This document shows positions 1 to 64,000 of a DNA stretch of 64,000 nucleotides, one piece after another. Each line of letters starts with the position of its first letter. Positions within the stretch are counted from its first letter, which is position 1. The translations under genes and the position numbers were made by a program. The stretch spans positions 21,327-85,326 of the forward strand of contig CAZKBP010000003.1 in assembly GCA_964551015.1 (NCBI GenBank), written 5' to 3'. The notes beneath the pieces are model-generated. The model was not told the origin of the DNA. It did not search any database and saw nothing but the letters and a program-made list of their open reading frames with translations. The DNA comes from an uncultured Cytophagaceae bacterium (GTDB lineage Bacteria > Bacteroidota > Bacteroidia > Cytophagales > Microscillaceae).

Positions 1-303
1 CCCGGAATGCCTACACAGTTTTCCTTTACTGCTATCAAAACTACGGCTGAAATGCGTCAGGAATTAGGTAACCCAGATTTCAATTACGAAATCGCTTGTA
101 CAGAAGTCTGTGGTAGAGGGCACTTCGCAATGAAATATATCATTGTGGTAGAAGAACCCGAAGAATACGAAGCTTGGTTTGCTGAGCAGACGCCTTTCTT
201 AGAAATTAATCCAGAGTTAAAAGGTAAAGGTATGTCTGATTTGAGAAAGAAAAACTTGGCGAAACAGAAAAAAGAAGAATCTTTGGAAACAGCAGGTATT
301 TAA
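1..303 (+). CDS. coxB: Cytochrome c oxidase subunit II, C-terminal fragment (5' end lies outside the window)
   Basis: CuA site motif C-x-E-x-C-G-x-G-H-x-x-M in ...EIACTEVCGRGHFAMKY. No CxxCH, so no fused cytochrome c domain (aa3- rather than caa3-type). Directly upstream of coxA. The track's Met at 7 is internal; the frame is open to position 1. Confidence 0.8.
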   Translation, partial: PGMPTQFSFTAIKTTAEMRQELGNPDFNYEIACTEVCGRGHFAMKYIIVVEEPEEYEAWFAEQTPFLEINPELKGKGMSDLRKKNLAKQKKEESLETAGI

Positions 304-359
304 TATTATATAAGACAGAAAAAACCATCAAGAGAAAGACAAGATAAATATACTAAACT

Positions 360-2252
360 ATGGCAACAGAATCTCACACGGCACATGATCATGATCTTCA
401 CATAGGTCATGATCACGATCATGAGCACCACGAAGAAGGTTTTATTAAGAAATACGTCTTCAGCGAAGACCACAAAACAATCGCGAAGCAGTTCCTGATC
501 TCAGGTTTGATCTGGGCTTTTATCGGAGGAGCGATGTCAATTATCTTCCGATTACAGCTGGGTTTCCCAGATATGGATATCAGCTTCCTGAGGCCTATCA
601 TTGGGGATTATATTAACGAAAATGGAAAAATAGGACAAGAGGCTTACCTTGCCTTCGTAACGATGCACGGTACTATCATGGTATTTTTCGTGCTCACAGC
701 AGGTTTGAGTGGTACGTTCAGTAACTTCCTCATTCCTCTGCAAATTGGAGCACGAGATATGGCTTCTGGTTTCTTGAATATGCTCTCTTACTGGTTCTTT
801 TTTGCGGCCAGTGTGATCATGTTTGCTTCCTTATTCTTAGAATCAGGCCCGGCAGCGGGTGGATGGGTGGTTTACCCCCCATTAAGTGCCTTGCCAGAAG
901 CCATATCAGGTTCTGGTGCAGGGATGACCTATTGGCTGATCAGTATGTCCCTCTTTATCGTTTCTACCTTATTGGGCGGTATTAATTACATTACGACCGT
1001 AATTAACATGAGAACCAAAGGGCTGTCTTTTGCTCGCCTACCACTGACAATATGGGCATTTTTCTTGACGGCGATTATTGGTCTCCTGTCTTTCCCTGTA
1101 CTATTTGCAGCGGCACTTCTGTTGATTTTTGATAGAAGTTTTGGTACAAGCTTTTACTTATCAGAGATTTATATTGGTGGAGAAGCACTCCATCATCAAG
1201 GTGGTAGCCCTATCTTGTATCAGCACTTATTCTGGTTCTTAGGACACCCTGAGGTTTACATTGTATTATTGCCTGCGCTTGGTATTACCTCAGAGGTCAT
1301 TGCTACTAATGCAAGAAAGCCAATCTTTGGTTATCGTGCGATGATTGGTTCAATGATTGGTATTGCTATTTTGTCCTTCATCGTGTGGGCTCACCACATG
1401 TTCGTAACGGGTATGAATCCTTTCCTAGGTTCTATCTTTATGTTCTTGACATTGATTATTGCTGTACCTTCTGCGGTCAAAGCCTTTAATTACATCACAA
1501 CACTATGGAGAGGTAATATTATCTTTACCCCCGCAATGTTGTTTTCCATTGGATTAGTATCTGTGTTTATCTCGGGTGGTGTAACTGGAATTGTACTTGG
1601 TAACAATGCTTTGGATATCCAACTACACGATACCTATTTTGTGGTGGCTCACTTCCACATTGTAATGGGTAGTGCTTCCTTCTTTGGGTTCATGGCGGGT
1701 GTTTACCACTGGTTCCCCAAGATGTTTGGTAGAATGATGGACGAAAAGCTTGGGTATGCTCACTTTTGGTTGACTTTTATCGGGATTTATTTAGTATTCT
1801 TCCCAATGCACTATATGGGTATTGCTGGCTTCCCTCGTCGTTATTATTCACACACAGGGTATCAGGCGTTTGATGTTTATCACGATTTGAGTGCTTTCAT
1901 CAGTGTTGCGGCTATTTTAACCTTCGCTGCACAGGCAATATTCGCTTTCAACTTCATTTACAGCATATTCCGTGGTAAAAAAGCTTCTCAGAATCCTTGG
2001 AATTCCACAACACTGGAGTGGACTACCCCCAGACTACCCGGGCACGGCAACTGGCCAGGAAAAATACCTTACGTATACCGTTGGCCTTATGATTACAGTA
2101 AGCCTGATTCAGATAAGGATGGGTTTACGGATTTTATTCCACAACACATTCCTCACTCTCAGACTCCTCATTCCAACCTAGAGCACGAGAATGAGATCAT
2201 GAAGAGACAGGAAGTAGATGAAGATCTGAAAATTGATGACCAAAAAGCATAA
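360..2252 (+). CDS. coxA: Cytochrome c oxidase subunit I (heme-copper oxidase catalytic subunit)
   Basis: 630 aa with at least 12 TM helices. Conserved motifs GHPEVYI, WAHHMF and HFHIVMG (heme a/a3 and CuB His ligands). His-rich N-terminus. Confidence 0.95.
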   Translation: MATESHTAHDHDLHIGHDHDHEHHEEGFIKKYVFSEDHKTIAKQFLISGLIWAFIGGAMSIIFRLQLGFPDMDISFLRPIIGDYINENGKIGQEAYLAFVTMHGTIMVFFVLTAGLSGTFSNFLIPLQIGARDMASGFLNMLSYWFFFAASVIMFASLFLESGPAAGGWVVYPPLSALPEAISGSGAGMTYWLISMSLFIVSTLLGGINYITTVINMRTKGLSFARLPLTIWAFFLTAIIGLLSFPVLFAAALLLIFDRSFGTSFYLSEIYIGGEALHHQGGSPILYQHLFWFLGHPEVYIVLLPALGITSEVIATNARKPIFGYRAMIGSMIGIAILSFIVWAHHMFVTGMNPFLGSIFMFLTLIIAVPSAVKAFNYITTLWRGNIIFTPAMLFSIGLVSVFISGGVTGIVLGNNALDIQLHDTYFVVAHFHIVMGSASFFGFMAGVYHWFPKMFGRMMDEKLGYAHFWLTFIGIYLVFFPMHYMGIAGFPRRYYSHTGYQAFDVYHDLSAFISVAAILTFAAQAIFAFNFIYSIFRGKKASQNPWNSTTLEWTTPRLPGHGNWPGKIPYVYRWPYDYSKPDSDKDGFTDFIPQHIPHSQTPHSNLEHENEIMKRQEVDEDLKIDDQKA

Positions 2253-3342
2253 AACAACAGGGCAGGTTATCTTCGGGAGACTGGGGATAACCACCCTAAT
2301 TGCTATATATCTCCTCATACTAGCTGGTGGAATTGTAAGAAGTACGGGTTCAGGCATGGGCTGTCCTGATTGGCCTAAATGTTTTGGACAATGGGTTCCC
2401 CCCACAGAAGCTGACCAACTTCCATCCAATTACAAAGAAATATACGCTCAGCAGCGCAAAGAAAAAAACGCTAAATTACAGACCTACCTTTCTTTTCTTG
2501 GTTTCCACGAACTAAGTGATCGTATGCAGAATGATGCTTCTATGTATGTAGAAGCCGATTTCAATGCCTACAAGACTTGGATAGAATACCTCAATCGTCT
2601 ACTTGGTGTGGTGGTGGGTTTTCTAATTCTGTTTCTATTATTAGCATCTTTTGCCTACTGGAAAACAGATGCACTCATTCCTCGTCTGGCTTTCTTAACA
2701 TTGGTCTTAGTAGGATTTCAAGGATGGATTGGTTCCATTGTGGTATCTACCAATCTATTACCCGGTATGATTACTTTGCATATGAGCTTGGCCGTTCTTA
2801 TTGTTTTCTGTGTGATCTATATGTTGCACCGTGTTTACCGAGATCAAATGCGGAAGCCTACTATTCGCACTAACAAGAAAATGCTAAATGTGTCGTTGTT
2901 GGCCATCTTGCTCATATCAATGATCCAAGTATTGATGGGAACTCAGGTCAGAGAAGCGATTGATCAAGTTGCTAAAGTACTCGGAGGTGGGAGCAGAGGT
3001 CAGTGGATAGAAGAACTGGGTCTGACATTTTACATACACAGGTCTTTTTCTTTGCTCATTTTAGGAGCTCATACTTTTTTTCTGCATAAACTTTGGCAGA
3101 ATACATCTTCTAAAAATACGATTTTGTCCAAGAGCTTTCTGATTCTACTGGGGATGGTTTTGGCAGAGATTATTTCAGGAGCTTCCATGGCCTATTTAGG
3201 AATGCCAGCTTTTTTGCAACCCATACATTTATTGTTGGCAGTGGCGATGCTGGGAATACAGTTCTTTTTACTTTTGCATATTAATTTTGCGGAAACCACG
3301 AAACCAACGTCTAAGATTTTAGAAAAAGCATTGGAGGTGTAG
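2236..3342 (+). CDS. ctaA: Heme A synthase (COX15/CtaA family)
   Basis: N-terminal GSGMGCPDWPKCFG motif typical of COX15/CtaA and a polytopic membrane protein. Track start 2233 is TTG; ATG at 2236. Overlaps the coxA stop by 17 nt, suggesting translational coupling. Confidence 0.75.
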   Translation: MTKKHKTTGQVIFGRLGITTLIAIYLLILAGGIVRSTGSGMGCPDWPKCFGQWVPPTEADQLPSNYKEIYAQQRKEKNAKLQTYLSFLGFHELSDRMQNDASMYVEADFNAYKTWIEYLNRLLGVVVGFLILFLLLASFAYWKTDALIPRLAFLTLVLVGFQGWIGSIVVSTNLLPGMITLHMSLAVLIVFCVIYMLHRVYRDQMRKPTIRTNKKMLNVSLLAILLISMIQVLMGTQVREAIDQVAKVLGGGSRGQWIEELGLTFYIHRSFSLLILGAHTFFLHKLWQNTSSKNTILSKSFLILLGMVLAEIISGASMAYLGMPAFLQPIHLLLAVAMLGIQFFLLLHINFAETTKPTSKILEKALEV

Positions 3343-3345
3343 CCT

Positions 3346-4245
3346 ATGATCACAAGTGAATTAACAAGAGAAACAATTGTTTTAAGCACAGCCCAAAAAG
3401 CAAAATTGTATTGGGCTTTACTTAAACCCCGCTTATCATTCTTAGTAGCTTTCTCAGCGGCTTTTGGTTATTTATTAGGAATTTCAGGTGAAATTAATTG
3501 GCTCAACTTTTTAGCTTTGAGTCTTGGTGGTTTTTTTGTCTCAGGCACTTCGGTGATCATCAACCAGATTATAGAAAAAGATTTAGACAAAAAAATGAAT
3601 CGTACTCAAAAGCGACCCTTGCCCGCAGGTCAGATCACTCAAGAGAATGCGACTACTTTTGGCTTTATCACCGGATTATTAGGCTTTACGCTTTTGTTGG
3701 TATTCACAAACTTTTTAACTGCATTACTTTCTCTATTTTCGCTCTTTCTTTACGGATTCATATACACACCACTCAAAAGAATTGGCCCTATCGCGGTGAT
3801 TGTGGGAGCTTTACCGGGTGCTTTACCTCCCTTACTGGGATGGGTGGCTGCTACGGGAGAGTTAAGTTTTGAAGCTTTCGTTATATTCATGGTACAATTT
3901 GTCTGGCAGTTTCCACACTTCTGGGCAATTGCTTGGGTGGCCGATGATGATTATCAGAAGGCAGGTTTTAGGCTCTTACCTTCTAAGCGGGGGAGGGATT
4001 TTAATTCTGCTTTACAAATTACGCTTTGTACCTTGTTCTTGATACCAGTAGGCATCCTACCCAGTCAGCTAGGAATTACAGGAGTTGTTTCTGCTTATTT
4101 GGTGAGCTTATTGGGTTTGTTGTTTTTGATACCGACCCTGCGATTGCTGTTTAACCCTTCGCGTAAGGCAGCTTTACAAATCATGTTTGGTTCTTTCCTG
4201 TATTTACCCCTGACTCAGATCATATACTTGATAGATAAGCTCTAA
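3346..4245 (+). CDS. ctaB: Protoheme IX farnesyltransferase (heme O synthase, UbiA family)
   Basis: 299-aa polytopic protein. UbiA-type Asp/Arg-rich motifs (NQIIEKDLDKKMNRTQKRPLP). Sits in the cox cluster after ctaA. Confidence 0.85.
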   Translation: MITSELTRETIVLSTAQKAKLYWALLKPRLSFLVAFSAAFGYLLGISGEINWLNFLALSLGGFFVSGTSVIINQIIEKDLDKKMNRTQKRPLPAGQITQENATTFGFITGLLGFTLLLVFTNFLTALLSLFSLFLYGFIYTPLKRIGPIAVIVGALPGALPPLLGWVAATGELSFEAFVIFMVQFVWQFPHFWAIAWVADDDYQKAGFRLLPSKRGRDFNSALQITLCTLFLIPVGILPSQLGITGVVSAYLVSLLGLLFLIPTLRLLFNPSRKAALQIMFGSFLYLPLTQIIYLIDKL

Positions 4246-4328
4246 AGACTCAAACTATGCTAGGGATTTATGAGTTATCATAGTCAAGAATAAATAAAGA
4301 TAAAAACGCTTCTTAGAGTAAAACATAT

Positions 4329-4925
4329 ATGGAAGAGAATTTGAAATTAACATTTGCCGAAGAGCCAAGAGAAACATTATCCATGCATCCGCAGAAATTT
4401 GCGCTGTGGTTGTTCATCGTGAGTATCATTATGCTCTTTGCGGCCTTCACGAGTGCTTATATTGTAAGACAAGCCGAAGGAAACTGGTTGGTGTTTGACC
4501 TGCCCCAATTATTTTGGTATAACTCTATCGTGTTGATTGCCAGTAGTGCTACGATGCATTGGTCGGTGGTCAATGCACGTCAAGATAAGATCAGTTTGCT
4601 TAGAACGGCCATTTCTATTACAACTGTATTAGGATTGACTTTCTTGGTGGGGCAATATTTAGCTTGGGGCGAATTGGTGCGTGACGGCGTATTCTTTGCT
4701 GGAAGTGAATCTAATCCGGCTGGTTCTTTTATGTACGTGATTACTGGTATGCACGGGCTGCATTTGGTCAGCGGTGTCATCTTTTTGTTGATTGCGCTTT
4801 ATTCGGCATTTACCTACAAGATACATTCAAAGAATATGACACGCTTAGAAATGTGCGCAACTTACTGGCATTTTCTGGATATTCTTTGGTTATATCTGTT
4901 TGCTTTCTTAATATTGAATCATTAA
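4329..4925 (+). CDS. coxC: Cytochrome c oxidase subunit III
   Basis: 198 aa, 5 TM. Conserved HxxDxxW-like C-terminus (YWHFLDILWLYLF). In the cox cluster. Confidence 0.8.
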   Translation: MEENLKLTFAEEPRETLSMHPQKFALWLFIVSIIMLFAAFTSAYIVRQAEGNWLVFDLPQLFWYNSIVLIASSATMHWSVVNARQDKISLLRTAISITTVLGLTFLVGQYLAWGELVRDGVFFAGSESNPAGSFMYVITGMHGLHLVSGVIFLLIALYSAFTYKIHSKNMTRLEMCATYWHFLDILWLYLFAFLILNH

Positions 4926-4977
4926 TCTGAATTTATCGTCAATAATATAAAATCTAATCTAATCCGAATATACATTT

Positions 4978-5754
4978 ATGGCAACGGTTGCAACTCAAGA
5001 GGAACAAAAGCAGGGTATTGATTGGAATGGGGGGAACCAACCCTTCAAGGCCAGTTGGGGAAAGCTCATGATGTGGTTTTTCCTGCTTTCAGATGCTTTT
5101 AGTTTCTCCTCCTTATTGATCGCGTATGGTCTGATCCGATACAGTCATTCTGCCTACGAAGGTGCGGTCGAAGACTTTACATTCTCTCTTGACTACTGGC
5201 CCATTCCTGAAAAGGTTTTTGACGCTGCTCCTTTCTTTCACGGAGTAGAGCTTCCACTGGTTTTTGTGGGGATTATGACCTTCATCTTGATTATGAGTAG
5301 TGTTACGATGGTACTAGCCGTAGAGGCAGGGCATCGTGGTGATCGTAAAGACGTAGAAAAGTGGATGCTCTGGACGATCTTGGGTGGAGCGACTTTTTTA
5401 GGTTGTCAAGCTTGGGAATGGACACACTTTATCATGGGAACGGACACAGGACAGGCTACTGATCTTTATGGAAATATTATCCAAGGAGCGAATCTTATCC
5501 AAAACCAATACGGACCAACTCCTTTTGCAAATCTTTTCTTCTTTATTACTGGTTTTCACGGGCTTCACGTTACCAGTGGAGTGGTGATCAATATTATTAT
5601 TTTCTACAACGTAGCGATTGGTATTTACGACCGTCCGGAGAGGAAGCTTGATCCCGGAGCGGAACCCTACGAAATGGTGGAAAAAGTAGGTCTTTACTGG
5701 CACTTTGTTGATCTGGTTTGGGTCTTTGTTTTTACCTTTTTCTACCTAGTCTAA
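4978..5754 (+). CDS. Second cytochrome c oxidase subunit III-family protein (longer paralog)
   Basis: 258 aa. C-terminal YWHFVDLVWVFVF matches the subunit III signature. It has an N-terminal extension relative to the upstream coxC. Confidence 0.7.
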   Translation: MATVATQEEQKQGIDWNGGNQPFKASWGKLMMWFFLLSDAFSFSSLLIAYGLIRYSHSAYEGAVEDFTFSLDYWPIPEKVFDAAPFFHGVELPLVFVGIMTFILIMSSVTMVLAVEAGHRGDRKDVEKWMLWTILGGATFLGCQAWEWTHFIMGTDTGQATDLYGNIIQGANLIQNQYGPTPFANLFFFITGFHGLHVTSGVVINIIIFYNVAIGIYDRPERKLDPGAEPYEMVEKVGLYWHFVDLVWVFVFTFFYLV

Positions 5755-5785
5755 TTAATCAAAGAAAGCTTAAAATTATAGAGAT

Positions 5786-6130
5786 ATGGCGGAAACACAA
5801 CAACTAGAAAGTACTCAGGTACAGACCCAAAGTGGGCATAGTGAACATAAAAAACCTCAAACCAAGCTCATCTGGAAGACTTTCTGGATACTTTTGGGGC
5901 TTACCGTATTAGAATTTATTATCGCTTTTACCTTACCCTCGTCTATGTTTAAGGTAGGGTTATTTATCTTCTTGACCATCGTAAAAGCAGCCTATATCGT
6001 AGGAGAATTCATGCACTTGCGCTATGAAGTGAAGTTTTTGATTTGGACAATTTTGCTTCCTATGATCTTTGTCGCTTGGCTCTTGTTAGCTCTGATTACA
6101 GAAGGAGGATCGATTTTCTACGGAGGATAA
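5786..6130 (+). CDS. Small 3-TM protein, probably prokaryotic cytochrome oxidase subunit IV
   Basis: 114 aa with a hydrophilic N-terminus and three hydrophobic helices. Position after subunit III is typical for subunit IV (COX4_pro-like). Confidence 0.5.
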   Translation: MAETQQLESTQVQTQSGHSEHKKPQTKLIWKTFWILLGLTVLEFIIAFTLPSSMFKVGLFIFLTIVKAAYIVGEFMHLRYEVKFLIWTILLPMIFVAWLLLALITEGGSIFYGG

Positions 6131-6192
6131 TTCTTACGAACAAAAGAATCCGGCGATTGGTTTACTGATAAATCAATCGCTTTTTTCATGCT

Positions 6193-6918
6193 ATGAATAG
6201 AACGAATCAATATATTACCTTAGCTGTATTAATCATATTACCCATTCTGATCTTCCTTTTTTTGCAAGGGTTTGGACAGAATTATTACACCTTGGATATA
6301 TACCATACAAAATGGTTGGAAGAAGTAGAGGTAGAAGGAGAACCCTACATCGATACGGTACGTGATGCGAGTAAGTTGAAAGGAAAAAAGATTGTAGATA
6401 CGCTTTATCATACCATTTCTGATTTCAAATTGACCGATCAAAATGGAGAATCCTTTACCCGAAAAGATTTAGAGAATAAAATACACATTGCAGATTTTAT
6501 TTTCACTCGCTGTGGAAATCCGACTTTCTGCCCTCGCATGAGTAAGCAACTACAAAGAGTACAAAAAGAGTTTGCTGCGCAAGAAGAGGTAGAACTTGTC
6601 TCCTATACGATTGATCCTGAGTATGATACTCCTACCGTTTTGAAAGCATACGCGCAGGATTATAATGCTAATCCTGAAAAATGGCACTTCCTCACGGGTG
6701 ATAAAAGAAAGATTTACGACTTGGCCTTCAACGCTTATAAGGTAAGTGCTATGGATGAAGAAAAAACGATTACCCCAGATTTTTTGCACTCTAATAAACT
6801 AGTGTTAGTCGATAAGCAGGGACGTATCCGTGGCTACTACAACGGCTCTGATACCGAAGATGTGGATAAACTAATTGTGGAAACAAGAGTTTTATTAAGC
6901 GAATATCAAGCTAGTTGA
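6193..6918 (+). CDS. SCO1/SenC-family copper chaperone (thioredoxin-like)
   Basis: N-terminal TM anchor. Thioredoxin-fold pattern F.LTDQNGE...FIFTRCGNPTFCP...VSYTIDPEYDTP...HFLTG matches SCO1/SenC, although the Cys spacing is atypical. In the cox cluster. Confidence 0.7.
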   Translation: MNRTNQYITLAVLIILPILIFLFLQGFGQNYYTLDIYHTKWLEEVEVEGEPYIDTVRDASKLKGKKIVDTLYHTISDFKLTDQNGESFTRKDLENKIHIADFIFTRCGNPTFCPRMSKQLQRVQKEFAAQEEVELVSYTIDPEYDTPTVLKAYAQDYNANPEKWHFLTGDKRKIYDLAFNAYKVSAMDEEKTITPDFLHSNKLVLVDKQGRIRGYYNGSDTEDVDKLIVETRVLLSEYQAS

Positions 6919-6963
6919 ACCTAATCTATTCAGTTACAATCATTACATCTTAAATAAAAAAAT

Positions 6964-7524
6964 ATGAATAACGGAAGTTTGGGAAACCAAGCCTTGGAAA
7001 AGGAAAACAAAATATATTTGACCCTCATCGGCGTCATCTCAGTGGTCGTGCCTTTGTTGGTGGCTTTTCTTCTCTTCGGAGGGAAAGCCACTCGGATTGA
7101 TGGTTTGAACGTTGCTTTTCTGCCACACCTCAACGCGGTACTCAACACGGCAACTTTTGTTTGTTTGATTTTGGGTTTTGCGATGATTAAACAAAAGAAG
7201 ATTGCCTATCATCGTACTTTCATGATGTCAGCCTTTGTGTTATCAAGTATTTTTCTGATTTCTTATGTGATTTACCATAATAACGCCGAATCAACCTCTT
7301 ATGGAGGAGTAGGGCTGCTGAGATATGTTTACTTTTTTATCCTCATTACACATATTATCTTGGCGACGGTGGTTGTGCCTTTAGTGCTTTTAGCGATTTA
7401 CTTTGCTTGGACCAAGCAGATCACGCGCCACAAGAAAATAGTTAAATGGACTTATCCGATTTGGACTTACGTGGCTTTCACGGGGGTAGCGGTTTATTTA
7501 ATGATTAGCCCTTATTATAGCTAG
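6964..7524 (+). CDS. DUF420 membrane protein (CtaM-like oxidase assembly factor)
   Basis: 186 aa, 4-5 TM. DUF420 proteins (B. subtilis YozB/CtaM) are typically encoded next to cox genes; the position and topology fit. Confidence 0.55.
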   Translation: MNNGSLGNQALEKENKIYLTLIGVISVVVPLLVAFLLFGGKATRIDGLNVAFLPHLNAVLNTATFVCLILGFAMIKQKKIAYHRTFMMSAFVLSSIFLISYVIYHNNAESTSYGGVGLLRYVYFFILITHIILATVVVPLVLLAIYFAWTKQITRHKKIVKWTYPIWTYVAFTGVAVYLMISPYYS

Positions 7525-7649
7525 GTAAAGAAACTTACAAAAGCCTGTAAATGTTATACTTATAGATAATCAAAGGAAAAAATAGACTCGCCAAATGGTA
7601 GAACCACGGCGTTTTCTGGCCATCTGGTGAGCATCAATCCATAGCAATT

Positions 7650-7925
7650 ATGAAAAAAATATTTAATCGTAAATACATTCTTCTGCTTGTGTTCTTTCTG
7701 GCTTTTAGCTGGCAAAATGCTTGGGCACAGTGCGCAATGTGCCGTGCTACCGTACAAAATCAAGCAAGTGATGGCGGAGATTTAGTAGCAGGGCTGAACG
7801 CAGGTATCTTGTATCTGGCAGCCATGCCCTATGTGATTTTTGCGATCATAGGCTATGTTTTTTATACCAATACCAGAAAGAAAAATGTCAGAAAAAACCA
7901 AGTTACAAGCCATCGCTGGGGCTAA
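7650..7925 (+). CDS. Small secreted or membrane protein with a CAMC motif (hypothetical)
   Basis: 91 aa. Signal peptide (LLLVFFLAFSWQNAWAQ) is followed by CAMCRA, then one TM helix and a basic tail. The ATG start overlaps the next gene's start by 41 nt. Confidence 0.35.
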   Translation: MKKIFNRKYILLLVFFLAFSWQNAWAQCAMCRATVQNQASDGGDLVAGLNAGILYLAAMPYVIFAIIGYVFYTNTRKKNVRKNQVTSHRWG

Positions 7926-8292
7926 ATGTCCTCGTTGCCGAGTAGGGGAAATGTTCCAATATTCTACTTATCACCTAGGAGGCTTCAAATTTATGGAAAT
8001 GCATAAGAACTGTCCCCAGTGCGATTTCAAGTATGAAGTAGAGCCCGGATTTTTTTACGGGGCCATGTATATCAGTTATGCCTTCTCGATTGCAATCAGC
8101 GTAGCAGGTAGTGTGGCGACTTACGTGTTGGGAGGAGATCCAGACGCTTGGGTCTATATCACGGTGGTCTCTGTCTTACTTTTTTTGGCTGTACCTTTTT
8201 CCTTCCGCTACGCCCGAGTGCTAATGCTTCATGTATTCGCAGGTATTAAATATCGCCCTGAGTTAGCAGAATCTCTTGAAAAGAGAGAATAA
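7885..8292 (+). CDS. DUF983-family membrane protein (CPxC...CPxC zinc-ribbon-like N-terminus)
   Basis: CPRCRVGEM...CPQCDF followed by two or three TM helices. Size and pattern fit DUF983. ATG at 7885 is preferred over the track's upstream start. Confidence 0.5.
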   Translation: MSEKTKLQAIAGAKCPRCRVGEMFQYSTYHLGGFKFMEMHKNCPQCDFKYEVEPGFFYGAMYISYAFSIAISVAGSVATYVLGGDPDAWVYITVVSVLLFLAVPFSFRYARVLMLHVFAGIKYRPELAESLEKRE

Positions 8293-8349
8293 GTCCTATC
8301 TTTGTGAAAATTGCACGTACATTCATCAAAAAAATCAATCTTATATCTT

Positions 8350-8802
8350 ATGAAGTCTGCACTCTACCGTATCGGTTTGTTCGTTTCTATCTGTATTTAT
8401 GTTTGGGCTTGCTCCTCAGAAGGTAATCAAAAAAACGCAACAACTAATACTTCCGCGTCGTCCTCTGATAATGAGGTTGAGGTAAGCGAAAACGATGAAC
8501 CAGAATTAAGCGAACTTGCTCAAAAAGGTAAAAAAATATTTGAGATCAATTGTGCACAATGTCATTTGATGAGCAAAGAAGTATTGATTGGCCCTGGCTT
8601 AGCTGGGGCAACGGCCCGAAAAGACAAGGAATGGATACTCGCCTTTATCAAAAACTCTCAGAAAGTAATCCAAAGTGGGGATGAGTACGCGGTAGCACTG
8701 TACGAAGAATATAACAATACCGTGATGACGAGCTACTATGGTACAGACGAAGAATTAGAAGCCATTTATGCTTACTTGAAAGCTTACGAAAACGAAAGCT
8801 AA
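8350..8802 (+). CDS. Class I c-type cytochrome (lipoprotein-like), candidate electron donor to the aa3 oxidase
   Basis: CAQCH heme-binding motif and a Met-rich distal region. Lipobox-like VWAC after a hydrophobic leader. Last gene of the cox cluster. Confidence 0.75.
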   Translation: MKSALYRIGLFVSICIYVWACSSEGNQKNATTNTSASSSDNEVEVSENDEPELSELAQKGKKIFEINCAQCHLMSKEVLIGPGLAGATARKDKEWILAFIKNSQKVIQSGDEYAVALYEEYNNTVMTSYYGTDEELEAIYAYLKAYENES

Positions 8803-8811
8803 CCTGATTAT

Positions 8812-8846
8812 GGGAAGAGCCGAATAGCTCTTCCCACTTTTATTTT
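8812..8846. terminator. Rho-independent terminator, bidirectional between convergent genes
   Basis: GGGAAGAGC-cgaata-GCTCTTCCC perfect 9-bp stem (8812-8835) followed by a T-rich run (acttttatttt). Confidence 0.6.
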
Positions 8847-9927
8847 ACAGTTTGCGAAGTCTTTGAAAATTCCATACCCGTTCTCGGTCGCTTAATATCA
8901 AGTAGTAAGTCCCTATTTCAAATTCTTCGGTAGATAACCGCAGCACCTGAGGCAAAGTATCGCTTGAACACGGGATACTTTTTACGATCCTTCCGTACTG
9001 ATCTCTTATTTCCAAATAAAACTTCTTCGGAGCAGGAGCATCCTTCAGCTTGACTTGAAGCTGATCTTGAAAAGGGTTTGGAAAAACTTGCCAAGCTAGT
9101 GTCTTCTCATTCGAGTCTTCGCTGAGATCGCTATCTACGATCGTGAAAGCAATTAACACGGAATCCCCTCTTGCTCCACTAGCTAATTTTTCTCCAAAAG
9201 CTTGCAAACTCAAAAGATAATGACCGGGAATGGCTTCCCAAGGGACAAACACACCTCGGGGCGAATCTCCAAACAAAGCATAAGGAAGGATACTTTCTAC
9301 TCTTTCTTCAATAATTTCTCCTTGTGAATTTTCTAGCCGAAAACTTACGCTATTGGCTTGTTTTACGAGAACCTCGAAGTTAATAGAGCGTCCCGTTTCG
9401 GCAATATCCAGCGTATCTCCCAACTCGATAGGACGGACTCTGGCATTGGCAAAGGCATTAATGAGCAAAATGCTATCGATACGCGGAGGAGGTAATACTC
9501 GGAACGATATTTCCAAGGGTAGTCCAGCCGTACCCCCTGCGTTTTGCTCCGTAAAAGCTTGTGCAGAAATGGTGTAATCACCAGGGGGTAGCACCCTGCC
9601 CGAAAATAGATCTCCTTGATTACCAAAGAGCGTGAAAGGAGCCAAGTTTTCAACGTTTCGAAACTCGAGAGGCCCTTCTAATTGCAATAAAACACTTCTC
9701 ACCTGACTCCCTTCCGTCTTTGCTTGGAAAGTAACAGCAGGAATCGAGGCAGCATCAAACTGGACGAGCATAGAATCTTGGAGCCTAGCAACTACCGAAT
9801 TTTGAAGCGTGTCAATGAGCAGAATATGATCAATGAGGAGTGAATCTTGAGCAAAAATGGCTTCCGAAAGTACAGAAAAATATAGCCAGAGTAATAAAAA
9901 TCTAGCAAAAAAATAGTTGGTGTACAT
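8845..9927 (-). CDS. Secreted protein with T9SS C-terminal sorting domain and two copies of a beta-sandwich repeat domain
   Basis: N-terminal signal peptide. C-terminal VFPNPFQDQLQVKL...YYLIL fits a Por/T9SS C-terminal domain. Internal repeat containing PF(T/A)LFG is also present in the upstream gene. Confidence 0.7.
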   Translation of the reverse strand: MYTNYFFARFLLLWLYFSVLSEAIFAQDSLLIDHILLIDTLQNSVVARLQDSMLVQFDAASIPAVTFQAKTEGSQVRSVLLQLEGPLEFRNVENLAPFTLFGNQGDLFSGRVLPPGDYTISAQAFTEQNAGGTAGLPLEISFRVLPPPRIDSILLINAFANARVRPIELGDTLDIAETGRSINFEVLVKQANSVSFRLENSQGEIIEERVESILPYALFGDSPRGVFVPWEAIPGHYLLSLQAFGEKLASGARGDSVLIAFTIVDSDLSEDSNEKTLAWQVFPNPFQDQLQVKLKDAPAPKKFYLEIRDQYGRIVKSIPCSSDTLPQVLRLSTEEFEIGTYYLILSDRERVWNFQRLRKL

Positions 9928-9982
9928 GGTTGGTCATTTTGGGATTAATTATTTGCAATTAAGTGCATAAAGATGAATTATT

Positions 9983-10017
9983 GATAAAAAATAGATAGCA
10001 AAATAGCTTGCTATCTA
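9983..10017 (-). terminator. Rho-independent terminator downstream of the 1346-aa T9SS cargo gene
   Basis: TAGATAGCAA-aatagc-TTGCTATCTA perfect 10-bp stem (9992-10017). On the minus strand it is followed by a T6 run (plus-strand A6 at 9986-9991). Confidence 0.55.
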
Positions 10018-10053
10018 TACACAGCAGACGGTCTAGTTTCCTTAAAAACGACT

Positions 10054-13000
10054 CTACTGATTCTTTATAAGTTTAGTTGTATAGGTTCTCCCTTTGGAGT
10101 GAATTTGTAATATATAGACACCTGGATTGAGTGGCCTTAGTTGTTCATTGAGCCAAGCCTCAAGGTGCGCAGCTGAGGTTTGCATAGCTCTTTGATACTG
10201 GCCATCTAGGCTCAGCAGTTTGACCTCTACTATCTCCGAATTTGATTGAGATAACTGGCTCTTCACCTGTAAGCGATGAGAGAAAGGATTCGGATATACT
10301 TGTACTTCGGTCTCTGCGTCAAGAATTGGTTTTGCTACGTTTTCATCAGCCTCTTCAAAATGTGCGCGAGCGGCCAAGTTCGTTGATGAAACTGGCTCAT
10401 AGGGCAAGACATTACTGATAAGATACACATTATCATTATAGTCATAATTGGCTCTTGGGCCTACATAATCCTGAGCCACGAGGTAGTGGTGTTCTACAAT
10501 TTTGCCCTCGTGATCCTTGAGTGGCCATACGCGGAGTGCAAGTCTGCCTGCTAAGGTGTCTTGGTCAGCGTGAGGATAATTTTTATAAAAATCAGTATGA
10601 TTGCCATTAACCACCAAATCTACAAACCCATCTGGGCGAAAATAACCAGTGGCAGCTCTGTGGGCTTGTGCTTGGTTGCTCAGGTGCTGTGGCCGAGGGA
10701 GCAAGGATTGGGCATCCCTGCCTAGGTGCGCAAAGAGAGGTTTCACAGGGCCACCCGCAATGCTGTATCGGATACTCTCGAACTGATCACAGCAACTGTG
10801 ATAAGCAGCCAACTGCATGATACGAACGGCCTGTTTGGGATCAGCCACTGTAAAGAACCTCGTTCTGATTTCGTCCCCCGCGAGTGTAAAATCATCACCT
10901 GCTTTTTTATCTGTGAAGCCAATGTTGGTGCTAAGGCCGAACGCATCCACAATTTCTTGTAAATGTGGCTCGCGGTCTCCTTCTCCTTGCTTTTGCCATA
11001 AACCGTGCAAGAGTACGGTTTTGGGCTGTTTTTCGTGAGAATTATAGATTTTCAGCGCTTCGTGTAAGACTTTGACCAGACCATCTCTGGCTCCGGCAGG
11101 ATTGCGGGCAATAAATTTTAAACGGATATCTAGAGCTTGCCCTGCTGGAATGGACAGAGAAATATTATCCAAATTTGTGATTTGCCAATAATCTGGATTG
11201 GTGATAATCAGGCTATCAATATGAAGCATATCTGGGTATTGGTTATGGAGTCTTAAAGTTACTTCATCGTGATTGGCATTAGGACCCAGCTCAGAAGGAG
11301 AACCAAACCAAGGCTCTTGAATACGACTGAAGCTTAGCTGATCGTGGGCAGGAAATCCATCCAAGTTCTCTAATACTAGCCGAGAAGGAGCCAAAGGTTC
11401 TGTGACTCTAAGTAAGGTCAGCTTGGCTCCTCCAAACTCCGAAACATATAAATTTCCCGTAAGGGGATCTTCTACCAAATCTAAGGGGTCTTGAAAACAG
11501 CGCATACCTGCCTCTCCGGTAACATCTACGAAAGATTTTACGATGTTGTGGGTACGATTATCAGGTTCTAAGATAATGATGTCATCATTTTGGCTGTACC
11601 TGACCACCAAGAGTTTACCCTTGAGTTTCCCTCCAAAGGCTTTGCTCTGATATTCTATGGCTCCATTGGGAGACTTATTATTTTCAAAGTTAAAAGCCAA
11701 GCCATCGTGGTCGAAATTAGGATCAGCCGCAATACCATCATAGGCAGGATTATCTACATCCAGATCGCCTCTATTGAGAATATATTCGCCGCGTCTGGGA
11801 TTAGGATGTCCATAATAACGTCCAGCTTTAATACGATACAACCAATCACTCTGCGTAGGAGTGACCTTGGCCACAGCCGGGATGATCTTGAGGGTAGTGT
11901 CGCTTACTAGATGATTGATGAGGTTTTCTACGAGTGTATCCTCTGGATAAAAGCCAGGGGTATTACCCCCCAAAGCTGATCCATTAGTAGGCACGTAAAG
12001 TTCTCCATTACTGTGCCATACCAAATCATAGGCATTTCTGATACCAGTAGCGTATAGCGTTAAGGGAGCCTCTTCAACGGAGGGATCATAGCTACCTCCT
12101 TCGGCAGTTTTGACATCGAGGGGGAGATCTTTACTGGCCTCCAACTTTTGCAAATCGAGACGCAGTATTGCGGCAGAAAGGAGTTTTTCTGAGCGATTGC
12201 CCCAAGCTGCATCGGCTCGCCCCATGGCTGTATTGCCTCCTTGAGAAATGTATAATTGCTGGTCAGGGCCAAAAGCCATACTACTAGTCAGGTGATCTTT
12301 GAGAGAACGGGGTAAGTGAATCACCATATCCTCTACTGAGTCCAGGTGCTTGCCGCTCAGACGGGCGATATTACCATCCCACTCTGGTCCTTCTTCAAAA
12401 GTGTAATGCCCTGAATAAGAAACCCAAGCGATTAAATTATCGGCAGTAGCCTTGGGGTCAAATACGAGTCCAACGGCCATTTTGGGCCCCGTACCAAAAT
12501 CAGGAGCGCGTTTGTGTTTCCGTAGCGAAGAAATCGTCTCTGCTTCGCCGAGTAGGCCATCTTTATCTATCCTAAAACGTTTAATCAGACCATCAATCGT
12601 CAAAGCGTAGAGCTTCGAGTCTGGGCCGATACAAAGGCTTGTATATTGCTTCCCAGCGGCTTGGGGGAGCGCTACCTTTTCAAAGCGAATATCTTGGAGG
12701 GACTGGCTGAGAAAGTGTGCGCCCGTCCGAAAAACCAAGGAATAAGGAACGATGGCATTCTTATCCAAATCTGTAATGTCTGATTTAAAATCTAAGCGAT
12801 AAGTAGTGTAGCTTTCCAGAGGTGCGCAGGGAACAAGGGTAATTGCATCTCCACCTCCGGTAGAATTGACTTGTGCATCTACGATTTGGTGATTAGATAA
12901 GTTCGTCAAGGTAATGTTGAGATTATTGACCGTGCTGCGATCAAGAGCTGAATTGAGTAAGAATAGTTCCGTAGAAAAGTTTTCATCCAAAGCCACCTCT

Positions 13001-14094
13001 TGCATGTGGTCGATGAGCAAATTACCAGAGCTACCGTGTATTTCTATCACCCAAGGACGGGTCGGGACCCCTTCTTCATAAACCTCAATGGCCGAAACAA
13101 TCGCATTATTCACCACAGAAGTAAATTGAATATCTAAGGTATTATTTTGATCCAATTGAATATTTTCAAAAGTTTTTACCAAAGCGTGAGTGGCTCCCAC
13201 CTCCTGAAAAATATCCAAGCTATCTAAGACTCGTTCTCCTTCAATATCTACGTGGAAGATCCTTTGACCCGCCCGTCCTTCTATACCCTGAGGACTGCCA
13301 AAATAAGGTTCCATAAAATGTAGCTTGACTGTGTAAGCTGAGAAATTGGAACGAACGGGCAGATGATAAGCAAAACTACGACTGCCCTGAGCAACGTAGC
13401 GATAGGTTTGATAAATAATATCTGATTCAGTATTGGCAATCTCATAAGGCTTGGAGGCCGTCCAACCCCCCGTAAAATACTTTCCCTTTTTGTCATTTTC
13501 CCAATTGCCACTGTCTAAATCAGTAATATCATTGCCCCCCACATTGATGCGATAGAGGGAAGTCGGTTCATTAGATTCTATAAACTCGAATTGTACCTGA
13601 AAAACTGAGCCTGACAATCCTGATAGATGTGCTCCTGCAAAAGCCAAAACTTCTAAATTGTAAGTGCCACCCACGGCCGTTTTTCCCTTAAAATCCTGAG
13701 AAGAGGCTTCTCCAAAGAGGGTATAAGGATAAATATTCTCAGTTTGTTGATGAACCATAGCTCCATTCAAAGAGAAAGAAACACTTCCTACTTGCTGGGG
13801 GGAAATTTCTGCTATAATATTAAAACGAAATAATCTGTCTTTGGGCAATTTGATACGATCTCCATGACTAATTTCTTGCAAAATCGCATCTTGATCTGCA
13901 TCTACCAAGAGCAACCGAGTGACCTTCAAGCTGTCCTGAGTGCTAGGTGGAATAGGTGATGGCGGCCTCAAAGATAGAACCGATGTCGAGACAGGGCTAC
14001 CCGACGGAAATAAAGTAGTGGAGTAGCCTAGAAACCAAAACGTAGAAAATAAGGCTAGAAAACTAGCAAAAAAATACCTGGATGAAATTTTCAT
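10054..14094 (-). CDS. Very large secreted T9SS cargo protein with a malectin-like carbohydrate-binding domain and a glucose/sorbosone-dehydrogenase-like beta-propeller
   Basis: 1346 aa. Signal peptide. N-terminal repeat domain shared with 8845-9927. Malectin-like segment (NVGGNDITDLDSGNWENDK...YTVKLHFMEPYF). GSDH-like propeller segment (QQLYISQGGNTAMGRADAAWGNRSEKLLSAAILRLDL). C-terminal VYPNPFSHRLQVK... T9SS C-terminal domain. Confidence 0.65.
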   Translation of the reverse strand: MKISSRYFFASFLALFSTFWFLGYSTTLFPSGSPVSTSVLSLRPPSPIPPSTQDSLKVTRLLLVDADQDAILQEISHGDRIKLPKDRLFRFNIIAEISPQQVGSVSFSLNGAMVHQQTENIYPYTLFGEASSQDFKGKTAVGGTYNLEVLAFAGAHLSGLSGSVFQVQFEFIESNEPTSLYRINVGGNDITDLDSGNWENDKKGKYFTGGWTASKPYEIANTESDIIYQTYRYVAQGSRSFAYHLPVRSNFSAYTVKLHFMEPYFGSPQGIEGRAGQRIFHVDIEGERVLDSLDIFQEVGATHALVKTFENIQLDQNNTLDIQFTSVVNNAIVSAIEVYEEGVPTRPWVIEIHGSSGNLLIDHMQEVALDENFSTELFLLNSALDRSTVNNLNITLTNLSNHQIVDAQVNSTGGGDAITLVPCAPLESYTTYRLDFKSDITDLDKNAIVPYSLVFRTGAHFLSQSLQDIRFEKVALPQAAGKQYTSLCIGPDSKLYALTIDGLIKRFRIDKDGLLGEAETISSLRKHKRAPDFGTGPKMAVGLVFDPKATADNLIAWVSYSGHYTFEEGPEWDGNIARLSGKHLDSVEDMVIHLPRSLKDHLTSSMAFGPDQQLYISQGGNTAMGRADAAWGNRSEKLLSAAILRLDLQKLEASKDLPLDVKTAEGGSYDPSVEEAPLTLYATGIRNAYDLVWHSNGELYVPTNGSALGGNTPGFYPEDTLVENLINHLVSDTTLKIIPAVAKVTPTQSDWLYRIKAGRYYGHPNPRRGEYILNRGDLDVDNPAYDGIAADPNFDHDGLAFNFENNKSPNGAIEYQSKAFGGKLKGKLLVVRYSQNDDIIILEPDNRTHNIVKSFVDVTGEAGMRCFQDPLDLVEDPLTGNLYVSEFGGAKLTLLRVTEPLAPSRLVLENLDGFPAHDQLSFSRIQEPWFGSPSELGPNANHDEVTLRLHNQYPDMLHIDSLIITNPDYWQITNLDNISLSIPAGQALDIRLKFIARNPAGARDGLVKVLHEALKIYNSHEKQPKTVLLHGLWQKQGEGDREPHLQEIVDAFGLSTNIGFTDKKAGDDFTLAGDEIRTRFFTVADPKQAVRIMQLAAYHSCCDQFESIRYSIAGGPVKPLFAHLGRDAQSLLPRPQHLSNQAQAHRAATGYFRPDGFVDLVVNGNHTDFYKNYPHADQDTLAGRLALRVWPLKDHEGKIVEHHYLVAQDYVGPRANYDYNDNVYLISNVLPYEPVSSTNLAARAHFEEADENVAKPILDAETEVQVYPNPFSHRLQVKSQLSQSNSEIVEVKLLSLDGQYQRAMQTSAAHLEAWLNEQLRPLNPGVYILQIHSKGRTYTTKLIKNQ

Positions 14095-14930
14095 GACAAA
14101 AGAATTTAAAAATGTAAGACAAAAATAAACCTGTGAAATACCAAAAAGAATCTAACTTTTAGATAATAAGCTGACCTAGTGCTCCCGTGGTATCTGCTTA
14201 TTTTTTAAAACAGAACCAAAGATGTGAACACCATCCGAAGTAATGATTTTGAAAGAAAATGGCTATATTTGCAATCGCTACCTTCAATCAGTTGCCTGAT
14301 AGCAACCAATCCCTAACAGAGCTATGTAATTTATTTGTTCGTTTATCACATGTTATCGGTGCGTCCATACACGTGAATAGTACGACTTGGTACGGCGATC
14401 TCAAAGGGCCATAACGCTTGCATATTTTCGTGTCAGTTTTACCAGAATTGTCATAACATTTCCAGTGATAAAAACTGGGTGATTGATTATGATCACAAGA
14501 TTACTAGAATTATAGATAAAATCAAGAAAATGTTATAAACAGCAAACTATTGTTACGAACGGAGCTTCTTAGCAAGAAAAATCAGCAAATCATGAGAATT
14601 GGAGGCATATTTTCTCAAATGATCTGATTTTTGATAGAGTTGTTGAGAAACACTGTGCAATCTTTGTGAAAAAGCAAGATTTTCCAATTGATTTCCATGC
14701 TTCCTCAGTCTTAAAATCGTATTTTGAATTAAGAAACTGTCTAGCGTTTTAATTTGGTAGCGAAAAAGTTCTATTTTGAGTTCTTACGAAACCGGTTTTT
14801 GAAAGCATAGCCCCGGCTATGGTTGAAAAAATTGGTGAAGTCAGGTGCTGAAAGAGGACTTTTGCAGCCCCAAGGTAAACTTTAGACTTGCTTCTAAGTG
14901 AGCTTTTAAATATTACAACTCCAAAGAATT

Positions 14931-17900
14931 ATGCCTAAGACTTTAGCCTATTCTTACCTGAGTATTTTATGCTTATTTACCTGCATACCGACCGAGGCAA
15001 AAGTTTCAGGTAAAAAAGTGGTTCCAAACCTCAGTCAACTACAAGTAGACTCACTCTACCCAGCTCCTTTTTCTCTATACGCTCAGAGAGAAGATCCCAT
15101 TCAGATTTATTTCAATGAAGAACTGAACCCTGCGCTGGACTACCGACCCTATCTGCAAGTAGTAGGAAGTTTACAAGGCAATATAGCAGGAGAAATTCGT
15201 GTAGATACAAACCAACTCACGTTCCAGCCAAGTAGATTATTGAAATACGGGGAGAAAATAGAGGTATGCATTTACCCCGGCGTACTTTCTGCAAGTGCTA
15301 ATACCTTGGCCTTTGCCTATCATTATCAATTTCAGGTGCGCTCTTTGCCTATTGAGCCCAATTTGAGCAGAAGTACTCTGGTAGGAAACGAGGGGAAGGA
15401 CGCTGGAGAAGGCAAACACGTCTATACCGTGGATGTAGATCGAGATGGAGATATTGATATCATTTCGGCACACAGTAAAAATAATGACGATTTGGGTAAG
15501 ATTATCTGGTACGTCAATGAAGGTGAACTTAATTTTAGACCCAAGATCATTGATCCGCAGGCTATTGGTGTTAACCATTTGCAAGCCTGCGATTTAGATC
15601 AAGATGGCTATCTAGATATACTAGCTACGGTTCCTACCGAAGCGGATGATCGTATTGTTTGGTATCGCAATCAAAATAATCTAGACTTTAGCGAAGGCTT
15701 AGATATTAAGCCGCCTCCTGGAACCGTGCCTATCATGGGGATTAATTCTATACAAACTGGGGATTTAGATGGAGATCAAGATATAGATTTAGCCGTGTGT
15801 GTAGAGTTTAACGATATGGTTTTGTGGATCGAGAATCAAAACCAAAATCCCTCCACGGTAAATCCAAATCAATTCAAGTGGCACTTACTGACTGATTTGA
15901 CAGGCGGTGCCAAGGACGTAAGTATAGCAGATTTAGATCAGGATGGGCGTTTGGATATCGCAGTGGCTGCCAAAGGTGTTTCAACGAAAAACAGAAGCAA
16001 AAGCGATGTAAAAGTAGCTTGGTTCAAAAATCAGGGTGATAGGATTTTTGATACTCGTATCCTCATTCGAGGAGGGCGCTACGAAGCATTCTCCATTGTT
16101 CCTGCTGATTTGGATGGCGATGGCGAGGTTGATTTGATATTAGGAAGCCGTAGAGGTCTGGGAGCAGTAGGGAGGCTATCGTGGCTTCAAAGTTTGGGAG
16201 AAGGAAATTTCTCTGATGAGAAAATTATCACTGATTTTGGTTCTGGTATAAAATCCGTGAATGCTACGGACCTAGACGGGGATTTGGATCTAGATATTGC
16301 GTATGTCTCTCCTTTGAGGAGTGAACTCATTTGGTACGAGAATGAGGGTAATCTTGTCTTTAACCGAAGATTTGTATCTAATGTCAGTAAGATAGAAGCT
16401 ACACAAGCTACTGATGTAGATCAAGATGGATATGTGGACTTAGTTTCTATCTCTGGGACAACTGGGAATGGTAGAGTGTCTTTGAGTAAAAATGTTCCAG
16501 CCCTATTTATTAAGGAGGCGTTCGTAGGAGAGCATTCCGATCACGTTTTGAGAGAGACGAAACCTTGGGTCGTCTTTTCTGAAAAAATAGATGAAGCTTC
16601 CCTTGATCCTAAGGGCTTCTTTGTGAGAAGTAAAATCAGAGGGCGTCTCTCTGGAAACTACGTGATAAGAGAGGATACGGTTTTTTTTGAACCCGATAGC
16701 CCTTTTTTGGCGGGCGAACCTTGTACCCTGTATCTGAATCAAAATCTGCAATCGGTCAATGGAAAAACCCTGAGCCGTAATTTTGCCTTTGAATTTGTCA
16801 GTAGAGTAGAAGAAAACACCACCGAGTTCAGACCATTACGGATTGATTCTGCAGATGTATTAACCCCGGTTTCTCTGCAGATTACCGACCTTGACCTAGA
16901 TGAAAAGCTAGATATTATTGTCGCTAGGAGCGAAGGAGGAGAGAGCAAAGTAGATTTCTATCAACAAAAAACGGCCAGAAATTTTTCCAAATACAAACTA
17001 GCTCAAGACTTGCGCGGCGTAAACGACTTAGATATTCTAGATATCAAGATAAATGAACCCCCAAACTTGCTCGTAAGTGATGAAATTGACGCTGAAATTG
17101 CTTGCTACTATTGGCAAGATTTTCCTAGTTCGCCCCCGACTTTTGCTACCAAAAATGTCACAACATTTCAGCCAAGATTTGTCCTTTCCACGGATATGGA
17201 TGGAGACGGCGATACAGATATACTTGCGATCTTCCAAGAAGAAGACCGAACCAGAACCTCTTGGCTGGAAAATATCAATGGAACCTTTAGCGAGCAAGTC
17301 ATTGATGAGAATATATTGGAAGCAAGCGCACTCACTGTGGCAGATATGGACCGGGATGGAGACCAAGACGTGCTGATTGCCTATGCCGTTGCTAACCGAG
17401 TGACTTGGTACGAAAACGACGGGCTTCTCAACTTTGCCGAAAGAAATCTTGAACAAGAATTGGCAGTTGGTAAACCAACTTCGGTTCAAACTGCTGATTT
17501 AAATCAAGACGGATACATGGACATCCTGGTCGCTGCCGAAAAAGAAAACAGCTTTTTCTGGTTTCAAAACAAGGGCAACCATCAATTTACTAAAAGAGTT
17601 TTGGAAAGCTTCCCCGAAGATAGAGTGACCTCCAAAGTAACTGCCACAGATGTAGATGGTAATGGACATCTGGATATTGTCTACTCGATTCCCAATGAAA
17701 GTAAATTGATCTGGTACTCGAACTTAGGCGGAGGTCATTTTGAGAGCCAAGCACGCATTATCAGCGATACACAAACTGATCTCAAAGATTTCTTCCCCGT
17801 TGATCTAGACAATGATGGCGATATGGATGTAGTTACGGCTTTGGGCACTGAAAAACAATTGGTATGGCTGGAAAATAAACCACTCATGCGTATAATACAA

Positions 17901-18953
17901 ACGCAGCTTTCGCCTGCCCCGGGAGACAGCCTCATCTCAGATAGAGCTAATATTGAGCTGTTTTTTTCCGAAGAGATTGATCCAGCTACGGCTCGTTTTC
18001 CGAACATTATCGTACAAAATCAAAAGGGAGATACCTTGGCCGGAACTATCCAAGTTTCAGGTTATCAAGTGTCCTTCCAACCCGAATCTAATTTTACACC
18101 CGAAGATACCATCTACGTGACCATCACCATTGATGTGCTAAGTAAGCAAGCCAAATGTATAGCCAAAGATTACACTTATTTTTTTGTAATAGCCCCCGCC
18201 ATTTGCCTTGAGGCCAGCGAAAGCGGAGGTTGTGCCCCCTTCCCACTGGAAATAAATGATTGTAGCGCAGGGAGCTTAGAAATTAGGTACATCTATGAAT
18301 CTGGGCAGATTCCTACCTTAGAAAAAAAGCATACTTACAAGCAACCGGGCATTTACAACCCTCAGCAAATTATCTTCTACAGAGATGGCATTGACACTAT
18401 GATGCTTTCTAAGCCCATCGAGGTACTACCTGTTCCTGAGGAGTTGCGTATCTTGGTAGAAAACGAGCAATTAGCCATTTGCCCAGAGAGCAGACTTACG
18501 CTAAGGGTCAGCCCTGCCTATGATACCGAAACTTACGAATGGTTTCGAGAAGATGAGGATGTTGCTTTTGCCCAAGGACAAGAAATCCAGATCCAAACCG
18601 CGGGTAGCTACCGAGTGCAGGCAGAAAATATTTGTGGTCTTTTGGCATCGAAACCCTTGGTAATTCCCGAGCTGGAAGTGTTTTTGCCTAACCTCTTCAC
18701 GCCCAATGGAGATGGCAATAATGATGTATTCCGTCTGCGCTCTACGGATTTATCCCAATTAAAAAGCATAGAATTGATTGTCCTAGACCGTTATGGTAAT
18801 CAAGTTTATGCTACTAAGAACATACAAGAAGCCAGCGAAAAAGGCTGGGACGGTGGCTCACAGCCTTCTGGTAATTATACCTGGACTTTAAAAGCTGAAC
18901 TAGAAGGGTGCCAAGGCTACTCCGCCCAAGGTCGTTTGACTCTGTATCGCTGA
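14931..18953 (+). CDS. FG-GAP/VCBS-repeat (integrin-alpha-like propeller) secreted protein with a type-B T9SS sorting domain ('gliding-motility' C-terminal domain)
   Basis: 1340 aa. Signal peptide. About 14 Asp-rich FG-GAP/VCBS repeats (DVDRDGDIDIIS, DLDQDGYLDILA, DLDGDQDIDLAV, ...). Ig-like segments. C-terminal LPNLFTPNGDGNNDVFRLR is the hallmark of the type-B T9SS C-terminal domain. Confidence 0.75.
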   Translation: MPKTLAYSYLSILCLFTCIPTEAKVSGKKVVPNLSQLQVDSLYPAPFSLYAQREDPIQIYFNEELNPALDYRPYLQVVGSLQGNIAGEIRVDTNQLTFQPSRLLKYGEKIEVCIYPGVLSASANTLAFAYHYQFQVRSLPIEPNLSRSTLVGNEGKDAGEGKHVYTVDVDRDGDIDIISAHSKNNDDLGKIIWYVNEGELNFRPKIIDPQAIGVNHLQACDLDQDGYLDILATVPTEADDRIVWYRNQNNLDFSEGLDIKPPPGTVPIMGINSIQTGDLDGDQDIDLAVCVEFNDMVLWIENQNQNPSTVNPNQFKWHLLTDLTGGAKDVSIADLDQDGRLDIAVAAKGVSTKNRSKSDVKVAWFKNQGDRIFDTRILIRGGRYEAFSIVPADLDGDGEVDLILGSRRGLGAVGRLSWLQSLGEGNFSDEKIITDFGSGIKSVNATDLDGDLDLDIAYVSPLRSELIWYENEGNLVFNRRFVSNVSKIEATQATDVDQDGYVDLVSISGTTGNGRVSLSKNVPALFIKEAFVGEHSDHVLRETKPWVVFSEKIDEASLDPKGFFVRSKIRGRLSGNYVIREDTVFFEPDSPFLAGEPCTLYLNQNLQSVNGKTLSRNFAFEFVSRVEENTTEFRPLRIDSADVLTPVSLQITDLDLDEKLDIIVARSEGGESKVDFYQQKTARNFSKYKLAQDLRGVNDLDILDIKINEPPNLLVSDEIDAEIACYYWQDFPSSPPTFATKNVTTFQPRFVLSTDMDGDGDTDILAIFQEEDRTRTSWLENINGTFSEQVIDENILEASALTVADMDRDGDQDVLIAYAVANRVTWYENDGLLNFAERNLEQELAVGKPTSVQTADLNQDGYMDILVAAEKENSFFWFQNKGNHQFTKRVLESFPEDRVTSKVTATDVDGNGHLDIVYSIPNESKLIWYSNLGGGHFESQARIISDTQTDLKDFFPVDLDNDGDMDVVTALGTEKQLVWLENKPLMRIIQTQLSPAPGDSLISDRANIELFFSEEIDPATARFPNIIVQNQKGDTLAGTIQVSGYQVSFQPESNFTPEDTIYVTITIDVLSKQAKCIAKDYTYFFVIAPAICLEASESGGCAPFPLEINDCSAGSLEIRYIYESGQIPTLEKKHTYKQPGIYNPQQIIFYRDGIDTMMLSKPIEVLPVPEELRILVENEQLAICPESRLTLRVSPAYDTETYEWFREDEDVAFAQGQEIQIQTAGSYRVQAENICGLLASKPLVIPELEVFLPNLFTPNGDGNNDVFRLRSTDLSQLKSIELIVLDRYGNQVYATKNIQEASEKGWDGGSQPSGNYTWTLKAELEGCQGYSAQGRLTLYR

Positions 18954-18956
18954 TCG

Positions 18957-20507
18957 ATGAAAAGTAGATTTATGAAAAAAGTCGCTTACTTCCTCCTCTT
19001 CATTCCTCATTTACTCTGGCCTCAATGGAGCAAAAGCCAAGATTTTGCTTTTTCACAATACTGGAATTCCCCATCCCTGACCAACCCTGCTGCCATTTTA
19101 CAAAGTTCAGCGGCACAAATACGCTTGAATTATCGTTACCAAGAGCTTCCTACCGGAGATTTTTATAGTACTGCGCTCCTTAGTGGCATTTATCCACTTT
19201 TGAATCAGCAAAAAGCCCAGCCCTGGGGAGCTATTTCACTTTCTTTACTCCGAGACAATCAGGGAGGGCTGAGCCAAACGAATGGAGTCTTAGCCGGAGC
19301 CGCTTATCGTATTTATTTTTTGAACAGTGAGCTAAACTTTGGTCTACAAGGTGGATTTTTCCAAAGACACATTGGAGACGATACCTACAGAACCGATAGC
19401 CAGTTTACGTCGAGTGGTTTTGATCCGAATTTGCCCATCCAAGAAAGTTTAGTGGGAATCAATACCTACTATGGCTTGGTGAGTACAGGTTTACAATGGA
19501 CACAGAGGGACGAAAAAGAAACTCCTCTCTGGTGGCTGGGAGTGGCTTGGCAGAATATAAATCGCCCTACGCTCAACGAGTTGGAAGGATTTACGGAATC
19601 CTTTCGCTTACCGAGTTATTTTACGGGAACAGGCGGTTTTCGACTTTGGTCGGATGCACGTTGGAGTATTAGTCCTCAATTTCGCTGGATCAATCGCTTG
19701 GATTTCAATTATTTACACTTGGGTGCAGACTTCAGTTATCACCTAGATGCGAATGCTGCTTTGAAAAAGCTTGGTGATCTGCACTTTGGTGCTTGGTATT
19801 ATACGAATCAAGCGGTTTTATTGGCCTTCACTTGGGATCAGCCTAAATTCCTGCTGACTTTTAGTTACGATGTAGCTCTGGGAGAAGAGAGCCGTGTTTG
19901 GTTGGGGAATGGTGCCTTGGAACTGACGCTGGGCTTAAAAATAGCACGCAGACCCGCTCGGAAAGAAGACAAAGATTTTTTTATAGAAGATGCCGTAGGA
20001 GCTATTCTCGAGCAAGGCAAAGCACTGGTCAAGCAAGAACCTGACTCAACGGTATCGATGAGCCCCTCCCCAGAAGATTCCATATCCAAGCCAATCAGAG
20101 ATACTATTCCTCCCGCAAAAGATACGAATAACTTAGCCCTGACCGAGACTGTAGCTGATGATTCGCTGGCAGAAGAAGAGGTGACCATTCGCTTGGCTGC
20201 CTTGGATTTTCCTGATCTGAAACTCAGATTTAGCAATGTTGAAAATCGCCTCACCCCCACCTCGCTAAAAAATATTGATGAACTTGCCCAATCCTTAGTC
20301 TACTACGAGGATACAGAAATTGAGATTGTTACCTATGAACCCGTGGAGGCTCTGATCCAAAATTTAGGTAAACGAATGAAAAATTACCTGATTGAGAGGG
20401 GAGTGAAGGGCAAAAATATTTTCTTAAAAATAGGCAACCGAGATCAACTGCCCGAAGCAGAGAAAACAAATACGGAATACACAATCATTGAAATCAAAAC
20501 AAAATAA
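18957..20507 (+). CDS. PorP/SprF-family T9SS outer-membrane protein with a C-terminal extension (possibly a degenerate OmpA-like domain)
   Basis: N-terminus ...SKSQDFAFSQYWNSPSLTNPAA matches the PorP/SprF signature (QDPQFSQY..NP..NPA). It is immediately downstream (4-nt gap) of a type-B C-terminal-domain cargo gene, the canonical arrangement. 516 aa is about 170 aa longer than typical. Confidence 0.65.
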   Translation: MKSRFMKKVAYFLLFIPHLLWPQWSKSQDFAFSQYWNSPSLTNPAAILQSSAAQIRLNYRYQELPTGDFYSTALLSGIYPLLNQQKAQPWGAISLSLLRDNQGGLSQTNGVLAGAAYRIYFLNSELNFGLQGGFFQRHIGDDTYRTDSQFTSSGFDPNLPIQESLVGINTYYGLVSTGLQWTQRDEKETPLWWLGVAWQNINRPTLNELEGFTESFRLPSYFTGTGGFRLWSDARWSISPQFRWINRLDFNYLHLGADFSYHLDANAALKKLGDLHFGAWYYTNQAVLLAFTWDQPKFLLTFSYDVALGEESRVWLGNGALELTLGLKIARRPARKEDKDFFIEDAVGAILEQGKALVKQEPDSTVSMSPSPEDSISKPIRDTIPPAKDTNNLALTETVADDSLAEEEVTIRLAALDFPDLKLRFSNVENRLTPTSLKNIDELAQSLVYYEDTEIEIVTYEPVEALIQNLGKRMKNYLIERGVKGKNIFLKIGNRDQLPEAEKTNTEYTIIEIKTK

Positions 20508-20657
20508 GAATCATCTACCAGAATTATTCACAAAAAGCTAAAATTAATTAAAAAACCAAGGGTTAAATTTGTATATTACAATGCAAAAGGTCTTGTTCAT
20601 ATTTGGTAGTCCACGAAAACGAACAATGGCCTTGTAGCGTTATTGCTCGGCAAAAAG

Positions 20658-22328
20658 ATGGCTCATATCAAAAAAATACTGTTTATCTGGATTTTGATCC
20701 TACCAGGATGGATTTCGCATCTCCTTGCCCAAGCTGATACAATTCGCTTGAGTATTGTAGATGAACAGACCAAAGAAAAAGTAGGTGGAGCGAGCCTAAC
20801 CGTAGAAGACCATCGCATTCAAGTGAACCCCAGCATCCTCGCAGGAGAGTTCTTATTGATCTACAACCGAAAGGATCAACTTCCTAAACTCGTGAATATC
20901 AGCGTACAGGTACCGGGCAATGCAAGTCGGATGAAAGGACGCATCCCTCTGAACCGATCATCTATAGAAATTCCTGTCCGCATCCCCCGACTAGAACAAG
21001 AAAGTGAGCAACTCGCCAAGACCAAATCTAAGTCTGAACCGCAAGACCCAACAAATACCAACCCAGCCAAACCCACGGAACCTAACCAAAAGAACGCAAA
21101 AAAAAACTTGACCGAGCGTCTGGCAGATAAAAAAGGAAGCACCAAAGCTACCTCCGAAGAGAACAAATCTACCCAAGAAATTTCATCCGAATCCAAAGGG
21201 GTGATTAGCTCCTTGGATCGAGCCGAAGATGCGCTCAACAAACTATTGACTGAGCAGGCTGACGAACAATTCCGGAAAGAATATACAAACATTCTGGTGG
21301 GTATCCGAGAAATTAGCCAAACCCTTGATTCCAAATTCACCATTTCCCAAGAGCGGAAAGACCGCTTCAACCAGCAGCTAGACTCTCTGGAGCAAAAACT
21401 GGCAGCACTGGTAATCAGAAGAAATGCAGAAATGGCTTCTTATGAAGAATTGCTTCAGAACGCTCGCACTGAACTCGAGAAAGCGCGGCGCTTACTAGAT
21501 GACGCCTGGGTACTGAGTACGCGCTTTATCATTTATACGATACTCGTCTTTTTGATTTCTCTTTCTCTGGCTGGGCTTTTTATATTTCTTTTCAATCGGA
21601 TAAGAAAACAGAAAAACGAATTAGCAGATTATTTACAAACAGTCAACCAACAGAGCGAAGAAATATTACAGCAAAACGAAGAAATTGCCGCACAGCGAGA
21701 CAAACTACAAGAGCTTTTCAATCAGCGAGAAATTTTACTCAAAGAAATTCACCATCGAGTTAAGAACAATCTGCAAACCATTGATAGTCTGCTGAATCTA
21801 CAATCTAAAACCATCGATGACCAAAAAGCCCTCTATGCCATCCGAGATGGTCAAAGCCGGGTGAAATCTATGGCACTCATCCACGAAAAGTTGTACGAGT
21901 CTGAAAATATGGAAAAAATTGACTTTCAAGACTATGTGCAGAAGCTATTAGACTATCTGGCCTATAGCTTTGATTCAGATGATAAAGAAATCCAATATCA
22001 AATCAATACGGAAAAAGTATTTTTTGATCTAGATCGTGCCACGAGCCTAGGTCTGATCATCAATGAATTAGTTTCTAATATTTATAAATATGCCTTCGTG
22101 AATCAAGACAAGGGAGAGATTCAGGTCGCCCTAACCACTACCCATCACCAAGGCTATTGCTTGATCGTGGCCGACAATGGAGTGGGACTGCCCCACGATA
22201 TAGACATTGAGAAAACCAAAACACTGGGCTTGAAACTAGTTAAGTGGCTGACCGAGCAACTGAAAGGCCAGTTGCGCGTAGAAAATCACGTGGGTAGTAA
22301 GTTTATCCTAGAGTTTAAGATGAGTTAG
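20658..22328 (+). CDS. Sensor histidine kinase, HisKA_2/HWE-type, with an extracytoplasmic N-terminal domain
   Basis: Signal/anchor, a roughly 270-aa periplasmic region with a low-complexity Lys/Glu/Thr-rich stretch, a TM helix, a coiled coil, the H-box EIHHRVKNNLQTIDSLLNLQS, then HATPase_c (LGLIINELVSNIYKYAF...DNGVGLP). Track start 20643 is TTG; ATG at 20658. Confidence 0.8.
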   Translation: MAHIKKILFIWILILPGWISHLLAQADTIRLSIVDEQTKEKVGGASLTVEDHRIQVNPSILAGEFLLIYNRKDQLPKLVNISVQVPGNASRMKGRIPLNRSSIEIPVRIPRLEQESEQLAKTKSKSEPQDPTNTNPAKPTEPNQKNAKKNLTERLADKKGSTKATSEENKSTQEISSESKGVISSLDRAEDALNKLLTEQADEQFRKEYTNILVGIREISQTLDSKFTISQERKDRFNQQLDSLEQKLAALVIRRNAEMASYEELLQNARTELEKARRLLDDAWVLSTRFIIYTILVFLISLSLAGLFIFLFNRIRKQKNELADYLQTVNQQSEEILQQNEEIAAQRDKLQELFNQREILLKEIHHRVKNNLQTIDSLLNLQSKTIDDQKALYAIRDGQSRVKSMALIHEKLYESENMEKIDFQDYVQKLLDYLAYSFDSDDKEIQYQINTEKVFFDLDRATSLGLIINELVSNIYKYAFVNQDKGEIQVALTTTHHQGYCLIVADNGVGLPHDIDIEKTKTLGLKLVKWLTEQLKGQLRVENHVGSKFILEFKMS

Positions 22329-22477
22329 CTCCATCCAAAACTGCCGTGATTTTATGGATTTCATCCGATGGAATTCCTTCCAAAGAGATGCTTGATAAGA
22401 TGAAATTATCAAGACCGAGCTTGTGCTTTATCTGTATCGAGATGACTTTTTAACAATTATTGGAAGACAAATACACT

Positions 22478-23173
22478 ATGTTTAAACTCAGAATCCTGAT
22501 CGTGGAGGACAATCGGATCGCCGCCGAAGACATTGCCTCCGACCTAGAAGACATGGGTTACGAAGTGGTTGGTAAGGCCATAGATGTAGATCAAGCTGTG
22601 GCCCATTTGGAGCAGGAAAGTCCTGACTTGGTGTTGGTAGATATTAACCTGGGAAGCGACGAAAGCGACCGAAGTGGTATTGATCTGGCAGAAATGATCA
22701 ACCAAAAATACAAATTGCCTTTCATTTACATGACTGGTTATAGTGATGTGGCTACCGTCTCCAAAGCCAAGCATACCAATCCTCACGCTTACTTGACTAA
22801 GCCAATCAAACGAAAAGAATTATATGCTAATATAGAAGTGGCTTTCAGCAGTTCTGCGAATTACCTGTTGATAAAAGACGGCCACTCGCACCGTAAAATC
22901 AAGCTCAAAGACATTCTCTGGTTACAGGCGGATGGGAATTATAAAAAAATTTATACCCAAGCGGATAAATTCCCCATCACAGCACGGATGAGCATGGAAG
23001 AACTAGAGGATAAATTACCCTCGCATCGCTTCCTGAGAATTCACAAATCTTATATCGTCAACATAGAATACATTGATGCGGTCAAGGGAGATTCCATTCA
23101 GGTTACCGAGCAGTTGCTGCCCGTGGGAAGGGCTTATCTTGAAAGAGTACAAAAAGCCTTGAATATCGTTTAA
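22478..23173 (+). CDS. LytTR-family response regulator (REC + LytTR DNA-binding domain)
   Basis: REC domain with phospho-acceptor Asp context (LRILIVEDN...VLVDINLG...). C-terminal LytTR pattern (IKLKDILWLQADGNYKKIYT...RIHKSYIVN). Track start 22460 is TTG; ATG at 22478. Confidence 0.85.
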   Translation: MFKLRILIVEDNRIAAEDIASDLEDMGYEVVGKAIDVDQAVAHLEQESPDLVLVDINLGSDESDRSGIDLAEMINQKYKLPFIYMTGYSDVATVSKAKHTNPHAYLTKPIKRKELYANIEVAFSSSANYLLIKDGHSHRKIKLKDILWLQADGNYKKIYTQADKFPITARMSMEELEDKLPSHRFLRIHKSYIVNIEYIDAVKGDSIQVTEQLLPVGRAYLERVQKALNIV

Positions 23174-23185
23174 TCCTAATCCATA

Positions 23186-23215
23186 AGGGTGGTTCGCGCT
23201 GATTAGAACCACTCT
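23186..23215. terminator. Candidate bidirectional terminator hairpin between convergent genes
   Basis: AGGGTGGTTC-gcgctgatta-GAACCACTCT, a 10-bp stem with one mismatch. Weak T run. Confidence 0.4.
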
Positions 23216-23223
23216 TTGCCGTC

Positions 23224-23763
23224 TTATATTTCCTCATACTCTACTTGCCCTTCCCTACCTTCCTTCTGCTTGACCTGATAATAGTACAAGCCCAAATAAC
23301 GCCAGCGATGATTGGAAAAAATCATCAACAAACGAAGCTTTAAGGTCTGATCCGGAAAATCAATATCGATGGTCTGCTGCCCTACCTGAATGCCTTGTTC
23401 TTTGATCCAAGTCCTAAAGTTGGCTTTTTTGAAATCTGCTTGTTTCAAATTCAGGTGACGATCTCGAGCCACTTGTAGAATATCCAAGAAAATTTCTTTT
23501 TCTTCTTTTAGCCTGACCTGCTCCGAGTAATAAGAACCCTTACTCATAAAACGCTTGAGACCTGGTACTAGCTCCATGAGCTTGTTCAACTCACGAATAT
23601 TTGCCCAGTAGGGGCCAGTTTGCTCAAAATTTCCTTCCTGTAAAGATTCCCAGTAAAAAATTCCCAAATCTTCAGGCGAGCTAGGCGTGCTTTGGGCACA
23701 AGCCTGCAAGCCGAGAGCCAAGACTAAATAGCTACTATATCGTAAAATTTGTTCTTTCATCAC
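23224..23763 (-). CDS. Hypothetical lipoprotein
   Basis: Signal peptide with lipobox-like LQAC. No recognisable catalytic motif. Confidence 0.4.
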   Translation of the reverse strand: MMKEQILRYSSYLVLALGLQACAQSTPSSPEDLGIFYWESLQEGNFEQTGPYWANIRELNKLMELVPGLKRFMSKGSYYSEQVRLKEEKEIFLDILQVARDRHLNLKQADFKKANFRTWIKEQGIQVGQQTIDIDFPDQTLKLRLLMIFSNHRWRYLGLYYYQVKQKEGREGQVEYEEI

Positions 23764-23886
23764 TCATTTTTCTTTTCTAGACGAAAAAAACAGCAGATGT
23801 TTTCAAAGTGCCAAAACTAACTTCTACCGCACTTCCCTGTTAAAAACTAAAGAAACTTTTTTAAAATATTGAAAGATCAAAATCTC

Positions 23887-24402
23887 ATGGATAAAGAAGC
23901 AGGACTAAGAGAACCCCTCCGAAAAATTACCAATGGATTTTATATCCTCACCACACGCAAAGATCAAGAAGAAATGAGTACGCGTGACAAAGACTACCTT
24001 GCCGCTGGAACCGTCAGTTGGGTAAGTCAAGTATCTTTCGAGCCGCCCATGGTGATGGTGGCCATTATGCAACAGACAGATTTGCACGAAACCGTGGAAA
24101 AAAGCCGAATCTTTGCCCTAAATATTCTTTCCAAAGCTCAGAAAGAAATGATTCCCGAGTTTGCTCGTGAAACTCAAATAGATCAGGCTCAAAAAACGCT
24201 CAACGGGCACGCCTACGAAAACAAAAAGACAGGTGCGCCTATTCTCAAAGAGGTTCCCGCTTATCTGGAGTGTGAAGTAACCGACCAAATCACTACGGGC
24301 GACCACGCTATCTACATTGGGAAAGTAGTACACCACGAAATCCGGAATGAAGACGCCGAACCACTCATGGAGTGGGAAACCGAATATCATTACGGCGGTT
24401 AA
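23887..24402 (+). CDS. Flavin reductase-like (FMN-binding split-barrel) family protein
   Basis: Pattern GFYILTTR...AAGTVSWVSQVSFEPPMVMVAI...GDHAIYIGKVV fits the flavin reductase-like domain. ATG at 23887 (track start 23869 is TTG). Confidence 0.55.
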   Translation: MDKEAGLREPLRKITNGFYILTTRKDQEEMSTRDKDYLAAGTVSWVSQVSFEPPMVMVAIMQQTDLHETVEKSRIFALNILSKAQKEMIPEFARETQIDQAQKTLNGHAYENKKTGAPILKEVPAYLECEVTDQITTGDHAIYIGKVVHHEIRNEDAEPLMEWETEYHYGG

Positions 24403-24464
24403 ACCATCAAAGCCTTTCAGGTCCGCGCTTCTCCAGCCAAAAGACCTGAAAGGTTGGTTAATCA

Positions 24465-25100
24465 TTATCTCAAAATCATCGATAATTCCTGACTATTCAC
24501 CAGAATTCTCCCACCACCTACAAAATATTTTTCGTAATAAGCCTGATCTAAGTGATCAATCTTGACTCCCTCCGAAGTCGTGGCATGGACAAAGTAGCCC
24601 TTTTGTAAATAAACGCCCACATGACTGATGCGCTCCTGCTCAATTTGGAAAAATACCATATCTCCTTCCTGTAAATCTGCTCTGGCAACGGGCTGGCAAG
24701 CATCGTACAGATCGTAAGCCGTTCGGGCAATCGGCAGGTCATACACTTGTCGATAAACTTGCTGTACAAAGCCAGAGCAATCCGTACCTGATTGACTACT
24801 CTCGGCGGAGGCATAAGGGGTATCTAACCAAGCCGATACCATGTCTAGTAGAGGTGGGTGGAAAGGTTCCGTTAGTTCTAGTCCTAGCTTCTCAGAATAC
24901 TCCTCAAAATCAGAAGATTTTTTTACCTGAGAAGAAAGTGAAAAGACGGGCTGAGGCTTTTCTACCACGGGCTTTGCTTCTACTTGCTCTTCGCTTGGGA
25001 TGGGGTGGGGGCTGTTTTTTTCTTTTTGAAAATAGGCCCAGGCGTACAATATTGTAAAGCAAACCAGCGCCGCGATATGCTTGTGCATACTTTCTTTCAT
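24465..25100 (-). CDS. NlpC/P60 (C40) family cell-wall peptidase, lipoprotein
   Basis: Catalytic Cys context DCSGFVQQVYRQV and downstream His (ISHVGVY), with a signal peptide. Confidence 0.75.
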   Translation of the reverse strand: MKESMHKHIAALVCFTILYAWAYFQKEKNSPHPIPSEEQVEAKPVVEKPQPVFSLSSQVKKSSDFEEYSEKLGLELTEPFHPPLLDMVSAWLDTPYASAESSQSGTDCSGFVQQVYRQVYDLPIARTAYDLYDACQPVARADLQEGDMVFFQIEQERISHVGVYLQKGYFVHATTSEGVKIDHLDQAYYEKYFVGGGRILVNSQELSMILR

Positions 25101-25314
25101 AGTGCTATTGGTTTTGTTTGTGTGAAGAATGTCACTATTTTATACTCCTAAGACGGAAAAAAGATGGGTTTTACGGAGCTTATTTGAGAAAAATACTAAC
25201 GAGGGGGTAGGGTTTAACTCGGTGTTAACAGCAGAGGCGTTGGGCGAAGAAAGCGGAGACAAACTGGCTCAGGAAATTTATAAATCCAGACAGGATGCTC
25301 CCTGAGATATTGAA

Positions 25315-25782
25315 TTATGAAATATATTTAATTTTTTCTTGATCTACCATCCAAATTAAATCATCCAAGCACGCAATTAAGGAGTAGCAAAGTAGCCCAG
25401 TGGAAGTTCTAAATTGTATGATTTCTTTATTAGTTAATTCGTAGGAAATTATGGTCTGTTCTTTACGTACTCCTTTAATGTCATCTAACAAGCTATTTTC
25501 AGCAATACCTTCCAGCTCTGTAATATTAACTTTTTTGGATACATTGGCAATTTTTGATATTACCCGATGAGTACTTATGAGATACCAATTTTGATCATCC
25601 CCGTAGTAGCTCAGAATTGGTAATTCTTCTTCCATCAGATTATATAACTTATCCATACTAGGAATTAGATTGTCGAGGTTTTGGTATAATACCGTCCCAT
25701 CCATCATAATTTCATCATTTGGCCAATACTTTCTCTTGATAGTCGTTACACATCTATGCTTAACGGTATGCGGTGTTTTCAT
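25315..25782 (-). CDS. Hypothetical protein, low-GC orphan
   Basis: 155-aa ORF. Local GC is about 30% versus about 45% for the window. No recognisable motif. Flanked by AT-rich non-coding DNA. Confidence 0.4.
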   Translation of the reverse strand: MKTPHTVKHRCVTTIKRKYWPNDEIMMDGTVLYQNLDNLIPSMDKLYNLMEEELPILSYYGDDQNWYLISTHRVISKIANVSKKVNITELEGIAENSLLDDIKGVRKEQTIISYELTNKEIIQFRTSTGLLCYSLIACLDDLIWMVDQEKIKYIS

Positions 25783-25957
25783 AATATCTTAGAAAATTGT
25801 TTGTGATGACACTTGTAATGGCCGCCACGTTCCCCCTGAAACTGGAACTTCGGGGCTATTAATTGAAAATTCTTAAATATTTTTATATTCAAGAAACACT
25901 CCTCTTTAAAAAATTGTATTAAATTTATATTTACGGAAGGAAAAATAGTAAGATAAA

Positions 25958-27241
25958 ATGGAAACCTACGCCAAAGCTTTAAGTTACGCCATTCCTGGTT
26001 TTATTCTCCTCATTATCATCGAGCACCTCGCCAGCCGACTGATGGGCAAGGAAATCAACCGAGGCTTTGACACCATTTCTAGCCTCAGCTCGGGCATGAC
26101 CAATACGCTCAAAAACTTGATGGGGCTTTCCGTGGTGATTCTTAGCTACGAGTGGATGGTCAGCCATTGGGCCTTGTTTGAAATCAAGTCTTCGGTGGCC
26201 TTGTATCTTCTGGCTTTTATCGGCTTGGATTTCGCGGGTTACTGGTCGCACCGCTTCAATCACGAGATCAATGTCTTTTGGAACCGCCACATTATCCACC
26301 ATAGTAGTGAGGAGTTTAACCTTTCTTGTGCCCTACGTCAAAATATCTCGGCGGTGATCGGTATTTATTTTTTCATGTACATCCCAATGGCCTTGATCGG
26401 GATTCCGGCTCAGGTCGTTGCTCTGGTGGCTCCCATCCACTTTTTTTCACAGTTTTGGTATCACACCCGTTTGATCAATCGCATGGGCTGGCTGGAACAT
26501 ATCATCGTTACGCCCTCTCATCACCGGGTGCACCACGCCATTAATCCCGAGTACATTGATAAGAATTACTCAGAAATCTTCATTGTCTGGGACAAGTGGT
26601 TTGGTACTTTCCAAGAGGAAAAGCCTGATATCCCACCCGTGTACGGGGTCAAAAAGCCCGTGCGCACCTGGAATCCTTTCTGGATTAATTTCATGCACCT
26701 CTGGATGATCGCGAGAGACGCTTGGTACACCCGAAGCTGGTGGGACAAAGTACGAGTCTGGTTCATGCCCACGGGCTGGCGACCCGAGGACGTGAAAAAA
26801 CGCTTCCCCGTAGAAATTACGGAAGCAAGTGAAGTCTACACCCGAGAAAAATACGCCACCGAGGCTACGCCGCTTTTCCTGGGCTGGTCTTGGTTTCAAT
26901 TGGTGCTGGCCAACGTGCTGATGTTTTACATGCTCGTGAACTTCGCGGAGTTTGCTTTTATTGACATTTTTCTTTATGCGGCTTTTTTGATGGTCTATGT
27001 CTTCGCCTACACCTCGGCCATGGACAAGCAACCTTGGGCTTGGGTAGCCGAACTTTGTAAAATGATCGCCGGATTTGCCTTGATTTATAAACTAGACGGC
27101 TGGTATGGTTTAGATCAATTCCTGCCCGGAGCCACTTGGGCAATGGCCGTGTATTTGGCCTTTTCCTTTGGGGCTTCGCTTTATTTTACCTTTGGAGAAA
27201 AGAATAAATCCGAGCAAGAAGAGGTTCTATTGTCTGCTTAA
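25958..27241 (+). CDS. Fatty acid hydroxylase / sterol desaturase superfamily membrane di-iron enzyme with an extra C-terminal membrane domain
   Basis: His boxes HRFNHEINVFWNRHIIHHS and HHRVHH. The first 250 aa are paralogous to the protein at 52938-53873. The C-terminal roughly 180 aa add 4-5 further TM helices. Confidence 0.7.
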   Translation: METYAKALSYAIPGFILLIIIEHLASRLMGKEINRGFDTISSLSSGMTNTLKNLMGLSVVILSYEWMVSHWALFEIKSSVALYLLAFIGLDFAGYWSHRFNHEINVFWNRHIIHHSSEEFNLSCALRQNISAVIGIYFFMYIPMALIGIPAQVVALVAPIHFFSQFWYHTRLINRMGWLEHIIVTPSHHRVHHAINPEYIDKNYSEIFIVWDKWFGTFQEEKPDIPPVYGVKKPVRTWNPFWINFMHLWMIARDAWYTRSWWDKVRVWFMPTGWRPEDVKKRFPVEITEASEVYTREKYATEATPLFLGWSWFQLVLANVLMFYMLVNFAEFAFIDIFLYAAFLMVYVFAYTSAMDKQPWAWVAELCKMIAGFALIYKLDGWYGLDQFLPGATWAMAVYLAFSFGASLYFTFGEKNKSEQEEVLLSA

Positions 27242-27363
27242 TCTTTGAGTAGGGTAGCGAGGGCTTCTTTGTCCGCTCATCATTTACGAAAAGTAGCAAA
27301 TGATTTCGCGAGATAAAGATGACCTGAACTTACAAGGACTGCTCTTTTTGAGGATGCTTCACG

Positions 27364-29421
27364 TCAAGCTTGTTTTTCTTTCACGAATTGATAAGTATCC
27401 ACTTGTGCCTGTATCTTTTCTGCATTTTCTTGACTGATGGGATGGTTCCGATGCTCCTCATCTAGTAAGCAACCCTTGGTATTATCCAAAAGCTGAAGTT
27501 GAACAATCCTGAGGATTTCCTGTCTTGCTTGTTCGTCATAGATGGGAAAGACCACTTCTACTCGATGATAAAGGTTGCGTCGCATCCAATCGGCAGATCC
27601 CATGAAAATATCGGGCTTACCTTCGTGGTGGAAAATAAAAACACGGGCGTGTTCGAGAAAACGATCCACGATCCGTACAATTTTAATATTTTCACTCATG
27701 CCTTCCACGCCAGGGATAAGACAGCAGATACCTCGAACAATCAGATCAATTTGCACCCCTGCACGGTTGGCCTCATAGAGCTTATCAATCATCACAGGGT
27801 CTTCCAAGTTATTCAGTTTGATGATAATGTGCCCAGTTTTGCCTGCCTTGGCGAGCTTGATCTCACGGTCAATCAACTCCATGAAGCGAGGAAGAATATT
27901 AAATTGAGAAACGAGTAAATGCTTAAGGTTGGGTTCGGTTTTGCGTTTGTTGAGGTATTTGAAAACCTGATTTAGCTCATCGGTCAGTTCAGGATTGGCA
28001 GTCAATAGACCGTGATCCGCATAAATTTTGGCGGTGCTTTCATTAAAATTACCTGTACCGAAGAAAGCAAACTCTTGTCTTTTGCCTGATTCTTTGCGAA
28101 TGACCAGTGCTACTTTCGCGTGGACTTTCAAGCCCGGGATACTGTAAATAATCTTAATACCTGCTTTCTCCATGGCTGCTGCCCAGCGCAAATTATTGGC
28201 CTCGTCAAAACGCGCTTTTACTTCCACGAAAACAGTTACTTTTTTGCCATTGCGGACGGCACTGATCAAAGCATTGGCAATAAACGAACTAGCCGCGATC
28301 CGATACACGGTTAGCTTAATTTCAGAGACAAAAGGATCAATCGCTGCTTCATTGAAAAAACGCAGCACATAGTCATAGGAGTTGTAAGGGAAATGTAGGA
28401 TATAATCTTGGTCTTTGATCGCCTCAAAGAGCGTATCGTGTTCTTCTAATTGCTTATGAGGAAGAGCAGGTAGTGGCTCATTCTCCAACAAGGGTTCCAT
28501 GGGGTTGGGTAGTTTGGAGAGGTTATCCAGATTATGATAAGCACCCCCCAGCACCATATCTGCCTGATCTAATTGCAGCTCTTTGGTAATAAAATCCAGT
28601 GTATCCTGAGGCATGCGTGCATCATACAAAAAGCGTGAAGGCACGCCCAAGTTTCTAGAGTCCAGTCTTTCTTTGATTTTGTCAACTAAATCACCGGTGT
28701 ATTCATCATCAATATGCAAATCAGAATCCCGATTGAGTTTGATACTATGACACTCCATTATCTCGTAGCCCGGGAAGATCATTTCGAGATTGCAACGAAT
28801 CACGTCATCTAAGAAGATATAATAGTAGAAATTATTGTGTTTGGGCAAAGCGTAGAAGCGGGGCAGATGATTGGAGGGAATATTGAGTAAAGCATACTGA
28901 AAAGCTAACTCGGGTTCTTGTTTTCGTTTGAGCTTGATGACAAAATAGAGGGAGCGATTCTCGAGAAAAGGTGTTTTGGATTTTTCTGAGAAGATAATGG
29001 GCTGAAGATAGGTAAGCACTTTGGTGCGGAAGTAGTGTCGCGTGGCCGCTTGGTGAACATCTAGAATTTCTGCATTATTGTAGAGTATAATCCCATTTTC
29101 TGCCAAAGCAGGTAGAATATGATCACGATAGATGGAGCCAAACTCTTCCTGTTGTGCTTTGACCGTTTCTAAGATTTTAGCCAAGAGCATCTTTGAGGAG
29201 AGGCGATGGTCTCGACTGTACCTTTCCTCGCCTAGTTTGATGGCTCCTCTCAGCGCGGCTACCCTTACCCTAAAGAATTCATCGAGATTAGAGGAGAAAA
29301 TGGCCAAGAAATTGACCCTTTCATAGAGTGGTACGGTAATATCTTTAGCTTCTAGCAAGACTCGGTAGTTAAAAGATAACCAACTTAGGTCGCGATCGTA
29401 GTACAGGTTTTCAGTGTCCAT
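27364..29421 (-). CDS. ppk: Polyphosphate kinase 1
   Basis: 685 aa. PPK1 N-terminal and catalytic regions, including the autophosphorylated His context (HAKVALVIR) and the PLD-like C-terminal domains (...RNLYHRVEV...). Confidence 0.9.
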   Translation of the reverse strand: MDTENLYYDRDLSWLSFNYRVLLEAKDITVPLYERVNFLAIFSSNLDEFFRVRVAALRGAIKLGEERYSRDHRLSSKMLLAKILETVKAQQEEFGSIYRDHILPALAENGIILYNNAEILDVHQAATRHYFRTKVLTYLQPIIFSEKSKTPFLENRSLYFVIKLKRKQEPELAFQYALLNIPSNHLPRFYALPKHNNFYYYIFLDDVIRCNLEMIFPGYEIMECHSIKLNRDSDLHIDDEYTGDLVDKIKERLDSRNLGVPSRFLYDARMPQDTLDFITKELQLDQADMVLGGAYHNLDNLSKLPNPMEPLLENEPLPALPHKQLEEHDTLFEAIKDQDYILHFPYNSYDYVLRFFNEAAIDPFVSEIKLTVYRIAASSFIANALISAVRNGKKVTVFVEVKARFDEANNLRWAAAMEKAGIKIIYSIPGLKVHAKVALVIRKESGKRQEFAFFGTGNFNESTAKIYADHGLLTANPELTDELNQVFKYLNKRKTEPNLKHLLVSQFNILPRFMELIDREIKLAKAGKTGHIIIKLNNLEDPVMIDKLYEANRAGVQIDLIVRGICCLIPGVEGMSENIKIVRIVDRFLEHARVFIFHHEGKPDIFMGSADWMRRNLYHRVEVVFPIYDEQARQEILRIVQLQLLDNTKGCLLDEEHRNHPISQENAEKIQAQVDTYQFVKEKQA

Positions 29422-29898
29422 AAAGCAAAAAAAAGTATTGATTCTTTAATTTATAAAGCTTTTATCATTTCTCCATTATTGGGCGTCATTTCAATAATAA
29501 AAAAGTTTTGCCTGGCATTGCTTAAACAAATTTAATTCTTGGCCTACTGGCTATCCAAGTATAGCTAATCGCTATTTGCTTATTACATAATTGTAAGATT
29601 GCCAGCCGATGAAAGACTTGAAAAAAAATCAAATGCCTTATCAACGGAACCTTAGTTTTGCCTTTTCGTCAAACTGCATAAATTTATAGATTAGCGAGGA
29701 ATAAATATAGTTTAGAAAATATCTCCTATGCCAAATTTTCCGTATACGTAGTTAAATAGGTTAATGATCTTTGGCCTTGTAAGATTCTTTTCCATTCTTC
29801 ATCTCTTTTTTTCTCAAATTCTCTCTCCAGTTATTTCATTTACTCCATCTCATCGGTTAAGTCAAAACGTCAACTTAAATAACCGAATACGGAATTAA

Positions 29899-30579
29899 AT
29901 GAAGCAAATAGTAAACAATGAAATGTGGGCTCGCTATACACTGTTCGTTTTCTATTTGATCAGCTTGATACTTCCCTTGTCTATTATTTTTAATTATTTG
30001 GAGTATCAATTATTAGAAGATATAGCGCAGGGATTTTTCCCTGACGAGCAAACGCTGAAAGCATACCGGCAGAGAAACTTTTGGGTAGGGTTACTCAAAG
30101 CAGTTTTTTACCTAGCTTCGGCTGTCTTTTTTTTAATTTGGTTTTATCGAACTTATCGCAATACCTATTATCGTACAGGCTATCTCAAAAAGGCTCCTCA
30201 TTGGGCCTGGGCTAGTTTTTTTATCCCGATCTTGAATTGCTATCTGCCTTATCAACTTATGAAAGAAGTATGGGTAGAATCTCAGAAAATGCTTTTGCCT
30301 GAGGAAGATCGGCGTGAAGCCCACCGTCGGATTTCGTACGCTTTGGTACAAGCTTGGTGGATTTTGTTCTTACTAAGTTACCTGATTATTCTCTTGACAG
30401 AATGGCTCAGTTGGGGGGCATATCGCTTAGAAGAGAAGTTGAACGTAGTTTTTTTGATGCTAACCACCGATTTTCTAGAAATTCCGGCGGTAGTCGTGAC
30501 CATTTGGCTGGTGCGTCAAACGGCTGACTTTGATAAAGAGTTGCGAGAAAAGAGAGCGCGTGTGAGCCTGGATAGCTAA
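29899..30579 (+). CDS. Hypothetical polytopic membrane protein (possibly DUF4328-like)
   Basis: 226 aa, 4 TM. Motif WASFFIPILNCYLPYQ resembles the DUF4328 WFIPxxN pattern. Confidence 0.4.
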   Translation: MKQIVNNEMWARYTLFVFYLISLILPLSIIFNYLEYQLLEDIAQGFFPDEQTLKAYRQRNFWVGLLKAVFYLASAVFFLIWFYRTYRNTYYRTGYLKKAPHWAWASFFIPILNCYLPYQLMKEVWVESQKMLLPEEDRREAHRRISYALVQAWWILFLLSYLIILLTEWLSWGAYRLEEKLNVVFLMLTTDFLEIPAVVVTIWLVRQTADFDKELREKRARVSLDS

Positions 30580-30645
30580 GGCAATCCATTTTTTTGAATC
30601 GGATAAATTGCCTAGTTTTGCGCCTTGCTCACACCTGCTTTTGCC

Positions 30646-31539
30646 ATGCCTTTATTACTTCGAGTACACGCTGGGCTTTTTTTGGTTACGCTGATTTATT
30701 CTACCAATTTCGTGATTGCCAAGTTTATCACGCCCGCATATATTCTCCCTTTTGGAATTATCCTGATGCGTGTTTTCGGATCAGCCGCTTTATTTACATT
30801 TTTACACGCCCTCACGGTCAGAGAGAAGGTCAAAGATCCACGTGATTACTGGGCCTTTGCCTATTGTGCTATTTTTGGTGTAGTCCTGAATCAGTTGCTA
30901 TTTTTTAAAGGCTTGTCGATTACCAACGCCATTAATATTTCCATTATCATGACCAGTAGCCCGATCTTGGTACTGATCGTCTCCAGTCTGGTACTCAAAG
31001 AAAAGATCACAGTTCTAAAAATGCTGGGCATCGCGCTGGGCTTGACCGGAGCTATCTTGCTTATTGGTGGAAGAGGACTTTCGTTTAGTAGCGAAACGGT
31101 GGTGGGAGACTTATTGATTCTAGGTAATGCCACTTCTTATGGAATCTACTTGGTCATGGTCAAGCCCTTGATGCGTAAGTATGAATCACTCACGGTGGTG
31201 AAGTGGATTTTCCTGTTTGGCTGTATTGGCGTATTCCCTTTTGGGATAGGAGAGTTTATGATCATAGATTGGGAAGCTTTACCTGCTTACGCGATTTGGA
31301 TTTTGGTTTTTATCGTGGTGGGCGTAACCTTTATGGCCTACCTGATTAATGCCTGGGGTTTGCGCTATGTGAACGCGAGTGTGGTGGCCTTTTATATCTA
31401 CTTACAACCCGTGCTAACGAGTATGATTGCGATTAGTCTAGGTCAAGATCAATTGACGCTGAGTAAGGTAATCTATTCCTGTCTGATTCTTCTGGGAGTT
31501 TATTTGGTAAGTAAGCCACGAAAGCAGCCTGCCGTATAA
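30646..31539 (+). CDS. EamA/DMT-superfamily transporter
   Basis: Ten TM helices in two 5-TM EamA repeats. ATG at 30646 (track start 30625 is TTG). Confidence 0.75.
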   Translation: MPLLLRVHAGLFLVTLIYSTNFVIAKFITPAYILPFGIILMRVFGSAALFTFLHALTVREKVKDPRDYWAFAYCAIFGVVLNQLLFFKGLSITNAINISIIMTSSPILVLIVSSLVLKEKITVLKMLGIALGLTGAILLIGGRGLSFSSETVVGDLLILGNATSYGIYLVMVKPLMRKYESLTVVKWIFLFGCIGVFPFGIGEFMIIDWEALPAYAIWILVFIVVGVTFMAYLINAWGLRYVNASVVAFYIYLQPVLTSMIAISLGQDQLTLSKVIYSCLILLGVYLVSKPRKQPAV

Positions 31540-31586
31540 AAGGATTTTTTCCAAAAAAAAGAAAAGTAGCCCTGGTTCATAGCAAT

Positions 31587-32045
31587 TTAAGGTGAATCGG
31601 GCTGATAAGGAATGTACACGAGTTCATAGCCGTGGGATTGATCGGTCATTTCTAGTTGATTTTCTTCCATAGAAGTAATCAAGAAAGCCGTTGTGTCTGG
31701 ATGGTTTTCGGTTTTGATCTTGAGCATCTGCTCGGAAGCATCGTAGCGCCAAGTTCCTCTGCGAATGACTATAAAATCGCGATAAAGCTGATAGATTCCA
31801 TCCTCGGCGTATTCTAGATAATTGCCTTTATTTTGTTTAGGATAGACCAGCGTTCCATCCCTGGCTTTGAAAACCGTGCTCCATGTTCCAACAAAAGGCT
31901 TTTCTTCTTCGCTGATCTCTCGCTTGGGAAGAGGAGGCGTTTTGGACTTGGCATCTTGATCTTCTGAATTTTGTGAAGGAGAACATTGCCAGATGAAGCT
32001 GATTATCAGGCCGTAGAGTAAAGTTTGAAAAGTTTTTTCAAGCAT
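31587..32045 (-). CDS. Hypothetical lipoprotein (lipocalin-like fold likely)
   Basis: Signal peptide with lipobox-like WQCS. Pattern GTW....G....EY...G.Y resembles lipocalin-like DUF proteins. Confidence 0.4.
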   Translation of the reverse strand: MLEKTFQTLLYGLIISFIWQCSPSQNSEDQDAKSKTPPLPKREISEEEKPFVGTWSTVFKARDGTLVYPKQNKGNYLEYAEDGIYQLYRDFIVIRRGTWRYDASEQMLKIKTENHPDTTAFLITSMEENQLEMTDQSHGYELVYIPYQPDSP

Positions 32046-32179
32046 ATCCTGTGAGTTTTACCATATAAGAAATCTACACAAGCCAAGATAAATAAAATAA
32101 AACGCAATTTTGGGAAGATTGGCGATCTTCAAATTTATTCCCTACTTTAAAGCTAAAGCATTCAAAATTTATTTTTCCT

Positions 32180-32623
32180 ATGTCCTCAGACCAATTAGAT
32201 CAAAAACTCTTCGGCCTCCTCGAGAGTGGTGAATGGGTCAATATGCAACTGGCTAGTCAACTGATTCAGGGAATGGGCTATCGCCCCCACCATCTCCGCA
32301 AGATGATCGAGGGGGTTACTTATGCCTATCTATCGGAGTTTTTACCCGATTTTGATTATCATCGCTTTGGTTGTTCTATTCTGGATCGGATGACCTTCGA
32401 GCTGGTGTTCAAAAAACTCAATGAGTATCTACCCGTTAGCTATTTGCAAGTAGAAGTTTGCTCTGATTATCTAAAATTAACGGCCTACGTGCAACCCCAG
32501 CTACCTACGAACGCTCTTTGGGTAGAAGTCTCGATGGAGGGCCTGACCGATCGGCTTTTTTATACCATCCGAGCCAAATTTGACATTGGCCAAAATCCTA
32601 AAGGTGATCGCAAACTTGCATAA
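32180..32623 (+). CDS. Hypothetical protein
   Basis: 147-aa ORF with coding-like composition. No recognisable motif. Confidence 0.35.
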   Translation: MSSDQLDQKLFGLLESGEWVNMQLASQLIQGMGYRPHHLRKMIEGVTYAYLSEFLPDFDYHRFGCSILDRMTFELVFKKLNEYLPVSYLQVEVCSDYLKLTAYVQPQLPTNALWVEVSMEGLTDRLFYTIRAKFDIGQNPKGDRKLA

Positions 32624-32709
32624 AGCTTCTGAAATGCAGAATTTTGCTGGCATATTACTCTGAGAGCGAATTACCCAAAACTATAAACAAATAACCATAA
32701 ATATTAATC

Positions 32710-33831
32710 ATGAAATTGCAAATCATCTGTGGAATACTCGTCATTCTCTTCATTAACTTTCAGCTTCAAGCGCAAAAACTAAATCCAGCCGAAGAGCAAA
32801 TTTTCAAGGCAGAAGCCACCAAATTCGTGGAACGTTATTACGAAATGCTGCCCCCAACTATCCAAAAACTGGATCAGAACGTGAAAGTGCCTTCTGTCAA
32901 TGAAGAAGGCGCCGAAACTGAACTGGAAATCACCTACAAGCAACAATTTATTGAGCGATACTTCGAGAATAATGATATTTACGTCTACAACGACCTCAGC
33001 CCTGACGACGAAAACGAACGAAGCGACCGCCGCGTGATGACTATCGATAACTACTTAGACGAAGTGAAAACTACCTACGGAGAGAAGAAAGTGGAGCAAT
33101 TCAAGACCTCTTTGGTCAGTGCCCAAGTGGAGGAAATTGGCTATAATGATAAAGCTTTTGAGAAATTTTACTACGCCAAAGTCAAAGTAAAGCGCAAACT
33201 GACTGGCATGTACTTGGGAGAATACTACACTGAAAATACCAAAGAATTAGACTTCTATATCAAAACTATTGACAAAGCCCCGCAACGCCTGAAAAAGTAC
33301 CAAATCATCGGGATTGATTACGAAAGCCAACAGGTATTGGTGGGCAATATTGGCGTAGAAGCGGCCATTGCCAAGGGGCTGCGCTTTTTTGATAAAATGG
33401 ATTACGAGCAGGCTTTTCCTTATCTCATTAAATATAGCCAAGAAAAAGCCTTTCAGAAAAATGCCAATGCTACTTGGGCTTTGAGTTTCATGTATTTCTG
33501 GGGCTGGGGTACCGACCGGAGCGACGACGAAATGGTCAAATGGATGACCCTCTCGGCGGACCGCAATAACCTCTACGCACTTTATTACTTGGGTGAAAAT
33601 TATTACTATGGCGAATATGGCGTAGACGAAGACGAGAAAAAGGCGTTCAAGCTCATCAAAGAAGCCGCCCGCAAAGGCTATGATGAAGCGCAATACTTTT
33701 TAGGGCAACGCTTCGAGAAGGGAGAAGGCATTCGCCAAAGCAACAACGCCGCCAAGCGTTGGTATCGTCGTGCCGCCGAGCAAGGACACGTGAAAGCAAA
33801 ATTTTCTTTGAAAAAATTAGAAAACAACTAA
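32710..33831 (+). CDS. Secreted Sel1/TPR-like repeat protein
   Basis: Signal peptide. C-terminal Sel1-like repeats (...AAKRWYRRAAEQGHVKAKFSL..., ...ALYYLGENYYYG...). Confidence 0.55.
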   Translation: MKLQIICGILVILFINFQLQAQKLNPAEEQIFKAEATKFVERYYEMLPPTIQKLDQNVKVPSVNEEGAETELEITYKQQFIERYFENNDIYVYNDLSPDDENERSDRRVMTIDNYLDEVKTTYGEKKVEQFKTSLVSAQVEEIGYNDKAFEKFYYAKVKVKRKLTGMYLGEYYTENTKELDFYIKTIDKAPQRLKKYQIIGIDYESQQVLVGNIGVEAAIAKGLRFFDKMDYEQAFPYLIKYSQEKAFQKNANATWALSFMYFWGWGTDRSDDEMVKWMTLSADRNNLYALYYLGENYYYGEYGVDEDEKKAFKLIKEAARKGYDEAQYFLGQRFEKGEGIRQSNNAAKRWYRRAAEQGHVKAKFSLKKLENN

Positions 33832-33838
33832 ACACCCT

Positions 33839-34378
33839 GTGCAATCCCCAGACTGGATCATTCGTGAAGCCCTCTCGGATGATATTCCCGCGCTAGCTCG
33901 CCTGAGCAGGCTTACTTTCTTGGATACCTACCAAGAAATTAACCAAAAAGATCAAGAAAATATGGAAGCCTACATGGATCAGGCTTTCAGCCCGGCACAT
34001 CTGAGCCAACTGATGGAAGACCCCAAGGTTACTTTTTTGGTGCTGGAGAAAGAGCAAAAATTGATTGCCTACGTGAAATTAGTCAGGGATTATGCCAGCG
34101 AAGGATGGGACTTTCCTGCCGGGGCTAAGGTGATGAATCTGGAGAAAATTTACGTCTTAAAAGACCATACTGGTCAAAGACTAGGCTCTGCCTTGATGCA
34201 TCACGTATTAGAGATGGCACAAGCGGAAAAAATAGATGTCATCTGGCTTGGGGTGTGGAATGTCAATCGGAAGGCGATGCAGTTTTACGAAAGATTTGGC
34301 TTCGAGTTAGCCGGTATTCATCCTTTTTTGATGGGCAAAAATGTCTATGAAGATTTACTGATGCAAAAATACTTATAA
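33839..34378 (+). CDS. GNAT-family N-acetyltransferase
   Basis: Acetyl-CoA-binding motif Q/RxxGxG/A present in GQRLGSALM. 8 nt after the previous stop. GTG start in the track. Confidence 0.7.
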   Translation: MQSPDWIIREALSDDIPALARLSRLTFLDTYQEINQKDQENMEAYMDQAFSPAHLSQLMEDPKVTFLVLEKEQKLIAYVKLVRDYASEGWDFPAGAKVMNLEKIYVLKDHTGQRLGSALMHHVLEMAQAEKIDVIWLGVWNVNRKAMQFYERFGFELAGIHPFLMGKNVYEDLLMQKYL

Positions 34379-34425
34379 TCTAGTAGATAAATCTGATAAA
34401 TATGTCGGAAATTAACCCAAACAAT

Positions 34426-34470
34426 GACAAAAGGTAAGGGAAGGACTCACTCTTACCTTATAAGATTTTG
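34426..34470 (+). terminator. Candidate rho-independent terminator after the GNAT gene
   Basis: AAGGTAAG-13 nt-CTTACCTT perfect 8-bp stem (34431-34459) followed by ataagattttg. Confidence 0.4.
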
Positions 34471-34545
34471 CTTAGGATTGAAACTTAATCCATCATTTCC
34501 GAGTAAAAAGAAGCATAAACGAGTCTTAACCTAAGCCAATCACCG

Positions 34546-34980
34546 ATGATACTCAACAAAAACAACCCAGCCTACCAAGCCAGGAAAACCCTGGATACAG
34601 AAATCCTTAAAAAACAATTTCAAACCATGTTAAGTCATAAGAAAGCCCTGGATTATTTCCGCAATCTTTATCTCGTGGCCGTTGCTGATAGTCAGTTAGC
34701 CAAAGAAGAAACTTCTTTTCTCGTACAGGTGGCTCAGTACATGGGAATTGGGCCTCGTGAGGCAGCGGACATCATGATGGGCGGGCAAGATGCTCAACTC
34801 GTGATCCCTGAATCAGAAGAAGCTCGTGTGAATCAGCTCGAGGATATCGTAGTCATGATGATGGTAGATAAAAAAATTCACGAGAAAGAATACGAGCTTT
34901 GTATTGCTTACGCCAAAGCCATCGGTAAAGACAAGAAAATGGTGGACGAAACCATTCTCAATATCATCCGAGGCAACTAA
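34546..34980 (+). CDS. Hypothetical protein, possibly a TerB-like domain
   Basis: 144 aa. Helical pattern LYLVAVADSQLAKEE...LVQVAQYMGI resembles TerB/DjlA N-terminal domains. This is a weak call. Confidence 0.3.
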   Translation: MILNKNNPAYQARKTLDTEILKKQFQTMLSHKKALDYFRNLYLVAVADSQLAKEETSFLVQVAQYMGIGPREAADIMMGGQDAQLVIPESEEARVNQLEDIVVMMMVDKKIHEKEYELCIAYAKAIGKDKKMVDETILNIIRGN

Positions 34981-35186
34981 TTTTTCCCTTTCAAACATAA
35001 GGTAGGAAATCCAATAGCTATTCCTACACAGACAGCTTTATCCTTTTTAAATTTTGCGCCTGAATAACCTCAAAAAGACGGTAAACTTAGCTTAACTCCA
35101 GAAGATAAATCAAAATTAGCAGAAACTTATTCGTCTGGTTATTTCTTTATAAAAGATAACCAAACTAAAATATCAAAAAGAGCGCA

Positions 35187-35660
35187 ATGAATATTTATCA
35201 ATTAGTTACCCTCAGTTTACTAACTTGGTCAATAACCCATATCACAAAATCCGATTTATCTCCTAGTCAGAAAAGCTCCTCCTCACCGCAAGAAATCTCA
35301 GCCACCCAAGACATTTGGAAGCTCCTACTCAAAGTAAAATATACCTACGACAAAGCCGCTTATATTCCTCAATTTGACGAGAAAATCAAGGCATTGGATG
35401 GCAAAACCGTAACCATCCGAGGCTACATGTATCCCTTGGAGGAGCAGCCCAAGCATGAGTTTTTTATGCTTTCTTACTATCCAATCAATGTTTGTTTTTT
35501 TTGCGGAGGGGCTGGCCCCGAATCCGTGGTAGAAGTAAGTGCCGCCGAGCCACTCAAAATCCGCGACAAACCCGTTGACCTACGCGGTAAACTACGCCTG
35601 AATTATCACGATCGGGATCGCCTATTTTTTATCTTACTGAATGCCAAAATTGTAGAATAA
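35187..35660 (+). CDS. Hypothetical secreted protein (DUF3299-like)
   Basis: Signal peptide and FFCGGAGPESVVEV motif. No catalytic motif recognised. Confidence 0.35.
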   Translation: MNIYQLVTLSLLTWSITHITKSDLSPSQKSSSSPQEISATQDIWKLLLKVKYTYDKAAYIPQFDEKIKALDGKTVTIRGYMYPLEEQPKHEFFMLSYYPINVCFFCGGAGPESVVEVSAAEPLKIRDKPVDLRGKLRLNYHDRDRLFFILLNAKIVE

Positions 35661-35711
35661 GCTTTTTTTTAGTTGTTGGCTTTTTGCTAATGACCAACAA
35701 CTAATCCTCGT

Positions 35712-36656
35712 TTAGTGAATAATCACGATGTATTCATTATCCACTTCTACGCTCTGTACTTTGAAGCTATAGTCAACTTCCAGAGCCTCGTAGACATTCT
35801 CCTTGATGATATTCGAGAGATGAATCAGGGGTAAATCATTGGCTTGCTTGCCAAAAGGCTCTTCAATTTCTTCGGAAATCACTTCTACCCCTACCATCGC
35901 GTAAGAAATTAGTGCCACCGTGGGGATGGTGTAATAAGCCAAGGAATCTACCAAGCCAAAAGGAAGCGAGAGCACATACACCAAGATAAAAGTCTTGATG
36001 TAGCTATTATGAGAAAAAGGAATCGGCGTATTCTTGATGCGCTCACAGATTCCTAGAATGTCTACAAACTTCTCGATTTGAGGCTTCAAATTCAATTTAT
36101 CTATTTCAGAGAAAGTACCATCCCTGTATTTTTCTTCCATTTTTTCAAATAATAAAGAAGCAATTTTATGGGGCAGGTGGCGCGCTTTTTCTAAGGAGAT
36201 TCTTGTGGCTTCGTCCCAAGGCTCCAGATCATTCAAATCAACATCATTCCTGAGATGTCCCTGCAGGCCAATAGCAAAGTTAGAAATGAGCATCGAAAAA
36301 TAGCGCCGGGTTTCTTTATCTTCCTTGGGAATGAGGGAGTTCAAATTAGAAGCCATGGTGCGGGAGTGGTTGATCAAAGCGCCCCAAGCCTTACGACCTT
36401 CCCACCATTTATCATAAGAAGAATTGAGGCGAAAGACGAGCATTAAACTAAGAATGACCCCTAGGAGCGAAAAAAACAGCGGACTGATATGTAAAGGACG
36501 ATTTAGCATTTCTTCGTCTACCGTCACGATTAAGGCCGCATAAGCCGTTAAGTAGATGATATCCCGGAACAATACTCGGGTGGTGTAGGCTTTGTTAAAA
36601 CTCAGGTAAATCTTAATGAGTGTATTACCCCAGCTTTTGGTATCGTATACGATCAT
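35712..36656 (-). CDS. Bestrophin/UPF0187-family anion channel homolog
   Basis: RLNSSYDKWWEGRKAWGALINHSR matches the bestrophin signature (R.N..Y.RWWEGR..WG.L.N.SR), and TM helices are present. Confidence 0.6.
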   Translation of the reverse strand: MIVYDTKSWGNTLIKIYLSFNKAYTTRVLFRDIIYLTAYAALIVTVDEEMLNRPLHISPLFFSLLGVILSLMLVFRLNSSYDKWWEGRKAWGALINHSRTMASNLNSLIPKEDKETRRYFSMLISNFAIGLQGHLRNDVDLNDLEPWDEATRISLEKARHLPHKIASLLFEKMEEKYRDGTFSEIDKLNLKPQIEKFVDILGICERIKNTPIPFSHNSYIKTFILVYVLSLPFGLVDSLAYYTIPTVALISYAMVGVEVISEEIEEPFGKQANDLPLIHLSNIIKENVYEALEVDYSFKVQSVEVDNEYIVIIH

Positions 36657-36801
36657 TGGGACAGGAGATTAGCGTTAAAGTGATTGGACTTTAGTGAATA
36701 AGAGGCAAAATTTGCGAAAATGATGCCATTGATAGGTGAGTTAGGAGACAAATTGCATACCTCAGGTGAGCATGAAAGCTAACGAAAAGAGATGCCAAAG
36801 G

Positions 36802-37330
36802 TTAGCTTTCTCTCGCTTCATAATGAAAGCTAAGTTTAGCTTCAAAAAAGGACTTATCAAAGAACTTTTGTAAAGCCCGTCCTGAACCACTCTCAAAAAT
36901 AAAGGGCTGGGCTTCGTTGGTGATCTTAAGATGGATTTTGGCAATCTTCGGCATCAGGCGATGAACCAGAGGAGACAAGACGGGCCACCGGCGATGGATG
37001 GCAGAGGCAGGCCAGTGCTTCAAGGTGCTTAGTTTGTGAAATTGGATAGATTCAATTTCTTCGTAGTGCATCGCCAGCAGATGCACTTTTTGGTGGGTGT
37101 GTATACGCAATAGCAAGCCCTTGGCTAAGAGTTGAAAATGCGCTTTGGGTACAATTTTGAAATTTTGAATCAGAGTGTCCAGAGAGGGATTACCGGGCTG
37201 AATTTGTAAACGAGGCGAACCGCTTCCCCCCATTTGGAGGCTTTCTCGAAAAGTATAAGCCCGGCCATAATGCTTAAAAATCTTGGCGGGTAGTTGGTGA
37301 GGAGTGGCCGTGACGTCTACGATTTCCATG
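36802..37330 (-). CDS. Hypothetical protein
   Basis: ATG at 37330 (track start 37362 is TTG). No recognisable motif. Co-directional with, and upstream of, the bestrophin gene. Confidence 0.35.
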
Positions 37331-37425
37331 AGTGTATGCTTGAGCGTGATTATAAGAAGCAAACTCAGGAAGAGCCACCTTGGTTTTCTTTTTCAGGAAA
37401 ATGTAGATGAATTCAAAAAATGTTT

Positions 37426-38844
37426 TTAGGCAGAAAGGTCAGAATCAATATGAGGATGCCCGTTCATCTTTTTCCCGAGCGAATCAATGACTTCCTGTTT
37501 TTCTTTCAACTGTTGTTTGAGGGCTTTAATCTGTTCGTAGGCTTTATCCTGAATACTCTTGATCCGATCTTTCATCAGCGTGTGATTTTGCTCAATAACC
37601 CGCTGTTGCTCGAAGAGCTTAATTTCCTGTTCTTTTTCTAGGGTAATATCGTAAGCAATTTTGAGAACTTTCACGATTTTGTTTTCTTGGTTGCGTACGG
37701 GGTAATAAGCGCCTCTGATCCAACGCACAAAGCCATTCTTGGCGATACGACGAAACTCACCCGTGAAGCTTTGTCCCTGTCTAAGCTTCTCCCAAAATTC
37801 TTGATACTCAGCGGAATCCCTTTCTTCTTGCAGGACTAGCATCTGGTGTTTTTGCCCAATGATTTCATCCTTGTCATAACCCAAGAACTGCTGAAATTTT
37901 TGGTTTACTTTATAAATTTCGCCTTCTGCCGTAAACTCAGCCGCCAGCATAGAGCTATCAATAGCCGAAAAAGTGTATTCAAGCTCTCGGTTGACACGCC
38001 GCATCTCTTCTTGGGTGGTTTGGAGTTCTTCCATGTTCTGGCGCAATTCTTCTTCCTGCGCGCGCAGGGCGTCGGTTTGTTCTCGGGTGGCCTCGAGCAG
38101 GTATCGGGTTCTTTCGCTAATTTTTGCTGATAAAATGGTGGATGCAATATTTTCGCCTACTTTCTCCACGAATTCCTGTTGGTAAGGCAAAATATCTCGA
38201 AAAGAAGCAATCTCTACGATTCCATACACATCTTCATTCGTAACCAGAGGAGCAATGAGCATCGTGCGAGGGGGGGCATCTCCCAAACCAGAGGTGATGT
38301 TGATGTAATCCAAGGGAATGTCGGTCATGTAGATACTCTGCCTCTCGAGAAACGCTTGACCGATCAAGCCCTCGGCATAATCCTCACGCACACGAACTTT
38401 TTTCTTCAAATACTTTTGCCGATCATAGGCATAGCAAGCGATCATTTCCAGAAAAATATCCTCTTCATTTTCTTCATTGAGAATGAACAAACCTCCTTGA
38501 TTAGCACCCAAGTATTTGATTAGGTGAGACAGGGCTGCATTTCCCAGAGTTCGGATATCTTCGTAATCGTCTCTGAGTAAATCAGAAAATTTAGCTAAGC
38601 CTTCGGTCACCCAATTTCTTTGTTTTTCTTGTTCGGCCAGCCGAATCAATTCGGTTTGCATATCTATGAGATTGCTAGCTAAGCTCTCGGGAGGAGGCTT
38701 TGCTCCCTGAAATTGAGCTTCCAAACTATCTTGGCGCAATGCTTTCACGAATTGATTGGCCTCCTCGATTTCATTTTGAAGGGACGCTAATTCGTCTTTT
38801 AGTTTCTTATGTTCTTGGGTTTGAATCAGCTTGTATGGGAACAT
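37426..38844 (-). CDS. GAF + PAS domain cytoplasmic signalling protein with coiled coils and no recognisable output domain
   Basis: N-terminal coiled coil, a GAF-like segment (GGLFILNEENEEDIFLEMIACYAYD...IAPLVTNEDVYGIVEIASF), a PAS-like segment (FTAEGEIYKVNQKFQQFLGYDKDEIIGQKHQMLV...FRRIAKNGFVRWI) and a C-terminal coiled coil. Confidence 0.65.
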   Translation of the reverse strand: MFPYKLIQTQEHKKLKDELASLQNEIEEANQFVKALRQDSLEAQFQGAKPPPESLASNLIDMQTELIRLAEQEKQRNWVTEGLAKFSDLLRDDYEDIRTLGNAALSHLIKYLGANQGGLFILNEENEEDIFLEMIACYAYDRQKYLKKKVRVREDYAEGLIGQAFLERQSIYMTDIPLDYINITSGLGDAPPRTMLIAPLVTNEDVYGIVEIASFRDILPYQQEFVEKVGENIASTILSAKISERTRYLLEATREQTDALRAQEEELRQNMEELQTTQEEMRRVNRELEYTFSAIDSSMLAAEFTAEGEIYKVNQKFQQFLGYDKDEIIGQKHQMLVLQEERDSAEYQEFWEKLRQGQSFTGEFRRIAKNGFVRWIRGAYYPVRNQENKIVKVLKIAYDITLEKEQEIKLFEQQRVIEQNHTLMKDRIKSIQDKAYEQIKALKQQLKEKQEVIDSLGKKMNGHPHIDSDLSA

Positions 38845-39175
38845 ATGAAATTCATTTAATGATTTTTATAGAAATAGCATAGAAGAATGTGCGCACTAAA
38901 AATAAAACTTTCTAAGTAGATCACAAAATAGATGCTACATTTGTCGATTTTTTGATACGACTGATCTAAGCAGGATGTTCTTTAACCGATACAGATAACT
39001 TGGTCGTGTAACTTTTTGAGAAGTTTTGCAGAAAATAGCACACAAGTTTAAAACTTATCCGCCTAGAACAAGGACAGACTATTTGATCTATGGCTAGATT
39101 GAAGGAAACTCTTTATCTTTGCTTATCTTTGAAGGAAGTTTTTATAATGTCAAATTTCAAGTCAACTTCATTTTC

Positions 39176-42100
39176 ATGATGGGCGTTGCTCGTTTAAAGG
39201 ATTTCATCAATAGATTCAGAGCAATAATTATGATATTTTTCCTGCTCCTCCTTTCTTTCTTTCTCCTGACCAACCCGCTTCCTGCACAAAAAGACCTGAG
39301 ATATTTAAACCCACAGAAGAAACTTACACAATATATCCTCGAGCACTGGACTACGGAGCAAGGACTACCCTCTAACAACGTACGTCGGCTACTCCAGAGT
39401 AAGGATGGATTCCTTTGGATGAGTAGCTTTGATGGACTCACGAGCTTCGATGGAATCCGCTTCATTACTTACAACAAGAGTAAAGTTGAAGGATTTAACC
39501 GAAATACAGTTTACGCACTAACTGAAACCCAAGACAGTACGCTTTGGATTGGCACGGAAGGCAGCGGCTTGTTTACTTACAAAAATGGTCGCTTTCGTAA
39601 AGTCGGTCTGGAAGATTTTTTGTTTACCAGCCTGTATGCTGATTCACAAGATCGTATCTGGCTAAGTGGGCGTAATCAAGGTCTGAGAATCTACAATCCG
39701 CGCAATGGTATCCTTGAGTCGGTAGATCACGCGCCCTTGCAAGAAGTATCCATTTATTCCATTCGCCAAGATCAGGATCAAGCCTTCTGGTTTGCGACAG
39801 ATGGTAAAGGTTTGACCAAGCTCAGAGATCAAGATTTTCAGACTTATACCACCGCACAGGGCTTGCCCAGCGACCACGTTCTGGAAGTTTTTTTTGATAG
39901 TCAACAACAAATTTGGGTCGGAACCACCAGAGGACTGGCTCGATGGAGTCAAGATCGTTTTGAGGTGATCCCAGAGCTAGAAGGACTGATTATCTATGAG
40001 TTGGTAGAAGATGCCTCAGGCAGCCTTTGGATCGCTACATCCTCTGGCTTGTACCGAAAAAATGCACTGACTGGCCAATACGAGGCTTTCCCAAAAAGTG
40101 AGCGATTTCCCGTTACCAATGTGTTAGATTTACTCCTAGATCGTGAAGGCAGCCTCTGGATCGCTACTTATCGGAATGGACTGTTTCGCCTCAAAGATGG
40201 GAAATTTACCAACTACACGCATCAAGATGGGCTGGCTACTGCCTCGGTAGGCTCAGTTTGCGAGTTGAAATCAGGTAAATTTTTGCTGGGAATGAACAAT
40301 GGGATAGTCAACCAGATAGATGGTTACGAGGTTTCGGTTTTTCCAGTGAAAACGCCTTTACCCAAAGTAAGAATTTTTCATATCGATCAAGATTCCACGG
40401 GAAATATTTGGCTAAGTACCTTCGCGGGTTTACTCAAAATTACCCCTCAGGGTCAAGAAATTCTTTATAATCGAGCAAAAGGGTTATCAGATAATACCGT
40501 ACGAGTTACCTGCATCGACAAGGAAGGAAATCTTTGGGCAGGCACCCGGCGGGGCGGAGTTGTAAAGATGACCATTCAGGGCGAAATCCTCAAAATCTAC
40601 GACCTCAATCAAGGCCTGAGTTCCAACTTTATTATGTCCTTAGAAGAAGACCCTCGTGGCAATATCATCGTCGGTACGAACGATGGAGGGATTAATATCA
40701 TCGACCCCGAGGGTAAAATTATCAGCTATGGTGCCCAGCATGGACTGGTCAGTGATTTGATATTCAGTACCTATACGGATAGCGAGGGGGTCATCTGGAG
40801 TGTCAGCAATGGGGGAATTAGTCGCTGGAAGGATGGCAAATTCGTCAGCTATACCTCTCAGGACGGACTACTCAATGATAGCCCTTTTGATTTTGTTGAA
40901 GACAACCAAGGACAGGTATGGCTTCCTAATAGCCGGGGTATTATCAAAGTCAGTAAGCAAGAACTCAATGACTATGCCGAGGGAAAAATCAAAAACATCA
41001 ACTGGATTTTTTACGACCGCCACGATGGGATGAAAAATGAAGATTGCACGGGTGCTGCCCATGCGCTCAAAAGCACCCAAGGCAATATCTGGATTCCTAC
41101 CAACGGAGGGGTCGTGGTGGTAGATCCTGACAACATCCCACGTAATCATCTCAAGCCCCATGTTCAGATCAATAGCTTACTGACAGACAATCGTTCTATC
41201 GATTTGCATCAACCCATTCGGATTGAGCCTGGCAACCATCGGATGGTTTTTGATTACAGTGCCCTCAGTTTGCTGGCCTCGGCCAAGGTCAAATTTAAGT
41301 ACAAGTTAGAAAATTTTGACAAAGACTGGATTGATGCTGGCTCCGAAAGACAGGCTATTTACACCAATCTGCCCCCTGGTCGGTACACCTTCCGCGTGAT
41401 TGCCTCTAACAACGATGGAGTTTGGAATAATAAAGGGGCTAGTCTTTCTCTTCGGCAAATGCCTTATTTTTATCAGACTTTCTGGTTCTATGGCTTGGTC
41501 GTACTTCTTGCTATTTTGCTCATCGCGGGGATATTCCGTTGGCGAATCTATAGTATCCAACAGAGAAGAAGAGAACTCGAGCGGCTAGTCCAACTAAAAA
41601 CCCAAGAAATTTTAGCACAAAATCAAAAACTTGCCCAGCAAAAAGATGAAATTACCCACCAGAAACAACTCGTAGAAAAACGCAACCAAAATATTACCCA
41701 CAGTATCAACTACGCCAAACGTATCCAAAATGCCATCTTGCCTCCTCTGGCGGAGATACAAAGCTTTCTGCCAGACTCTTTCGTGATTTTTGAACCTCGA
41801 GATATTGTGAGCGGGGATTTTTATTGGTTCAAGTCTTTGAATGGTCAGGTGGCAGAGAAGCCTGCATCCACCCCGCTTCAAATTGCTGCCCCCTCGGAGC
41901 GAATGGCCATCGCTGCCATGGATTGCACGGGGCACGGTGTGCCTGGTGCCTTTATGTCCATGATTGGCAATGATCTTTTGAACGAAATTGTCAGTATCAA
42001 GAAAATCACCTCGCCCGATGCCATTCTCCGAGAATTGCATAAATCGATCAAGCGCACGCTCAAACAGCGGGACAACTCCAACAAAGACGGCATGGAAATC

Positions 42101-42499
42101 GGCCTCTGTCTGATTGATCCTGAGCAAAATATTTTAGAATTCGCTGGTGCCAAAACGCCCCTCTACTGTATTCAAGAGGGAGAATTGAGCGTATTCAAAG
42201 GAGACAAAATGCCCATTGGTGGCTATTATCAGCAATTGGAAGCCGATCGTGTATATGACAAATACGTGATTCCTCTCAAGAAGCCCTCTTATTTTTATAT
42301 GTTTTCAGATGGCTATCAAGATCAGTTTGGAGAAAAGAGCCGTAAAAAATTTGGCCGTTCCCGCATTCGCGACCTCCTTCTCGAGATTTACCAAAAACCC
42401 TTTGAGGAGCAGAAACGGATGCTCTGTCGCACCCTCTCGGAATGGCAAGGCAACGAAGATCGTATTGATGATGTACTCGTGGTTGGCTTTAAAATTTAG
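39176..42499 (+). CDS. Membrane sensor phosphatase: periplasmic two-component-regulator beta-propeller + Y_Y_Y domain, TM, coiled coil, C-terminal PP2C/SpoIIE-type Ser/Thr phosphatase
   Basis: Repeated propeller blades (LWIGTEGSGL, LWIATSSGLYR, LWIATYRNGLFR, ...). Y_Y_Y pattern (FKYKLENFDKDWIDAGSERQAIYTNLPPGRYTFRV). A TM helix, then SpoIIE/PP2C motifs (VSGDFYWF, AAMDCTGHGVPGAFMS, DGYQDQFG). ATG at 39176 or 39230 rather than the track's TTG at 39119. Confidence 0.75.
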   Translation: MMGVARLKDFINRFRAIIMIFFLLLLSFFLLTNPLPAQKDLRYLNPQKKLTQYILEHWTTEQGLPSNNVRRLLQSKDGFLWMSSFDGLTSFDGIRFITYNKSKVEGFNRNTVYALTETQDSTLWIGTEGSGLFTYKNGRFRKVGLEDFLFTSLYADSQDRIWLSGRNQGLRIYNPRNGILESVDHAPLQEVSIYSIRQDQDQAFWFATDGKGLTKLRDQDFQTYTTAQGLPSDHVLEVFFDSQQQIWVGTTRGLARWSQDRFEVIPELEGLIIYELVEDASGSLWIATSSGLYRKNALTGQYEAFPKSERFPVTNVLDLLLDREGSLWIATYRNGLFRLKDGKFTNYTHQDGLATASVGSVCELKSGKFLLGMNNGIVNQIDGYEVSVFPVKTPLPKVRIFHIDQDSTGNIWLSTFAGLLKITPQGQEILYNRAKGLSDNTVRVTCIDKEGNLWAGTRRGGVVKMTIQGEILKIYDLNQGLSSNFIMSLEEDPRGNIIVGTNDGGINIIDPEGKIISYGAQHGLVSDLIFSTYTDSEGVIWSVSNGGISRWKDGKFVSYTSQDGLLNDSPFDFVEDNQGQVWLPNSRGIIKVSKQELNDYAEGKIKNINWIFYDRHDGMKNEDCTGAAHALKSTQGNIWIPTNGGVVVVDPDNIPRNHLKPHVQINSLLTDNRSIDLHQPIRIEPGNHRMVFDYSALSLLASAKVKFKYKLENFDKDWIDAGSERQAIYTNLPPGRYTFRVIASNNDGVWNNKGASLSLRQMPYFYQTFWFYGLVVLLAILLIAGIFRWRIYSIQQRRRELERLVQLKTQEILAQNQKLAQQKDEITHQKQLVEKRNQNITHSINYAKRIQNAILPPLAEIQSFLPDSFVIFEPRDIVSGDFYWFKSLNGQVAEKPASTPLQIAAPSERMAIAAMDCTGHGVPGAFMSMIGNDLLNEIVSIKKITSPDAILRELHKSIKRTLKQRDNSNKDGMEIGLCLIDPEQNILEFAGAKTPLYCIQEGELSVFKGDKMPIGGYYQQLEADRVYDKYVIPLKKPSYFYMFSDGYQDQFGEKSRKKFGRSRIRDLLLEIYQKPFEEQKRMLCRTLSEWQGNEDRIDDVLVVGFKI

Positions 42500-42535
42500 T
42501 ACAAGCAACTCACACATTTTACTAAAATATCTCGC

Positions 42536-42898
42536 GTGAATACCGCCATTGAAAATTATTTAGCAGATCAGCTGCCTGAGCATCAGGAGATTTTATATTT
42601 GCTCAGAAGCTTTGTCCTAGAGGCAGCTCCCGGAGTGGTAGAAGAATACAAATGGAAAACTCCCTTTTACAGTTATCAAGGTTTACTTTGTTACCTCAAT
42701 GTAGATCGCAAACGAAAGCAAGTATATCTAGGCTTTTATCGGGGCGCAGAATTAAGCAATCAACAGAGACTTTTGGAGGGAGAAGGTAAATTGGTACGCC
42801 TCATTTATTTTAGCAAACCCGAAGATACGCAAAGAGAAGCTGTGCGAGAGATACTGCTGGAAGCGATGTGGCTGAATGAGCAAAAGCGAGAAAAATGA
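42536..42898 (+). CDS. DUF1801 (YdhG-like) domain protein
   Basis: Pattern IENYLA...HQEILYLLRSFVLEAAPGVVEEYKWKTPFYSYQG fits DUF1801. GTG start. Confidence 0.45.
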   Translation: MNTAIENYLADQLPEHQEILYLLRSFVLEAAPGVVEEYKWKTPFYSYQGLLCYLNVDRKRKQVYLGFYRGAELSNQQRLLEGEGKLVRLIYFSKPEDTQREAVREILLEAMWLNEQKREK

Positions 42899-42986
42899 AA
42901 GTGGAAAAATGTGTAAATGATCCATTGGCAATCTTTCCACCTCCTAATCCGTTAAAAAAAAGCGAACATTCTACACAAACACCAAA

Positions 42987-45155
42987 ATGAATCTTAATCT
43001 TATGAAATTTTATCGCTATGCAGCTTTATGCGTGTGTTTTTGGGGAATAAGTTGCTTGGGGCAAACACAGGCCCAAGAAGTACCCGATGAAATTGAACTG
43101 GCAGGCATTCGCCTACAACTAGACCGCAGAGCCAAGCGTGATGTCCAAAATCGCGTGAATTTACTCTTGGAAGACCAAACTGCTTTTCAGAAAAAGGTAG
43201 CCACCGCCGATTTATTTATGCCACTCATCGAGGATATTCTGGAAAAAGCAAAGCTCCCAGAAAATTTCAAATACTTATCTCTTATCGATAATACCGCTCC
43301 CGATAGCCTGATCTTTTGGCAGATGGCCTCCAATTTTGCCAGCGAACTAGGACTGGAAATCAACACCCAAGTAGACGAAAGACAAAACATCATCGCCGCA
43401 ACTCAGGCCATTGCTCATTATCTTCACGATAATCAAGAGCAGCTACACAACTGGATGCTTACGCTCTTATCCTATCACTTGCATACCGACGGCGTGAAAG
43501 ATTACCTCGATAAAAACTTCCCCGGAATGGACTTGGAAGAAGTGGCCTCGCGCAAAACTTTTGAAGTGAAAGCCGAGTCTCATCCCGATTTACTAAATTT
43601 TCTGGCCTTAGAAGTGGCCTTTCGCCCTGCTTTGGCACACGATCTTCGCCCCGAACTAGAGTTGATAAGCTACCAAGAGGCAGGAGGGAAGAGTCTGGCC
43701 GAGGTAGCTCAGGATTTTGCCTTACCACTTTCTAGGATAAAAAACTTCAATACTTGGCTCAAAGTGCCACGCGTGCCCGAAAACAAACCTTACCACTTGA
43801 TTATCCCGATGCCTGCCGCTTCGCCGAGTACCGATGTCAAAGTTTATACGACACCCAACGGAGAACTCCGCTACCAGACTCCTGAAATGACTTTGATGCA
43901 CGTGGTAGAACGAGGCGAAACCCTCTATGCGATTGCCCGACAATACCAAATAGCATTAGATGACTTATTGGCCTGGAACAAATTAAGTCGGAGTTCTGTG
44001 CTCTCTATTGGCCAGAAGCTGATAATCATCAGTGCAGAAGGCGCACCTGAACCTTCCGAAAATACGCAACAAGAAACGATTCTACACACCGTAAAAAGAG
44101 GCGAAACCCTTTACCGAATCTCCCGTGACTACGAGGTGAGTATCGCTGAGCTAAGAGCTTGGAACAATCTATTCACAGATAAATTGATGGTAGGGCAAAA
44201 GCTGAAAATCAACCAACAAAAACAAGACGAAAACACGCCACCACCACCTCCGCCTGTGAAGGGCAATACTGAAAAACCCACTCCTGAGCCTCAACCCAAA
44301 GAAAATCCAACTGGCTCTTCGGGAAGCGGTAACGGAACCGCACCAGAAAACCCCGAGCCTACTCCACCTCGCACCGGGCCGAGGGTTTTACTCCCCAAAA
44401 AAGTCCCTAATCGTCTGCAAGTAGCGGGGATGCAAGTCGTCATTACTCCCGCTGGGCAAAAACTTATTCAAAAAGATGTAGACTTATTGATCAAAAGTGC
44501 TAAGTATTTTTTCCAGAAACTGGAGCGCGTGGACATATACCTCCCCTTGGTAGAACAAGAATTACAGGAGGCAGGCATCCCCGAAGATTTTAAATATCTA
44601 CCCATCCAAGAGAGTGCCCTCATCGCCAATGCCATCTCGCGCTCCAATGCGGTGGGCTATTGGCAATTCAAAGCCGCCTCCGCGCAGGAAGTCGGTCTGC
44701 AAATTAATTATCACGTGGATGAACGGATGAACATCGTGGCTTCTACGCAAGGTGCCAGTAAATATCTTAAGAGAAACAATTTATATTATCAAAATTGGCT
44801 CATCACTTTACTTTCTTATAATATGGGTTTTACCGGAGCCAAAAACTATGTGGACTATCATTATCCTCATCAAGATTTAAGAGGACAAAACGAACTGCGT
44901 GTAGATGAAAAAACACATTGGTATATCCGTAAATTTATCGCCCATAAAATTGTCTTCGAGAGTGAAATAGGAAAAGAATTGCTCCGTAAAAAACTCAGTG
45001 CTTATACCGAAGGTAATCAGAAAACATTGGGGCAAATCGCTCAGGAAACGGGTTGTTCAGAAAAAGAAATCAAACCCTACAACCTCTGGCTCAAGCGCAG
45101 CAAAGTACCAAGTGACAAAACCTACGCCGTCATTGTACCCTTGGACAATTTGTAA
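42987..45155 (+). CDS. MltD-like membrane-bound lytic murein transglycosylase with two SLT catalytic domains and two LysM domains
   Basis: Signal peptide. Two SLT-like segments (ENFKYLSLIDNTAPDSLIFWQMASNFASELGL and EDFKYLPIQESALIANAISRSNAVGYWQFKAASAQEVGL). Two LysM motifs (HVVERGETLYAIARQYQIALDDLLAWN and HTVKRGETLYRISRDYEVSIAELRAWN). Pro-rich linker. Confidence 0.8.
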   Translation: MNLNLMKFYRYAALCVCFWGISCLGQTQAQEVPDEIELAGIRLQLDRRAKRDVQNRVNLLLEDQTAFQKKVATADLFMPLIEDILEKAKLPENFKYLSLIDNTAPDSLIFWQMASNFASELGLEINTQVDERQNIIAATQAIAHYLHDNQEQLHNWMLTLLSYHLHTDGVKDYLDKNFPGMDLEEVASRKTFEVKAESHPDLLNFLALEVAFRPALAHDLRPELELISYQEAGGKSLAEVAQDFALPLSRIKNFNTWLKVPRVPENKPYHLIIPMPAASPSTDVKVYTTPNGELRYQTPEMTLMHVVERGETLYAIARQYQIALDDLLAWNKLSRSSVLSIGQKLIIISAEGAPEPSENTQQETILHTVKRGETLYRISRDYEVSIAELRAWNNLFTDKLMVGQKLKINQQKQDENTPPPPPPVKGNTEKPTPEPQPKENPTGSSGSGNGTAPENPEPTPPRTGPRVLLPKKVPNRLQVAGMQVVITPAGQKLIQKDVDLLIKSAKYFFQKLERVDIYLPLVEQELQEAGIPEDFKYLPIQESALIANAISRSNAVGYWQFKAASAQEVGLQINYHVDERMNIVASTQGASKYLKRNNLYYQNWLITLLSYNMGFTGAKNYVDYHYPHQDLRGQNELRVDEKTHWYIRKFIAHKIVFESEIGKELLRKKLSAYTEGNQKTLGQIAQETGCSEKEIKPYNLWLKRSKVPSDKTYAVIVPLDNL

Positions 45156-45438
45156 AACTGCTTGAACTTTCTTCCTTTTCTGAGGTTTTCATAAAAGATA
45201 TACAAACCGAAGAGAATTCATGACACTTGTTCATACTATTGCCTAGGAATCTGTATCTTTGACCTAGATAGATCAATCCAAGTTTGATCTCGGATCAATT
45301 TGCCCTCTAATTATGTCATAATGGCATATATAAAGGATTGGCAAAAAAATTGAAAACAATAGTGTGTCATTATTCTAGTCTTTTTATTTCCAAGAATATT
45401 GAACCAAAAGATACTAAACTTGAAAAGACAAGTTAATC

Positions 45439-46095
45439 ATGAGTGAAGAAAAAGAAAACTTAAATAAAAATCAAGCAGAGCAAAACGCTGAGCAACCAGT
45501 AAACCAGCCAGAAACGGCCGACGTTGATAATGGACAAGAAAAACCATCAGACGAAACGACCAACGAGGAAGGGGAAAAGATAGAAGTTCAAACCGAAAGC
45601 CCAATCAGCGAAGTAGATCAGTTGAAGCAAGAAGTGGGTGAAGTCAAGGAAAAGTACGTGCGTCTATACGCCGAATTTGAGAACTTCCGAAGAAGAACCG
45701 CCAAGGAAAAAAACGATATCATCAAAAGTGCCAGCGAAGGCTTGATGCGTGATCTGCTGCCAGTGCTAGATGATTTTCAAAGAGCGCTCAAATCTATGAG
45801 TGATGCAGAGCAGTTGGAAGTGAATAGCAAAGACGATATGATCAAGGAGATCAAAGCCGTAGAAGAAGGACTGAAACTGGTTTTTAATAAATTATTCAAA
45901 GTGCTGGAACAAAAAGGCTTGAAACCTATGGAATCGTCCATCGGAAAACCTTTTGATTTAGAGCAACACGAGTCTATTACCCAAATTCCTGCACCTAGCG
46001 AGGATTTGAAAGGAAAAGTAGTAGACGAAATCGAAAAAGGATATTATCTACACGATAAAGTATTACGCTTTGCTAAAGTGGTCGTGGGAAGCTAA
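45439..46095 (+). CDS. grpE: Nucleotide exchange factor GrpE
   Basis: Acidic N-terminus, coiled coil, and the conserved C-terminal GrpE pattern (RLYAEFENFRRRTAKE...FDLEQHESI). Sits directly upstream of dnaJ. Confidence 0.9.
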   Translation: MSEEKENLNKNQAEQNAEQPVNQPETADVDNGQEKPSDETTNEEGEKIEVQTESPISEVDQLKQEVGEVKEKYVRLYAEFENFRRRTAKEKNDIIKSASEGLMRDLLPVLDDFQRALKSMSDAEQLEVNSKDDMIKEIKAVEEGLKLVFNKLFKVLEQKGLKPMESSIGKPFDLEQHESITQIPAPSEDLKGKVVDEIEKGYYLHDKVLRFAKVVVGS

Positions 46096-46115
46096 TTAAA
46101 TTTTTACGCTGAGTT

Positions 46116-47267
46116 ATGGCTAAAAGGGATTACTACGAAGTATTAGGGGTAGGAAGAAATGCCACCACCGACGAAATTAAAAAAGCCTACCGAAAGATGG
46201 CAATCAAGTTTCACCCAGACAAAAACCCTGGGGACGAAACCGCCGAAGAAAAATTTAAAGAAGCCGCCGAGGCTTATGATGTCTTAGGCAGTGCTGAAAA
46301 ACGGCAACGCTATGACCAATTTGGGCACGATGGCTTGAATGGCGGTGGCTTTAGCGGAGGTGGAATGTCTATGGATGATATTTTTTCTCAGTTCAGCGAC
46401 ATTTTTGGCGGAGGTAGCCCCTTTGAAAGCTTTTTTGGTGGAGGCGGAGGCCGTACCCAAGGAGGGCGCCGTGTAAGAAGAGGTTCTAATTTACGCATCA
46501 AGCTCAAACTGACCTTAGAGGAGATCGCCGAAGGAGTAGAGAAAAAAATTAAAGTAAAAAGACACGTTACCTGTGAAACCTGCGGAGGCAATGGAGCCAA
46601 GAATGGTTCTGCACTTCGTACCTGCCCAGGCTGTAATGGCTCTGGTCAAATCCGTAGAGTGATGAACACCATGCTAGGGCAAATGGTATCTAGTAGCACC
46701 TGCCCCACCTGTAACGGAGATGGCAAGATCATAGACGAACGTTGCGAAACTTGCAATGGAGAAGGGCGCCAGCTCAAAGAAGAAGTTTTCCCTGTCAAAA
46801 TACCAGCCGGAGTAAGTGAAGGCATGCAACTCTCTATGTCTGGCAAAGGAAATGTACCCCCTCGGGGTGGCGTAGCCGGAGATTTGCTCATTCTCATTGA
46901 AGAAATAGAACACGAAGAACTCAAACGCGATGGCAAAAATGTCATCTATGATCTGTATATCAACTTTGCCGATGCCGCCTTGGGTACAACCGTAGAAGTG
47001 CCTACCATTGCTGGAAAAGCCAAGATAAAAATTGATCCCGGTACACAAAGTGGCAAAATCCTTCGCCTCAAGGACAAAGGCATCCGCGATATCGAAGGCT
47101 ATGACAAAGGCGACCAACTGATTCACGTGAATGTCTGGACGCCCCAAAGCCTCTCCAAACAAGAAAAAGAAATATTAGAAAAATTCCGCGATTCCAAAAA
47201 CTTTGATCCCAAGCCCGGCAAGAAGGATAAAGGATTTTTTGAAAGAATGCGCGAATACTTTCAGTAA
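46116..47267 (+). CDS. dnaJ: Molecular chaperone DnaJ (type I Hsp40)
   Basis: J-domain with HPDKN, a Gly/Phe-rich region, and four CxxCxGxG zinc-finger repeats ([32 protein letters not shown]). Confidence 0.95.
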
Positions 47268-47298
47268 AAGTAATACCGACCAATAGAATTGCTAAGAG

Positions 47299-47335
47299 GA
47301 GGATTGAGCCAAAGCGCAATCCTCTTTTTTATTTT
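47299..47335 (+). terminator. Rho-independent terminator after dnaJ
   Basis: GAGGATTG-agccaaagcg-CAATCCTC perfect 8-bp stem followed by TTTTTTATTTT. Confidence 0.65.
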
Positions 47336-47423
47336 CCTTATCTGAATGACCATGCCAGGCCAGAAGTGAAATGGATTTTTCTCAATTATTGGGGAATCGC
47401 CAAAAAAATTATAACCTTTGTGC

Positions 47424-47464
47424 TTAGGGTTTATGCTCCCTCACCAAATTTCTCCAAACCCTAA
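47424..47464 (+). promoter_or_regulatory. Stable stem-loop ending 5 nt before the pyrB start codon (candidate leader/attenuator-like structure)
   Basis: TTAGGGTTT (47424-47432) and AAACCCTAA (47456-47464) form a perfect 9-bp inverted repeat with a 23-nt loop. The ATG is at 47469. Confidence 0.35.
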
Positions 47465-47468
47465 ACAC

Positions 47469-48380
47469 ATGAAGCATCTTTTAGGTATTAAAAACCTACA
47501 GGTTCAAGAAATTGAGCTTATTTTCGAAACTGCCGACCGATTCAAAGAAGTCATCAATCGACCCATTAAGAAGGTTCCCTCACTTCGCGATATCACGATT
47601 GCTAATGTTTTCTTCGAGAGTTCCACCCGCACGCGCCTGTCTTTTGAGCTGGCCGAGAAGCGACTTTCTGCTGATGTGATTAACTTTTCTGCCTCGGGTA
47701 GCTCTGTCAAGAAGGGCGAAACGCTACTGGACACCATCAATAACATTTTGGCCATGAAGGTAGATATGATCGTACTAAGGCACCCGAGCGTGGGGGCACC
47801 GCATTATCTGGCCAAGCACGTGCAAGCCAGTATTATCAACGCGGGCGACGGCACACACGAGCATCCCACCCAGGCCTTGTTAGATTCTTTTTCTATTCGG
47901 GAGAAATTTGGAGAAATTGCCGGGAAAAAAATACTCATCGTGGGCGATATCTTGCACTCAAGGGTAGCACTCTCTGATATTCTCACTTTTCAAAAATTAG
48001 GAGCCGAAGTCATGGTTTGTGGGCCAGCCACCTTGTTACCCCGTTATATTCGTGAGATTGGTGTCAAAGTAGAACTCGATCTATACCGGGCACTTCAATG
48101 GTGCGATATTGCCAATGTGCTCCGTATTCAACTAGAAAGGCAGCAAATCAGGTATTTTCCTTCATTGCGTGAATACACGTTATATTATGGGATCAATCGT
48201 GCCTTGTTAGACTCTCTGGATAAAGAGATCACAATTATGCATCCAGGGCCCATTAATCGCGGCACCGAGCTATCGAGTGATGTAGCAGATTCACATCATT
48301 CTATCATTCTCCAGCAAGTAGAAAATGGAGTCGCCATCCGAATGGCAGTACTCTATCTCTTAGCCGAAAGAGGAGGGTAA
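47469..48380 (+). CDS. pyrB: Aspartate carbamoyltransferase catalytic subunit
   Basis: STRTR carbamoyl-phosphate-binding motif (ESSTRTRLSFE), HPTQ (EHPTQALLD) and HPGP (IMHPGPINRG). ATG at 47469 rather than the track's TTG at 47418. Confidence 0.85.
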   Translation: MKHLLGIKNLQVQEIELIFETADRFKEVINRPIKKVPSLRDITIANVFFESSTRTRLSFELAEKRLSADVINFSASGSSVKKGETLLDTINNILAMKVDMIVLRHPSVGAPHYLAKHVQASIINAGDGTHEHPTQALLDSFSIREKFGEIAGKKILIVGDILHSRVALSDILTFQKLGAEVMVCGPATLLPRYIREIGVKVELDLYRALQWCDIANVLRIQLERQQIRYFPSLREYTLYYGINRALLDSLDKEITIMHPGPINRGTELSSDVADSHHSIILQQVENGVAIRMAVLYLLAERGG

Positions 48381-48387
48381 AAAAAGA

Positions 48388-49107
48388 TTAAAAAGGAAGC
48401 ATATAAAATAGCTGATAACCAATCCGAATCTTTAAGGTATTATTAATACCAAAGCCAGCTATATCGTGAATCGCCAATGAATCGCTCGCGCTGGTGGCAA
48501 TTTTTATTCTTAATCTAACCAAAGGCCCCATGTAAATACGCTTGAAAAGACGAGCTTTTAGGCTAGCCGTGACTTCTGCCCAGTGAGCCGTTAAGCCCGT
48601 GGCCTCTAGGGTTTGGGAAAAAGGCAGAACGGCTGGCCCCCAATACTCATTGGTGATAGCGTAAACTAACGAGTGCTCGAAACGGGCAAGCCCGTAGCGC
48701 AGCCCCAATGTAAGTAGACTTCCCAATTGATTTTTATCCCGATACCAAAAATTGTAATCTAAACCAACGCGCAAATAATTGCCAGTACTTTGATAGCTAT
48801 AAGTACCCGCCTTACCTCTGATCCGGCGGTCGTTACCCAGATCAAAGGCGAGCAGAAAACGATGATTGAAAATGAACTCCCCGCTGACCTCAAAATTGCG
48901 AAAGTCTTGGTCAAAAGCATAAATGATAGGAGGAACCAAATCTAAACCCAGCCTAAAACCATCCAAACGCAAGGGGGTTTTGGTTTTGGGCGTTTCTTTG
49001 GTCGAGTCAGCAGGAGCAGGTTCCTGTGCCTTGAGCAAACTCAAGGGGGCGACCAAACACACGATCAGGCTAATTTTGAAAAATTTGGATATGGACTTGA
49101 CTGCCAT
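48388..49107 (-). CDS. Putative outer-membrane beta-barrel protein (hypothetical)
   Basis: Signal peptide, alternating amphipathic beta-strand pattern with aromatic girdle residues, and a C-terminal Phe. Confidence 0.4.
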   Translation of the reverse strand: MAVKSISKFFKISLIVCLVAPLSLLKAQEPAPADSTKETPKTKTPLRLDGFRLGLDLVPPIIYAFDQDFRNFEVSGEFIFNHRFLLAFDLGNDRRIRGKAGTYSYQSTGNYLRVGLDYNFWYRDKNQLGSLLTLGLRYGLARFEHSLVYAITNEYWGPAVLPFSQTLEATGLTAHWAEVTASLKARLFKRIYMGPLVRLRIKIATSASDSLAIHDIAGFGINNTLKIRIGYQLFYMLPF

Positions 49108-49540
49108 CTTCTATTACTTGATTAGATATTCTAGCTGAGTCAAAGGTATGGAAAAGTATTCTCAAGTTGCTAAACACCTCCGAAATACCGCAATCAGGTA
49201 TAATTACTTCCATCTGCCGATCATAGGCCAAACGAAGCGTATCTGAACGGTTGGTACCCGTGAACAAGAAATCTACTTCATTCCGTTCAGAAGCAGTTGG
49301 CAATAAAAAAATGGATAGAGAATCCGTCTCATTGTATAAAACCGAGTCAATCAGCGTTTGATTAGGCGTAATCCCTCTGACCGACTGAAAAGCTACAGTA
49401 TCTGCTTGCAAATCTGCTAGATTGAGGAATTGTACTTGGATTAAAGTATTGGCTGCCTCGCTGCATTTTTCCCGACAAGTTGTTAGAAATAGGGCAATTC
49501 CCAAGAAGCAAGCCCAGATGAACCAGAATTTCTTGTGCAT
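49070..49540 (-). CDS. Hypothetical lipoprotein, co-transcribed with the downstream beta-barrel gene
   Basis: Signal peptide with lipobox LTTC. Overlaps the next minus-strand gene by 38 nt. Confidence 0.4.
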   Translation of the reverse strand: MHKKFWFIWACFLGIALFLTTCREKCSEAANTLIQVQFLNLADLQADTVAFQSVRGITPNQTLIDSVLYNETDSLSIFLLPTASERNEVDFLFTGTNRSDTLRLAYDRQMEVIIPDCGISEVFSNLRILFHTFDSARISNQVIEDGSQVHIQIFQN

Positions 49541-50048
49541 TATAGATCAGAATTCGAGCGAAACTACATAAAAAAAACCCTGCAAACAACAGAGGTTCGC
49601 AAGGTTTCCAAACCATATAACCATGAAAAACCTAACTTACTAATTCTTTATATCTTTTGAAAAGAATCTTCAGAATATCCGCCAAATTATCAATAAAAGA
49701 GAATATTTCAAAGACCTTTCGAAAATCCGAAATCTCGTAATTGAAACTAATAAGACTTTGTTGAATATCGCATAGATGGTTGCTTCCCCTCTGTCCTTCA
49801 TTTTCAGAAATGCTCTTCTGTATTTTTCGCTACTAAAGCGTTGAACAGTTAAATCTGCTCACAAAAATATAAATAAATTTGTATAGCTTGAAATGAATAA
49901 AAAAATAATCTATTCATTATAAAATAAGTGATATAAAAAATAAAAAAAGTAATAGTAAGTTCGTGTTAGAAACGCAAGAATGAGGGCTTACCTGAGAATT
50001 AACCAAGACGACTACCCATTCTCAAGCAAGTGAAGGGGGAGATTAACG

Positions 50049-50068
50049 GCTTATTTAGCGAAATAAGC
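50049..50068. promoter_or_regulatory. Perfect 20-bp palindrome, candidate operator about 100 bp upstream of the HTH-S24 repressor gene
   Basis: GCTTATTT-agcg-AAATAAGC, read directly from the sequence. Confidence 0.35.
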
Positions 50069-50119
50069 TGTAAAGATAAGCAGGTGCTATGAACTCAACC
50101 CCAAATATCTGCGTTTACA

Positions 50120-50141
50120 AATATCAAGAAATTGTGATATT
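50120..50141. promoter_or_regulatory. Second perfect inverted repeat, candidate operator overlapping the likely promoter of the repressor gene
   Basis: AATATCA-agaaattg-TGATATT, 24-45 bp upstream of the ATG at 50165. Confidence 0.35.
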
Positions 50142-50164
50142 ATCCAAACTTTACTCGCAAAACC

Positions 50165-50974
50165 ATGGCAGAGCGTGTCCTCAATGAAAATGAACGAATT
50201 GCATATGTCAGAGAGTTTTTAAGTCTATCACAAGCAGATTTTGCCCAAAGGATCGGAATCTCCCAAGGAGCTCTTTCTCAAATCGAGAACAGTAAAACGG
50301 GAATCTCTCTGGAGACCTTAGTAAAAATTACACGCCAGCTCAATGTGGATTGTAATTGGCTCGTACACGGAGTAGGCGAGGTCTTTTTGACAGAACAAAC
50401 TTCCCACCCAAAATTTTCAGAGGAATACATTATCCTCCCTGCCGACCAAAAAAGCAAAAAATTAATTCCCTTTGTCAAGCACGAGGCGAATGCTGGTTAT
50501 ATACGCTATTACCAAGATCAAAAATACATAGAAAAGCTGGACGCCTACCATATTCCTGGTTTCGAGCACGGTGACTACCGAATGTTTGAGGTCGTGGGAG
50601 ATAGCATGGTTCCTACCTTTTACCCAGGAGAGATTGTGATTAGCGAGTATCAAAAAGAAGAAGATATAGAAGATGGAAGTATTTGTATTATCATTACCCA
50701 AGAGGAGGTATTGGTCAAACGATACTATAAAGACCAAAAGGCTGAGTACCAGACCAAGTTGAAGAGTGATAATGCCAAATACAAAACTCAATATCTGCCC
50801 AAAGATCAAATGCTAGAGATATGGGTGGTCAAGGCTAAAATTACCTCCGTTTTTACGGAACTAACTGACCACTATTCCAAGCGGTTTCATAAATTGGAAT
50901 CAGAGATAGAGAAGCTCTGGCGAGAGTTCAAGGAAGTCCAGCGAGAACCAGACAACGACAAAAAGCAACATTAA
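50165..50974 (+). CDS. CI/LexA-like autocleavable repressor: XRE-family HTH + S24 peptidase domain
   Basis: N-terminal HTH (LSQADFAQRIGISQGALSQIENSKTGISLETLVKITRQL). C-terminal S24 catalytic Ser in GDSMVPTFYPGEIV and Lys in VKRYYK. A roughly 90-aa linker and tail are longer than in classic LexA. Confidence 0.75.
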   Translation: MAERVLNENERIAYVREFLSLSQADFAQRIGISQGALSQIENSKTGISLETLVKITRQLNVDCNWLVHGVGEVFLTEQTSHPKFSEEYIILPADQKSKKLIPFVKHEANAGYIRYYQDQKYIEKLDAYHIPGFEHGDYRMFEVVGDSMVPTFYPGEIVISEYQKEEDIEDGSICIIITQEEVLVKRYYKDQKAEYQTKLKSDNAKYKTQYLPKDQMLEIWVVKAKITSVFTELTDHYSKRFHKLESEIEKLWREFKEVQREPDNDKKQH

Positions 50975-51831
50975 TGGGCAATCCGCTGCTTTTGATTCTC
51001 CACTGACTTAGATTCAGATACATGCTTTTTGGCTTGCTCTACCAAGGTTTTAAAAATCAATCGTTGCTTAGCGAGGTGGATGAGAAATTCTGGATGCCAT
51101 TGTACACCCAGAACGAAATTTTGTTGTGTTGACTCGATCCCCTGGACTACCTGATTTTTTTCTTGGGCTACTACTTCCAAGCTTTGCCCAGTTTCTTTGA
51201 CAGCTTGATGATGGAGGGCATTGACCTGCAAATGCTCTACTTGTAAAGCCTCAGCGAGTTTGCTATCCGGCTTAATCCATACCTCTTTCACAGGAAAAAT
51301 GCTACGCGGATTGGGTTCTTCCAAATAAAAAACATTAATATCCTGATGTAAGGAACCCTTGAAGTATACATTGAGCAACTGGGCTCCTCTGCAAATGCCT
51401 AACATGGGAAGGCTTTTTTCAGAGGCTTCGTGAATCAGTTGTAGCTCCAGATGATCTCGTTCCTTATCTATTTGGTGGATGTTTTGAGTGCTTACACTCA
51501 GTAGCTTACGAATCAGAGAGATAAAGGGATAGGCTAATTGCCCGAAAAAACTACTGATTTTTTCCCAAAAGCTTTTCCGAGAGTCTTTGAGTGTTTGGTC
51601 AAGGTATTTTTGGATAAAATCTTTTTGGGTATAAGTATTGGGATCAACATCTGCCCCTCCACCGATAATTAAGCCATCCAAGTCCTCAATACTCTGAGGC
51701 TTGGCTGGCCGAATCCGAACAGGATTTCCTCCCACTAATCGTACCGACCAGGCGGTGAAAAGCCAGGCGGCAAATCCCCCTTTATCCGGCCCTGTGATAC
51801 CAATTTTAGGTTTGTATTGCTTTAATTTCAT
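50971..51831 (-). CDS. Peptidase C26 / class I glutamine-amidotransferase-like gamma-glutamyl hydrolase (PuuD-like)
   Basis: IGITGPD...LDGLIIGGGADVDPNTY...LPMLGICRGAQLLNV (catalytic Cys)...NALHHQAV...LGVQWHPEF (catalytic His). Overlaps the upstream gene by 26 nt, so they are in one operon. Confidence 0.75.
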   Translation of the reverse strand: MKLKQYKPKIGITGPDKGGFAAWLFTAWSVRLVGGNPVRIRPAKPQSIEDLDGLIIGGGADVDPNTYTQKDFIQKYLDQTLKDSRKSFWEKISSFFGQLAYPFISLIRKLLSVSTQNIHQIDKERDHLELQLIHEASEKSLPMLGICRGAQLLNVYFKGSLHQDINVFYLEEPNPRSIFPVKEVWIKPDSKLAEALQVEHLQVNALHHQAVKETGQSLEVVAQEKNQVVQGIESTQQNFVLGVQWHPEFLIHLAKQRLIFKTLVEQAKKHVSESKSVENQKQRIAH

Positions 51832-52828
51832 AATCTTCTTCTAACTTCTTGATCCAAGCATCAGATTTACTTTGCAGCAAAGAGGCATCCAATGCTAAGT
51901 ATTTTTGACTCATTTCCTGAATAAGCGTAGGTTCACTAGCCAACCGCTCTACCTCTAGCCAACGATTCCACTCCAAAGCCAGAGACCAATCGGCCTGACC
52001 CACCAGGCTATTGGGCAAGCGGTAATGAAGGGTAGGACGCTTGGATACCCATTTTACGCTAGAGAGCTGACTGACCCTTTCTTCCATCATCCAACTAAAT
52101 AAGGGATACAAATCCAGCGGACGGTTTCGATCAGGATTGTGGGCATGATATTCTTCTAGGAGTTTCTCAGGACTAGGGTTGTAATCAGGAGCCAACACGA
52201 GCTCCAGATAAGCTTCGGGAAAGGGCTGGATGTAAGTAGAAATACGACGAGTGAAATCAATTTCAGATATTTTGAAAAGCCACGGGTAGAGGAGAAGAAA
52301 GGCTCTGAGATAGCGGAGAACCGTTTGAGCATCTTGGAGAGGAATCTCTGGATTAATATGCATACCATACACATAACTGAGTGCTCCCTTGGTACCTGAG
52401 GCGTGTTTTTCGTGGAGAAAACGTCTCAAAGATTCAGCTTGCTCCATTTCCGTGAGGGGAAGAGGAGGTAGAGATAATTCATAAGGAATCACGAGTCCCG
52501 TAACGGTCGCCAGCCATTGGTCTAGAATCTCCTCCAAAGAGCGAGAGCCAATTTCCCATTCAGCCACCCGAATGCCCTGCTCCTCCAAAAATTGCTTGTA
52601 CATCTTTTCACTCAGCAAACGCGTATCTACTTCTACCGTGAAATCACCCCAAGCAGTATCCTTGACTTGGTAGCGGTAGGCATTATGACGATTACAAGTG
52701 CCTCCATATTGAGTCTGGATATATTGGGCAACTTCTTCCAAAGGAACATTACTAAACTCAATCTCATACCCAACTCGACGTACCTTCCCGTCTTCTTGAT
52801 AAATTTGATCAGGTAATATAAACTCCAT
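51806..52828 (-). CDS. Putative glutamine-synthetase-fold amidoligase (Amidoligase_2-like carboxylate-amine ligase)
   Basis: N-terminal RRVGYEIEF resembles the metal-binding E-x-E strand of GS-like amidoligases. It is genetically coupled (overlapping) to a C26 thiol peptidase, the neighbourhood described for the Amidoligase_2 family. Family membership is not verified. Confidence 0.45.
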   Translation of the reverse strand: MEFILPDQIYQEDGKVRRVGYEIEFSNVPLEEVAQYIQTQYGGTCNRHNAYRYQVKDTAWGDFTVEVDTRLLSEKMYKQFLEEQGIRVAEWEIGSRSLEEILDQWLATVTGLVIPYELSLPPLPLTEMEQAESLRRFLHEKHASGTKGALSYVYGMHINPEIPLQDAQTVLRYLRAFLLLYPWLFKISEIDFTRRISTYIQPFPEAYLELVLAPDYNPSPEKLLEEYHAHNPDRNRPLDLYPLFSWMMEERVSQLSSVKWVSKRPTLHYRLPNSLVGQADWSLALEWNRWLEVERLASEPTLIQEMSQKYLALDASLLQSKSDAWIKKLEEDYEIKAIQT

Positions 52829-52937
52829 ACTCTTTGAACAAGATTACCCGCCAATCGGTTGGGAGCCTCGAGCAAAGAAAAACCACTTACCGCATGGGAT
52901 AAGTGGTTTTCTATGAGAAAACAGATGCTTTTTATTT

Positions 52938-53873
52938 TTATTGAATAATCTCTTCGGGTTCTTCTGCTCGTTGTGTATTTTTCTCAGCTTCCAGACGAGC
53001 TTTGAGGTCTTGGAGCTTACTGGGGCGCACGAAAGTCTTTTGCCAAGCTTCCGAAAAAGACCGAGAGTTAAATATATCCTTCACAATGTCAATCCACTCG
53101 TGGAATACCAAGTAGGCAGGATTATAAGAGTTGACAGGGGTCGTAATGCCATAATTGGGAGTTTCTTCTTCTGGCTGAAAAGTACCAAACATCCGATCCC
53201 AAATCACAAAGGTAGAACCGTAATTCTTGTCCAAGTATTTTTCGTCCCGAGCGTGATGCACGCGGTGGTGGGAGGGAGTCACGAACACGTATTCAACTGG
53301 CGCAGGTAATTTGCGGATAAACTCCGTGTGCAACCAAAACTGGTATAAAACTTCTATTTGATGACAAACAAAGAAAACTACGGGGTGAAAACCCGCGAAA
53401 GCAACTGGAAGGAAAAAGATAATTTTCAATTGTTGTACCCAGGAAAGCCGAAAAGAAACGGAAAAATTATATTGCTCAGAAGAGTGATGTACCACGTGAG
53501 TTGCCCACCAAAAACGATTTTCGTGAGATACCCGATGCGAAACATATCGCCAGAAATCTAGCCACACCAAACACAAAATAAAAGACCACCAAGTAAAAGG
53601 AATAGACCAAGGTATTAGGTTGTAAACAACCAAAATGATTCCAAATAGCAAAGCCTTGCTCAGGGCACTGGTAACTAAATTACCCAGTCCTACACCAATC
53701 GAGGCTAGCAAATCTTTTCCTTCATAAACTTTTCGGTGTGTTTTGACACTCAAAATCCATTCTAATAATATCAAACCTAACATCACTGGGATCGCCAAAA
53801 GGATGATGTTGGATACCCCCGCTTCCTGAAGCATTACTTGGACTTTATCGAGGGTCAAAATTTCTTTGTTCAT
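52938..53873 (-). CDS. Fatty acid hydroxylase / sterol desaturase superfamily membrane di-iron enzyme (paralog of 25958-27241)
   Basis: His boxes HRVSHENRFWWATHVVHHSSEQYN and HHRVHHARD. Four TM helices. First gene of the three-gene minus-strand operon. Confidence 0.7.
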   Translation of the reverse strand: MNKEILTLDKVQVMLQEAGVSNIILLAIPVMLGLILLEWILSVKTHRKVYEGKDLLASIGVGLGNLVTSALSKALLFGIILVVYNLIPWSIPFTWWSFILCLVWLDFWRYVSHRVSHENRFWWATHVVHHSSEQYNFSVSFRLSWVQQLKIIFFLPVAFAGFHPVVFFVCHQIEVLYQFWLHTEFIRKLPAPVEYVFVTPSHHRVHHARDEKYLDKNYGSTFVIWDRMFGTFQPEEETPNYGITTPVNSYNPAYLVFHEWIDIVKDIFNSRSFSEAWQKTFVRPSKLQDLKARLEAEKNTQRAEEPEEIIQ

Positions 53874-54155
53874 TGTTTGTTGATTAAATGAATGTTTGAA
53901 TTTTTTTTAAACTACGAGCTACAAATATACCACGCGCTTAGGGATTTACAACATGAATTGAATGAATTCATGGTATAAGAATGTTACTCGTGAACAAAAC
54001 AAAGTAGTCTGAAGGGAGTTTGCGCTCCCTCAAACGAGATTCAAGAAAATAATAGTTGACAAAAAGCTTTTTATGAAAATTTAAGAAAAAGACTTATTTT
54101 CCAAGCGGATAAATTTAAACAAGATTTTAATCAATCATTCTAAAAAAAGACATTC

Positions 54156-54641
54156 ATGACCAAAACTGCTGATCTCTGCGACCAATTTATAGATCAATTA
54201 CAAGTAGCTGAACCCATCTTCCAGCCTTATGGAAAAAAAACACAGTTTGAAGGAGAAATCTATACCCTCAAACTCTTCGAGGATAACTCCCTGGTACGTC
54301 AAACCCTAGAAACAGCCGGACAGGGTAGGGTATTGGTGGTAGACGGCGGAGGCTCACTTCGCTGTGCTCTCGTGGGCGATAATCTAGCGGCCTTGGCCGT
54401 GAAAAACGAATGGGCAGGAATTTTGGTGTATGGATGCATCCGAGATGCGGCCGATATCAATCAGATGCCCGTGGGTATCAAAGCACTGCATACTTCTCCG
54501 GTCAAGAGCATTAAGCGAGGAGAAGGGCAAGAAAACCTAGAGCTTAGATTTGCTGGAGTTCATTTCGTTCCTGGGTACTACCTCTACTCAGATGAGGATG
54601 GAATTGTACTAGCTGAAAAGAAACTAAATATAGAAAGCTAA
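54156..54641 (+). CDS. RraA-family protein (RNase E regulator / 4-hydroxy-4-methyl-2-oxoglutarate aldolase-like)
   Basis: 161 aa. Pattern LVVDGGGSLRCALVGDNLAALAVKNEWAGILVYGCIRD fits the RraA/MenG family. Confidence 0.65.
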   Translation: MTKTADLCDQFIDQLQVAEPIFQPYGKKTQFEGEIYTLKLFEDNSLVRQTLETAGQGRVLVVDGGGSLRCALVGDNLAALAVKNEWAGILVYGCIRDAADINQMPVGIKALHTSPVKSIKRGEGQENLELRFAGVHFVPGYYLYSDEDGIVLAEKKLNIES

Positions 54642-54729
54642 CCTCCATCGCTAAATGCTGGTATGGAGATAAATCGTGCATCTGGGTTAGTAAATTAGTT
54701 AGCTAATCAGAAAACACTCAACTCTGTCA

Positions 54730-55002
54730 TCACTGATTCTTAATGCGGAGTAAGTAGTTCATAAATGCATCGTACACCGCTCTGGCCTTGGGGTCTTGGG
54801 GAAGTTGCTTCCCTAGCACGATATCCGCCATTTGTATCTGATCTGCGAAATACTTGACCTCTTCTTCGCTCAGGTTAAGTTCTTGCATTGCGTGCTGGAG
54901 TGCTTCTTGAATATAGGCTGTACTGTGAGCAGGTGGCTGGGAGGTGAGCCAAATCATCAGGTGCAAGATTTCGTGCTTATGTGCATCTAGCGAGTCGTCC
55001 AT
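54730..55002 (-). CDS. Hypothetical small protein
   Basis: 90-aa ORF. No motif recognised. Confidence 0.3.
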   Translation of the reverse strand: MDDSLDAHKHEILHLMIWLTSQPPAHSTAYIQEALQHAMQELNLSEEEVKYFADQIQMADIVLGKQLPQDPKARAVYDAFMNYLLRIKNQ

Positions 55003-55067
55003 AGTTTATTTGTAAAAATCTAACATTAGGCTTAAAATTGTAATATAAATTTTTTAGCGCACAATCT

Positions 55068-56372
55068 ATGAATGTAAAAGCATTTTTAAGTGCTCTCATG
55101 ATTCTCCTTACAAGTTTTATCACCAAGGAGTATGCTCGGGAGCAAACGATTTACCAATCCAAACAAAAAGCGCTTACTTGGCACTGTTTACGACCTGATT
55201 ATTTCCCTGTTCTAAATACCTATTCTTCTCGAGAAGAGTGGGAAAAGGTAAACTGGCTCGTCGAGGATTTTGTAAAACAATGGAAACTGAAAGGAGCAGC
55301 TCTGGCCTTGGTCAAAGACGGTAGACTCGTTTATGTAAAAGGCTTCGGCTACGCTGACCAAGAAAAAAATATTCGGGTAAAACCTCAACATCTCTTCCGT
55401 ATCGCCAGTGTTTCTAAGCTTTTTACCGCCGTGGGCGTGATGAAATTGGTAGAGCAAGACAAGCTCCGTCTGGACGATCCAGTGTTTGGCCCCGAGGGAA
55501 TTTTGAGCGACACCATCTTCCAAGAAATTGCAGACCCGCTCGCGCTGAAAATAAAAGTCAAGCACCTGCTTAATCATACCGGAGGCTGGCGTAACGAGCT
55601 ACGGACCGACCCTATGTTCGTACCCACGCGCGTAGCTGAAAAAATGGATGTAGCTTCTCCTCCCTCCTTAGAAACCAGCATTCGTTTTATGCTTTCACAG
55701 AAAGGCTACTTTGAGCCAGGTACTTTTTACGACTATTCTAATTTTGGTTATGCCTTGCTGGGCAAAGTTATCGAGAAAGTAACCGGTAAAAGCTACGTGG
55801 GCTATATGCAAGAAGAAATTTTAGCTCCCTTGGGGATTCATCATATGCAAATGACAGCTGACCAATACGAGAAAAAGCACCCCCTCGAGGTGCGTTACTA
55901 TACGGCTGAAAATGCTGAATTGAATCTTTCTTTTTTAGGTACAGGTGATTCGGCTTCCAGAGCCTACAAGGGTACTTACACCTCTGGATTAGGAGGGGCT
56001 GGCGGGTGGATTGCTTCGCCCATTGACTTAATGCGATTTTTAGTCGCCATTGATGGCTTGGATACGAAGCCTGACTTGCTCCGCAAAGAATCTATTCAAA
56101 CCATGACCTCACCCCCCGAAGTGGATAGTTTGGGAAAATTAGTGCTCGGCTGGAAAAAGGTAGACCAAGAAAAATGGTGGCGAACGGGGAGTCTCGCTTG
56201 CACTGGCATTTCTTTGGTCAGACGCGAGGATGGACTCAGTTGGGTATTTGTGACCAATACTGGCACTTGGCGAGGGCCTTTTTTCTCCTACGAGATAGAG
56301 AGCTTAATGCGAAGAGTCTTGGCTCAAATCAAGACTTGGCCTGAGATCGATCTTTTTGAGCTAATTCCTTGA
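55068..56372 (+). CDS. Serine hydrolase of the beta-lactamase/transpeptidase superfamily (class C-like esterase)
   Basis: Signal peptide. Active-site S-x-x-K in FRIASVSKLFTA. YxN-like and downstream motifs are plausible. 434 aa. Confidence 0.7.
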   Translation: MNVKAFLSALMILLTSFITKEYAREQTIYQSKQKALTWHCLRPDYFPVLNTYSSREEWEKVNWLVEDFVKQWKLKGAALALVKDGRLVYVKGFGYADQEKNIRVKPQHLFRIASVSKLFTAVGVMKLVEQDKLRLDDPVFGPEGILSDTIFQEIADPLALKIKVKHLLNHTGGWRNELRTDPMFVPTRVAEKMDVASPPSLETSIRFMLSQKGYFEPGTFYDYSNFGYALLGKVIEKVTGKSYVGYMQEEILAPLGIHHMQMTADQYEKKHPLEVRYYTAENAELNLSFLGTGDSASRAYKGTYTSGLGGAGGWIASPIDLMRFLVAIDGLDTKPDLLRKESIQTMTSPPEVDSLGKLVLGWKKVDQEKWWRTGSLACTGISLVRREDGLSWVFVTNTGTWRGPFFSYEIESLMRRVLAQIKTWPEIDLFELIP

Positions 56373-56592
56373 TATTTTTCAAGAAGAAAAATTCGTTTAA
56401 AAGCAATATTTATTCTCTTAATAAGTTTATAGAGGAAGATCAACGTGTTGTTTAATTCTTGGCCTCGGGAGCGCAGGACTGAACTAATCTAATTGCTTCA
56501 AAGTTAGCAAACTGATAAATAAAACCTACAAAACCACTTTCTCGTGTAGGTTTTAGCATTAGAACTTTCTTAATTGCATTGAGTAAAATCTT

Positions 56593-57054
56593 ATGACTAA
56601 AAAAATGAGGGTATTTCACGCCCGCCTAATTTTGATGTGTCTGGCCATGTTTATGCTGGGCATTCAGGTGATTTTATGGATACAGGATTTTTGGTCAGCC
56701 CAAGCTTCCTTTCCCCACATTCTGACTATTTTGGTGATGCTCTTTATCTGGATCAGTCAATTGCTGAGTCAGCTGATTGAGAACCAAAGGCACACGACTC
56801 AAAAAGAGTTTCGCTCTGCTTCTATTTTGCAAATTGATTTCTTAGACCGTGAATGGTATCTACCCGCCAATCGCTTGCTATTGCTGCTGCTAGCCAGCGC
56901 GCTGTTAGGAGGGCAGATTTCTTCGCTATGGCTAGCTGTTTTCTGGAGTGAATCCATCCTCACTTCACTCCTAGGTACTACGGCCATGCTAACTTTACTG
57001 ATCTATTTGATCTTTACCCAAATCCACGAAGATAAACTAAATCAAAGTAAATAA
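56593..57054 (+). CDS. Hypothetical membrane protein
   Basis: 153 aa with four hydrophobic helices. Confidence 0.35.
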   Translation: MTKKMRVFHARLILMCLAMFMLGIQVILWIQDFWSAQASFPHILTILVMLFIWISQLLSQLIENQRHTTQKEFRSASILQIDFLDREWYLPANRLLLLLLASALLGGQISSLWLAVFWSESILTSLLGTTAMLTLLIYLIFTQIHEDKLNQSK

Positions 57055-57080
57055 ATCTTGCAGCATCAAACCCAGAAGCT

Positions 57081-57683
57081 ATGAAAAATACAATCAGAAT
57101 TTATCTCATTCTCTGTTTTTGTTTATTGAGTTTTTCCCTCTTGGCTCAGTATCAAGATGTGAAATTAGTGAAAACCAAAGTGACTGAGAGCATCACGGCC
57201 TCTCTTCCCACTGACTTTGCCTTGATGTCTGATGAAATGTACGCGCGCAAGTATGGAGCTTATCGTCCTCCCATTGCTATTTACACAGACCCAGATGCCA
57301 ATGTGGATTTTGGGGTCAACCAAATGGCTGACCGCTCTCTGAGAGCTTTTGCGAGCTCTAACTGGAGCCCAGAAGATATGGAAATGATCAAGGGAATTTA
57401 CAAGGCTAGTATCGCGGGTATACACACGGAAGTTGATTTTGTCCAAGACAAGATTGAGGAGATTAATGGCCGCTCTTTTATTGTATTAGAATTTATAGGT
57501 ACGGTCAAAGATGAGGAAAAAACTTTCGCTTTAAATAACCGCCCTGTCAAGCAATACTCTTATCTGATGTATACCGTACAGGAAGGTGATATTCTCTTAT
57601 TTAATTTTAATTGCCCCGCGCTGCTCCAACCTCGCTGGCAGGCTACGGCCAATGAAATCATGCACTCCATTAAAATCAAATAA
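57081..57683 (+). CDS. Hypothetical secreted protein
   Basis: Signal peptide. 200 aa. Confidence 0.35.
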   Translation: MKNTIRIYLILCFCLLSFSLLAQYQDVKLVKTKVTESITASLPTDFALMSDEMYARKYGAYRPPIAIYTDPDANVDFGVNQMADRSLRAFASSNWSPEDMEMIKGIYKASIAGIHTEVDFVQDKIEEINGRSFIVLEFIGTVKDEEKTFALNNRPVKQYSYLMYTVQEGDILLFNFNCPALLQPRWQATANEIMHSIKIK

Positions 57684-57709
57684 TATTTTTTATCAAAACT
57701 GAAAGCCTG

Positions 57710-57952
57710 ATGCAAATTTCTGTGGAAATTAGTCTCTATCCCCTGAAGGAAGATTATGTAAGCACTATCCTAGATTTTATCGAGAAGCTTCATGAATACC
57801 CGAATCTTAAGGTAGAAACCAATGGGATGAGCACGCAGGTCTTTGGAGATTACGATGAAGTCATGCCTGCCCTTCATACTGAGATGAAAGAGGTGCACGA
57901 ACAGCATCAGGCGATTTTTGTGATGAAAGTGGGTAAAGGAACGCTTAAGTAG
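57710..57952 (+). CDS. MTH1187/YkoF-family (thiamine-binding-like) small protein
   Basis: MQISVEISLYPLKEDYVSTILDFIEKL... matches the N-terminal beta-alpha pattern of the MTH1187 family. Confidence 0.45.
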   Translation: MQISVEISLYPLKEDYVSTILDFIEKLHEYPNLKVETNGMSTQVFGDYDEVMPALHTEMKEVHEQHQAIFVMKVGKGTLK

Positions 57953-57968
57953 TCTCTATTCCAGACAA

Positions 57969-58433
57969 TTAGGCGAATTCACTAGCTATGTTGAGTTGTC
58001 TTCCTTCTTTTTTCACTTTTTGATCCGCCTGTTGCCCTACGAGCATACCAATGAGCAAACCAAAGGGAAGCCCTAACCCTATGAAGCCGTAATTGTCCAA
58101 TGTGGCTGAAATCGCCATACCGATGGGTAATCCCCAAATGGACAAGCCCAAAGATGTCCATAGACCTGTGTAATAATTTTTAGGAACCAGCCTCAGTTCT
58201 TTCCTAGCGAAGTTGAGTATTTTGGCATAAGCTCGTTTGACTTTTTTCAATAACTCCCGATCGGCTCCTCGGTGCATATTGACCTTTTCAATTTCTTGGC
58301 TCAAAGAGGAGGAACGCTCTGAATTTATTTCTTTTTTATTTAACTCTTCTATTAGCTTTTGTAGCTTTTGATAGGCGCGGACTAATTTTTTCTCATCTCC
58401 TAGATCTCTTCGTTCTTTGAGCGGTGTAATCAT
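57969..58433 (-). CDS. Hypothetical membrane protein with a glycine-zipper C-terminus
   Basis: Charged coiled-coil N-terminus. C-terminal GLSIWGLPIGMAISATL...GLGLPFGLLIGMLVG. Confidence 0.35.
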   Translation of the reverse strand: MITPLKERRDLGDEKKLVRAYQKLQKLIEELNKKEINSERSSSLSQEIEKVNMHRGADRELLKKVKRAYAKILNFARKELRLVPKNYYTGLWTSLGLSIWGLPIGMAISATLDNYGFIGLGLPFGLLIGMLVGQQADQKVKKEGRQLNIASEFA

Positions 58434-58543
58434 ACTTACTAATTCTAATTAGATTTTACTTTAAAGGATGAGTCGCCAGTTAGACTTGTAAATTACACTT
58501 TACACTTCTTTTGTCTCTTTTGAGGCAAAACCAAGTCATTTAT

Positions 58544-61249
58544 CTACTCTCTCAGCCACATTTTAAAACTGGCCGGGGCGAGTTCTACCCTAATTTCTTT
58601 TCCACCTTGGATTTGCATCAGCGTCTTTTGGTCTTTCACGCCTTTTTGATAGTCAATGCCTCGGTTATTAGCAATCAATGTCCAGTTGCCTTTGGGAAAA
58701 TTCACGGAGTCAAAAGTATTGGGTTGATCCTGCACGTTCATCAGCACGAGCACTTGTTCATCAATGATATATCCTAATTGGTGAGGATTTTCGGTTTCAA
58801 TCCATTGGTAGTAATCATCAGAAATGGACTCCGCGTTTCGGAAAACACTTCCGCTTTCACTTTTACGAAAATGAATCAGGCCCCGCCAAAACTGGTACAT
58901 ATCTCGGTAGTTATTCGTAGAGCCAGCGTCTTCGCGGGTTTTACCTACATTTTCCCAGACAAATTGGTTGGCCTTGCGCATGTTGTAAGTATCGCGCTTG
59001 CCGTGTAAGTAGACTTTTATACCCTCTTTGGTTTCTTTGACCACTTCTTTGAGTACAGCTGCTCCTTTACTGCGCATAATTTCTGTTCCTCCGTGCATCA
59101 CGAGGGGACCCTGAGAAGTAAATAAGAGCAGCGCGGCGATTTTAAAGCGGTCTTCTTCTACGCCCAAACGTCCGTCCCAATCTTTTTGGGCAAATTGATC
59201 AGCCAATGCCCAATTGTCGTGAATATCCAGGTAATTGATGCCACTGAGAGGGCTTTTCTCTTCGGGGAAATGATTAGCCAAACCAAGCTTGACCTTTGCT
59301 TTTTGGGAGGCATTGCCACCCGCGTAGCCTCGATCGGTTTTTTTATTTTTAGGATTAGAAACGGGTCCTTTGAAAGCATTCCGGGCATCATCTTGGAAAA
59401 AAGTAATGGGTGAATCTTCTTTGTACCAATCCCAATCAGGGTTGGCTTCGTAGCGAGGGTCATTAGAGCCAATCCAAGGCTCCCCGTAAATAATAATATC
59501 TTCCCCCAGTGCTTGGCGCAAAGCCTTGAGTGTTTGTTGATCGATTTGCCCGGCCAAGTCAATCCTAAAACCGTCAATCCCAAACTCTTCAATCCAGTGT
59601 TGGCATTGGTCAATGAGCCAGCGTTGTACCATGGGGCGATTTTCGGTCTTGACTTCATTGCCGTATTCGCCGATGTGTTCTAGGTTCTTGGTACGATAAT
59701 AATACTGCTTGTCCAGAGCATTAAAATGAAACAGTAACTGCTGCCCGTCCATATTTTCAGCCGTATGATTCGGGACAATATCGATGATGACCGCCATATC
59801 CTGATCGTGAAAAGCCTGTACCAAATCTCGAAACTGTTCTCTTTGTGCGCCGTGTTCGGTTCCTTTTTGACGGAAGCGTGTTTCTACCGCGAAACAGTGA
59901 GAAGTACGGTAGCCCCATTGGTAATTTTCTAGGTTAATACCATTTTCGGCCATATAAGGATCGTCTTGAAAGGAAGCCCGCCAGTCTTCATTCGGCCAAT
60001 GCAAAAATTCCTGCATAGGCATTAGATGAACGGTATTAATGCCTAAATCTACCAAATAATCAAAACCGACTTTTTCACCTTGCGTATTTTTCAGATTAGG
60101 TTTGATCATCGCGGGTATGGTTCCTTTCAAATCTTCGGAAACAGGTAGGCGATCCGTAAAGTCCTGCACGTGTACCTCATAAGCAATGACCTCTTCTAAG
60201 GGCGGGCGGCCATTTTTAAGCGGGGTGGCGGGGCGCGTACGTTCCCAAACCCGGCATTTACCCCAGCTATCAACGCTCACACGTGCGTAGGGATCAGAAA
60301 TATGCACAGGATTAGTTTCATAAAAATGATTCCCGGGGTCGTCGGCTCCGTGCACGGTAAAATCATAATAAATACCTTTTAGGTTTTGCGCTACGATGGC
60401 TTCCCAAACGCCCTGAGAATCTACCTGCATATCCATAGTTTGATAGGCTTCCTGATCTTCTGGATTACGATAAAGATAGAGTTTCATCCCTTCGGCGCGG
60501 GGTGCAAATACTCGGAAGCTAGTAGACTTTTGGTCTGCACTAATATTGGCACCCAAAGGCTTATCCGAGTAAGTTTCTCGGAACCAACCGTCAAAGGAGC
60601 AGACCGTTTTGAGATTTTCACTCGGAATTTCCAAATAATATACCCGGCGAAGGTCTAGCTCTTCGGCAGGAACAACCAAGGTAGCTACGGACGTATTAGG
60701 CAAAACTTCAGCAATGGGGATAACCTGACCCTGCGCATTGCTGAGACGATAAGCCGCCCGGTCAAGTGGTCTGTTGGTTCCTTTTACTTCTACCCAGAGG
60801 CTGCGGGGGCGACGTAGCTCGGCAAACAGGGTGGGAGGTTGCTTACCTTTCATAAACACCAAGTTGCCACCTTGTTCATTGGGAGCATCTGCGGGAGGAG
60901 CAAGCCATTCACCCTGATTAATTCTGAATTTGAATTCACTGCTAGGAGGGATGGTTTCTAAATTAACATTTTTGACCTTGAGTGCCCACAATTGCTGACT
61001 GATTGGGTGGAGTTGCCAGACTGGGTCGTCCATATCTTGGCTCCATTGACGGAAAGAACCCGTGAGCACTACTCGTTGGGGAGCGTCTATCTGATAAATG
61101 CTAGGGGAGAAAAGGAAATAGATCGTGTCTTCCTTGAGAGCGTAGCCCTGTTTGATGTCATTCGGGTGAAATGTCTGTGCCGTCACTTGATTAAGATTGA
61201 TCCATAATAAGCTGAAAAAGACGACCAAAAGTACTGAGAATTTTTTCAT
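58544..61249 (-). CDS. Secreted GH13-family pullulanase-type alpha-glucan debranching enzyme
   Basis: GH13 conserved regions: I AVIIDIVPNH, II GFRIDLAGQ (nucleophile Asp), III IIYGEPW (acid/base Glu in the pullulanase-type YGEPW), IV NYLDIHDN. Signal peptide. N-terminal roughly 350 aa are probably CBM/Ig-like. Confidence 0.8.
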   Translation of the reverse strand: MKKFSVLLVVFFSLLWINLNQVTAQTFHPNDIKQGYALKEDTIYFLFSPSIYQIDAPQRVVLTGSFRQWSQDMDDPVWQLHPISQQLWALKVKNVNLETIPPSSEFKFRINQGEWLAPPADAPNEQGGNLVFMKGKQPPTLFAELRRPRSLWVEVKGTNRPLDRAAYRLSNAQGQVIPIAEVLPNTSVATLVVPAEELDLRRVYYLEIPSENLKTVCSFDGWFRETYSDKPLGANISADQKSTSFRVFAPRAEGMKLYLYRNPEDQEAYQTMDMQVDSQGVWEAIVAQNLKGIYYDFTVHGADDPGNHFYETNPVHISDPYARVSVDSWGKCRVWERTRPATPLKNGRPPLEEVIAYEVHVQDFTDRLPVSEDLKGTIPAMIKPNLKNTQGEKVGFDYLVDLGINTVHLMPMQEFLHWPNEDWRASFQDDPYMAENGINLENYQWGYRTSHCFAVETRFRQKGTEHGAQREQFRDLVQAFHDQDMAVIIDIVPNHTAENMDGQQLLFHFNALDKQYYYRTKNLEHIGEYGNEVKTENRPMVQRWLIDQCQHWIEEFGIDGFRIDLAGQIDQQTLKALRQALGEDIIIYGEPWIGSNDPRYEANPDWDWYKEDSPITFFQDDARNAFKGPVSNPKNKKTDRGYAGGNASQKAKVKLGLANHFPEEKSPLSGINYLDIHDNWALADQFAQKDWDGRLGVEEDRFKIAALLLFTSQGPLVMHGGTEIMRSKGAAVLKEVVKETKEGIKVYLHGKRDTYNMRKANQFVWENVGKTREDAGSTNNYRDMYQFWRGLIHFRKSESGSVFRNAESISDDYYQWIETENPHQLGYIIDEQVLVLMNVQDQPNTFDSVNFPKGNWTLIANNRGIDYQKGVKDQKTLMQIQGGKEIRVELAPASFKMWLRE

Positions 61250-61346
61250 GAAAAAATATGATTATTGGCAAGACAAATATAAAGCTTTTTAAACTTTGGT
61301 CATCTTTGATAAAGAAAAGTTGGTGCTTGGTACTGTCACGGCCTTG

Positions 61347-64000
61347 CTACTTTTTGATGATTTTGTATTGGTAAGTCTGTTTTTGCGTTTGTAAGCGTAT
61401 GAAGTAAAGTCCTGAGCTCAGATTTTGCAAGCGACTCTCCAAGAATGCTTTAATTTCCTCGGCGTTTCCGTGCGTTTGTTGTTCGAGCTTGCCTTGCGGA
61501 TTCCAGATTTCTAAGAAAAGCGATTCACCTTTGTTCAGTTGGGAGGTAGTTTCAAGATACAGCACATCCGTGAAAGGATTAGGGTAAAATGAGAAAGGGG
61601 TTACGCCTCCCGCTTCTACATAATCTAGATGGCTGTAAGTGAATGATCCATTATGATCTATTTGTTTTAGGCGGTAATAAGCCGCCTCGGGAGCATTGCG
61701 ATCTAGGTAATGATAAGTCTGTAATTGATTGGTAGTCCCGGCTCCATCTACAAAGGCAATCGCCTCGAAGGTGATTCCGTCCGAGCTTTTCTGAATCTCA
61801 AAACCTTGATTGTTTAGTTCAGAGGCAGTTTGCCAGTCCAGTCTTACCATTCGCTCTTCCTCTCGCTTCGCTCGGAAAGAGATGAGACGAATAGGCAAGC
61901 TCACGTCTTCTTCAATTCTAAAGTTATCGATTTGCACGCCATCTAGGGCAAAACCCCTACTGCCAAAGACGAAACGGAAGCGCACATCTGCCTGACCGGC
62001 AAATTCACTAATATTATAGCGAGGTTGAACCACGGTATTGCTAGCTCCCGAGAAGCCGGGCTGATTGCGTAAGCCTAAAATACTCGCCTCATTGTACCAA
62101 TCATTCGTACCCGCTGGATTTTCGCCAGAGGCTTGCGTATGGCCAAGCAATTGCCAAGTATCTCCTTGATCAATAGAATATTCTAAATGAAAGCCAGCAT
62201 CCGTACCACATTGCGCGCGGTAGCTAAATTCTAAAGAAATACCCGTCAAGCTGGTTAAAGAAAAGGGGGGGCTTTCCAGAGCGTAACGCGTATTAAAGCC
62301 GTGATTTTCGTTCAGCCCAGTAATCCAATTCGCACTTCCTTCTACCGTGGCTGTGCCATTGCCCGGATTGTAAGTAAGGGTATTACTGGCTCCCCATTCC
62401 CAATCTTGAGGAGGTACACTTAGACTTGGAATGCCTGCTAACTCTACACGGTAGGGAAAAAAACCACCGTCATTGCTGTTAAAATCTTGGTCGTAAGGAA
62501 TCGTAGGTTCTTCTAGAATAGTAATATAAGCAGTTTTTGTTTCTACATCCATACCACTATTGATACTCAATTGTACCGTGTAATCTCCCGGAGTAGTGTA
62601 AATAAAGCTGGGGTTTTGATCCGTGGCATCTACACCCGGGTTGATATTTTGATCGAAATCCCATTCCCAAGCATTAGCTTGTAGCGATAAGTCTGTAAAC
62701 TCCACCGGACGGTTAACAAAACCCACGGTGCGTGCCTCGAATTGCGCCGTGGGCGTGGCAAAGACATCTGTCGTGAAAATACCTCTACCGTGTGTGGCCA
62801 CGGTCACAACTTTATCCGCCGCGCGGTATTGTAGCATATCGCAGCGCACTGAGGCTAAGCCCGCGTTGGAAGGAGCCCAATTAGGAATAGCATTGGTAGT
62901 ATGTCCAAAATTATTACTGGAATAAACTCCCAGCTCGGTGGCTAGTAATACTTCATCCCGATTATCAGGGTTGTACAAGCCCCAGCGGATGGGAATGTCA
63001 GGTAAATCACCTTCTTTGTTATTCCAAGTGCTTCCTCCATCCGAAGTCTCCCACACAGAATTAACACCATAGTTGAAGAAGGTCAGCAAAAGCTCATCAT
63101 CGCTAGCCCCTACGTCGATCGAGGAGATGCTACCGACGGGGATAGGGGTTGTATTTAGCTCGGTGGTCACAGGAGAAGCCGTATTCGCATCATCTACGCG
63201 CAAGACACGCCCATTACCAGTTCCGAGAAAAATCCTATGATTGGTATGAGGAGATGCCTTTAGTGCGGTGATGTTACTGGTAAAGATGCTATCAGGATTT
63301 ATATTTACGACCCCATCTGTATTACTCCCACCAATGTCTGAAATACGCGTGATGGAGTTGGTAGAGCCCAGATTCGCATACAAAATATTGGCTTGATCGT
63401 CGTATTCAGAGGGATTGATAAAAAGCCCTTGACTCTGATTGTTGAGAGGCCGAGTAAAGGTTTCTCCTCCATCATTAGAAACATTGTAGACATTGCGAAT
63501 AAAGGAAGTGATACGGATATCTGGATTATCTTGATCAATATGACAAAAAGCTCCGTCGCCTCCTGTGACTTCAAGTGTAGAGGTAACCAAGCCATTCTCA
63601 AACTGCTGACTGCCATTATCTTGTGCGCCCGCAATAAAAACACCTCCTGTTTCTATATTGGCGGCATCTACGGCGTAGAATTGAGTAATGTTTAAATGAT
63701 TAATCCGATCTTCAAACAGAGGCAGATCAGCACTGCCTAAATCATCGGCGTAGCTAATTCCTCCGTCACTCCCGATAATTCCTTCATCAGGATGGTCAGG
63801 TCGGAAGAGCACTTGGTGAGCGTCCGCGTGAACATAGGTGAAGCAATCACCTGTCCAGTAAGAGATAGGAGACCACGTTACCTGAGCTACGTCTGTGGTA
63901 TCTCCATTGGTGGTTTTGTGCAAGGAAATTCCTCCCAAAATCGCCACACTTGCATCATTGGGATGCACCGCCAAGATCAAATTATAGAAAGCCTGCCCTC
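61347..64000 (-). CDS. BNR/Asp-box repeat + PKD-domain secreted protein with T9SS C-terminal sorting domain (N-terminus beyond window end)
   Basis: Asp-box motifs (SNDGGETF, SDGGSTWN). PKD-like segment (WEWDFDQNINPGVDATDQNPSFIYTTPGDYTVQLSI). C-terminal FYPNPFTDVLYLE...YFIRL T9SS C-terminal domain. The reading frame is open to the window edge. Confidence 0.65.
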   Translation of the reverse strand, partial: GQAFYNLILAVHPNDASVAILGGISLHKTTNGDTTDVAQVTWSPISYWTGDCFTYVHADAHQVLFRPDHPDEGIIGSDGGISYADDLGSADLPLFEDRINHLNITQFYAVDAANIETGGVFIAGAQDNGSQQFENGLVTSTLEVTGGDGAFCHIDQDNPDIRITSFIRNVYNVSNDGGETFTRPLNNQSQGLFINPSEYDDQANILYANLGSTNSITRISDIGGSNTDGVVNINPDSIFTSNITALKASPHTNHRIFLGTGNGRVLRVDDANTASPVTTELNTTPIPVGSISSIDVGASDDELLLTFFNYGVNSVWETSDGGSTWNNKEGDLPDIPIRWGLYNPDNRDEVLLATELGVYSSNNFGHTTNAIPNWAPSNAGLASVRCDMLQYRAADKVVTVATHGRGIFTTDVFATPTAQFEARTVGFVNRPVEFTDLSLQANAWEWDFDQNINPGVDATDQNPSFIYTTPGDYTVQLSINSGMDVETKTAYITILEEPTIPYDQDFNSNDGGFFPYRVELAGIPSLSVPPQDWEWGASNTLTYNPGNGTATVEGSANWITGLNENHGFNTRYALESPPFSLTSLTGISLEFSYRAQCGTDAGFHLEYSIDQGDTWQLLGHTQASGENPAGTNDWYNEASILGLRNQPGFSGASNTVVQPRYNISEFAGQADVRFRFVFGSRGFALDGVQIDNFRIEEDVSLPIRLISFRAKREEERMVRLDWQTASELNNQGFEIQKSSDGITFEAIAFVDGAGTTNQLQTYHYLDRNAPEAAYYRLKQIDHNGSFTYSHLDYVEAGGVTPFSFYPNPFTDVLYLETTSQLNKGESLFLEIWNPQGKLEQQTHGNAEEIKAFLESRLQNLSSGLYFIRLQTQKQTYQYKIIKK

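Follow-up and report, generated by a model that had tools for sequence, protein, structure and literature searches.

Results

Organization of the gene block

Four open reading frames, all on the plus strand, occupy positions 14931 to 23173 of the window, by which we mean the whole stretch of 64,000 nucleotides that was analyzed. They encode, in this order, a predicted type-B T9SS cargo, a protein of the PorP/SprF family, a HisKA_2 sensor kinase and a response regulator with REC and LytTR domains (Table 1), as the preliminary description of this DNA had laid them out. Its spacing of 4 nt between the cargo and PorP genes has to be corrected to 3 nt (18954-18956); the two gaps flanking the kinase gene (20508-20657 and 22329-22477) are 150 and 149 nt long, as it had given them. 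The kinase is read from an ATG at 20658, the mechanical open reading frame beginning at TTG 20643, and the regulator from an ATG at 22478.

Table 1. Features of the four-gene block and its bordering regions (positions within the window).
Feature	Coordinates	Strand	Basis or remark
Divergent intergenic region, 836 bp, GC 0.35	14095..14930	.	Presumed promoter region of the module
Type-B T9SS cargo, 1340 aa	14931..18953	+	Pfam, TIGR04131
Type-B C-terminal sorting domain of the cargo, aa 1252-1340	18684..18953	+	CHU_C, TIGR04131; contains LFTPNGDGNNDVF
PorP/SprF outer-membrane domain, aa 1-328 of the 516-aa protein	18957..19940	+	PF11751, TIGR03519
C-terminal extension of the PorP-like protein (linker and ~105-aa domain)	19941..20507	+	Alignment with P0002
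PorP-to-kinase spacer, 150 nt, GC 0.33	20508..20657	+	-7 box TAAATTTG at 20564
Bitopic sensor histidine kinase, 556 aa	20658..22328	+	Pfam, AF2 model, sensor-family alignment
Kinase-to-regulator spacer, 149 nt	22329..22477	+	Unusually structured as RNA
Response regulator, 231 aa	22478..23173	+	Response_reg, LytTR
11-bp stem-loop between convergent genes	23185..23216	+	MFE -15.5 kcal/mol, z -2.71

The type-B cargo and its PorP/SprF-type partner

The cargo begins with a Sec signal peptide, recognized by reading of the sequence and not by a predictor (MPKTLAYSYLSILCLFTCIPTEA followed by K), and continues with three Big_5 Ig-like domains that alternate with two FG-GAP/VCBS propeller regions. An Ig-like region and the type-B C-terminal sorting domain (CTD) follow the propellers. 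The corresponding Pfam matches are FG-GAP_3 (4.2e-70, 10 stretches), FG-GAP (2.1e-31) and Big_5 (6e-26, three stretches). The sorting domain, which harbors the motif LFTPNGDGNNDVF, is matched by CHU_C (2.6e-13; 50.3 bits against a cutoff of 27; aa 1252-1335) and by the TIGR04131 model for T9SS type-B sorting domains (39.3 bits against a cutoff of 35; aa 1252-1338). These data strongly support an assignment of the 1340-residue FG-GAP/Big_5 protein as a type-B T9SS cargo.

The product of the adjoining gene matches PF11751 (5e-27; 95.6 bits against 22.3; aa 26-325) and, over positions 1-291 of the 292 in the model, TIGR03519 (139.1 bits against a cutoff of 90.55; aa 6-328). With TIGR04131 and TIGR03519 both above their curated cutoffs, the pairing of a type-B cargo with a cognate-type PorP/SprF gene that the preliminary description had put forward holds, and the predicted role of the second protein as the outer-membrane partner of the cargo is likewise strongly supported.

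At 516 residues, this protein is considerably longer than a typical single-domain family member (~330-370 aa; other family matches 335-366 aa). Its PorP domain spans only aa 6-328; the ~190-residue C-terminal extension, overlooked in the preliminary description, consists of a polar linker (aa ~329-410) and a ~105-residue domain. The protein aligns over its full length and collinearly, at 32% identity, with its closest relative, P0002, the PorP of locus L003, in which Pfam recognizes an OmpA domain (PF00691; 8.8e-19 for the C-terminal domain alone). The window domain occupies the position of this OmpA/PorE-like domain in a degenerate form. Among the peptidoglycan-binding motifs GxTD...LSxxRA...NRRVE, GxTD and NRRVE are absent from the window extension: alignments A1 and A3 show a deleted GYTCD segment and a replacement of NRRVE by YTIIE. 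Taken on its own, the extension could not be established as OmpA-like: it gives no PF00691 match in Pfam even at E<=10, weak pairwise E values (0.014 against the L003 domain, 0.28 against L008) and no significant Foldseek match in the PDB for its AF2 single-sequence model, a model of modest confidence (pLDDT 65.5) with the element order beta-alpha-beta-alpha-beta-beta, which is that of OmpA-like folds. A profile match to OmpA-like PDB chains is driven by the L003 member. The collinear alignment nevertheless strongly supports a derivation of the fused periplasmic domain from an OmpA/PorE-like peptidoglycan-binding domain.

The sensor kinase and the response regulator

The preliminary description had called the kinase HWE-type. 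HisKA_2 (PF07568) is by far the best model (2e-29; 102 bits against a cutoff of 22.3; aa ~363-435), followed by a HATPase_c domain (1.2e-11; 45.4 bits against 26.4; aa ~462-555), and HWE_HK (PF07536) reaches merely 4.6e-6 and 27.7 bits. The HWE family, as Karniol and Vierstra are said to have defined it in 2004, carries a W-x-E signature in the G1 box; the G1 region of the window kinase reads LIVADNGVGLP, without W-x-E, so that the HWE label has to be dropped.

According to the AF2 model, the N-terminal part comprises a signal peptide (aa 1-25), a beta-sandwich (26-107) and a disordered linker (112-179), after which a periplasmic coiled coil runs on as one helix (231-330) through the membrane segment at ~288-312. 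The "large periplasmic domain" previously ascribed to the kinase is thus present as a small beta-sandwich, a disordered linker of ~70 residues and a coiled coil, and not as one globular domain. We recognized no small-molecule-binding fold such as PAS, Cache or PBP in the ectodomain. The beta-sandwich goes unrecognized by Pfam, and Foldseek returned generic Ig-like fold matches alone for it. An identity as CarboxypepD_reg was discarded, as L003 and P0019 have weak, below-cutoff Pfam matches and the window protein has none.

This sensor is very rare. Aa 1-315 are matched by only four proteins at E<=1e-3 among 1.84 billion representatives, and a word-indexed homologue search with the sensor alignment yielded nothing beyond the window's own protein. 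A search of genome contigs with the kinase recovered two unrelated kinases alone (L001, L002), matched via the generic juxtamembrane coil and the kinase core.

Both domains of the regulator score above their cutoffs: Response_reg (1.2e-20, 74.2 bits; REC, aa ~6-119) and the DNA-binding LytTR domain (1.3e-18, 67.5 bits; aa ~139-228). The protein is 41% identical to the LytTR regulator adjoining the related kinase P0019. Pfam and TIGR scans gave no PglZ match in it, and the adjacency of the kinase and regulator genes likewise departs from what characterizes PorXY.

Non-coding regions

The AT-rich intergenic region upstream of the cargo gene separates it from a type-A T9SS cargo gene on the minus strand. 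It contains no open reading frame longer than 51 aa, and neither Rfam nor tRNA scanning, run on the window and on 14000-15000, gave a match. An imperfect 18-nt direct repeat lies at 14713-14730 and 14765-14782 (spacing 52 nt), and TAnnTTTG boxes lie at 14264 (+) and 14127 (-). A sigma-70 promoter scan was set aside because its matches are common inside genes and the model is unfit for promoters of Bacteroidota.

The preliminary description suggested a conditionally expressed adhesin; in such a model, the kinase would respond to an environmental cue that has nothing to do with the cargo, and the LytTR regulator would switch transcription of the cargo and PorP genes on or off. A LytTR domain is a DNA-binding output, and 836 bp upstream of the cargo gene provide ample room for regulatory sites. 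LytTR proteins such as AgrA and ComE target paired direct repeats of 9-10 bp that are ~21 bp apart. We searched the cargo upstream region and both spacers for 10-mers at 18-24 nt spacing, with Markov shuffles as the expectation. LytTR-like repeats were enriched over shuffles in none of the three regions, in a consensus-free search of low power; upstream of the cargo, 10 were found at 8/10 matches against 6.0 +/- 4.5 in shuffles, and none at 9/10. Such repeats, which the preliminary description suggested looking for in the 14.1-14.9 kb region, do not exceed chance there. Counts of 10-mers shared between this region and the window's own PorP-to-kinase spacer, or the upstream regions of the related loci L026 and L024, equalled those of shuffles as well.

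The PorP-to-kinase spacer carries a Bacteroidetes-type -7 box, TAAATTTG, at 20564, and its 176-nt counterpart in L003 likewise has a TAnnTTTG box; the kinase/regulator pair may consequently have a promoter of its own. The corresponding gap in L026 is 54 nt. A plus-strand scan detected no intrinsic-terminator-like site in either spacer. The kinase-to-regulator spacer is predicted to fold with an MFE of -33.2 kcal/mol (z -2.68), a stability that 1 of 200 shuffles reached. Right after the stop codon of the regulator, the 11-bp stem-loop probably marks the end of the transcription unit.

Conservation of the block in relatives

The order of cargo, extended PorP, same-family kinase and regulator recurs in L003 and L026, at protein identities of 25-32% to the window block. 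Synteny in relatives, on which the preliminary description had staked its proposal of a module, is therefore borne out. L003 is collinear, with a PorP carrying a true OmpA domain (32% identity), a kinase of the same layout (25%) and a cargo that is 24-31% identical across the propeller and Big_5 regions. The L026 locus stems from another sample and differs in GC content (0.37); it has two type-B cargoes, a 498-residue extended PorP (26% identity to that of the window; E 2e-44), a same-family kinase and a REC+LytTR regulator. The cargo CTDs of L003 and L026 match that of the window at 1e-15 to 1e-18. The metagenome run that yielded L003 also contains an exact copy of the window's kinase. L003 could therefore represent a paralogous locus within one and the same genome and not an independent organism, which would leave L026 as the sole clearly independent replicate; GC content, GC3 and tetranucleotide correlation did not separate the alternatives. 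From these comparisons, conservation of the gene order in at least one other organism is strongly supported, and a second one probably shares it.

The signalling arm is not conserved uniformly. In L003, the kinase core is HisKA and the regulator REC+SpoIIE; both have been swapped and the sensor has been kept. Similarly, P0019 and the L003 kinase are 48% identical over aa 1-362 and show no similarity thereafter. In a small sample of loci, with the sensor family drawn from a handful of metagenomic contigs of uncultured organisms, a cargo gene and an extended PorP gene lie directly upstream in three of the four informative loci with this sensor, and three of the four adjoining regulators are of the LytTR type. 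One related kinase/LytTR pair (L024/L025) lies away from any cargo or PorP gene, beside a P-type ATPase gene.

Wherever an extended PorP was found via PorP itself (L003, L008/L009), a kinase gene adjoins it on the same strand; in the more distant case (L008/L009), a different kinase gene is co-oriented with the PorP gene and overlaps it. Some 12 distinct loci with an ordinary short PorP have no same-strand kinase gene, and one of them has a convergent one.

These data bear on the view that the kinase and regulator form an independent unit whose adjacency to the cargo and PorP genes reflects common descent in a narrow clade and no shared function. The length of the two spacers, the -7 box, the solitary L024/L025 pair and the very few loci, possibly from two independent organisms only, are all compatible with it. 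However, the order is kept at a level of identity where unselected gene order is normally lost, the PorP-to-kinase gap of L026 is a mere 54 nt, the distant extended PorP gene, too, shares its orientation with a kinase gene that overlaps it, and short-PorP loci lack such neighbors. Chance adjacency is moreover unlikely because the sensor family is extremely rare. Taken together, we regard a mere neighborhood of unrelated genes as quite improbable.

Discussion

Comparison with known systems

Operons of Flavobacterium johnsoniae encode a type-B substrate together with an SprF-like shuttle and a PorE homolog, for instance Fjoh_3952/3951/3950, and Porphyromonas gingivalis forms a PG1035-PorP-PorE complex; PorE-like partners are tied to static, not mobile, type-B cargo, and the genes of mobile substrates, SprB among them, are not accompanied by a PorE-like gene (PMC9143113, PMC12618676). 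The window block resembles these systems in its type-B cargo, in the PorP/SprF-family gene next to it, in an OmpA/PorE-like periplasmic element and, by inference, in static anchoring of the surface protein. It differs from them in that the PorE-like element is fused to the PorP C-terminus, theirs being a separate lipoprotein, and in that this element has none of the TPR, beta-propeller and carboxypeptidase-regulatory-like domains found in PorE and has lost the canonical OmpA motifs. No dedicated kinase/regulator pair is reported for the Fjoh and PG1035 operons (PMC9143113, PMC12618676).

This comparison also weighs on a SprB/SprF-like reading, in which the cargo would be a mobile gliding adhesin propelled on its PorP/SprF partner, with the two-component system tuning motility. 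The succession of a gene for a type-B CTD cargo and a PorP/SprF gene is indeed that of sprB-sprF (PMC9143113), and the SprB/SprF system of F. johnsoniae has a cognate pair of this kind, too. Yet SprF has no PorE-like extension, whereas the window partner has an extension, and the closest relative of the latter carries a canonical OmpA peptidoglycan-binding domain; the cargo is built from FG-GAP propellers and not from the repeat architecture of SprB; and no gliding genes appear among the window open reading frames scanned. As PorE-like partners go with static cargo in published data (PMC9143113, PMC12618676), the "motility-surface protein" of the preliminary description is disfavored, and we consider a gliding adhesin very unlikely.

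For the signalling arm, the closest precedent is PorA-PorY-PorX-SigP of the P. gingivalis T9SS, in which a cargo-related element is the periplasmic ligand of the sensor kinase (PMC12152298). A kinase can hence monitor a T9SS cargo and not a small molecule; the CTD of PorA is however type-A and porY and porX are orphan genes unlinked to the cargo, whereas the window combines a type-B CTD with adjacent genes. PorX combines REC with a PglZ/alkaline-phosphatase-like domain and exerts its effect via SigP and PorL. Against this stand the REC+LytTR regulator and HisKA_2 kinase core of the window, and the likeness of its sensor to PorY is one of concept alone. In TonB-dependent cell-surface signalling, an outer-membrane-associated protein reports to an inner-membrane signalling protein. 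NlpE-CpxA and RcsF-RcsCD provide further analogies for envelope sensing from the outer membrane to a kinase (PMC12152298). The window resembles all of these in concept, with unrelated protein families, and differs from them in that its putative reporter and its kinase share a block with a secreted adhesin.

A model for the module

What goes beyond domain identity and synteny we infer from sequence comparison and modeling. Our preferred reading, to which we assign a probability of roughly 45%, is that the four genes form one coupled T9SS module in which a dedicated two-component system monitors a cell-wall-side adhesin/anchor complex, this direction of control being a proposal. The absence of terminator-like sites between the genes and the hairpin behind the regulator gene are in keeping with one such module. 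Since the block recurs in distant relatives, sensor and adhesin complex probably act together; and since the signalling arm is conserved in its sensor and not in its output, the complex as the input is favored over an outside cue that switches the adhesin on.

The control circuit of the preliminary description runs in the opposite direction. Conserved linkage fits it equally well, and the preponderance of LytTR regulators beside this sensor family speaks for it. It is weakened by the lack of enriched LytTR-spaced repeats upstream of the cargo, by the chance-level sharing of 10-mers with the L026 and L024 upstream regions, by an ectodomain that is a protein-interaction-type beta-sandwich on a stalk and has no PAS, Cache or PBP fold, and by L003, which keeps the sensor and has as its output a SpoIIE phosphatase unable to bind a promoter directly. 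With the possible separate promoter and the lone L024/L025 pair added to these points, the claim that the two-component system regulates the adhesin stands unproven, and we judge an environmental cue acting through this circuit to be possible but on the unlikely side.

In the coupled module that we favor, the T9SS would export the cargo, a static adhesin that the PorP barrel would then retain at the cell surface; cargo and extended PorP would represent the published cargo-PorP-PorE complex in two polypeptides instead of three. The single-pass kinase could reach the periplasmic face of this complex with its beta-sandwich, carried on the flexible linker and the coiled-coil stalk. It might read the state of the module via the periplasmic domain of PorP or, modeled on the PorA CTD with PorY in P. 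gingivalis, via unsecreted cargo with its type-B CTD. The signal would then travel along one continuous helix into the HisKA_2 core, leading to phosphorylation of the LytTR regulator and altered transcription, with the module itself likely among the candidate targets.

A bolder version of this coupled module, which we deem unlikely at present, is that of a trans-envelope surface sensor. The fused periplasmic domain of PorP, holding the FG-GAP adhesin, would touch the beta-sandwich of the kinase, and ligand, load or secretion failure would be signalled across both membranes to the regulator. Sensor plus anchor would then constitute an evolutionary cassette with exchangeable pairs of transmitter and output, HisKA_2/LytTR or HisKA/SpoIIE.

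The current view treats type-B T9SS cargoes and their PorP/SprF partners as pairs for secretion and anchoring. To our knowledge, PorA-PorY in P. gingivalis is the only described case of signalling from a T9SS cargo to a kinase, and the genes are unlinked there. If true, the trans-envelope sensor would represent the first outside-in signalling pathway that is anchored by the T9SS and encoded in a single operon. The limitation of the system is its rarity. The junction at which transmitter and output have been exchanged in nature, with the sensor kept, marks the functional boundary of this sensor, and the conserved operon, whose dedicated kinase has an orphan ectodomain, would offer a compact and genetically tractable case for the question whether T9SS-anchored surface proteins are signal inputs in Bacteroidota.

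Domain organization of the module

Open reading frame coordinates and domain matches bear out the four plus-strand genes of the preliminary description: a type-B T9SS cargo gene, a PorP/SprF-like gene, a histidine kinase gene and a LytTR regulator gene. The cargo stop codon is separated by 3 nt from the PorP/SprF start, and spacers of 150 nt and 149 nt precede the kinase and regulator genes, respectively. The designation of the kinase as HWE-type is imprecise because HisKA_2 is the better-fitting model and the G1 box (DNGVGLP) is devoid of the W-x-E signature. Moreover, the ectodomain, previously described as a large periplasmic domain, is not a single globular unit in an AF2 model derived from an alignment of four sequences. 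Neither a HAMP nor a PAS domain is present in the window kinase. The two type-A cargo genes directly upstream encode a 1346-aa malectin/Big_5/GSDH-like protein (TIGR04183 above cutoff) and a protein of 360 aa that matches Por_Secre_tail weakly; hence, the locus clusters three T9SS substrates. An 836-bp AT-rich intergenic region lies between the 10054-14094 gene and the type-B cargo gene, and flavin reductase and NlpC/P60 genes are found downstream of the regulator.

Features of the four-gene module and of its neighborhood in the window
Feature	Position	Strand	Properties
aa3-type cytochrome c oxidase cluster	360-8802	+	COX1, CtaA, CtaB/UbiA, two COX3-like, SCO1, DUF420, DUF983, cytochrome c
Two type-A T9SS cargo genes	8845-9927, 10054-14094	-	Directly upstream of module, divergent
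Cargo gene	14931-18953	+	1340 aa; FG-GAP_3, ten stretches (4.2e-70); FG-GAP (2.1e-31); three Big_5 Ig-like domains (6e-26); C-terminal CHU_C / TIGR04131 type-B T9SS sorting domain, aa 1252-1338 (39.3 bits, curated cutoff 35)
PorP/SprF gene	18957-20507	+	TIGR03519, 139 bits (cutoff 90.55)
Kinase gene	20658-22328	+	HisKA_2 (2e-29), HATPase_c (1.2e-11), HWE_HK just 4.6e-6
Signal peptide ending in AQ	kinase aa 1-25		Read from sequence
Seven-stranded beta-sandwich	kinase aa 26-107		AF2, pLDDT 75-83
Disordered stretch	kinase aa 112-179		AF2
Two helices	kinase aa 175-198, 201-225		AF2
Single continuous helix to HisKA_2 domain	kinase aa 231-330		AF2; via membrane segment (~288-312)
Regulator gene	22478-23173	+	REC+LytTR
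179-aa ORF	23224-23763	-	Convergent with regulator; no Pfam or NCBIfam match
One-component sensor	39119-42499	+	1126 aa; nine Reg_prop repeats, Y_Y_Y, membrane segment, SpoIIE phosphatase domain
Lytic transglycosylase protein	42987-45155	+	722 aa; two LysM, one SLT domain

An extended PorP protein

The PorP domain is confined to aa 6-328 of the 516-aa PorP-like protein, and the remainder consists of a polar linker and a domain of ~105 aa. Its closest relative, the 553-aa protein P0002 from the related contig L003, is 32% identical over the full length and carries a canonical OmpA domain (PF00691, 8.8e-19) at the exact position of the ~105-aa domain. Of the 12 proteins retrieved when the PorP protein was used in a word-indexed search, P0002 alone has the extension. 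Taken alone, the window domain has no Pfam match and lacks the GxTD and NRRVE motifs; its pairwise comparison with the domain of the relative gave an E-value of 0.014. Foldseek retrieved nothing significant with its AF2 model (pLDDT 65.5; order beta-alpha-beta-alpha-beta-beta). In our reading, the extension derives from a PorE-like domain, has degenerated and is fused to PorP.

Type-B CTD proteins bind PorP-like proteins, and several porP-like genes of F. johnsoniae adjoin porE-like genes, with cargoes that appear static, while SprB/SprF is without a PorE-like partner (PMC9143113; PMC12618676). The window module would correspond to such a cargo/PorP/PorE-like triad, in which the PorE-like element has been reduced and made part of PorP. 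Set beside this comparison, a mobile adhesin of the SprB kind seems very improbable. Contig L010 (670-7228) encodes a type-B cargo and a 366-aa PorP, followed by a product at least 1373 aa long whose ORF reaches the contig end; an OmpA-like domain sits close to the C-terminus of this product. These genes are the unfused form of the triad.

Gene order in related loci

Homologues are extremely sparse. When 1.84 billion representatives were searched exhaustively by HMMER with aa 1-315 of the kinase, four proteins matched at E<=1e-3, namely P0019, P0020, P0021 and the protein of the window itself. Foldseek found generic Ig-like matches alone for the beta-sandwich, and a weak, sub-threshold CarboxypepD_reg-like Pfam signal present in the kinase relatives was not seen in the window kinase. 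The juxtamembrane coil of the module kinase resembles that of the one-component sensor at 39119-42499 (phmmer 2e-4), and this coil motif is therefore generic among the sensors of this organism, in which SpoIIE outputs are also in use.

Synteny in relatives, the test named in the preliminary description itself, speaks for the module, since the block is kept in L003 and L026, and thus in three of the four informative loci of the sensor family. L027 (GCA_012033155.1), whose contig begins within the kinase, was left out of this count. L003 (Logan SRR6462993) has an FG-GAP/Big_5/Fn3 type-B cargo of at least 1885 aa, the PorP+OmpA protein, a kinase with the ectodomain layout of the window kinase but a HisKA core, a REC+SpoIIE regulator and an extra REC gene. 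Its run, a metagenome as judged from contig numbers above 550,000, also contains an exact copy of the window kinase. L003 could be a paralogue of the window locus within one genome, or stem from a co-occurring relative; GC, GC3 and tetranucleotide comparisons fit either. L026 (ENA ERZ26696514; GC 0.37, low coverage, frameshifted) is clearly independent of the window: an FG-GAP type-B cargo and a second type-B cargo are followed by an extended PorP (498 aa; 26% identity to the window PorP, E 2e-44) and, after 54 nt, by a HisKA_2 kinase of the same sensor family and a REC+LytTR regulator. At L024/L025, a same-family kinase (P0019) and a LytTR regulator 41% identical to that of the window are not linked to a cargo/PorP pair; before the kinase come a P-type ATPase gene and a small gene on the minus strand.

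More distant extended PorP proteins (25% identity, degenerate extension) occur at L008/L009, where the gene for a soluble hybrid kinase, co-oriented with PorP, overlaps the PorP start. These loci (L008 8038-11503, L009 7996-11449) encode PorP proteins of 516-522 aa and a HisKA-HATPase-REC-Hpt kinase, with a type-B cargo 4 kb downstream, not adjacent. The ~12 distinct short-PorP control loci have the usual cargo-PorP pair; one convergent kinase and no same-strand kinase were found there. Functional coupling of the four genes is likely; that they are neighbors without a common function is quite improbable.

Over aa 1-362, a stretch comprising sensor, membrane segment and cytoplasmic coil, P0019 (L024 3342-4988) and the L003 kinase (7530-9536), both from one metagenome run, share 48% identity; beyond aa 362 there is no similarity. 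P0019 and the window kinase are 33% identical over the full length. The transmitter cores are unrelated (HisKA in L003, HisKA_2 in P0019), and the regulators are of the SpoIIE and LytTR types. The transmitter core and, with it, the regulator type have therefore been exchanged while the sensor was kept, with the coil/DHp junction as the natural swap point.

Transcription signals

A terminator scan found no terminator-like plus-strand site in either spacer, and past the stop codon of the regulator gene comes an 11-bp hairpin (-15.5 kcal/mol, z -2.7). TAnnTTTG, the Bacteroidetes-type -7 box, is found upstream of the kinase gene both in the window (at 20564, 86 nt from the kinase start) and in L003 (103 nt from it). 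Given the frequency of the box across the window, a spacer would contain ~0.1 boxes by expectation; the kinase/regulator pair may thus have its own promoter. The kinase-to-regulator spacer (22329-22477, +) is unusually structured: its fold, at -33.2 kcal/mol (z -2.68), was equaled in stability by 1 of 200 shuffles. This spacer has no T-run after the fold and no Rfam match, and may be a regulatory leader or processing site.

The interpretation offered in the preliminary description stands in part. The gene block is syntenic; upstream of the cargo, direct repeats with LytTR-like spacing, which that description had suggested looking for, show no enrichment. This region also has no motif in common with the upstream regions of the related loci. 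Control of the adhesin by an outside cue, the direction first envisaged, is a rather unlikely reading. An 18-nt imperfect direct repeat, AAAATCGTATTTTGAATT (14713-14730) and AAAGTTCTATTTTGAGTT (14765-14782), 52 nt apart, precedes the cargo start by some 150-200 nt; both copies contain TATTTTG, a near match to the Bacteroidetes -7 box.

A proposed sensor for an adhesin/PorP complex

Binding of the PorA CTD to PorY in the periplasm activates PorXY-SigP (PMC12152298), and the reading of a T9SS cargo by a kinase thus has a precedent. In open-access full text, we found no kinase/regulator pair described as encoded with a type-B cargo/PorP pair, and no link between LytTR and the T9SS. The reach of our finding is limited, as this is a rare family with no cultured carrier. 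We tentatively favor, at a probability of about 0.45, that the stalked beta-sandwich ectodomain of the kinase monitors either the adhesin/PorP complex, at its periplasmic face, or cargo left unsecreted, and that the LytTR regulator then tunes transcription. What is conserved alongside the cargo/PorP pair is the sensor ectodomain together with the PorP extension, rather than the output.

Follow-up and report, generated by a model that had tools for sequence, protein, structure and literature searches.

The window is the whole stretch of DNA that was analysed, with a length of 64,000 nucleotides. The interval described here contains a repressor-like gene that converges on three genes of the opposite strand, and the features are listed in Table 1. 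The coordinates and strands of the four open reading frames agree exactly with the initial annotation of the window, and the families it had assigned were all matched in profile searches (HTH_3/S24, PF07722, PF12224 and PF04116).

Table 1. Features of the interval, with positions in the window.
Feature	Position	Strand	Basis or remark
XRE-HTH and S24 repressor-like protein, 269 aa	50165..50974	+	Pfam: HTH_3, Peptidase_S24
Inverted repeat ATATCA-N8-TGATAT upstream of the repressor	50121..50140	+	Candidate autoregulatory operator
Peptidase_C26 / class-I GATase-fold thiol amidohydrolase, 286 aa	50971..51831	-	PF07722; second module gene
Amidoligase_2 protein, 340 aa, glutamine-synthetase-like fold	51806..52828	-	PF12224; first module gene
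Terminator-like hairpin, hydroxylase stop to amidoligase start	52879..52910	-	Sequence and folding energy
FA_hydroxylase-superfamily membrane di-iron enzyme, 311 aa	52938..53873	-	PF04116; outside the module

The amidoligase matches PF12224 with 192.6 bits (cut-off 22, E-value 1.4e-56) over profile positions 2–244 of 245. This was the sole family matched in the Pfam profile search, and a PF00120 match is absent. The protein has a GS/GCL/PafA-like fold, i.e. the catalytic fold of glutamine synthetase and glutamate-cysteine ligase, and conserves acidic, His and Arg residues that are characteristic of this fold (E22/E24, E117, H157, E161, R264 and R270). It is a predicted ATP-dependent carboxylate-amine ligase. 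It is a divergent Cytophagales member, and the closest other amidoligase is at most 51% identical to it. The literature searched yielded no biochemical data on any PF12224 protein, so the acyl substrate and the amine discussed below are deduced by analogy.

The C26 protein matches PF07722 with 151.9 bits (cut-off 20.5, E-value 2.9e-44) and PF00117 (GATase) with a far lower score (56 bits, 5e-15). The residues of its catalytic triad, Cys147, His246 and Glu248, are each at least 95% conserved among 78 compared sequences. The same comparison revealed a subfamily-specific insert at residues ~68–115. The nearest solved structures are Lin1909, 7d4r and PuuD (6vtv). An assignment as PuuD equivalog was rejected (69 bits against the NCBIfam NF008471 cut-off of 266). 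Together with an amidoligase that is not of the PF00120 type, this score speaks against membership in the Puu pathway, with whose logic the initial annotation had compared the pair.

Neighborhoods were compared in 80 amidoligase-centred loci from Cytophagales, Balneolaceae, Bacteroidales, Bdellovibrionota, Desulfobacterota and Acidobacteria. A C26 gene lies immediately downstream of the amidoligase gene on the same strand in 77 of the 79 evaluable loci. Of the three loci in which no C26 gene was seen, one is truncated at the end of its contig, and in the other two the amidoligase stands alone. The C26 gene starts before the stop of the amidoligase gene in 75 of the 77 pairs (median -13 nt); in the window, the 3' end of the amidoligase gene overlaps the C26 start by 26 nt. 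Furthermore, three clusters at 50% identity consist of natural amidoligase-C26 fusion proteins. One of these clusters comprises 11 sequences, and a single one of them is present on 88 contigs. The fusion gene is monocistronic and surrounded by housekeeping genes. Neither clustering nor a Pfam census of the flanks (62 loci) revealed a third conserved neighbor of the pair, and the census found no equivalents of PuuB, PuuC, PuuP or PuuR and no PF00120-type PuuA nearby.

Pairing, overlap and fusion uphold the functional link that had been proposed between the two genes, and amidoligase and C26 protein form a self-contained module. The pair matches the neighborhood already described for PF12224, as the initial annotation had pointed out; the family is otherwise uncharacterised. 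Added here are the start/stop overlap in nearly all pairs, the existence of natural fusions, the insert of the C26 subfamily and a rare fusion to a VTT domain. The latter was observed in one deltaproteobacterial lineage, where a VTT/DedA membrane domain is fused to the amidoligase and the neighbors include lipid enzymes.

Two types of chemistry have to be considered for such a module. Most likely, and by analogy with characterised enzymes, a gamma-glutamyl-type amide is formed on an amine and cleaved again. A ligase coupled or even fused to the opposite hydrolase appears futile unless it is regulated, and identical coupling would be expected of a synthetase with its glutaminase. The main rival explanation is a glutamine-dependent amidotransferase of two subunits or of one fused protein. 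Its C26 part would be the glutaminase, and the ammonia released would be channelled to the GS-fold synthetase for the amidation of an ATP-activated carboxylate other than glutamate. Pairing, coupling and fusion are hallmarks of synthetase/GATase systems such as MurT/GatD and the CTP and GMP synthases, and all three are found here in strict 1:1 pairing, in the translational coupling of nearly all pairs and in the natural fusions. The lack of need for a third gene and the recognizable PF00117 match fit as well, and the C26 insert could serve as a docking element. On the other hand, PF07722 scores far above PF00117 and the C26 protein has stand-alone enzymes as its closest relatives of known structure. 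To our knowledge, characterised PF07722 members are gamma-glutamyl-amide hydrolases and none is an ammonia-channelling subunit. The Pfam note on PF12224 reportedly also names AIG2-type cyclotransferases as alternative partners, which cleave gamma-glutamyl amides without supplying ammonia. Weighing both sides, the amidotransferase is considered rather unlikely.

A second alternative is a reversible tagging system comparable to PafA/Dop, in which glutamate or a small peptide would be ligated to protein side chains and removed again. Tagging systems typically consist of a ligase and a cognate enzyme for removal, and GS-like amidoligases were reportedly discussed by Iyer et al. in 2009 in the context of peptide and protein modification. 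No conserved small tag or target gene adjoins the pair, however, and the relatives of the C26 protein work on small gamma-glutamyl compounds, which makes protein tagging improbable.

The initial annotation had combined the module with the hydroxylase in an operon that hydroxylates or desaturates a lipid or hydrophobic metabolite and then amidates and de-amidates it, under control of an SOS-type self-cleaving repressor. The three genes are indeed co-directional and close, and the repressor gene converges on them. The hydroxylase matches PF04116 with 104 bits (cut-off 31, E-value 9e-30) and has the eight-histidine di-iron motif (H113xxxH117, H126xxHH and H203xxHH) and several TM-like segments. 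Its best NCBIfam match is the ornithine-lipid hydroxylase OlsE, which would suit a lipid substrate, but this assignment was rejected with 64 bits against the NF052566 cut-off of 475. The VTT/DedA-amidoligase fusion with its lipid-enzyme neighbors would also be in line with such an operon, as would the dioxygenase operons for aniline and 1-naphthylamine, where an oxygenase is encoded together with a GS-like ligase and a GAT-like hydrolase. In favor of an independent hydroxylase, a second FA_hydroxylase paralogue is located elsewhere in the window (25958–27241).

Inspection of other genomes separated the hydroxylase from the pair. No FA_hydroxylase gene was found at any of the 80 amidoligase loci, even at E<0.1, and no S24 repressor gene lies at any of them; conversely, the pair is absent from all 65 hydroxylase-centred metagenome loci (41 informative). 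It is also missing beside the hydroxylase in all three closest relatives, where the hydroxylase gene is monocistronic with opposite-strand genes on either side. More than 7800 homologues of the hydroxylase exist, with 59–78% identity among the matches listed; the nearest relative is 78% identical among these matches, compared to 51% for the amidoligase. In relatives without the pair, the hydroxylase gene is syntenic with genes of the beta-lactamase family, RraA and p200. One such backbone (locus L087) reads p200, beta-lactamase, hydroxylase, DUF6452, DUF6048 and PyrB, with adh_short filling the slot. The hydroxylase gene belongs to the well-conserved gene backbone of Cytophagales and not to the module, and the block of repressor, C26 and amidoligase genes occupies a variable slot in this conserved backbone.

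The junction between hydroxylase and amidoligase genes gives a similar picture. The minus-strand genes were said to overlap or abut. This holds for amidoligase and C26, but not for the hydroxylase, which is separated from the amidoligase by a gap of 109 nt. The 3' overlap of the repressor and C26 genes by 4 nt was confirmed. The gap contains a hairpin with a perfect 11-bp stem followed by a U-run (dG -17.2 kcal/mol, z -4.4), and equivalent hairpins lie directly 3' of the hydroxylase stop codon in three relatives (loci L086, L087 and L088). The hairpin probably acts as a terminator. The promoter-like signal in the ~50 nt from the hairpin to the amidoligase start is weak, and transcription from the hydroxylase gene may read through. 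The three-gene operon was rejected because of the gap with its terminator-like hairpin and the lack of co-conservation elsewhere. The initial annotation had itself made co-conservation of the trio the measure of its proposal, so the operon is refuted on its own terms.

The repressor matches HTH_3 (2e-13), Peptidase_S24 (2.9e-15) and the phrog_4 transcriptional repressor (1.4e-34). A110-G111, S147 (within GDSM) and K185 are invariant in its 14 homologues, in accordance with the autocleavage features noted initially. Domain layout and residues predict a self-cleaving protein of the CI/LexA-like S24 type, and the C-terminal tail forms an extra coiled coil. Canonical LexA was rejected (TIGR00498, 27.7 bits with the cut-off at 110.95; the N-terminus is of the XRE type and not PF01726). 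The stop codons of the repressor and C26 genes share the sequence TTAA. The 14 homologues are the only ones found and are at most 48% identical. Their genes are accompanied by two-component genes or by SurA/HU/Lon, contexts unrelated to the pair; no S24 or HTH gene adjoins the pair at other loci, and neither the repressor gene nor those of its relatives have SOS genes as neighbors.

The link to the SOS response that had been suggested finds no counterpart in the promoters. The CTAA-N5-TTAG operator has no match in the whole window. GGA-N5-TCC has 16 matches in the window (14.9 expected), and none of these lies in 49541–50164 or in other relevant promoters. The repressor was for this reason, and for the lack of adjoining SOS genes, not assigned to the non-canonical LexA of Bacteroidetes. 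The inverted repeat upstream of the repressor gene, which occurs in perfect form just once in the window, overlaps a sigma-70-like promoter (TTTACA-18-TATTAT) and may be an operator for autoregulation. No site resembling it precedes the amidoligase or hydroxylase genes. The repressor is not a conserved partner of the amidoligase-C26 module. With neither a shared operator nor a shared genomic context, an SOS-controlled hydroxylase-amidoligase-C26 operon is highly improbable.

The amidoligase-C26 pair is the conserved unit, and hydroxylase and repressor lie beside it in this genome alone. The interval probably consists of three independent units that became neighbors by chance in one Cytophagales genome, the pair among them being a module that makes and cleaves gamma-glutamyl groups. 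A recently acquired functional link of the pair to the hydroxylase or the repressor, specific to this genome, is unlikely. The hydroxylase would be a stand-alone membrane di-iron gene with a separate, divergent promoter region and a terminator of its own. In the translationally coupled, self-contained module, the GS-fold amidoligase would activate a carboxylate with ATP and join it to an amine. This carboxylate would most likely be that in the gamma position of glutamate, which characterised ligases with this fold also use. The C26 hydrolase with its Cys-His-Glu triad would cleave the same kind of gamma-glutamyl amide, and the two proteins may form a physical complex. Between them, the two would control how much of the gamma-glutamyl group is present, or install it transiently and remove it again. 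The putatively self-cleaving HTH-S24 repressor, with its own promoter and palindrome, would meet the module in this genome only.

Several known systems resemble parts of the interval. The non-canonical LexA of Bacteroidetes (Sanchez-Osuna et al. 2021, PMC8565304) has a CI-like HTH together with an S24 domain. The repressor shares with it the XRE/CI-type HTH, the S24 residues Ala-Gly/Ser/Lys, the chromosomal location and the phylum, but it has neither published operator in its own promoter and carries the additional C-terminal coiled coil. Cytophagaceae homologues could not be assigned in that study (PMC8565304).

For the module, the proposed chemistry resembles that of the AtdA1/AtdA2 and NpaA1/NpaA2 pairs, in which a GS-like gamma-glutamyl-arylamide synthetase (AtdA1/NpaA1) is accompanied by a GAT-like hydrolase (AtdA2/NpaA2) and a Rieske oxygenase (PMC11335346; Takeo et al. 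2013). These systems provide the precedent for a neighboring GAT-like hydrolase that reverses the reaction of a GS-like ligase (PMC11335346). Their ligase is a full-length PF00120 homologue of GS type I, whereas that of the window belongs to PF12224. Likewise, their oxygenase is a soluble Rieske enzyme co-conserved in the operon, in contrast to the membrane di-iron hydroxylase, which is not co-conserved. The Puu pathway of E. coli also uses a GS-fold ligase (PuuA, gamma-glutamylputrescine synthetase) and a C26 hydrolase (PuuD, gamma-glutamyl-GABA hydrolase). The window pair differs in a C26 score below the PuuD cut-off, in an amidoligase without PF00120 and in the absence of adjoining PuuB, PuuC, PuuP and PuuR; unlike the Puu pathway, it appears self-sufficient.

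Glutathionylspermidine synthetase/amidase (GspSA) unites opposite ligase and thiol amidase activities in one protein. Its coupling of making and breaking as a regulated homeostatic device parallels the natural amidoligase-C26 fusions, although its folds (ATP-grasp synthetase and CHAP amidase) are unrelated and its substrate is known. The closest counterpart is the neighborhood of Amidoligase_2 and a GAT-like thiol peptidase that Iyer, Abhiman, Burroughs and Aravind are said to have predicted in 2009. A thiol-peptidase neighborhood is reportedly also given in the Pfam family note on PF12224. The window pair shares both families, their adjacency and their orientation with this neighborhood and differs from it in nothing essential.

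Four open reading frames make up the region, and all of them were found where the initial annotation had placed them (see table). The hydroxylase carries the complete eight-histidine di-iron signature (H113xxxH, H126xxHH and H203xxHH) and several hydrophobic segments. The C26 protein, a Peptidase_C26 member, retains Cys147, His246 and Glu248. REP, an XRE-HTH/S24 repressor, retains the Ala110-Gly111 site, Ser147 in GDSM and Lys185, which are invariant across its 14 detectable homologues. As far as the sequences indicate, these three proteins look intact. The amidoligase has a GS fold, and acidic, His and Arg residues typical of that fold are conserved in it. The three minus-strand genes had been described as overlapping or abutting. 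This holds for the amidoligase and C26 genes, which share 26 nt, but the hydroxylase gene lies 109 nt away from the amidoligase gene. The convergent stop codons of the REP and C26 genes overlap by 4 nt (TTAA).

Coordinates of features in the window and, where a locus is named, in loci of relatives
Feature	Position	Strand	Description
REP	50165-50974	+	HTH_3 + Peptidase_S24
C26 protein, 286 aa	50971-51831	-	Peptidase_C26 2.9e-44; GATase weaker
Amidoligase, 340 aa	51806-52828	-	Amidoligase_2 (PF12224) 1.4e-56
Hydroxylase, 311 aa	52938-53873	-	FA_hydroxylase 9e-30
Hairpin in the hydroxylase-amidoligase gap	52879-52910		11-bp perfect stem + U-run
Palindrome	53946-53978		TTACAACATGAATT-N5-AATTCATGGTATAA
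Region upstream of REP	49541-50164		624 nt, AT-rich; inverted repeats, e.g. 50043-50074
Second FA_hydroxylase, 427 aa	25958-27241	+	PF04116 1e-26
T9SS cargo gene	10054-14094	-	about 1,340 aa
ORF-poor gap	14095-14930		836 nt
T9SS cargo gene	14931-18953	+	about 1,340 aa
PorP/SprF gene	18957-20507		
Gamma-glutamyltranspeptidase (L013, L017, L021, L024, L026, L027, L029, L031, L036, L038-L040, L043-L045, L047)	about 6100-7900	-	
VTT/DedA-amidoligase fusion (L093)	5001-7450		Logan SRR28004141; also Deltaproteobacteria MAG MBO6937868.1
Fragmentary ORFs (L082)	7039-9100		JGI contig

Relatives of the amidoligase were collected by scanning contigs of one genome per species with an amidoligase alignment. 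This gave 195 relatives, and 80 loci were retained. An alignment was needed as query; the same scan with the single protein gave no matches. The 80 loci span Cytophagales, Balneolaceae, Bacteroidales, Bdellovibrionota, Desulfobacterota and Acidobacteria. Searches with the window proteins (tblastn) show C26 as the next gene downstream, in the same orientation, in 77 of them; in 75 of these 77 the two genes overlap, C26 beginning within the 3' end of the amidoligase gene (median overlap 13 nt). Among the three loci without C26, one is cut by a contig end and two, from Pontibacter species, have unrelated genes at this position. At the locus L082 only short, fragmentary ORFs are found downstream of the amidoligase, where C26 is expected; they may represent a degraded C26 gene or a frameshifted assembly. 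The conserved unit is the amidoligase gene followed by the C26 gene.

No third conserved partner emerged from clustering all flanking ORFs of the amidoligase loci. A Pfam scan of the genes directly next to the pair on either side in 62 loci likewise returned no third partner and neither an FA_hydroxylase nor an S24 family. The commonest neighbours of the pair differ by lineage, with amidohydrolases and a Dabb protein in Balneolaceae and a DNA ligase in Rufibacter. In 16 loci (Pontibacter, Telluribacter and Botryobacter) the pair has a divergent gamma-glutamyltranspeptidase gene upstream, which keeps this position while the outer flanks vary; the copies are 72-79% identical to the one of the reference locus L013. 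It was dropped as a general third partner, being restricted to one clade and missing from the window. As a weak hint, this neighbour fits a gamma-glutamyl theme.

The initial annotation had counted the hydroxylase as a new component of the amidoligase/C26 module. Neither the hydroxylase nor REP gave a match within 8 kb in any of the 80 amidoligase loci, even at E<0.1. Conversely, none of 65 hydroxylase loci from a metagenome scan (41 with at least 2 kb downstream) contains amidoligase, C26 or REP. The comparison across genomes that had been suggested for the three genes was thus run from both sides, and they are not co-conserved. More than 7,800 homologues of the hydroxylase are detectable, with identities of 59-78% among the matches listed; for the amidoligase, identity to the nearest relative is only 51%.

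Gene orders were compared around the closest hydroxylase relatives, with orthology confirmed by identity. In the window the order is PyrB, DUF6048, DUF6452, REP, C26, amidoligase, hydroxylase, RraA, h90, a beta-lactamase-family gene, p153 and p200 (h90, p153 and p200 being further genes of the window). The corresponding orders are beta-lactamase-family, RraA and hydroxylase in L086; beta-lactamase-family, hydroxylase, adh_short, DUF6452, DUF6048, GAF and PyrB in L087; and beta-lactamase-family, hydroxylase and unrelated genes in L088. Judged by these orders, the hydroxylase is part of a conserved backbone, and the REP-C26-amidoligase block fills a variable slot in it. The window holds a second FA_hydroxylase paralogue, 34% identical to the first, with the same eight-histidine motif and an additional C-terminal hydrophobic region; such genes are therefore common here. 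An identification of the hydroxylase as OlsE was rejected (64 bits against a cut-off of 475), and a PDB sequence search with it gave no matches.

The 109-nt gap contains the hairpin AAAACCACTTA-N10-TAAGTGGTTTT followed by TCTTTG (dG -17.2 kcal/mol, z -4.4 against shuffles). It escaped the pattern scanner because the loop limit of that scan is 8 nt. Each of the three nearest hydroxylase orthologues identified (identity 70-78%) has an equally placed A-tract/hairpin/U-tract directly 3' of its stop codon (-20 to -24 kcal/mol, z -5 to -6.7), and in L087 both genes flanking the hydroxylase are on the opposite strand. Together, these features argue that the hydroxylase gene forms a transcription unit of its own in this lineage. 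Read-through from the hydroxylase past the hairpin may occur and is compatible with the sequence; the promoter-like signal in the ~50 nt preceding the amidoligase start is weak. On the other side of the hydroxylase, a palindrome lies within the 282-nt divergent hydroxylase/RraA region and may be an operator for either gene.

An SOS link through the repressor had also been proposed. The non-canonical LexA proteins that run the SOS response in Bacteroidetes consist of a CI-type HTH and an S24 domain, bind CTAA-N5-TTAG or GGA-N5-TCC and autoregulate, and REP shares their layout (PMC8565304). CTAA-N5-TTAG does not occur in the whole window. GGA-N5-TCC is present at chance frequency (16 matches, 14.9 expected) and is absent from the intergenic regions upstream of REP, amidoligase and hydroxylase. 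The REP promoter region has ATATCA-N8-TGATAT overlapping a TTTACA-18-TATTAT site; nothing resembling this palindrome is found upstream of the amidoligase or the hydroxylase. Relatives of REP are at most 48% identical; their genes are flanked by response regulators and histidine kinases, or lie beside SurA, HU and Lon. None adjoins an amidoligase pair or SOS genes, and a search of their promoters revealed no common palindrome. With LexA operators missing from the relevant promoters and the REP relatives in unrelated contexts, the proposed link is not supported; no sequence evidence was found for control of the amidoligase-C26 module by REP. Speculatively, the convergent REP/C26 overlap could cause transcriptional interference in this genome.

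The REP family is small (14 detectable members; proteins P0242-P0254, loci L090 and L091). An invariant CNWL motif follows the HTH in these proteins, and their C-terminal tail is a coiled coil. In two of the three contexts looked at, the gene has a divergent response regulator on one side and a convergent sensor kinase or response regulator on the other. The AT-rich region upstream of REP has several inverted repeats, no ORF of at least 80 aa and no Rfam match.

Beyond these genes the window holds the usual content of a Cytophagales chromosome (cytochrome oxidase genes, T9SS cargo, PorP/SprF, polyphosphate kinase, GrpE/DnaJ, PyrB and amylase). GC content is flat, tRNA and Rfam scans of the window gave no matches, and no mobile-element signature surrounds the REP-C26-amidoligase block. 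The two T9SS cargo genes are divergent, separated by an ORF-poor gap and followed by the PorP/SprF gene; one product has Malectin, Big_5 and Por_Secre_tail domains and the other FG-GAP, Big_5 and CHU_C. The proposed joining of a membrane hydroxylase to the amidoligase/C26 pair under an SOS-type repressor is a positional coincidence and should not be treated as a new pathway.

An exhaustive profile search of 1.84 billion representatives (50% identity) found only 873 amidoligase family members at E<=1e-3; the module is rare and scattered across several phyla. In three of the 873, one polypeptide combines an N-terminal Amidoligase_2 domain with a C-terminal Peptidase_C26 domain, and one of these fusion clusters comprises 11 member sequences, one of them on 88 contigs. 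One natural fusion form, P0403, is 594 aa long. Surrounded by dCTP deaminase, urocanase and TsaBDE genes, the fused gene is monocistronic, so that the module apparently needs no adjacent partner and appears self-sufficient. Opposite activities can be fused, as in glutathionylspermidine synthetase/amidase. A defence-system or phage reading was dropped, since PADLOC and PHROGs returned nothing for amidoligase or hydroxylase and a tblastn comparison of the amidoligase with 50,697 phage records was equally negative.

In one deltaproteobacterial lineage a VTT/DedA membrane domain is fused to the amidoligase N-terminus, and C26 still follows. Genes for a LysR regulator, a YegS-type lipid kinase, an MscS channel and a CDP-alcohol phosphatidyltransferase lie nearby, which hints, as a single case, at a membrane-associated or lipid-linked substrate.

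Characterised GS-fold ligases (GS, GCL, PuuA, GmaS, AtdA1/NpaA1, PafA) activate the gamma-carboxylate of glutamate, and characterised C26 enzymes cleave gamma-glutamyl amides. By analogy, the amidoligase would form the gamma-glutamyl amide of some amine and C26, an amidohydrolase with Cys, His and Glu as catalytic residues and with Lin1909, 7d4r and PuuD as its nearest solved relatives, would cleave that same amide. This simplest reading has close to an even chance of being correct. Pupylation-like protein tagging by the two enzymes is a minor and very improbable rival. The main rival, a glutamine-dependent amidotransferase, would account for the fusions and for the obligatory coupling more naturally still than a ligase/hydrolase pair; it requires a C26-type glutaminase subunit and a GS-fold enzyme with a non-glutamate acyl substrate, and we know of no precedent for either. 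It is rather unlikely overall. Slightly less probable still is its specific form, a new class of amidotransferase that includes the single-chain fusions and in which a C26-type GATase domain feeds a minimal GS-fold synthetase. The GATase domain would supply ammonia or transfer the glutamine amide nitrogen, and the synthetase would amidate a non-glutamate carboxylate; its target might be membrane-associated, given the VTT/DedA fusion and lipid-gene neighbours in one lineage. Such a class is less likely than the gamma-glutamyl ligase/hydrolase pair. An hhalign comparison of the amidoligase profile with E. coli GlnA, aimed at the residues of the glutamate and ammonium sites, gave a probability of 0.1% and no usable alignment. 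A PDB sequence search with the profile gave no matches.

Cassette-type C26 proteins have a common insert of ~45-50 residues (about 68-115), which separates the GGxDxxPxxY motif from the nucleophile elbow and includes R108 (conservation at least 95%). The match of the C26 Pfam profile to the protein is split into two stretches. Alignments of PuuD-type structures begin only near residue 116, and neither PuuD- nor Lin1909-type enzymes aligned across the insert, which may be a docking surface or lid.

The amidoligase-C26 neighbourhood has reportedly been described before for PF12224 by comparative genomics and in a Pfam note. The initial annotation had pointed this out, in agreement with the present loci. 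The searched literature holds only annotation mentions and no experimental characterisation of PF12224 or the amidoligase; the argolaphos paper concerns ATP-grasp and GNAT enzymes. The pair in the window is a divergent member of this known, experimentally uncharacterised kind. Tight coupling and fusions make the module an easy target for biochemistry; as an orphan enzyme system it is attractive and readily tested. Its solution would give PF12224 a function, which is useful but incremental.

Membership in the Puu pathway, whose logic had been invoked for the pair, is not borne out: the C26 protein scores 69 bits with the PuuD model (cut-off 266). The Puu pathway has a PF00120 ligase as well as PuuB and PuuC, whereas the window module has no such ligase and no equivalents of the latter two. 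The aniline and 1-naphthylamine systems have a GS-like synthetase and, after it, a GAT-like hydrolase, which undoes the synthetase reaction and keeps the intermediate at a safe level, a direct precedent for the amidoligase making and C26 breaking the same amide (PMC11335346).
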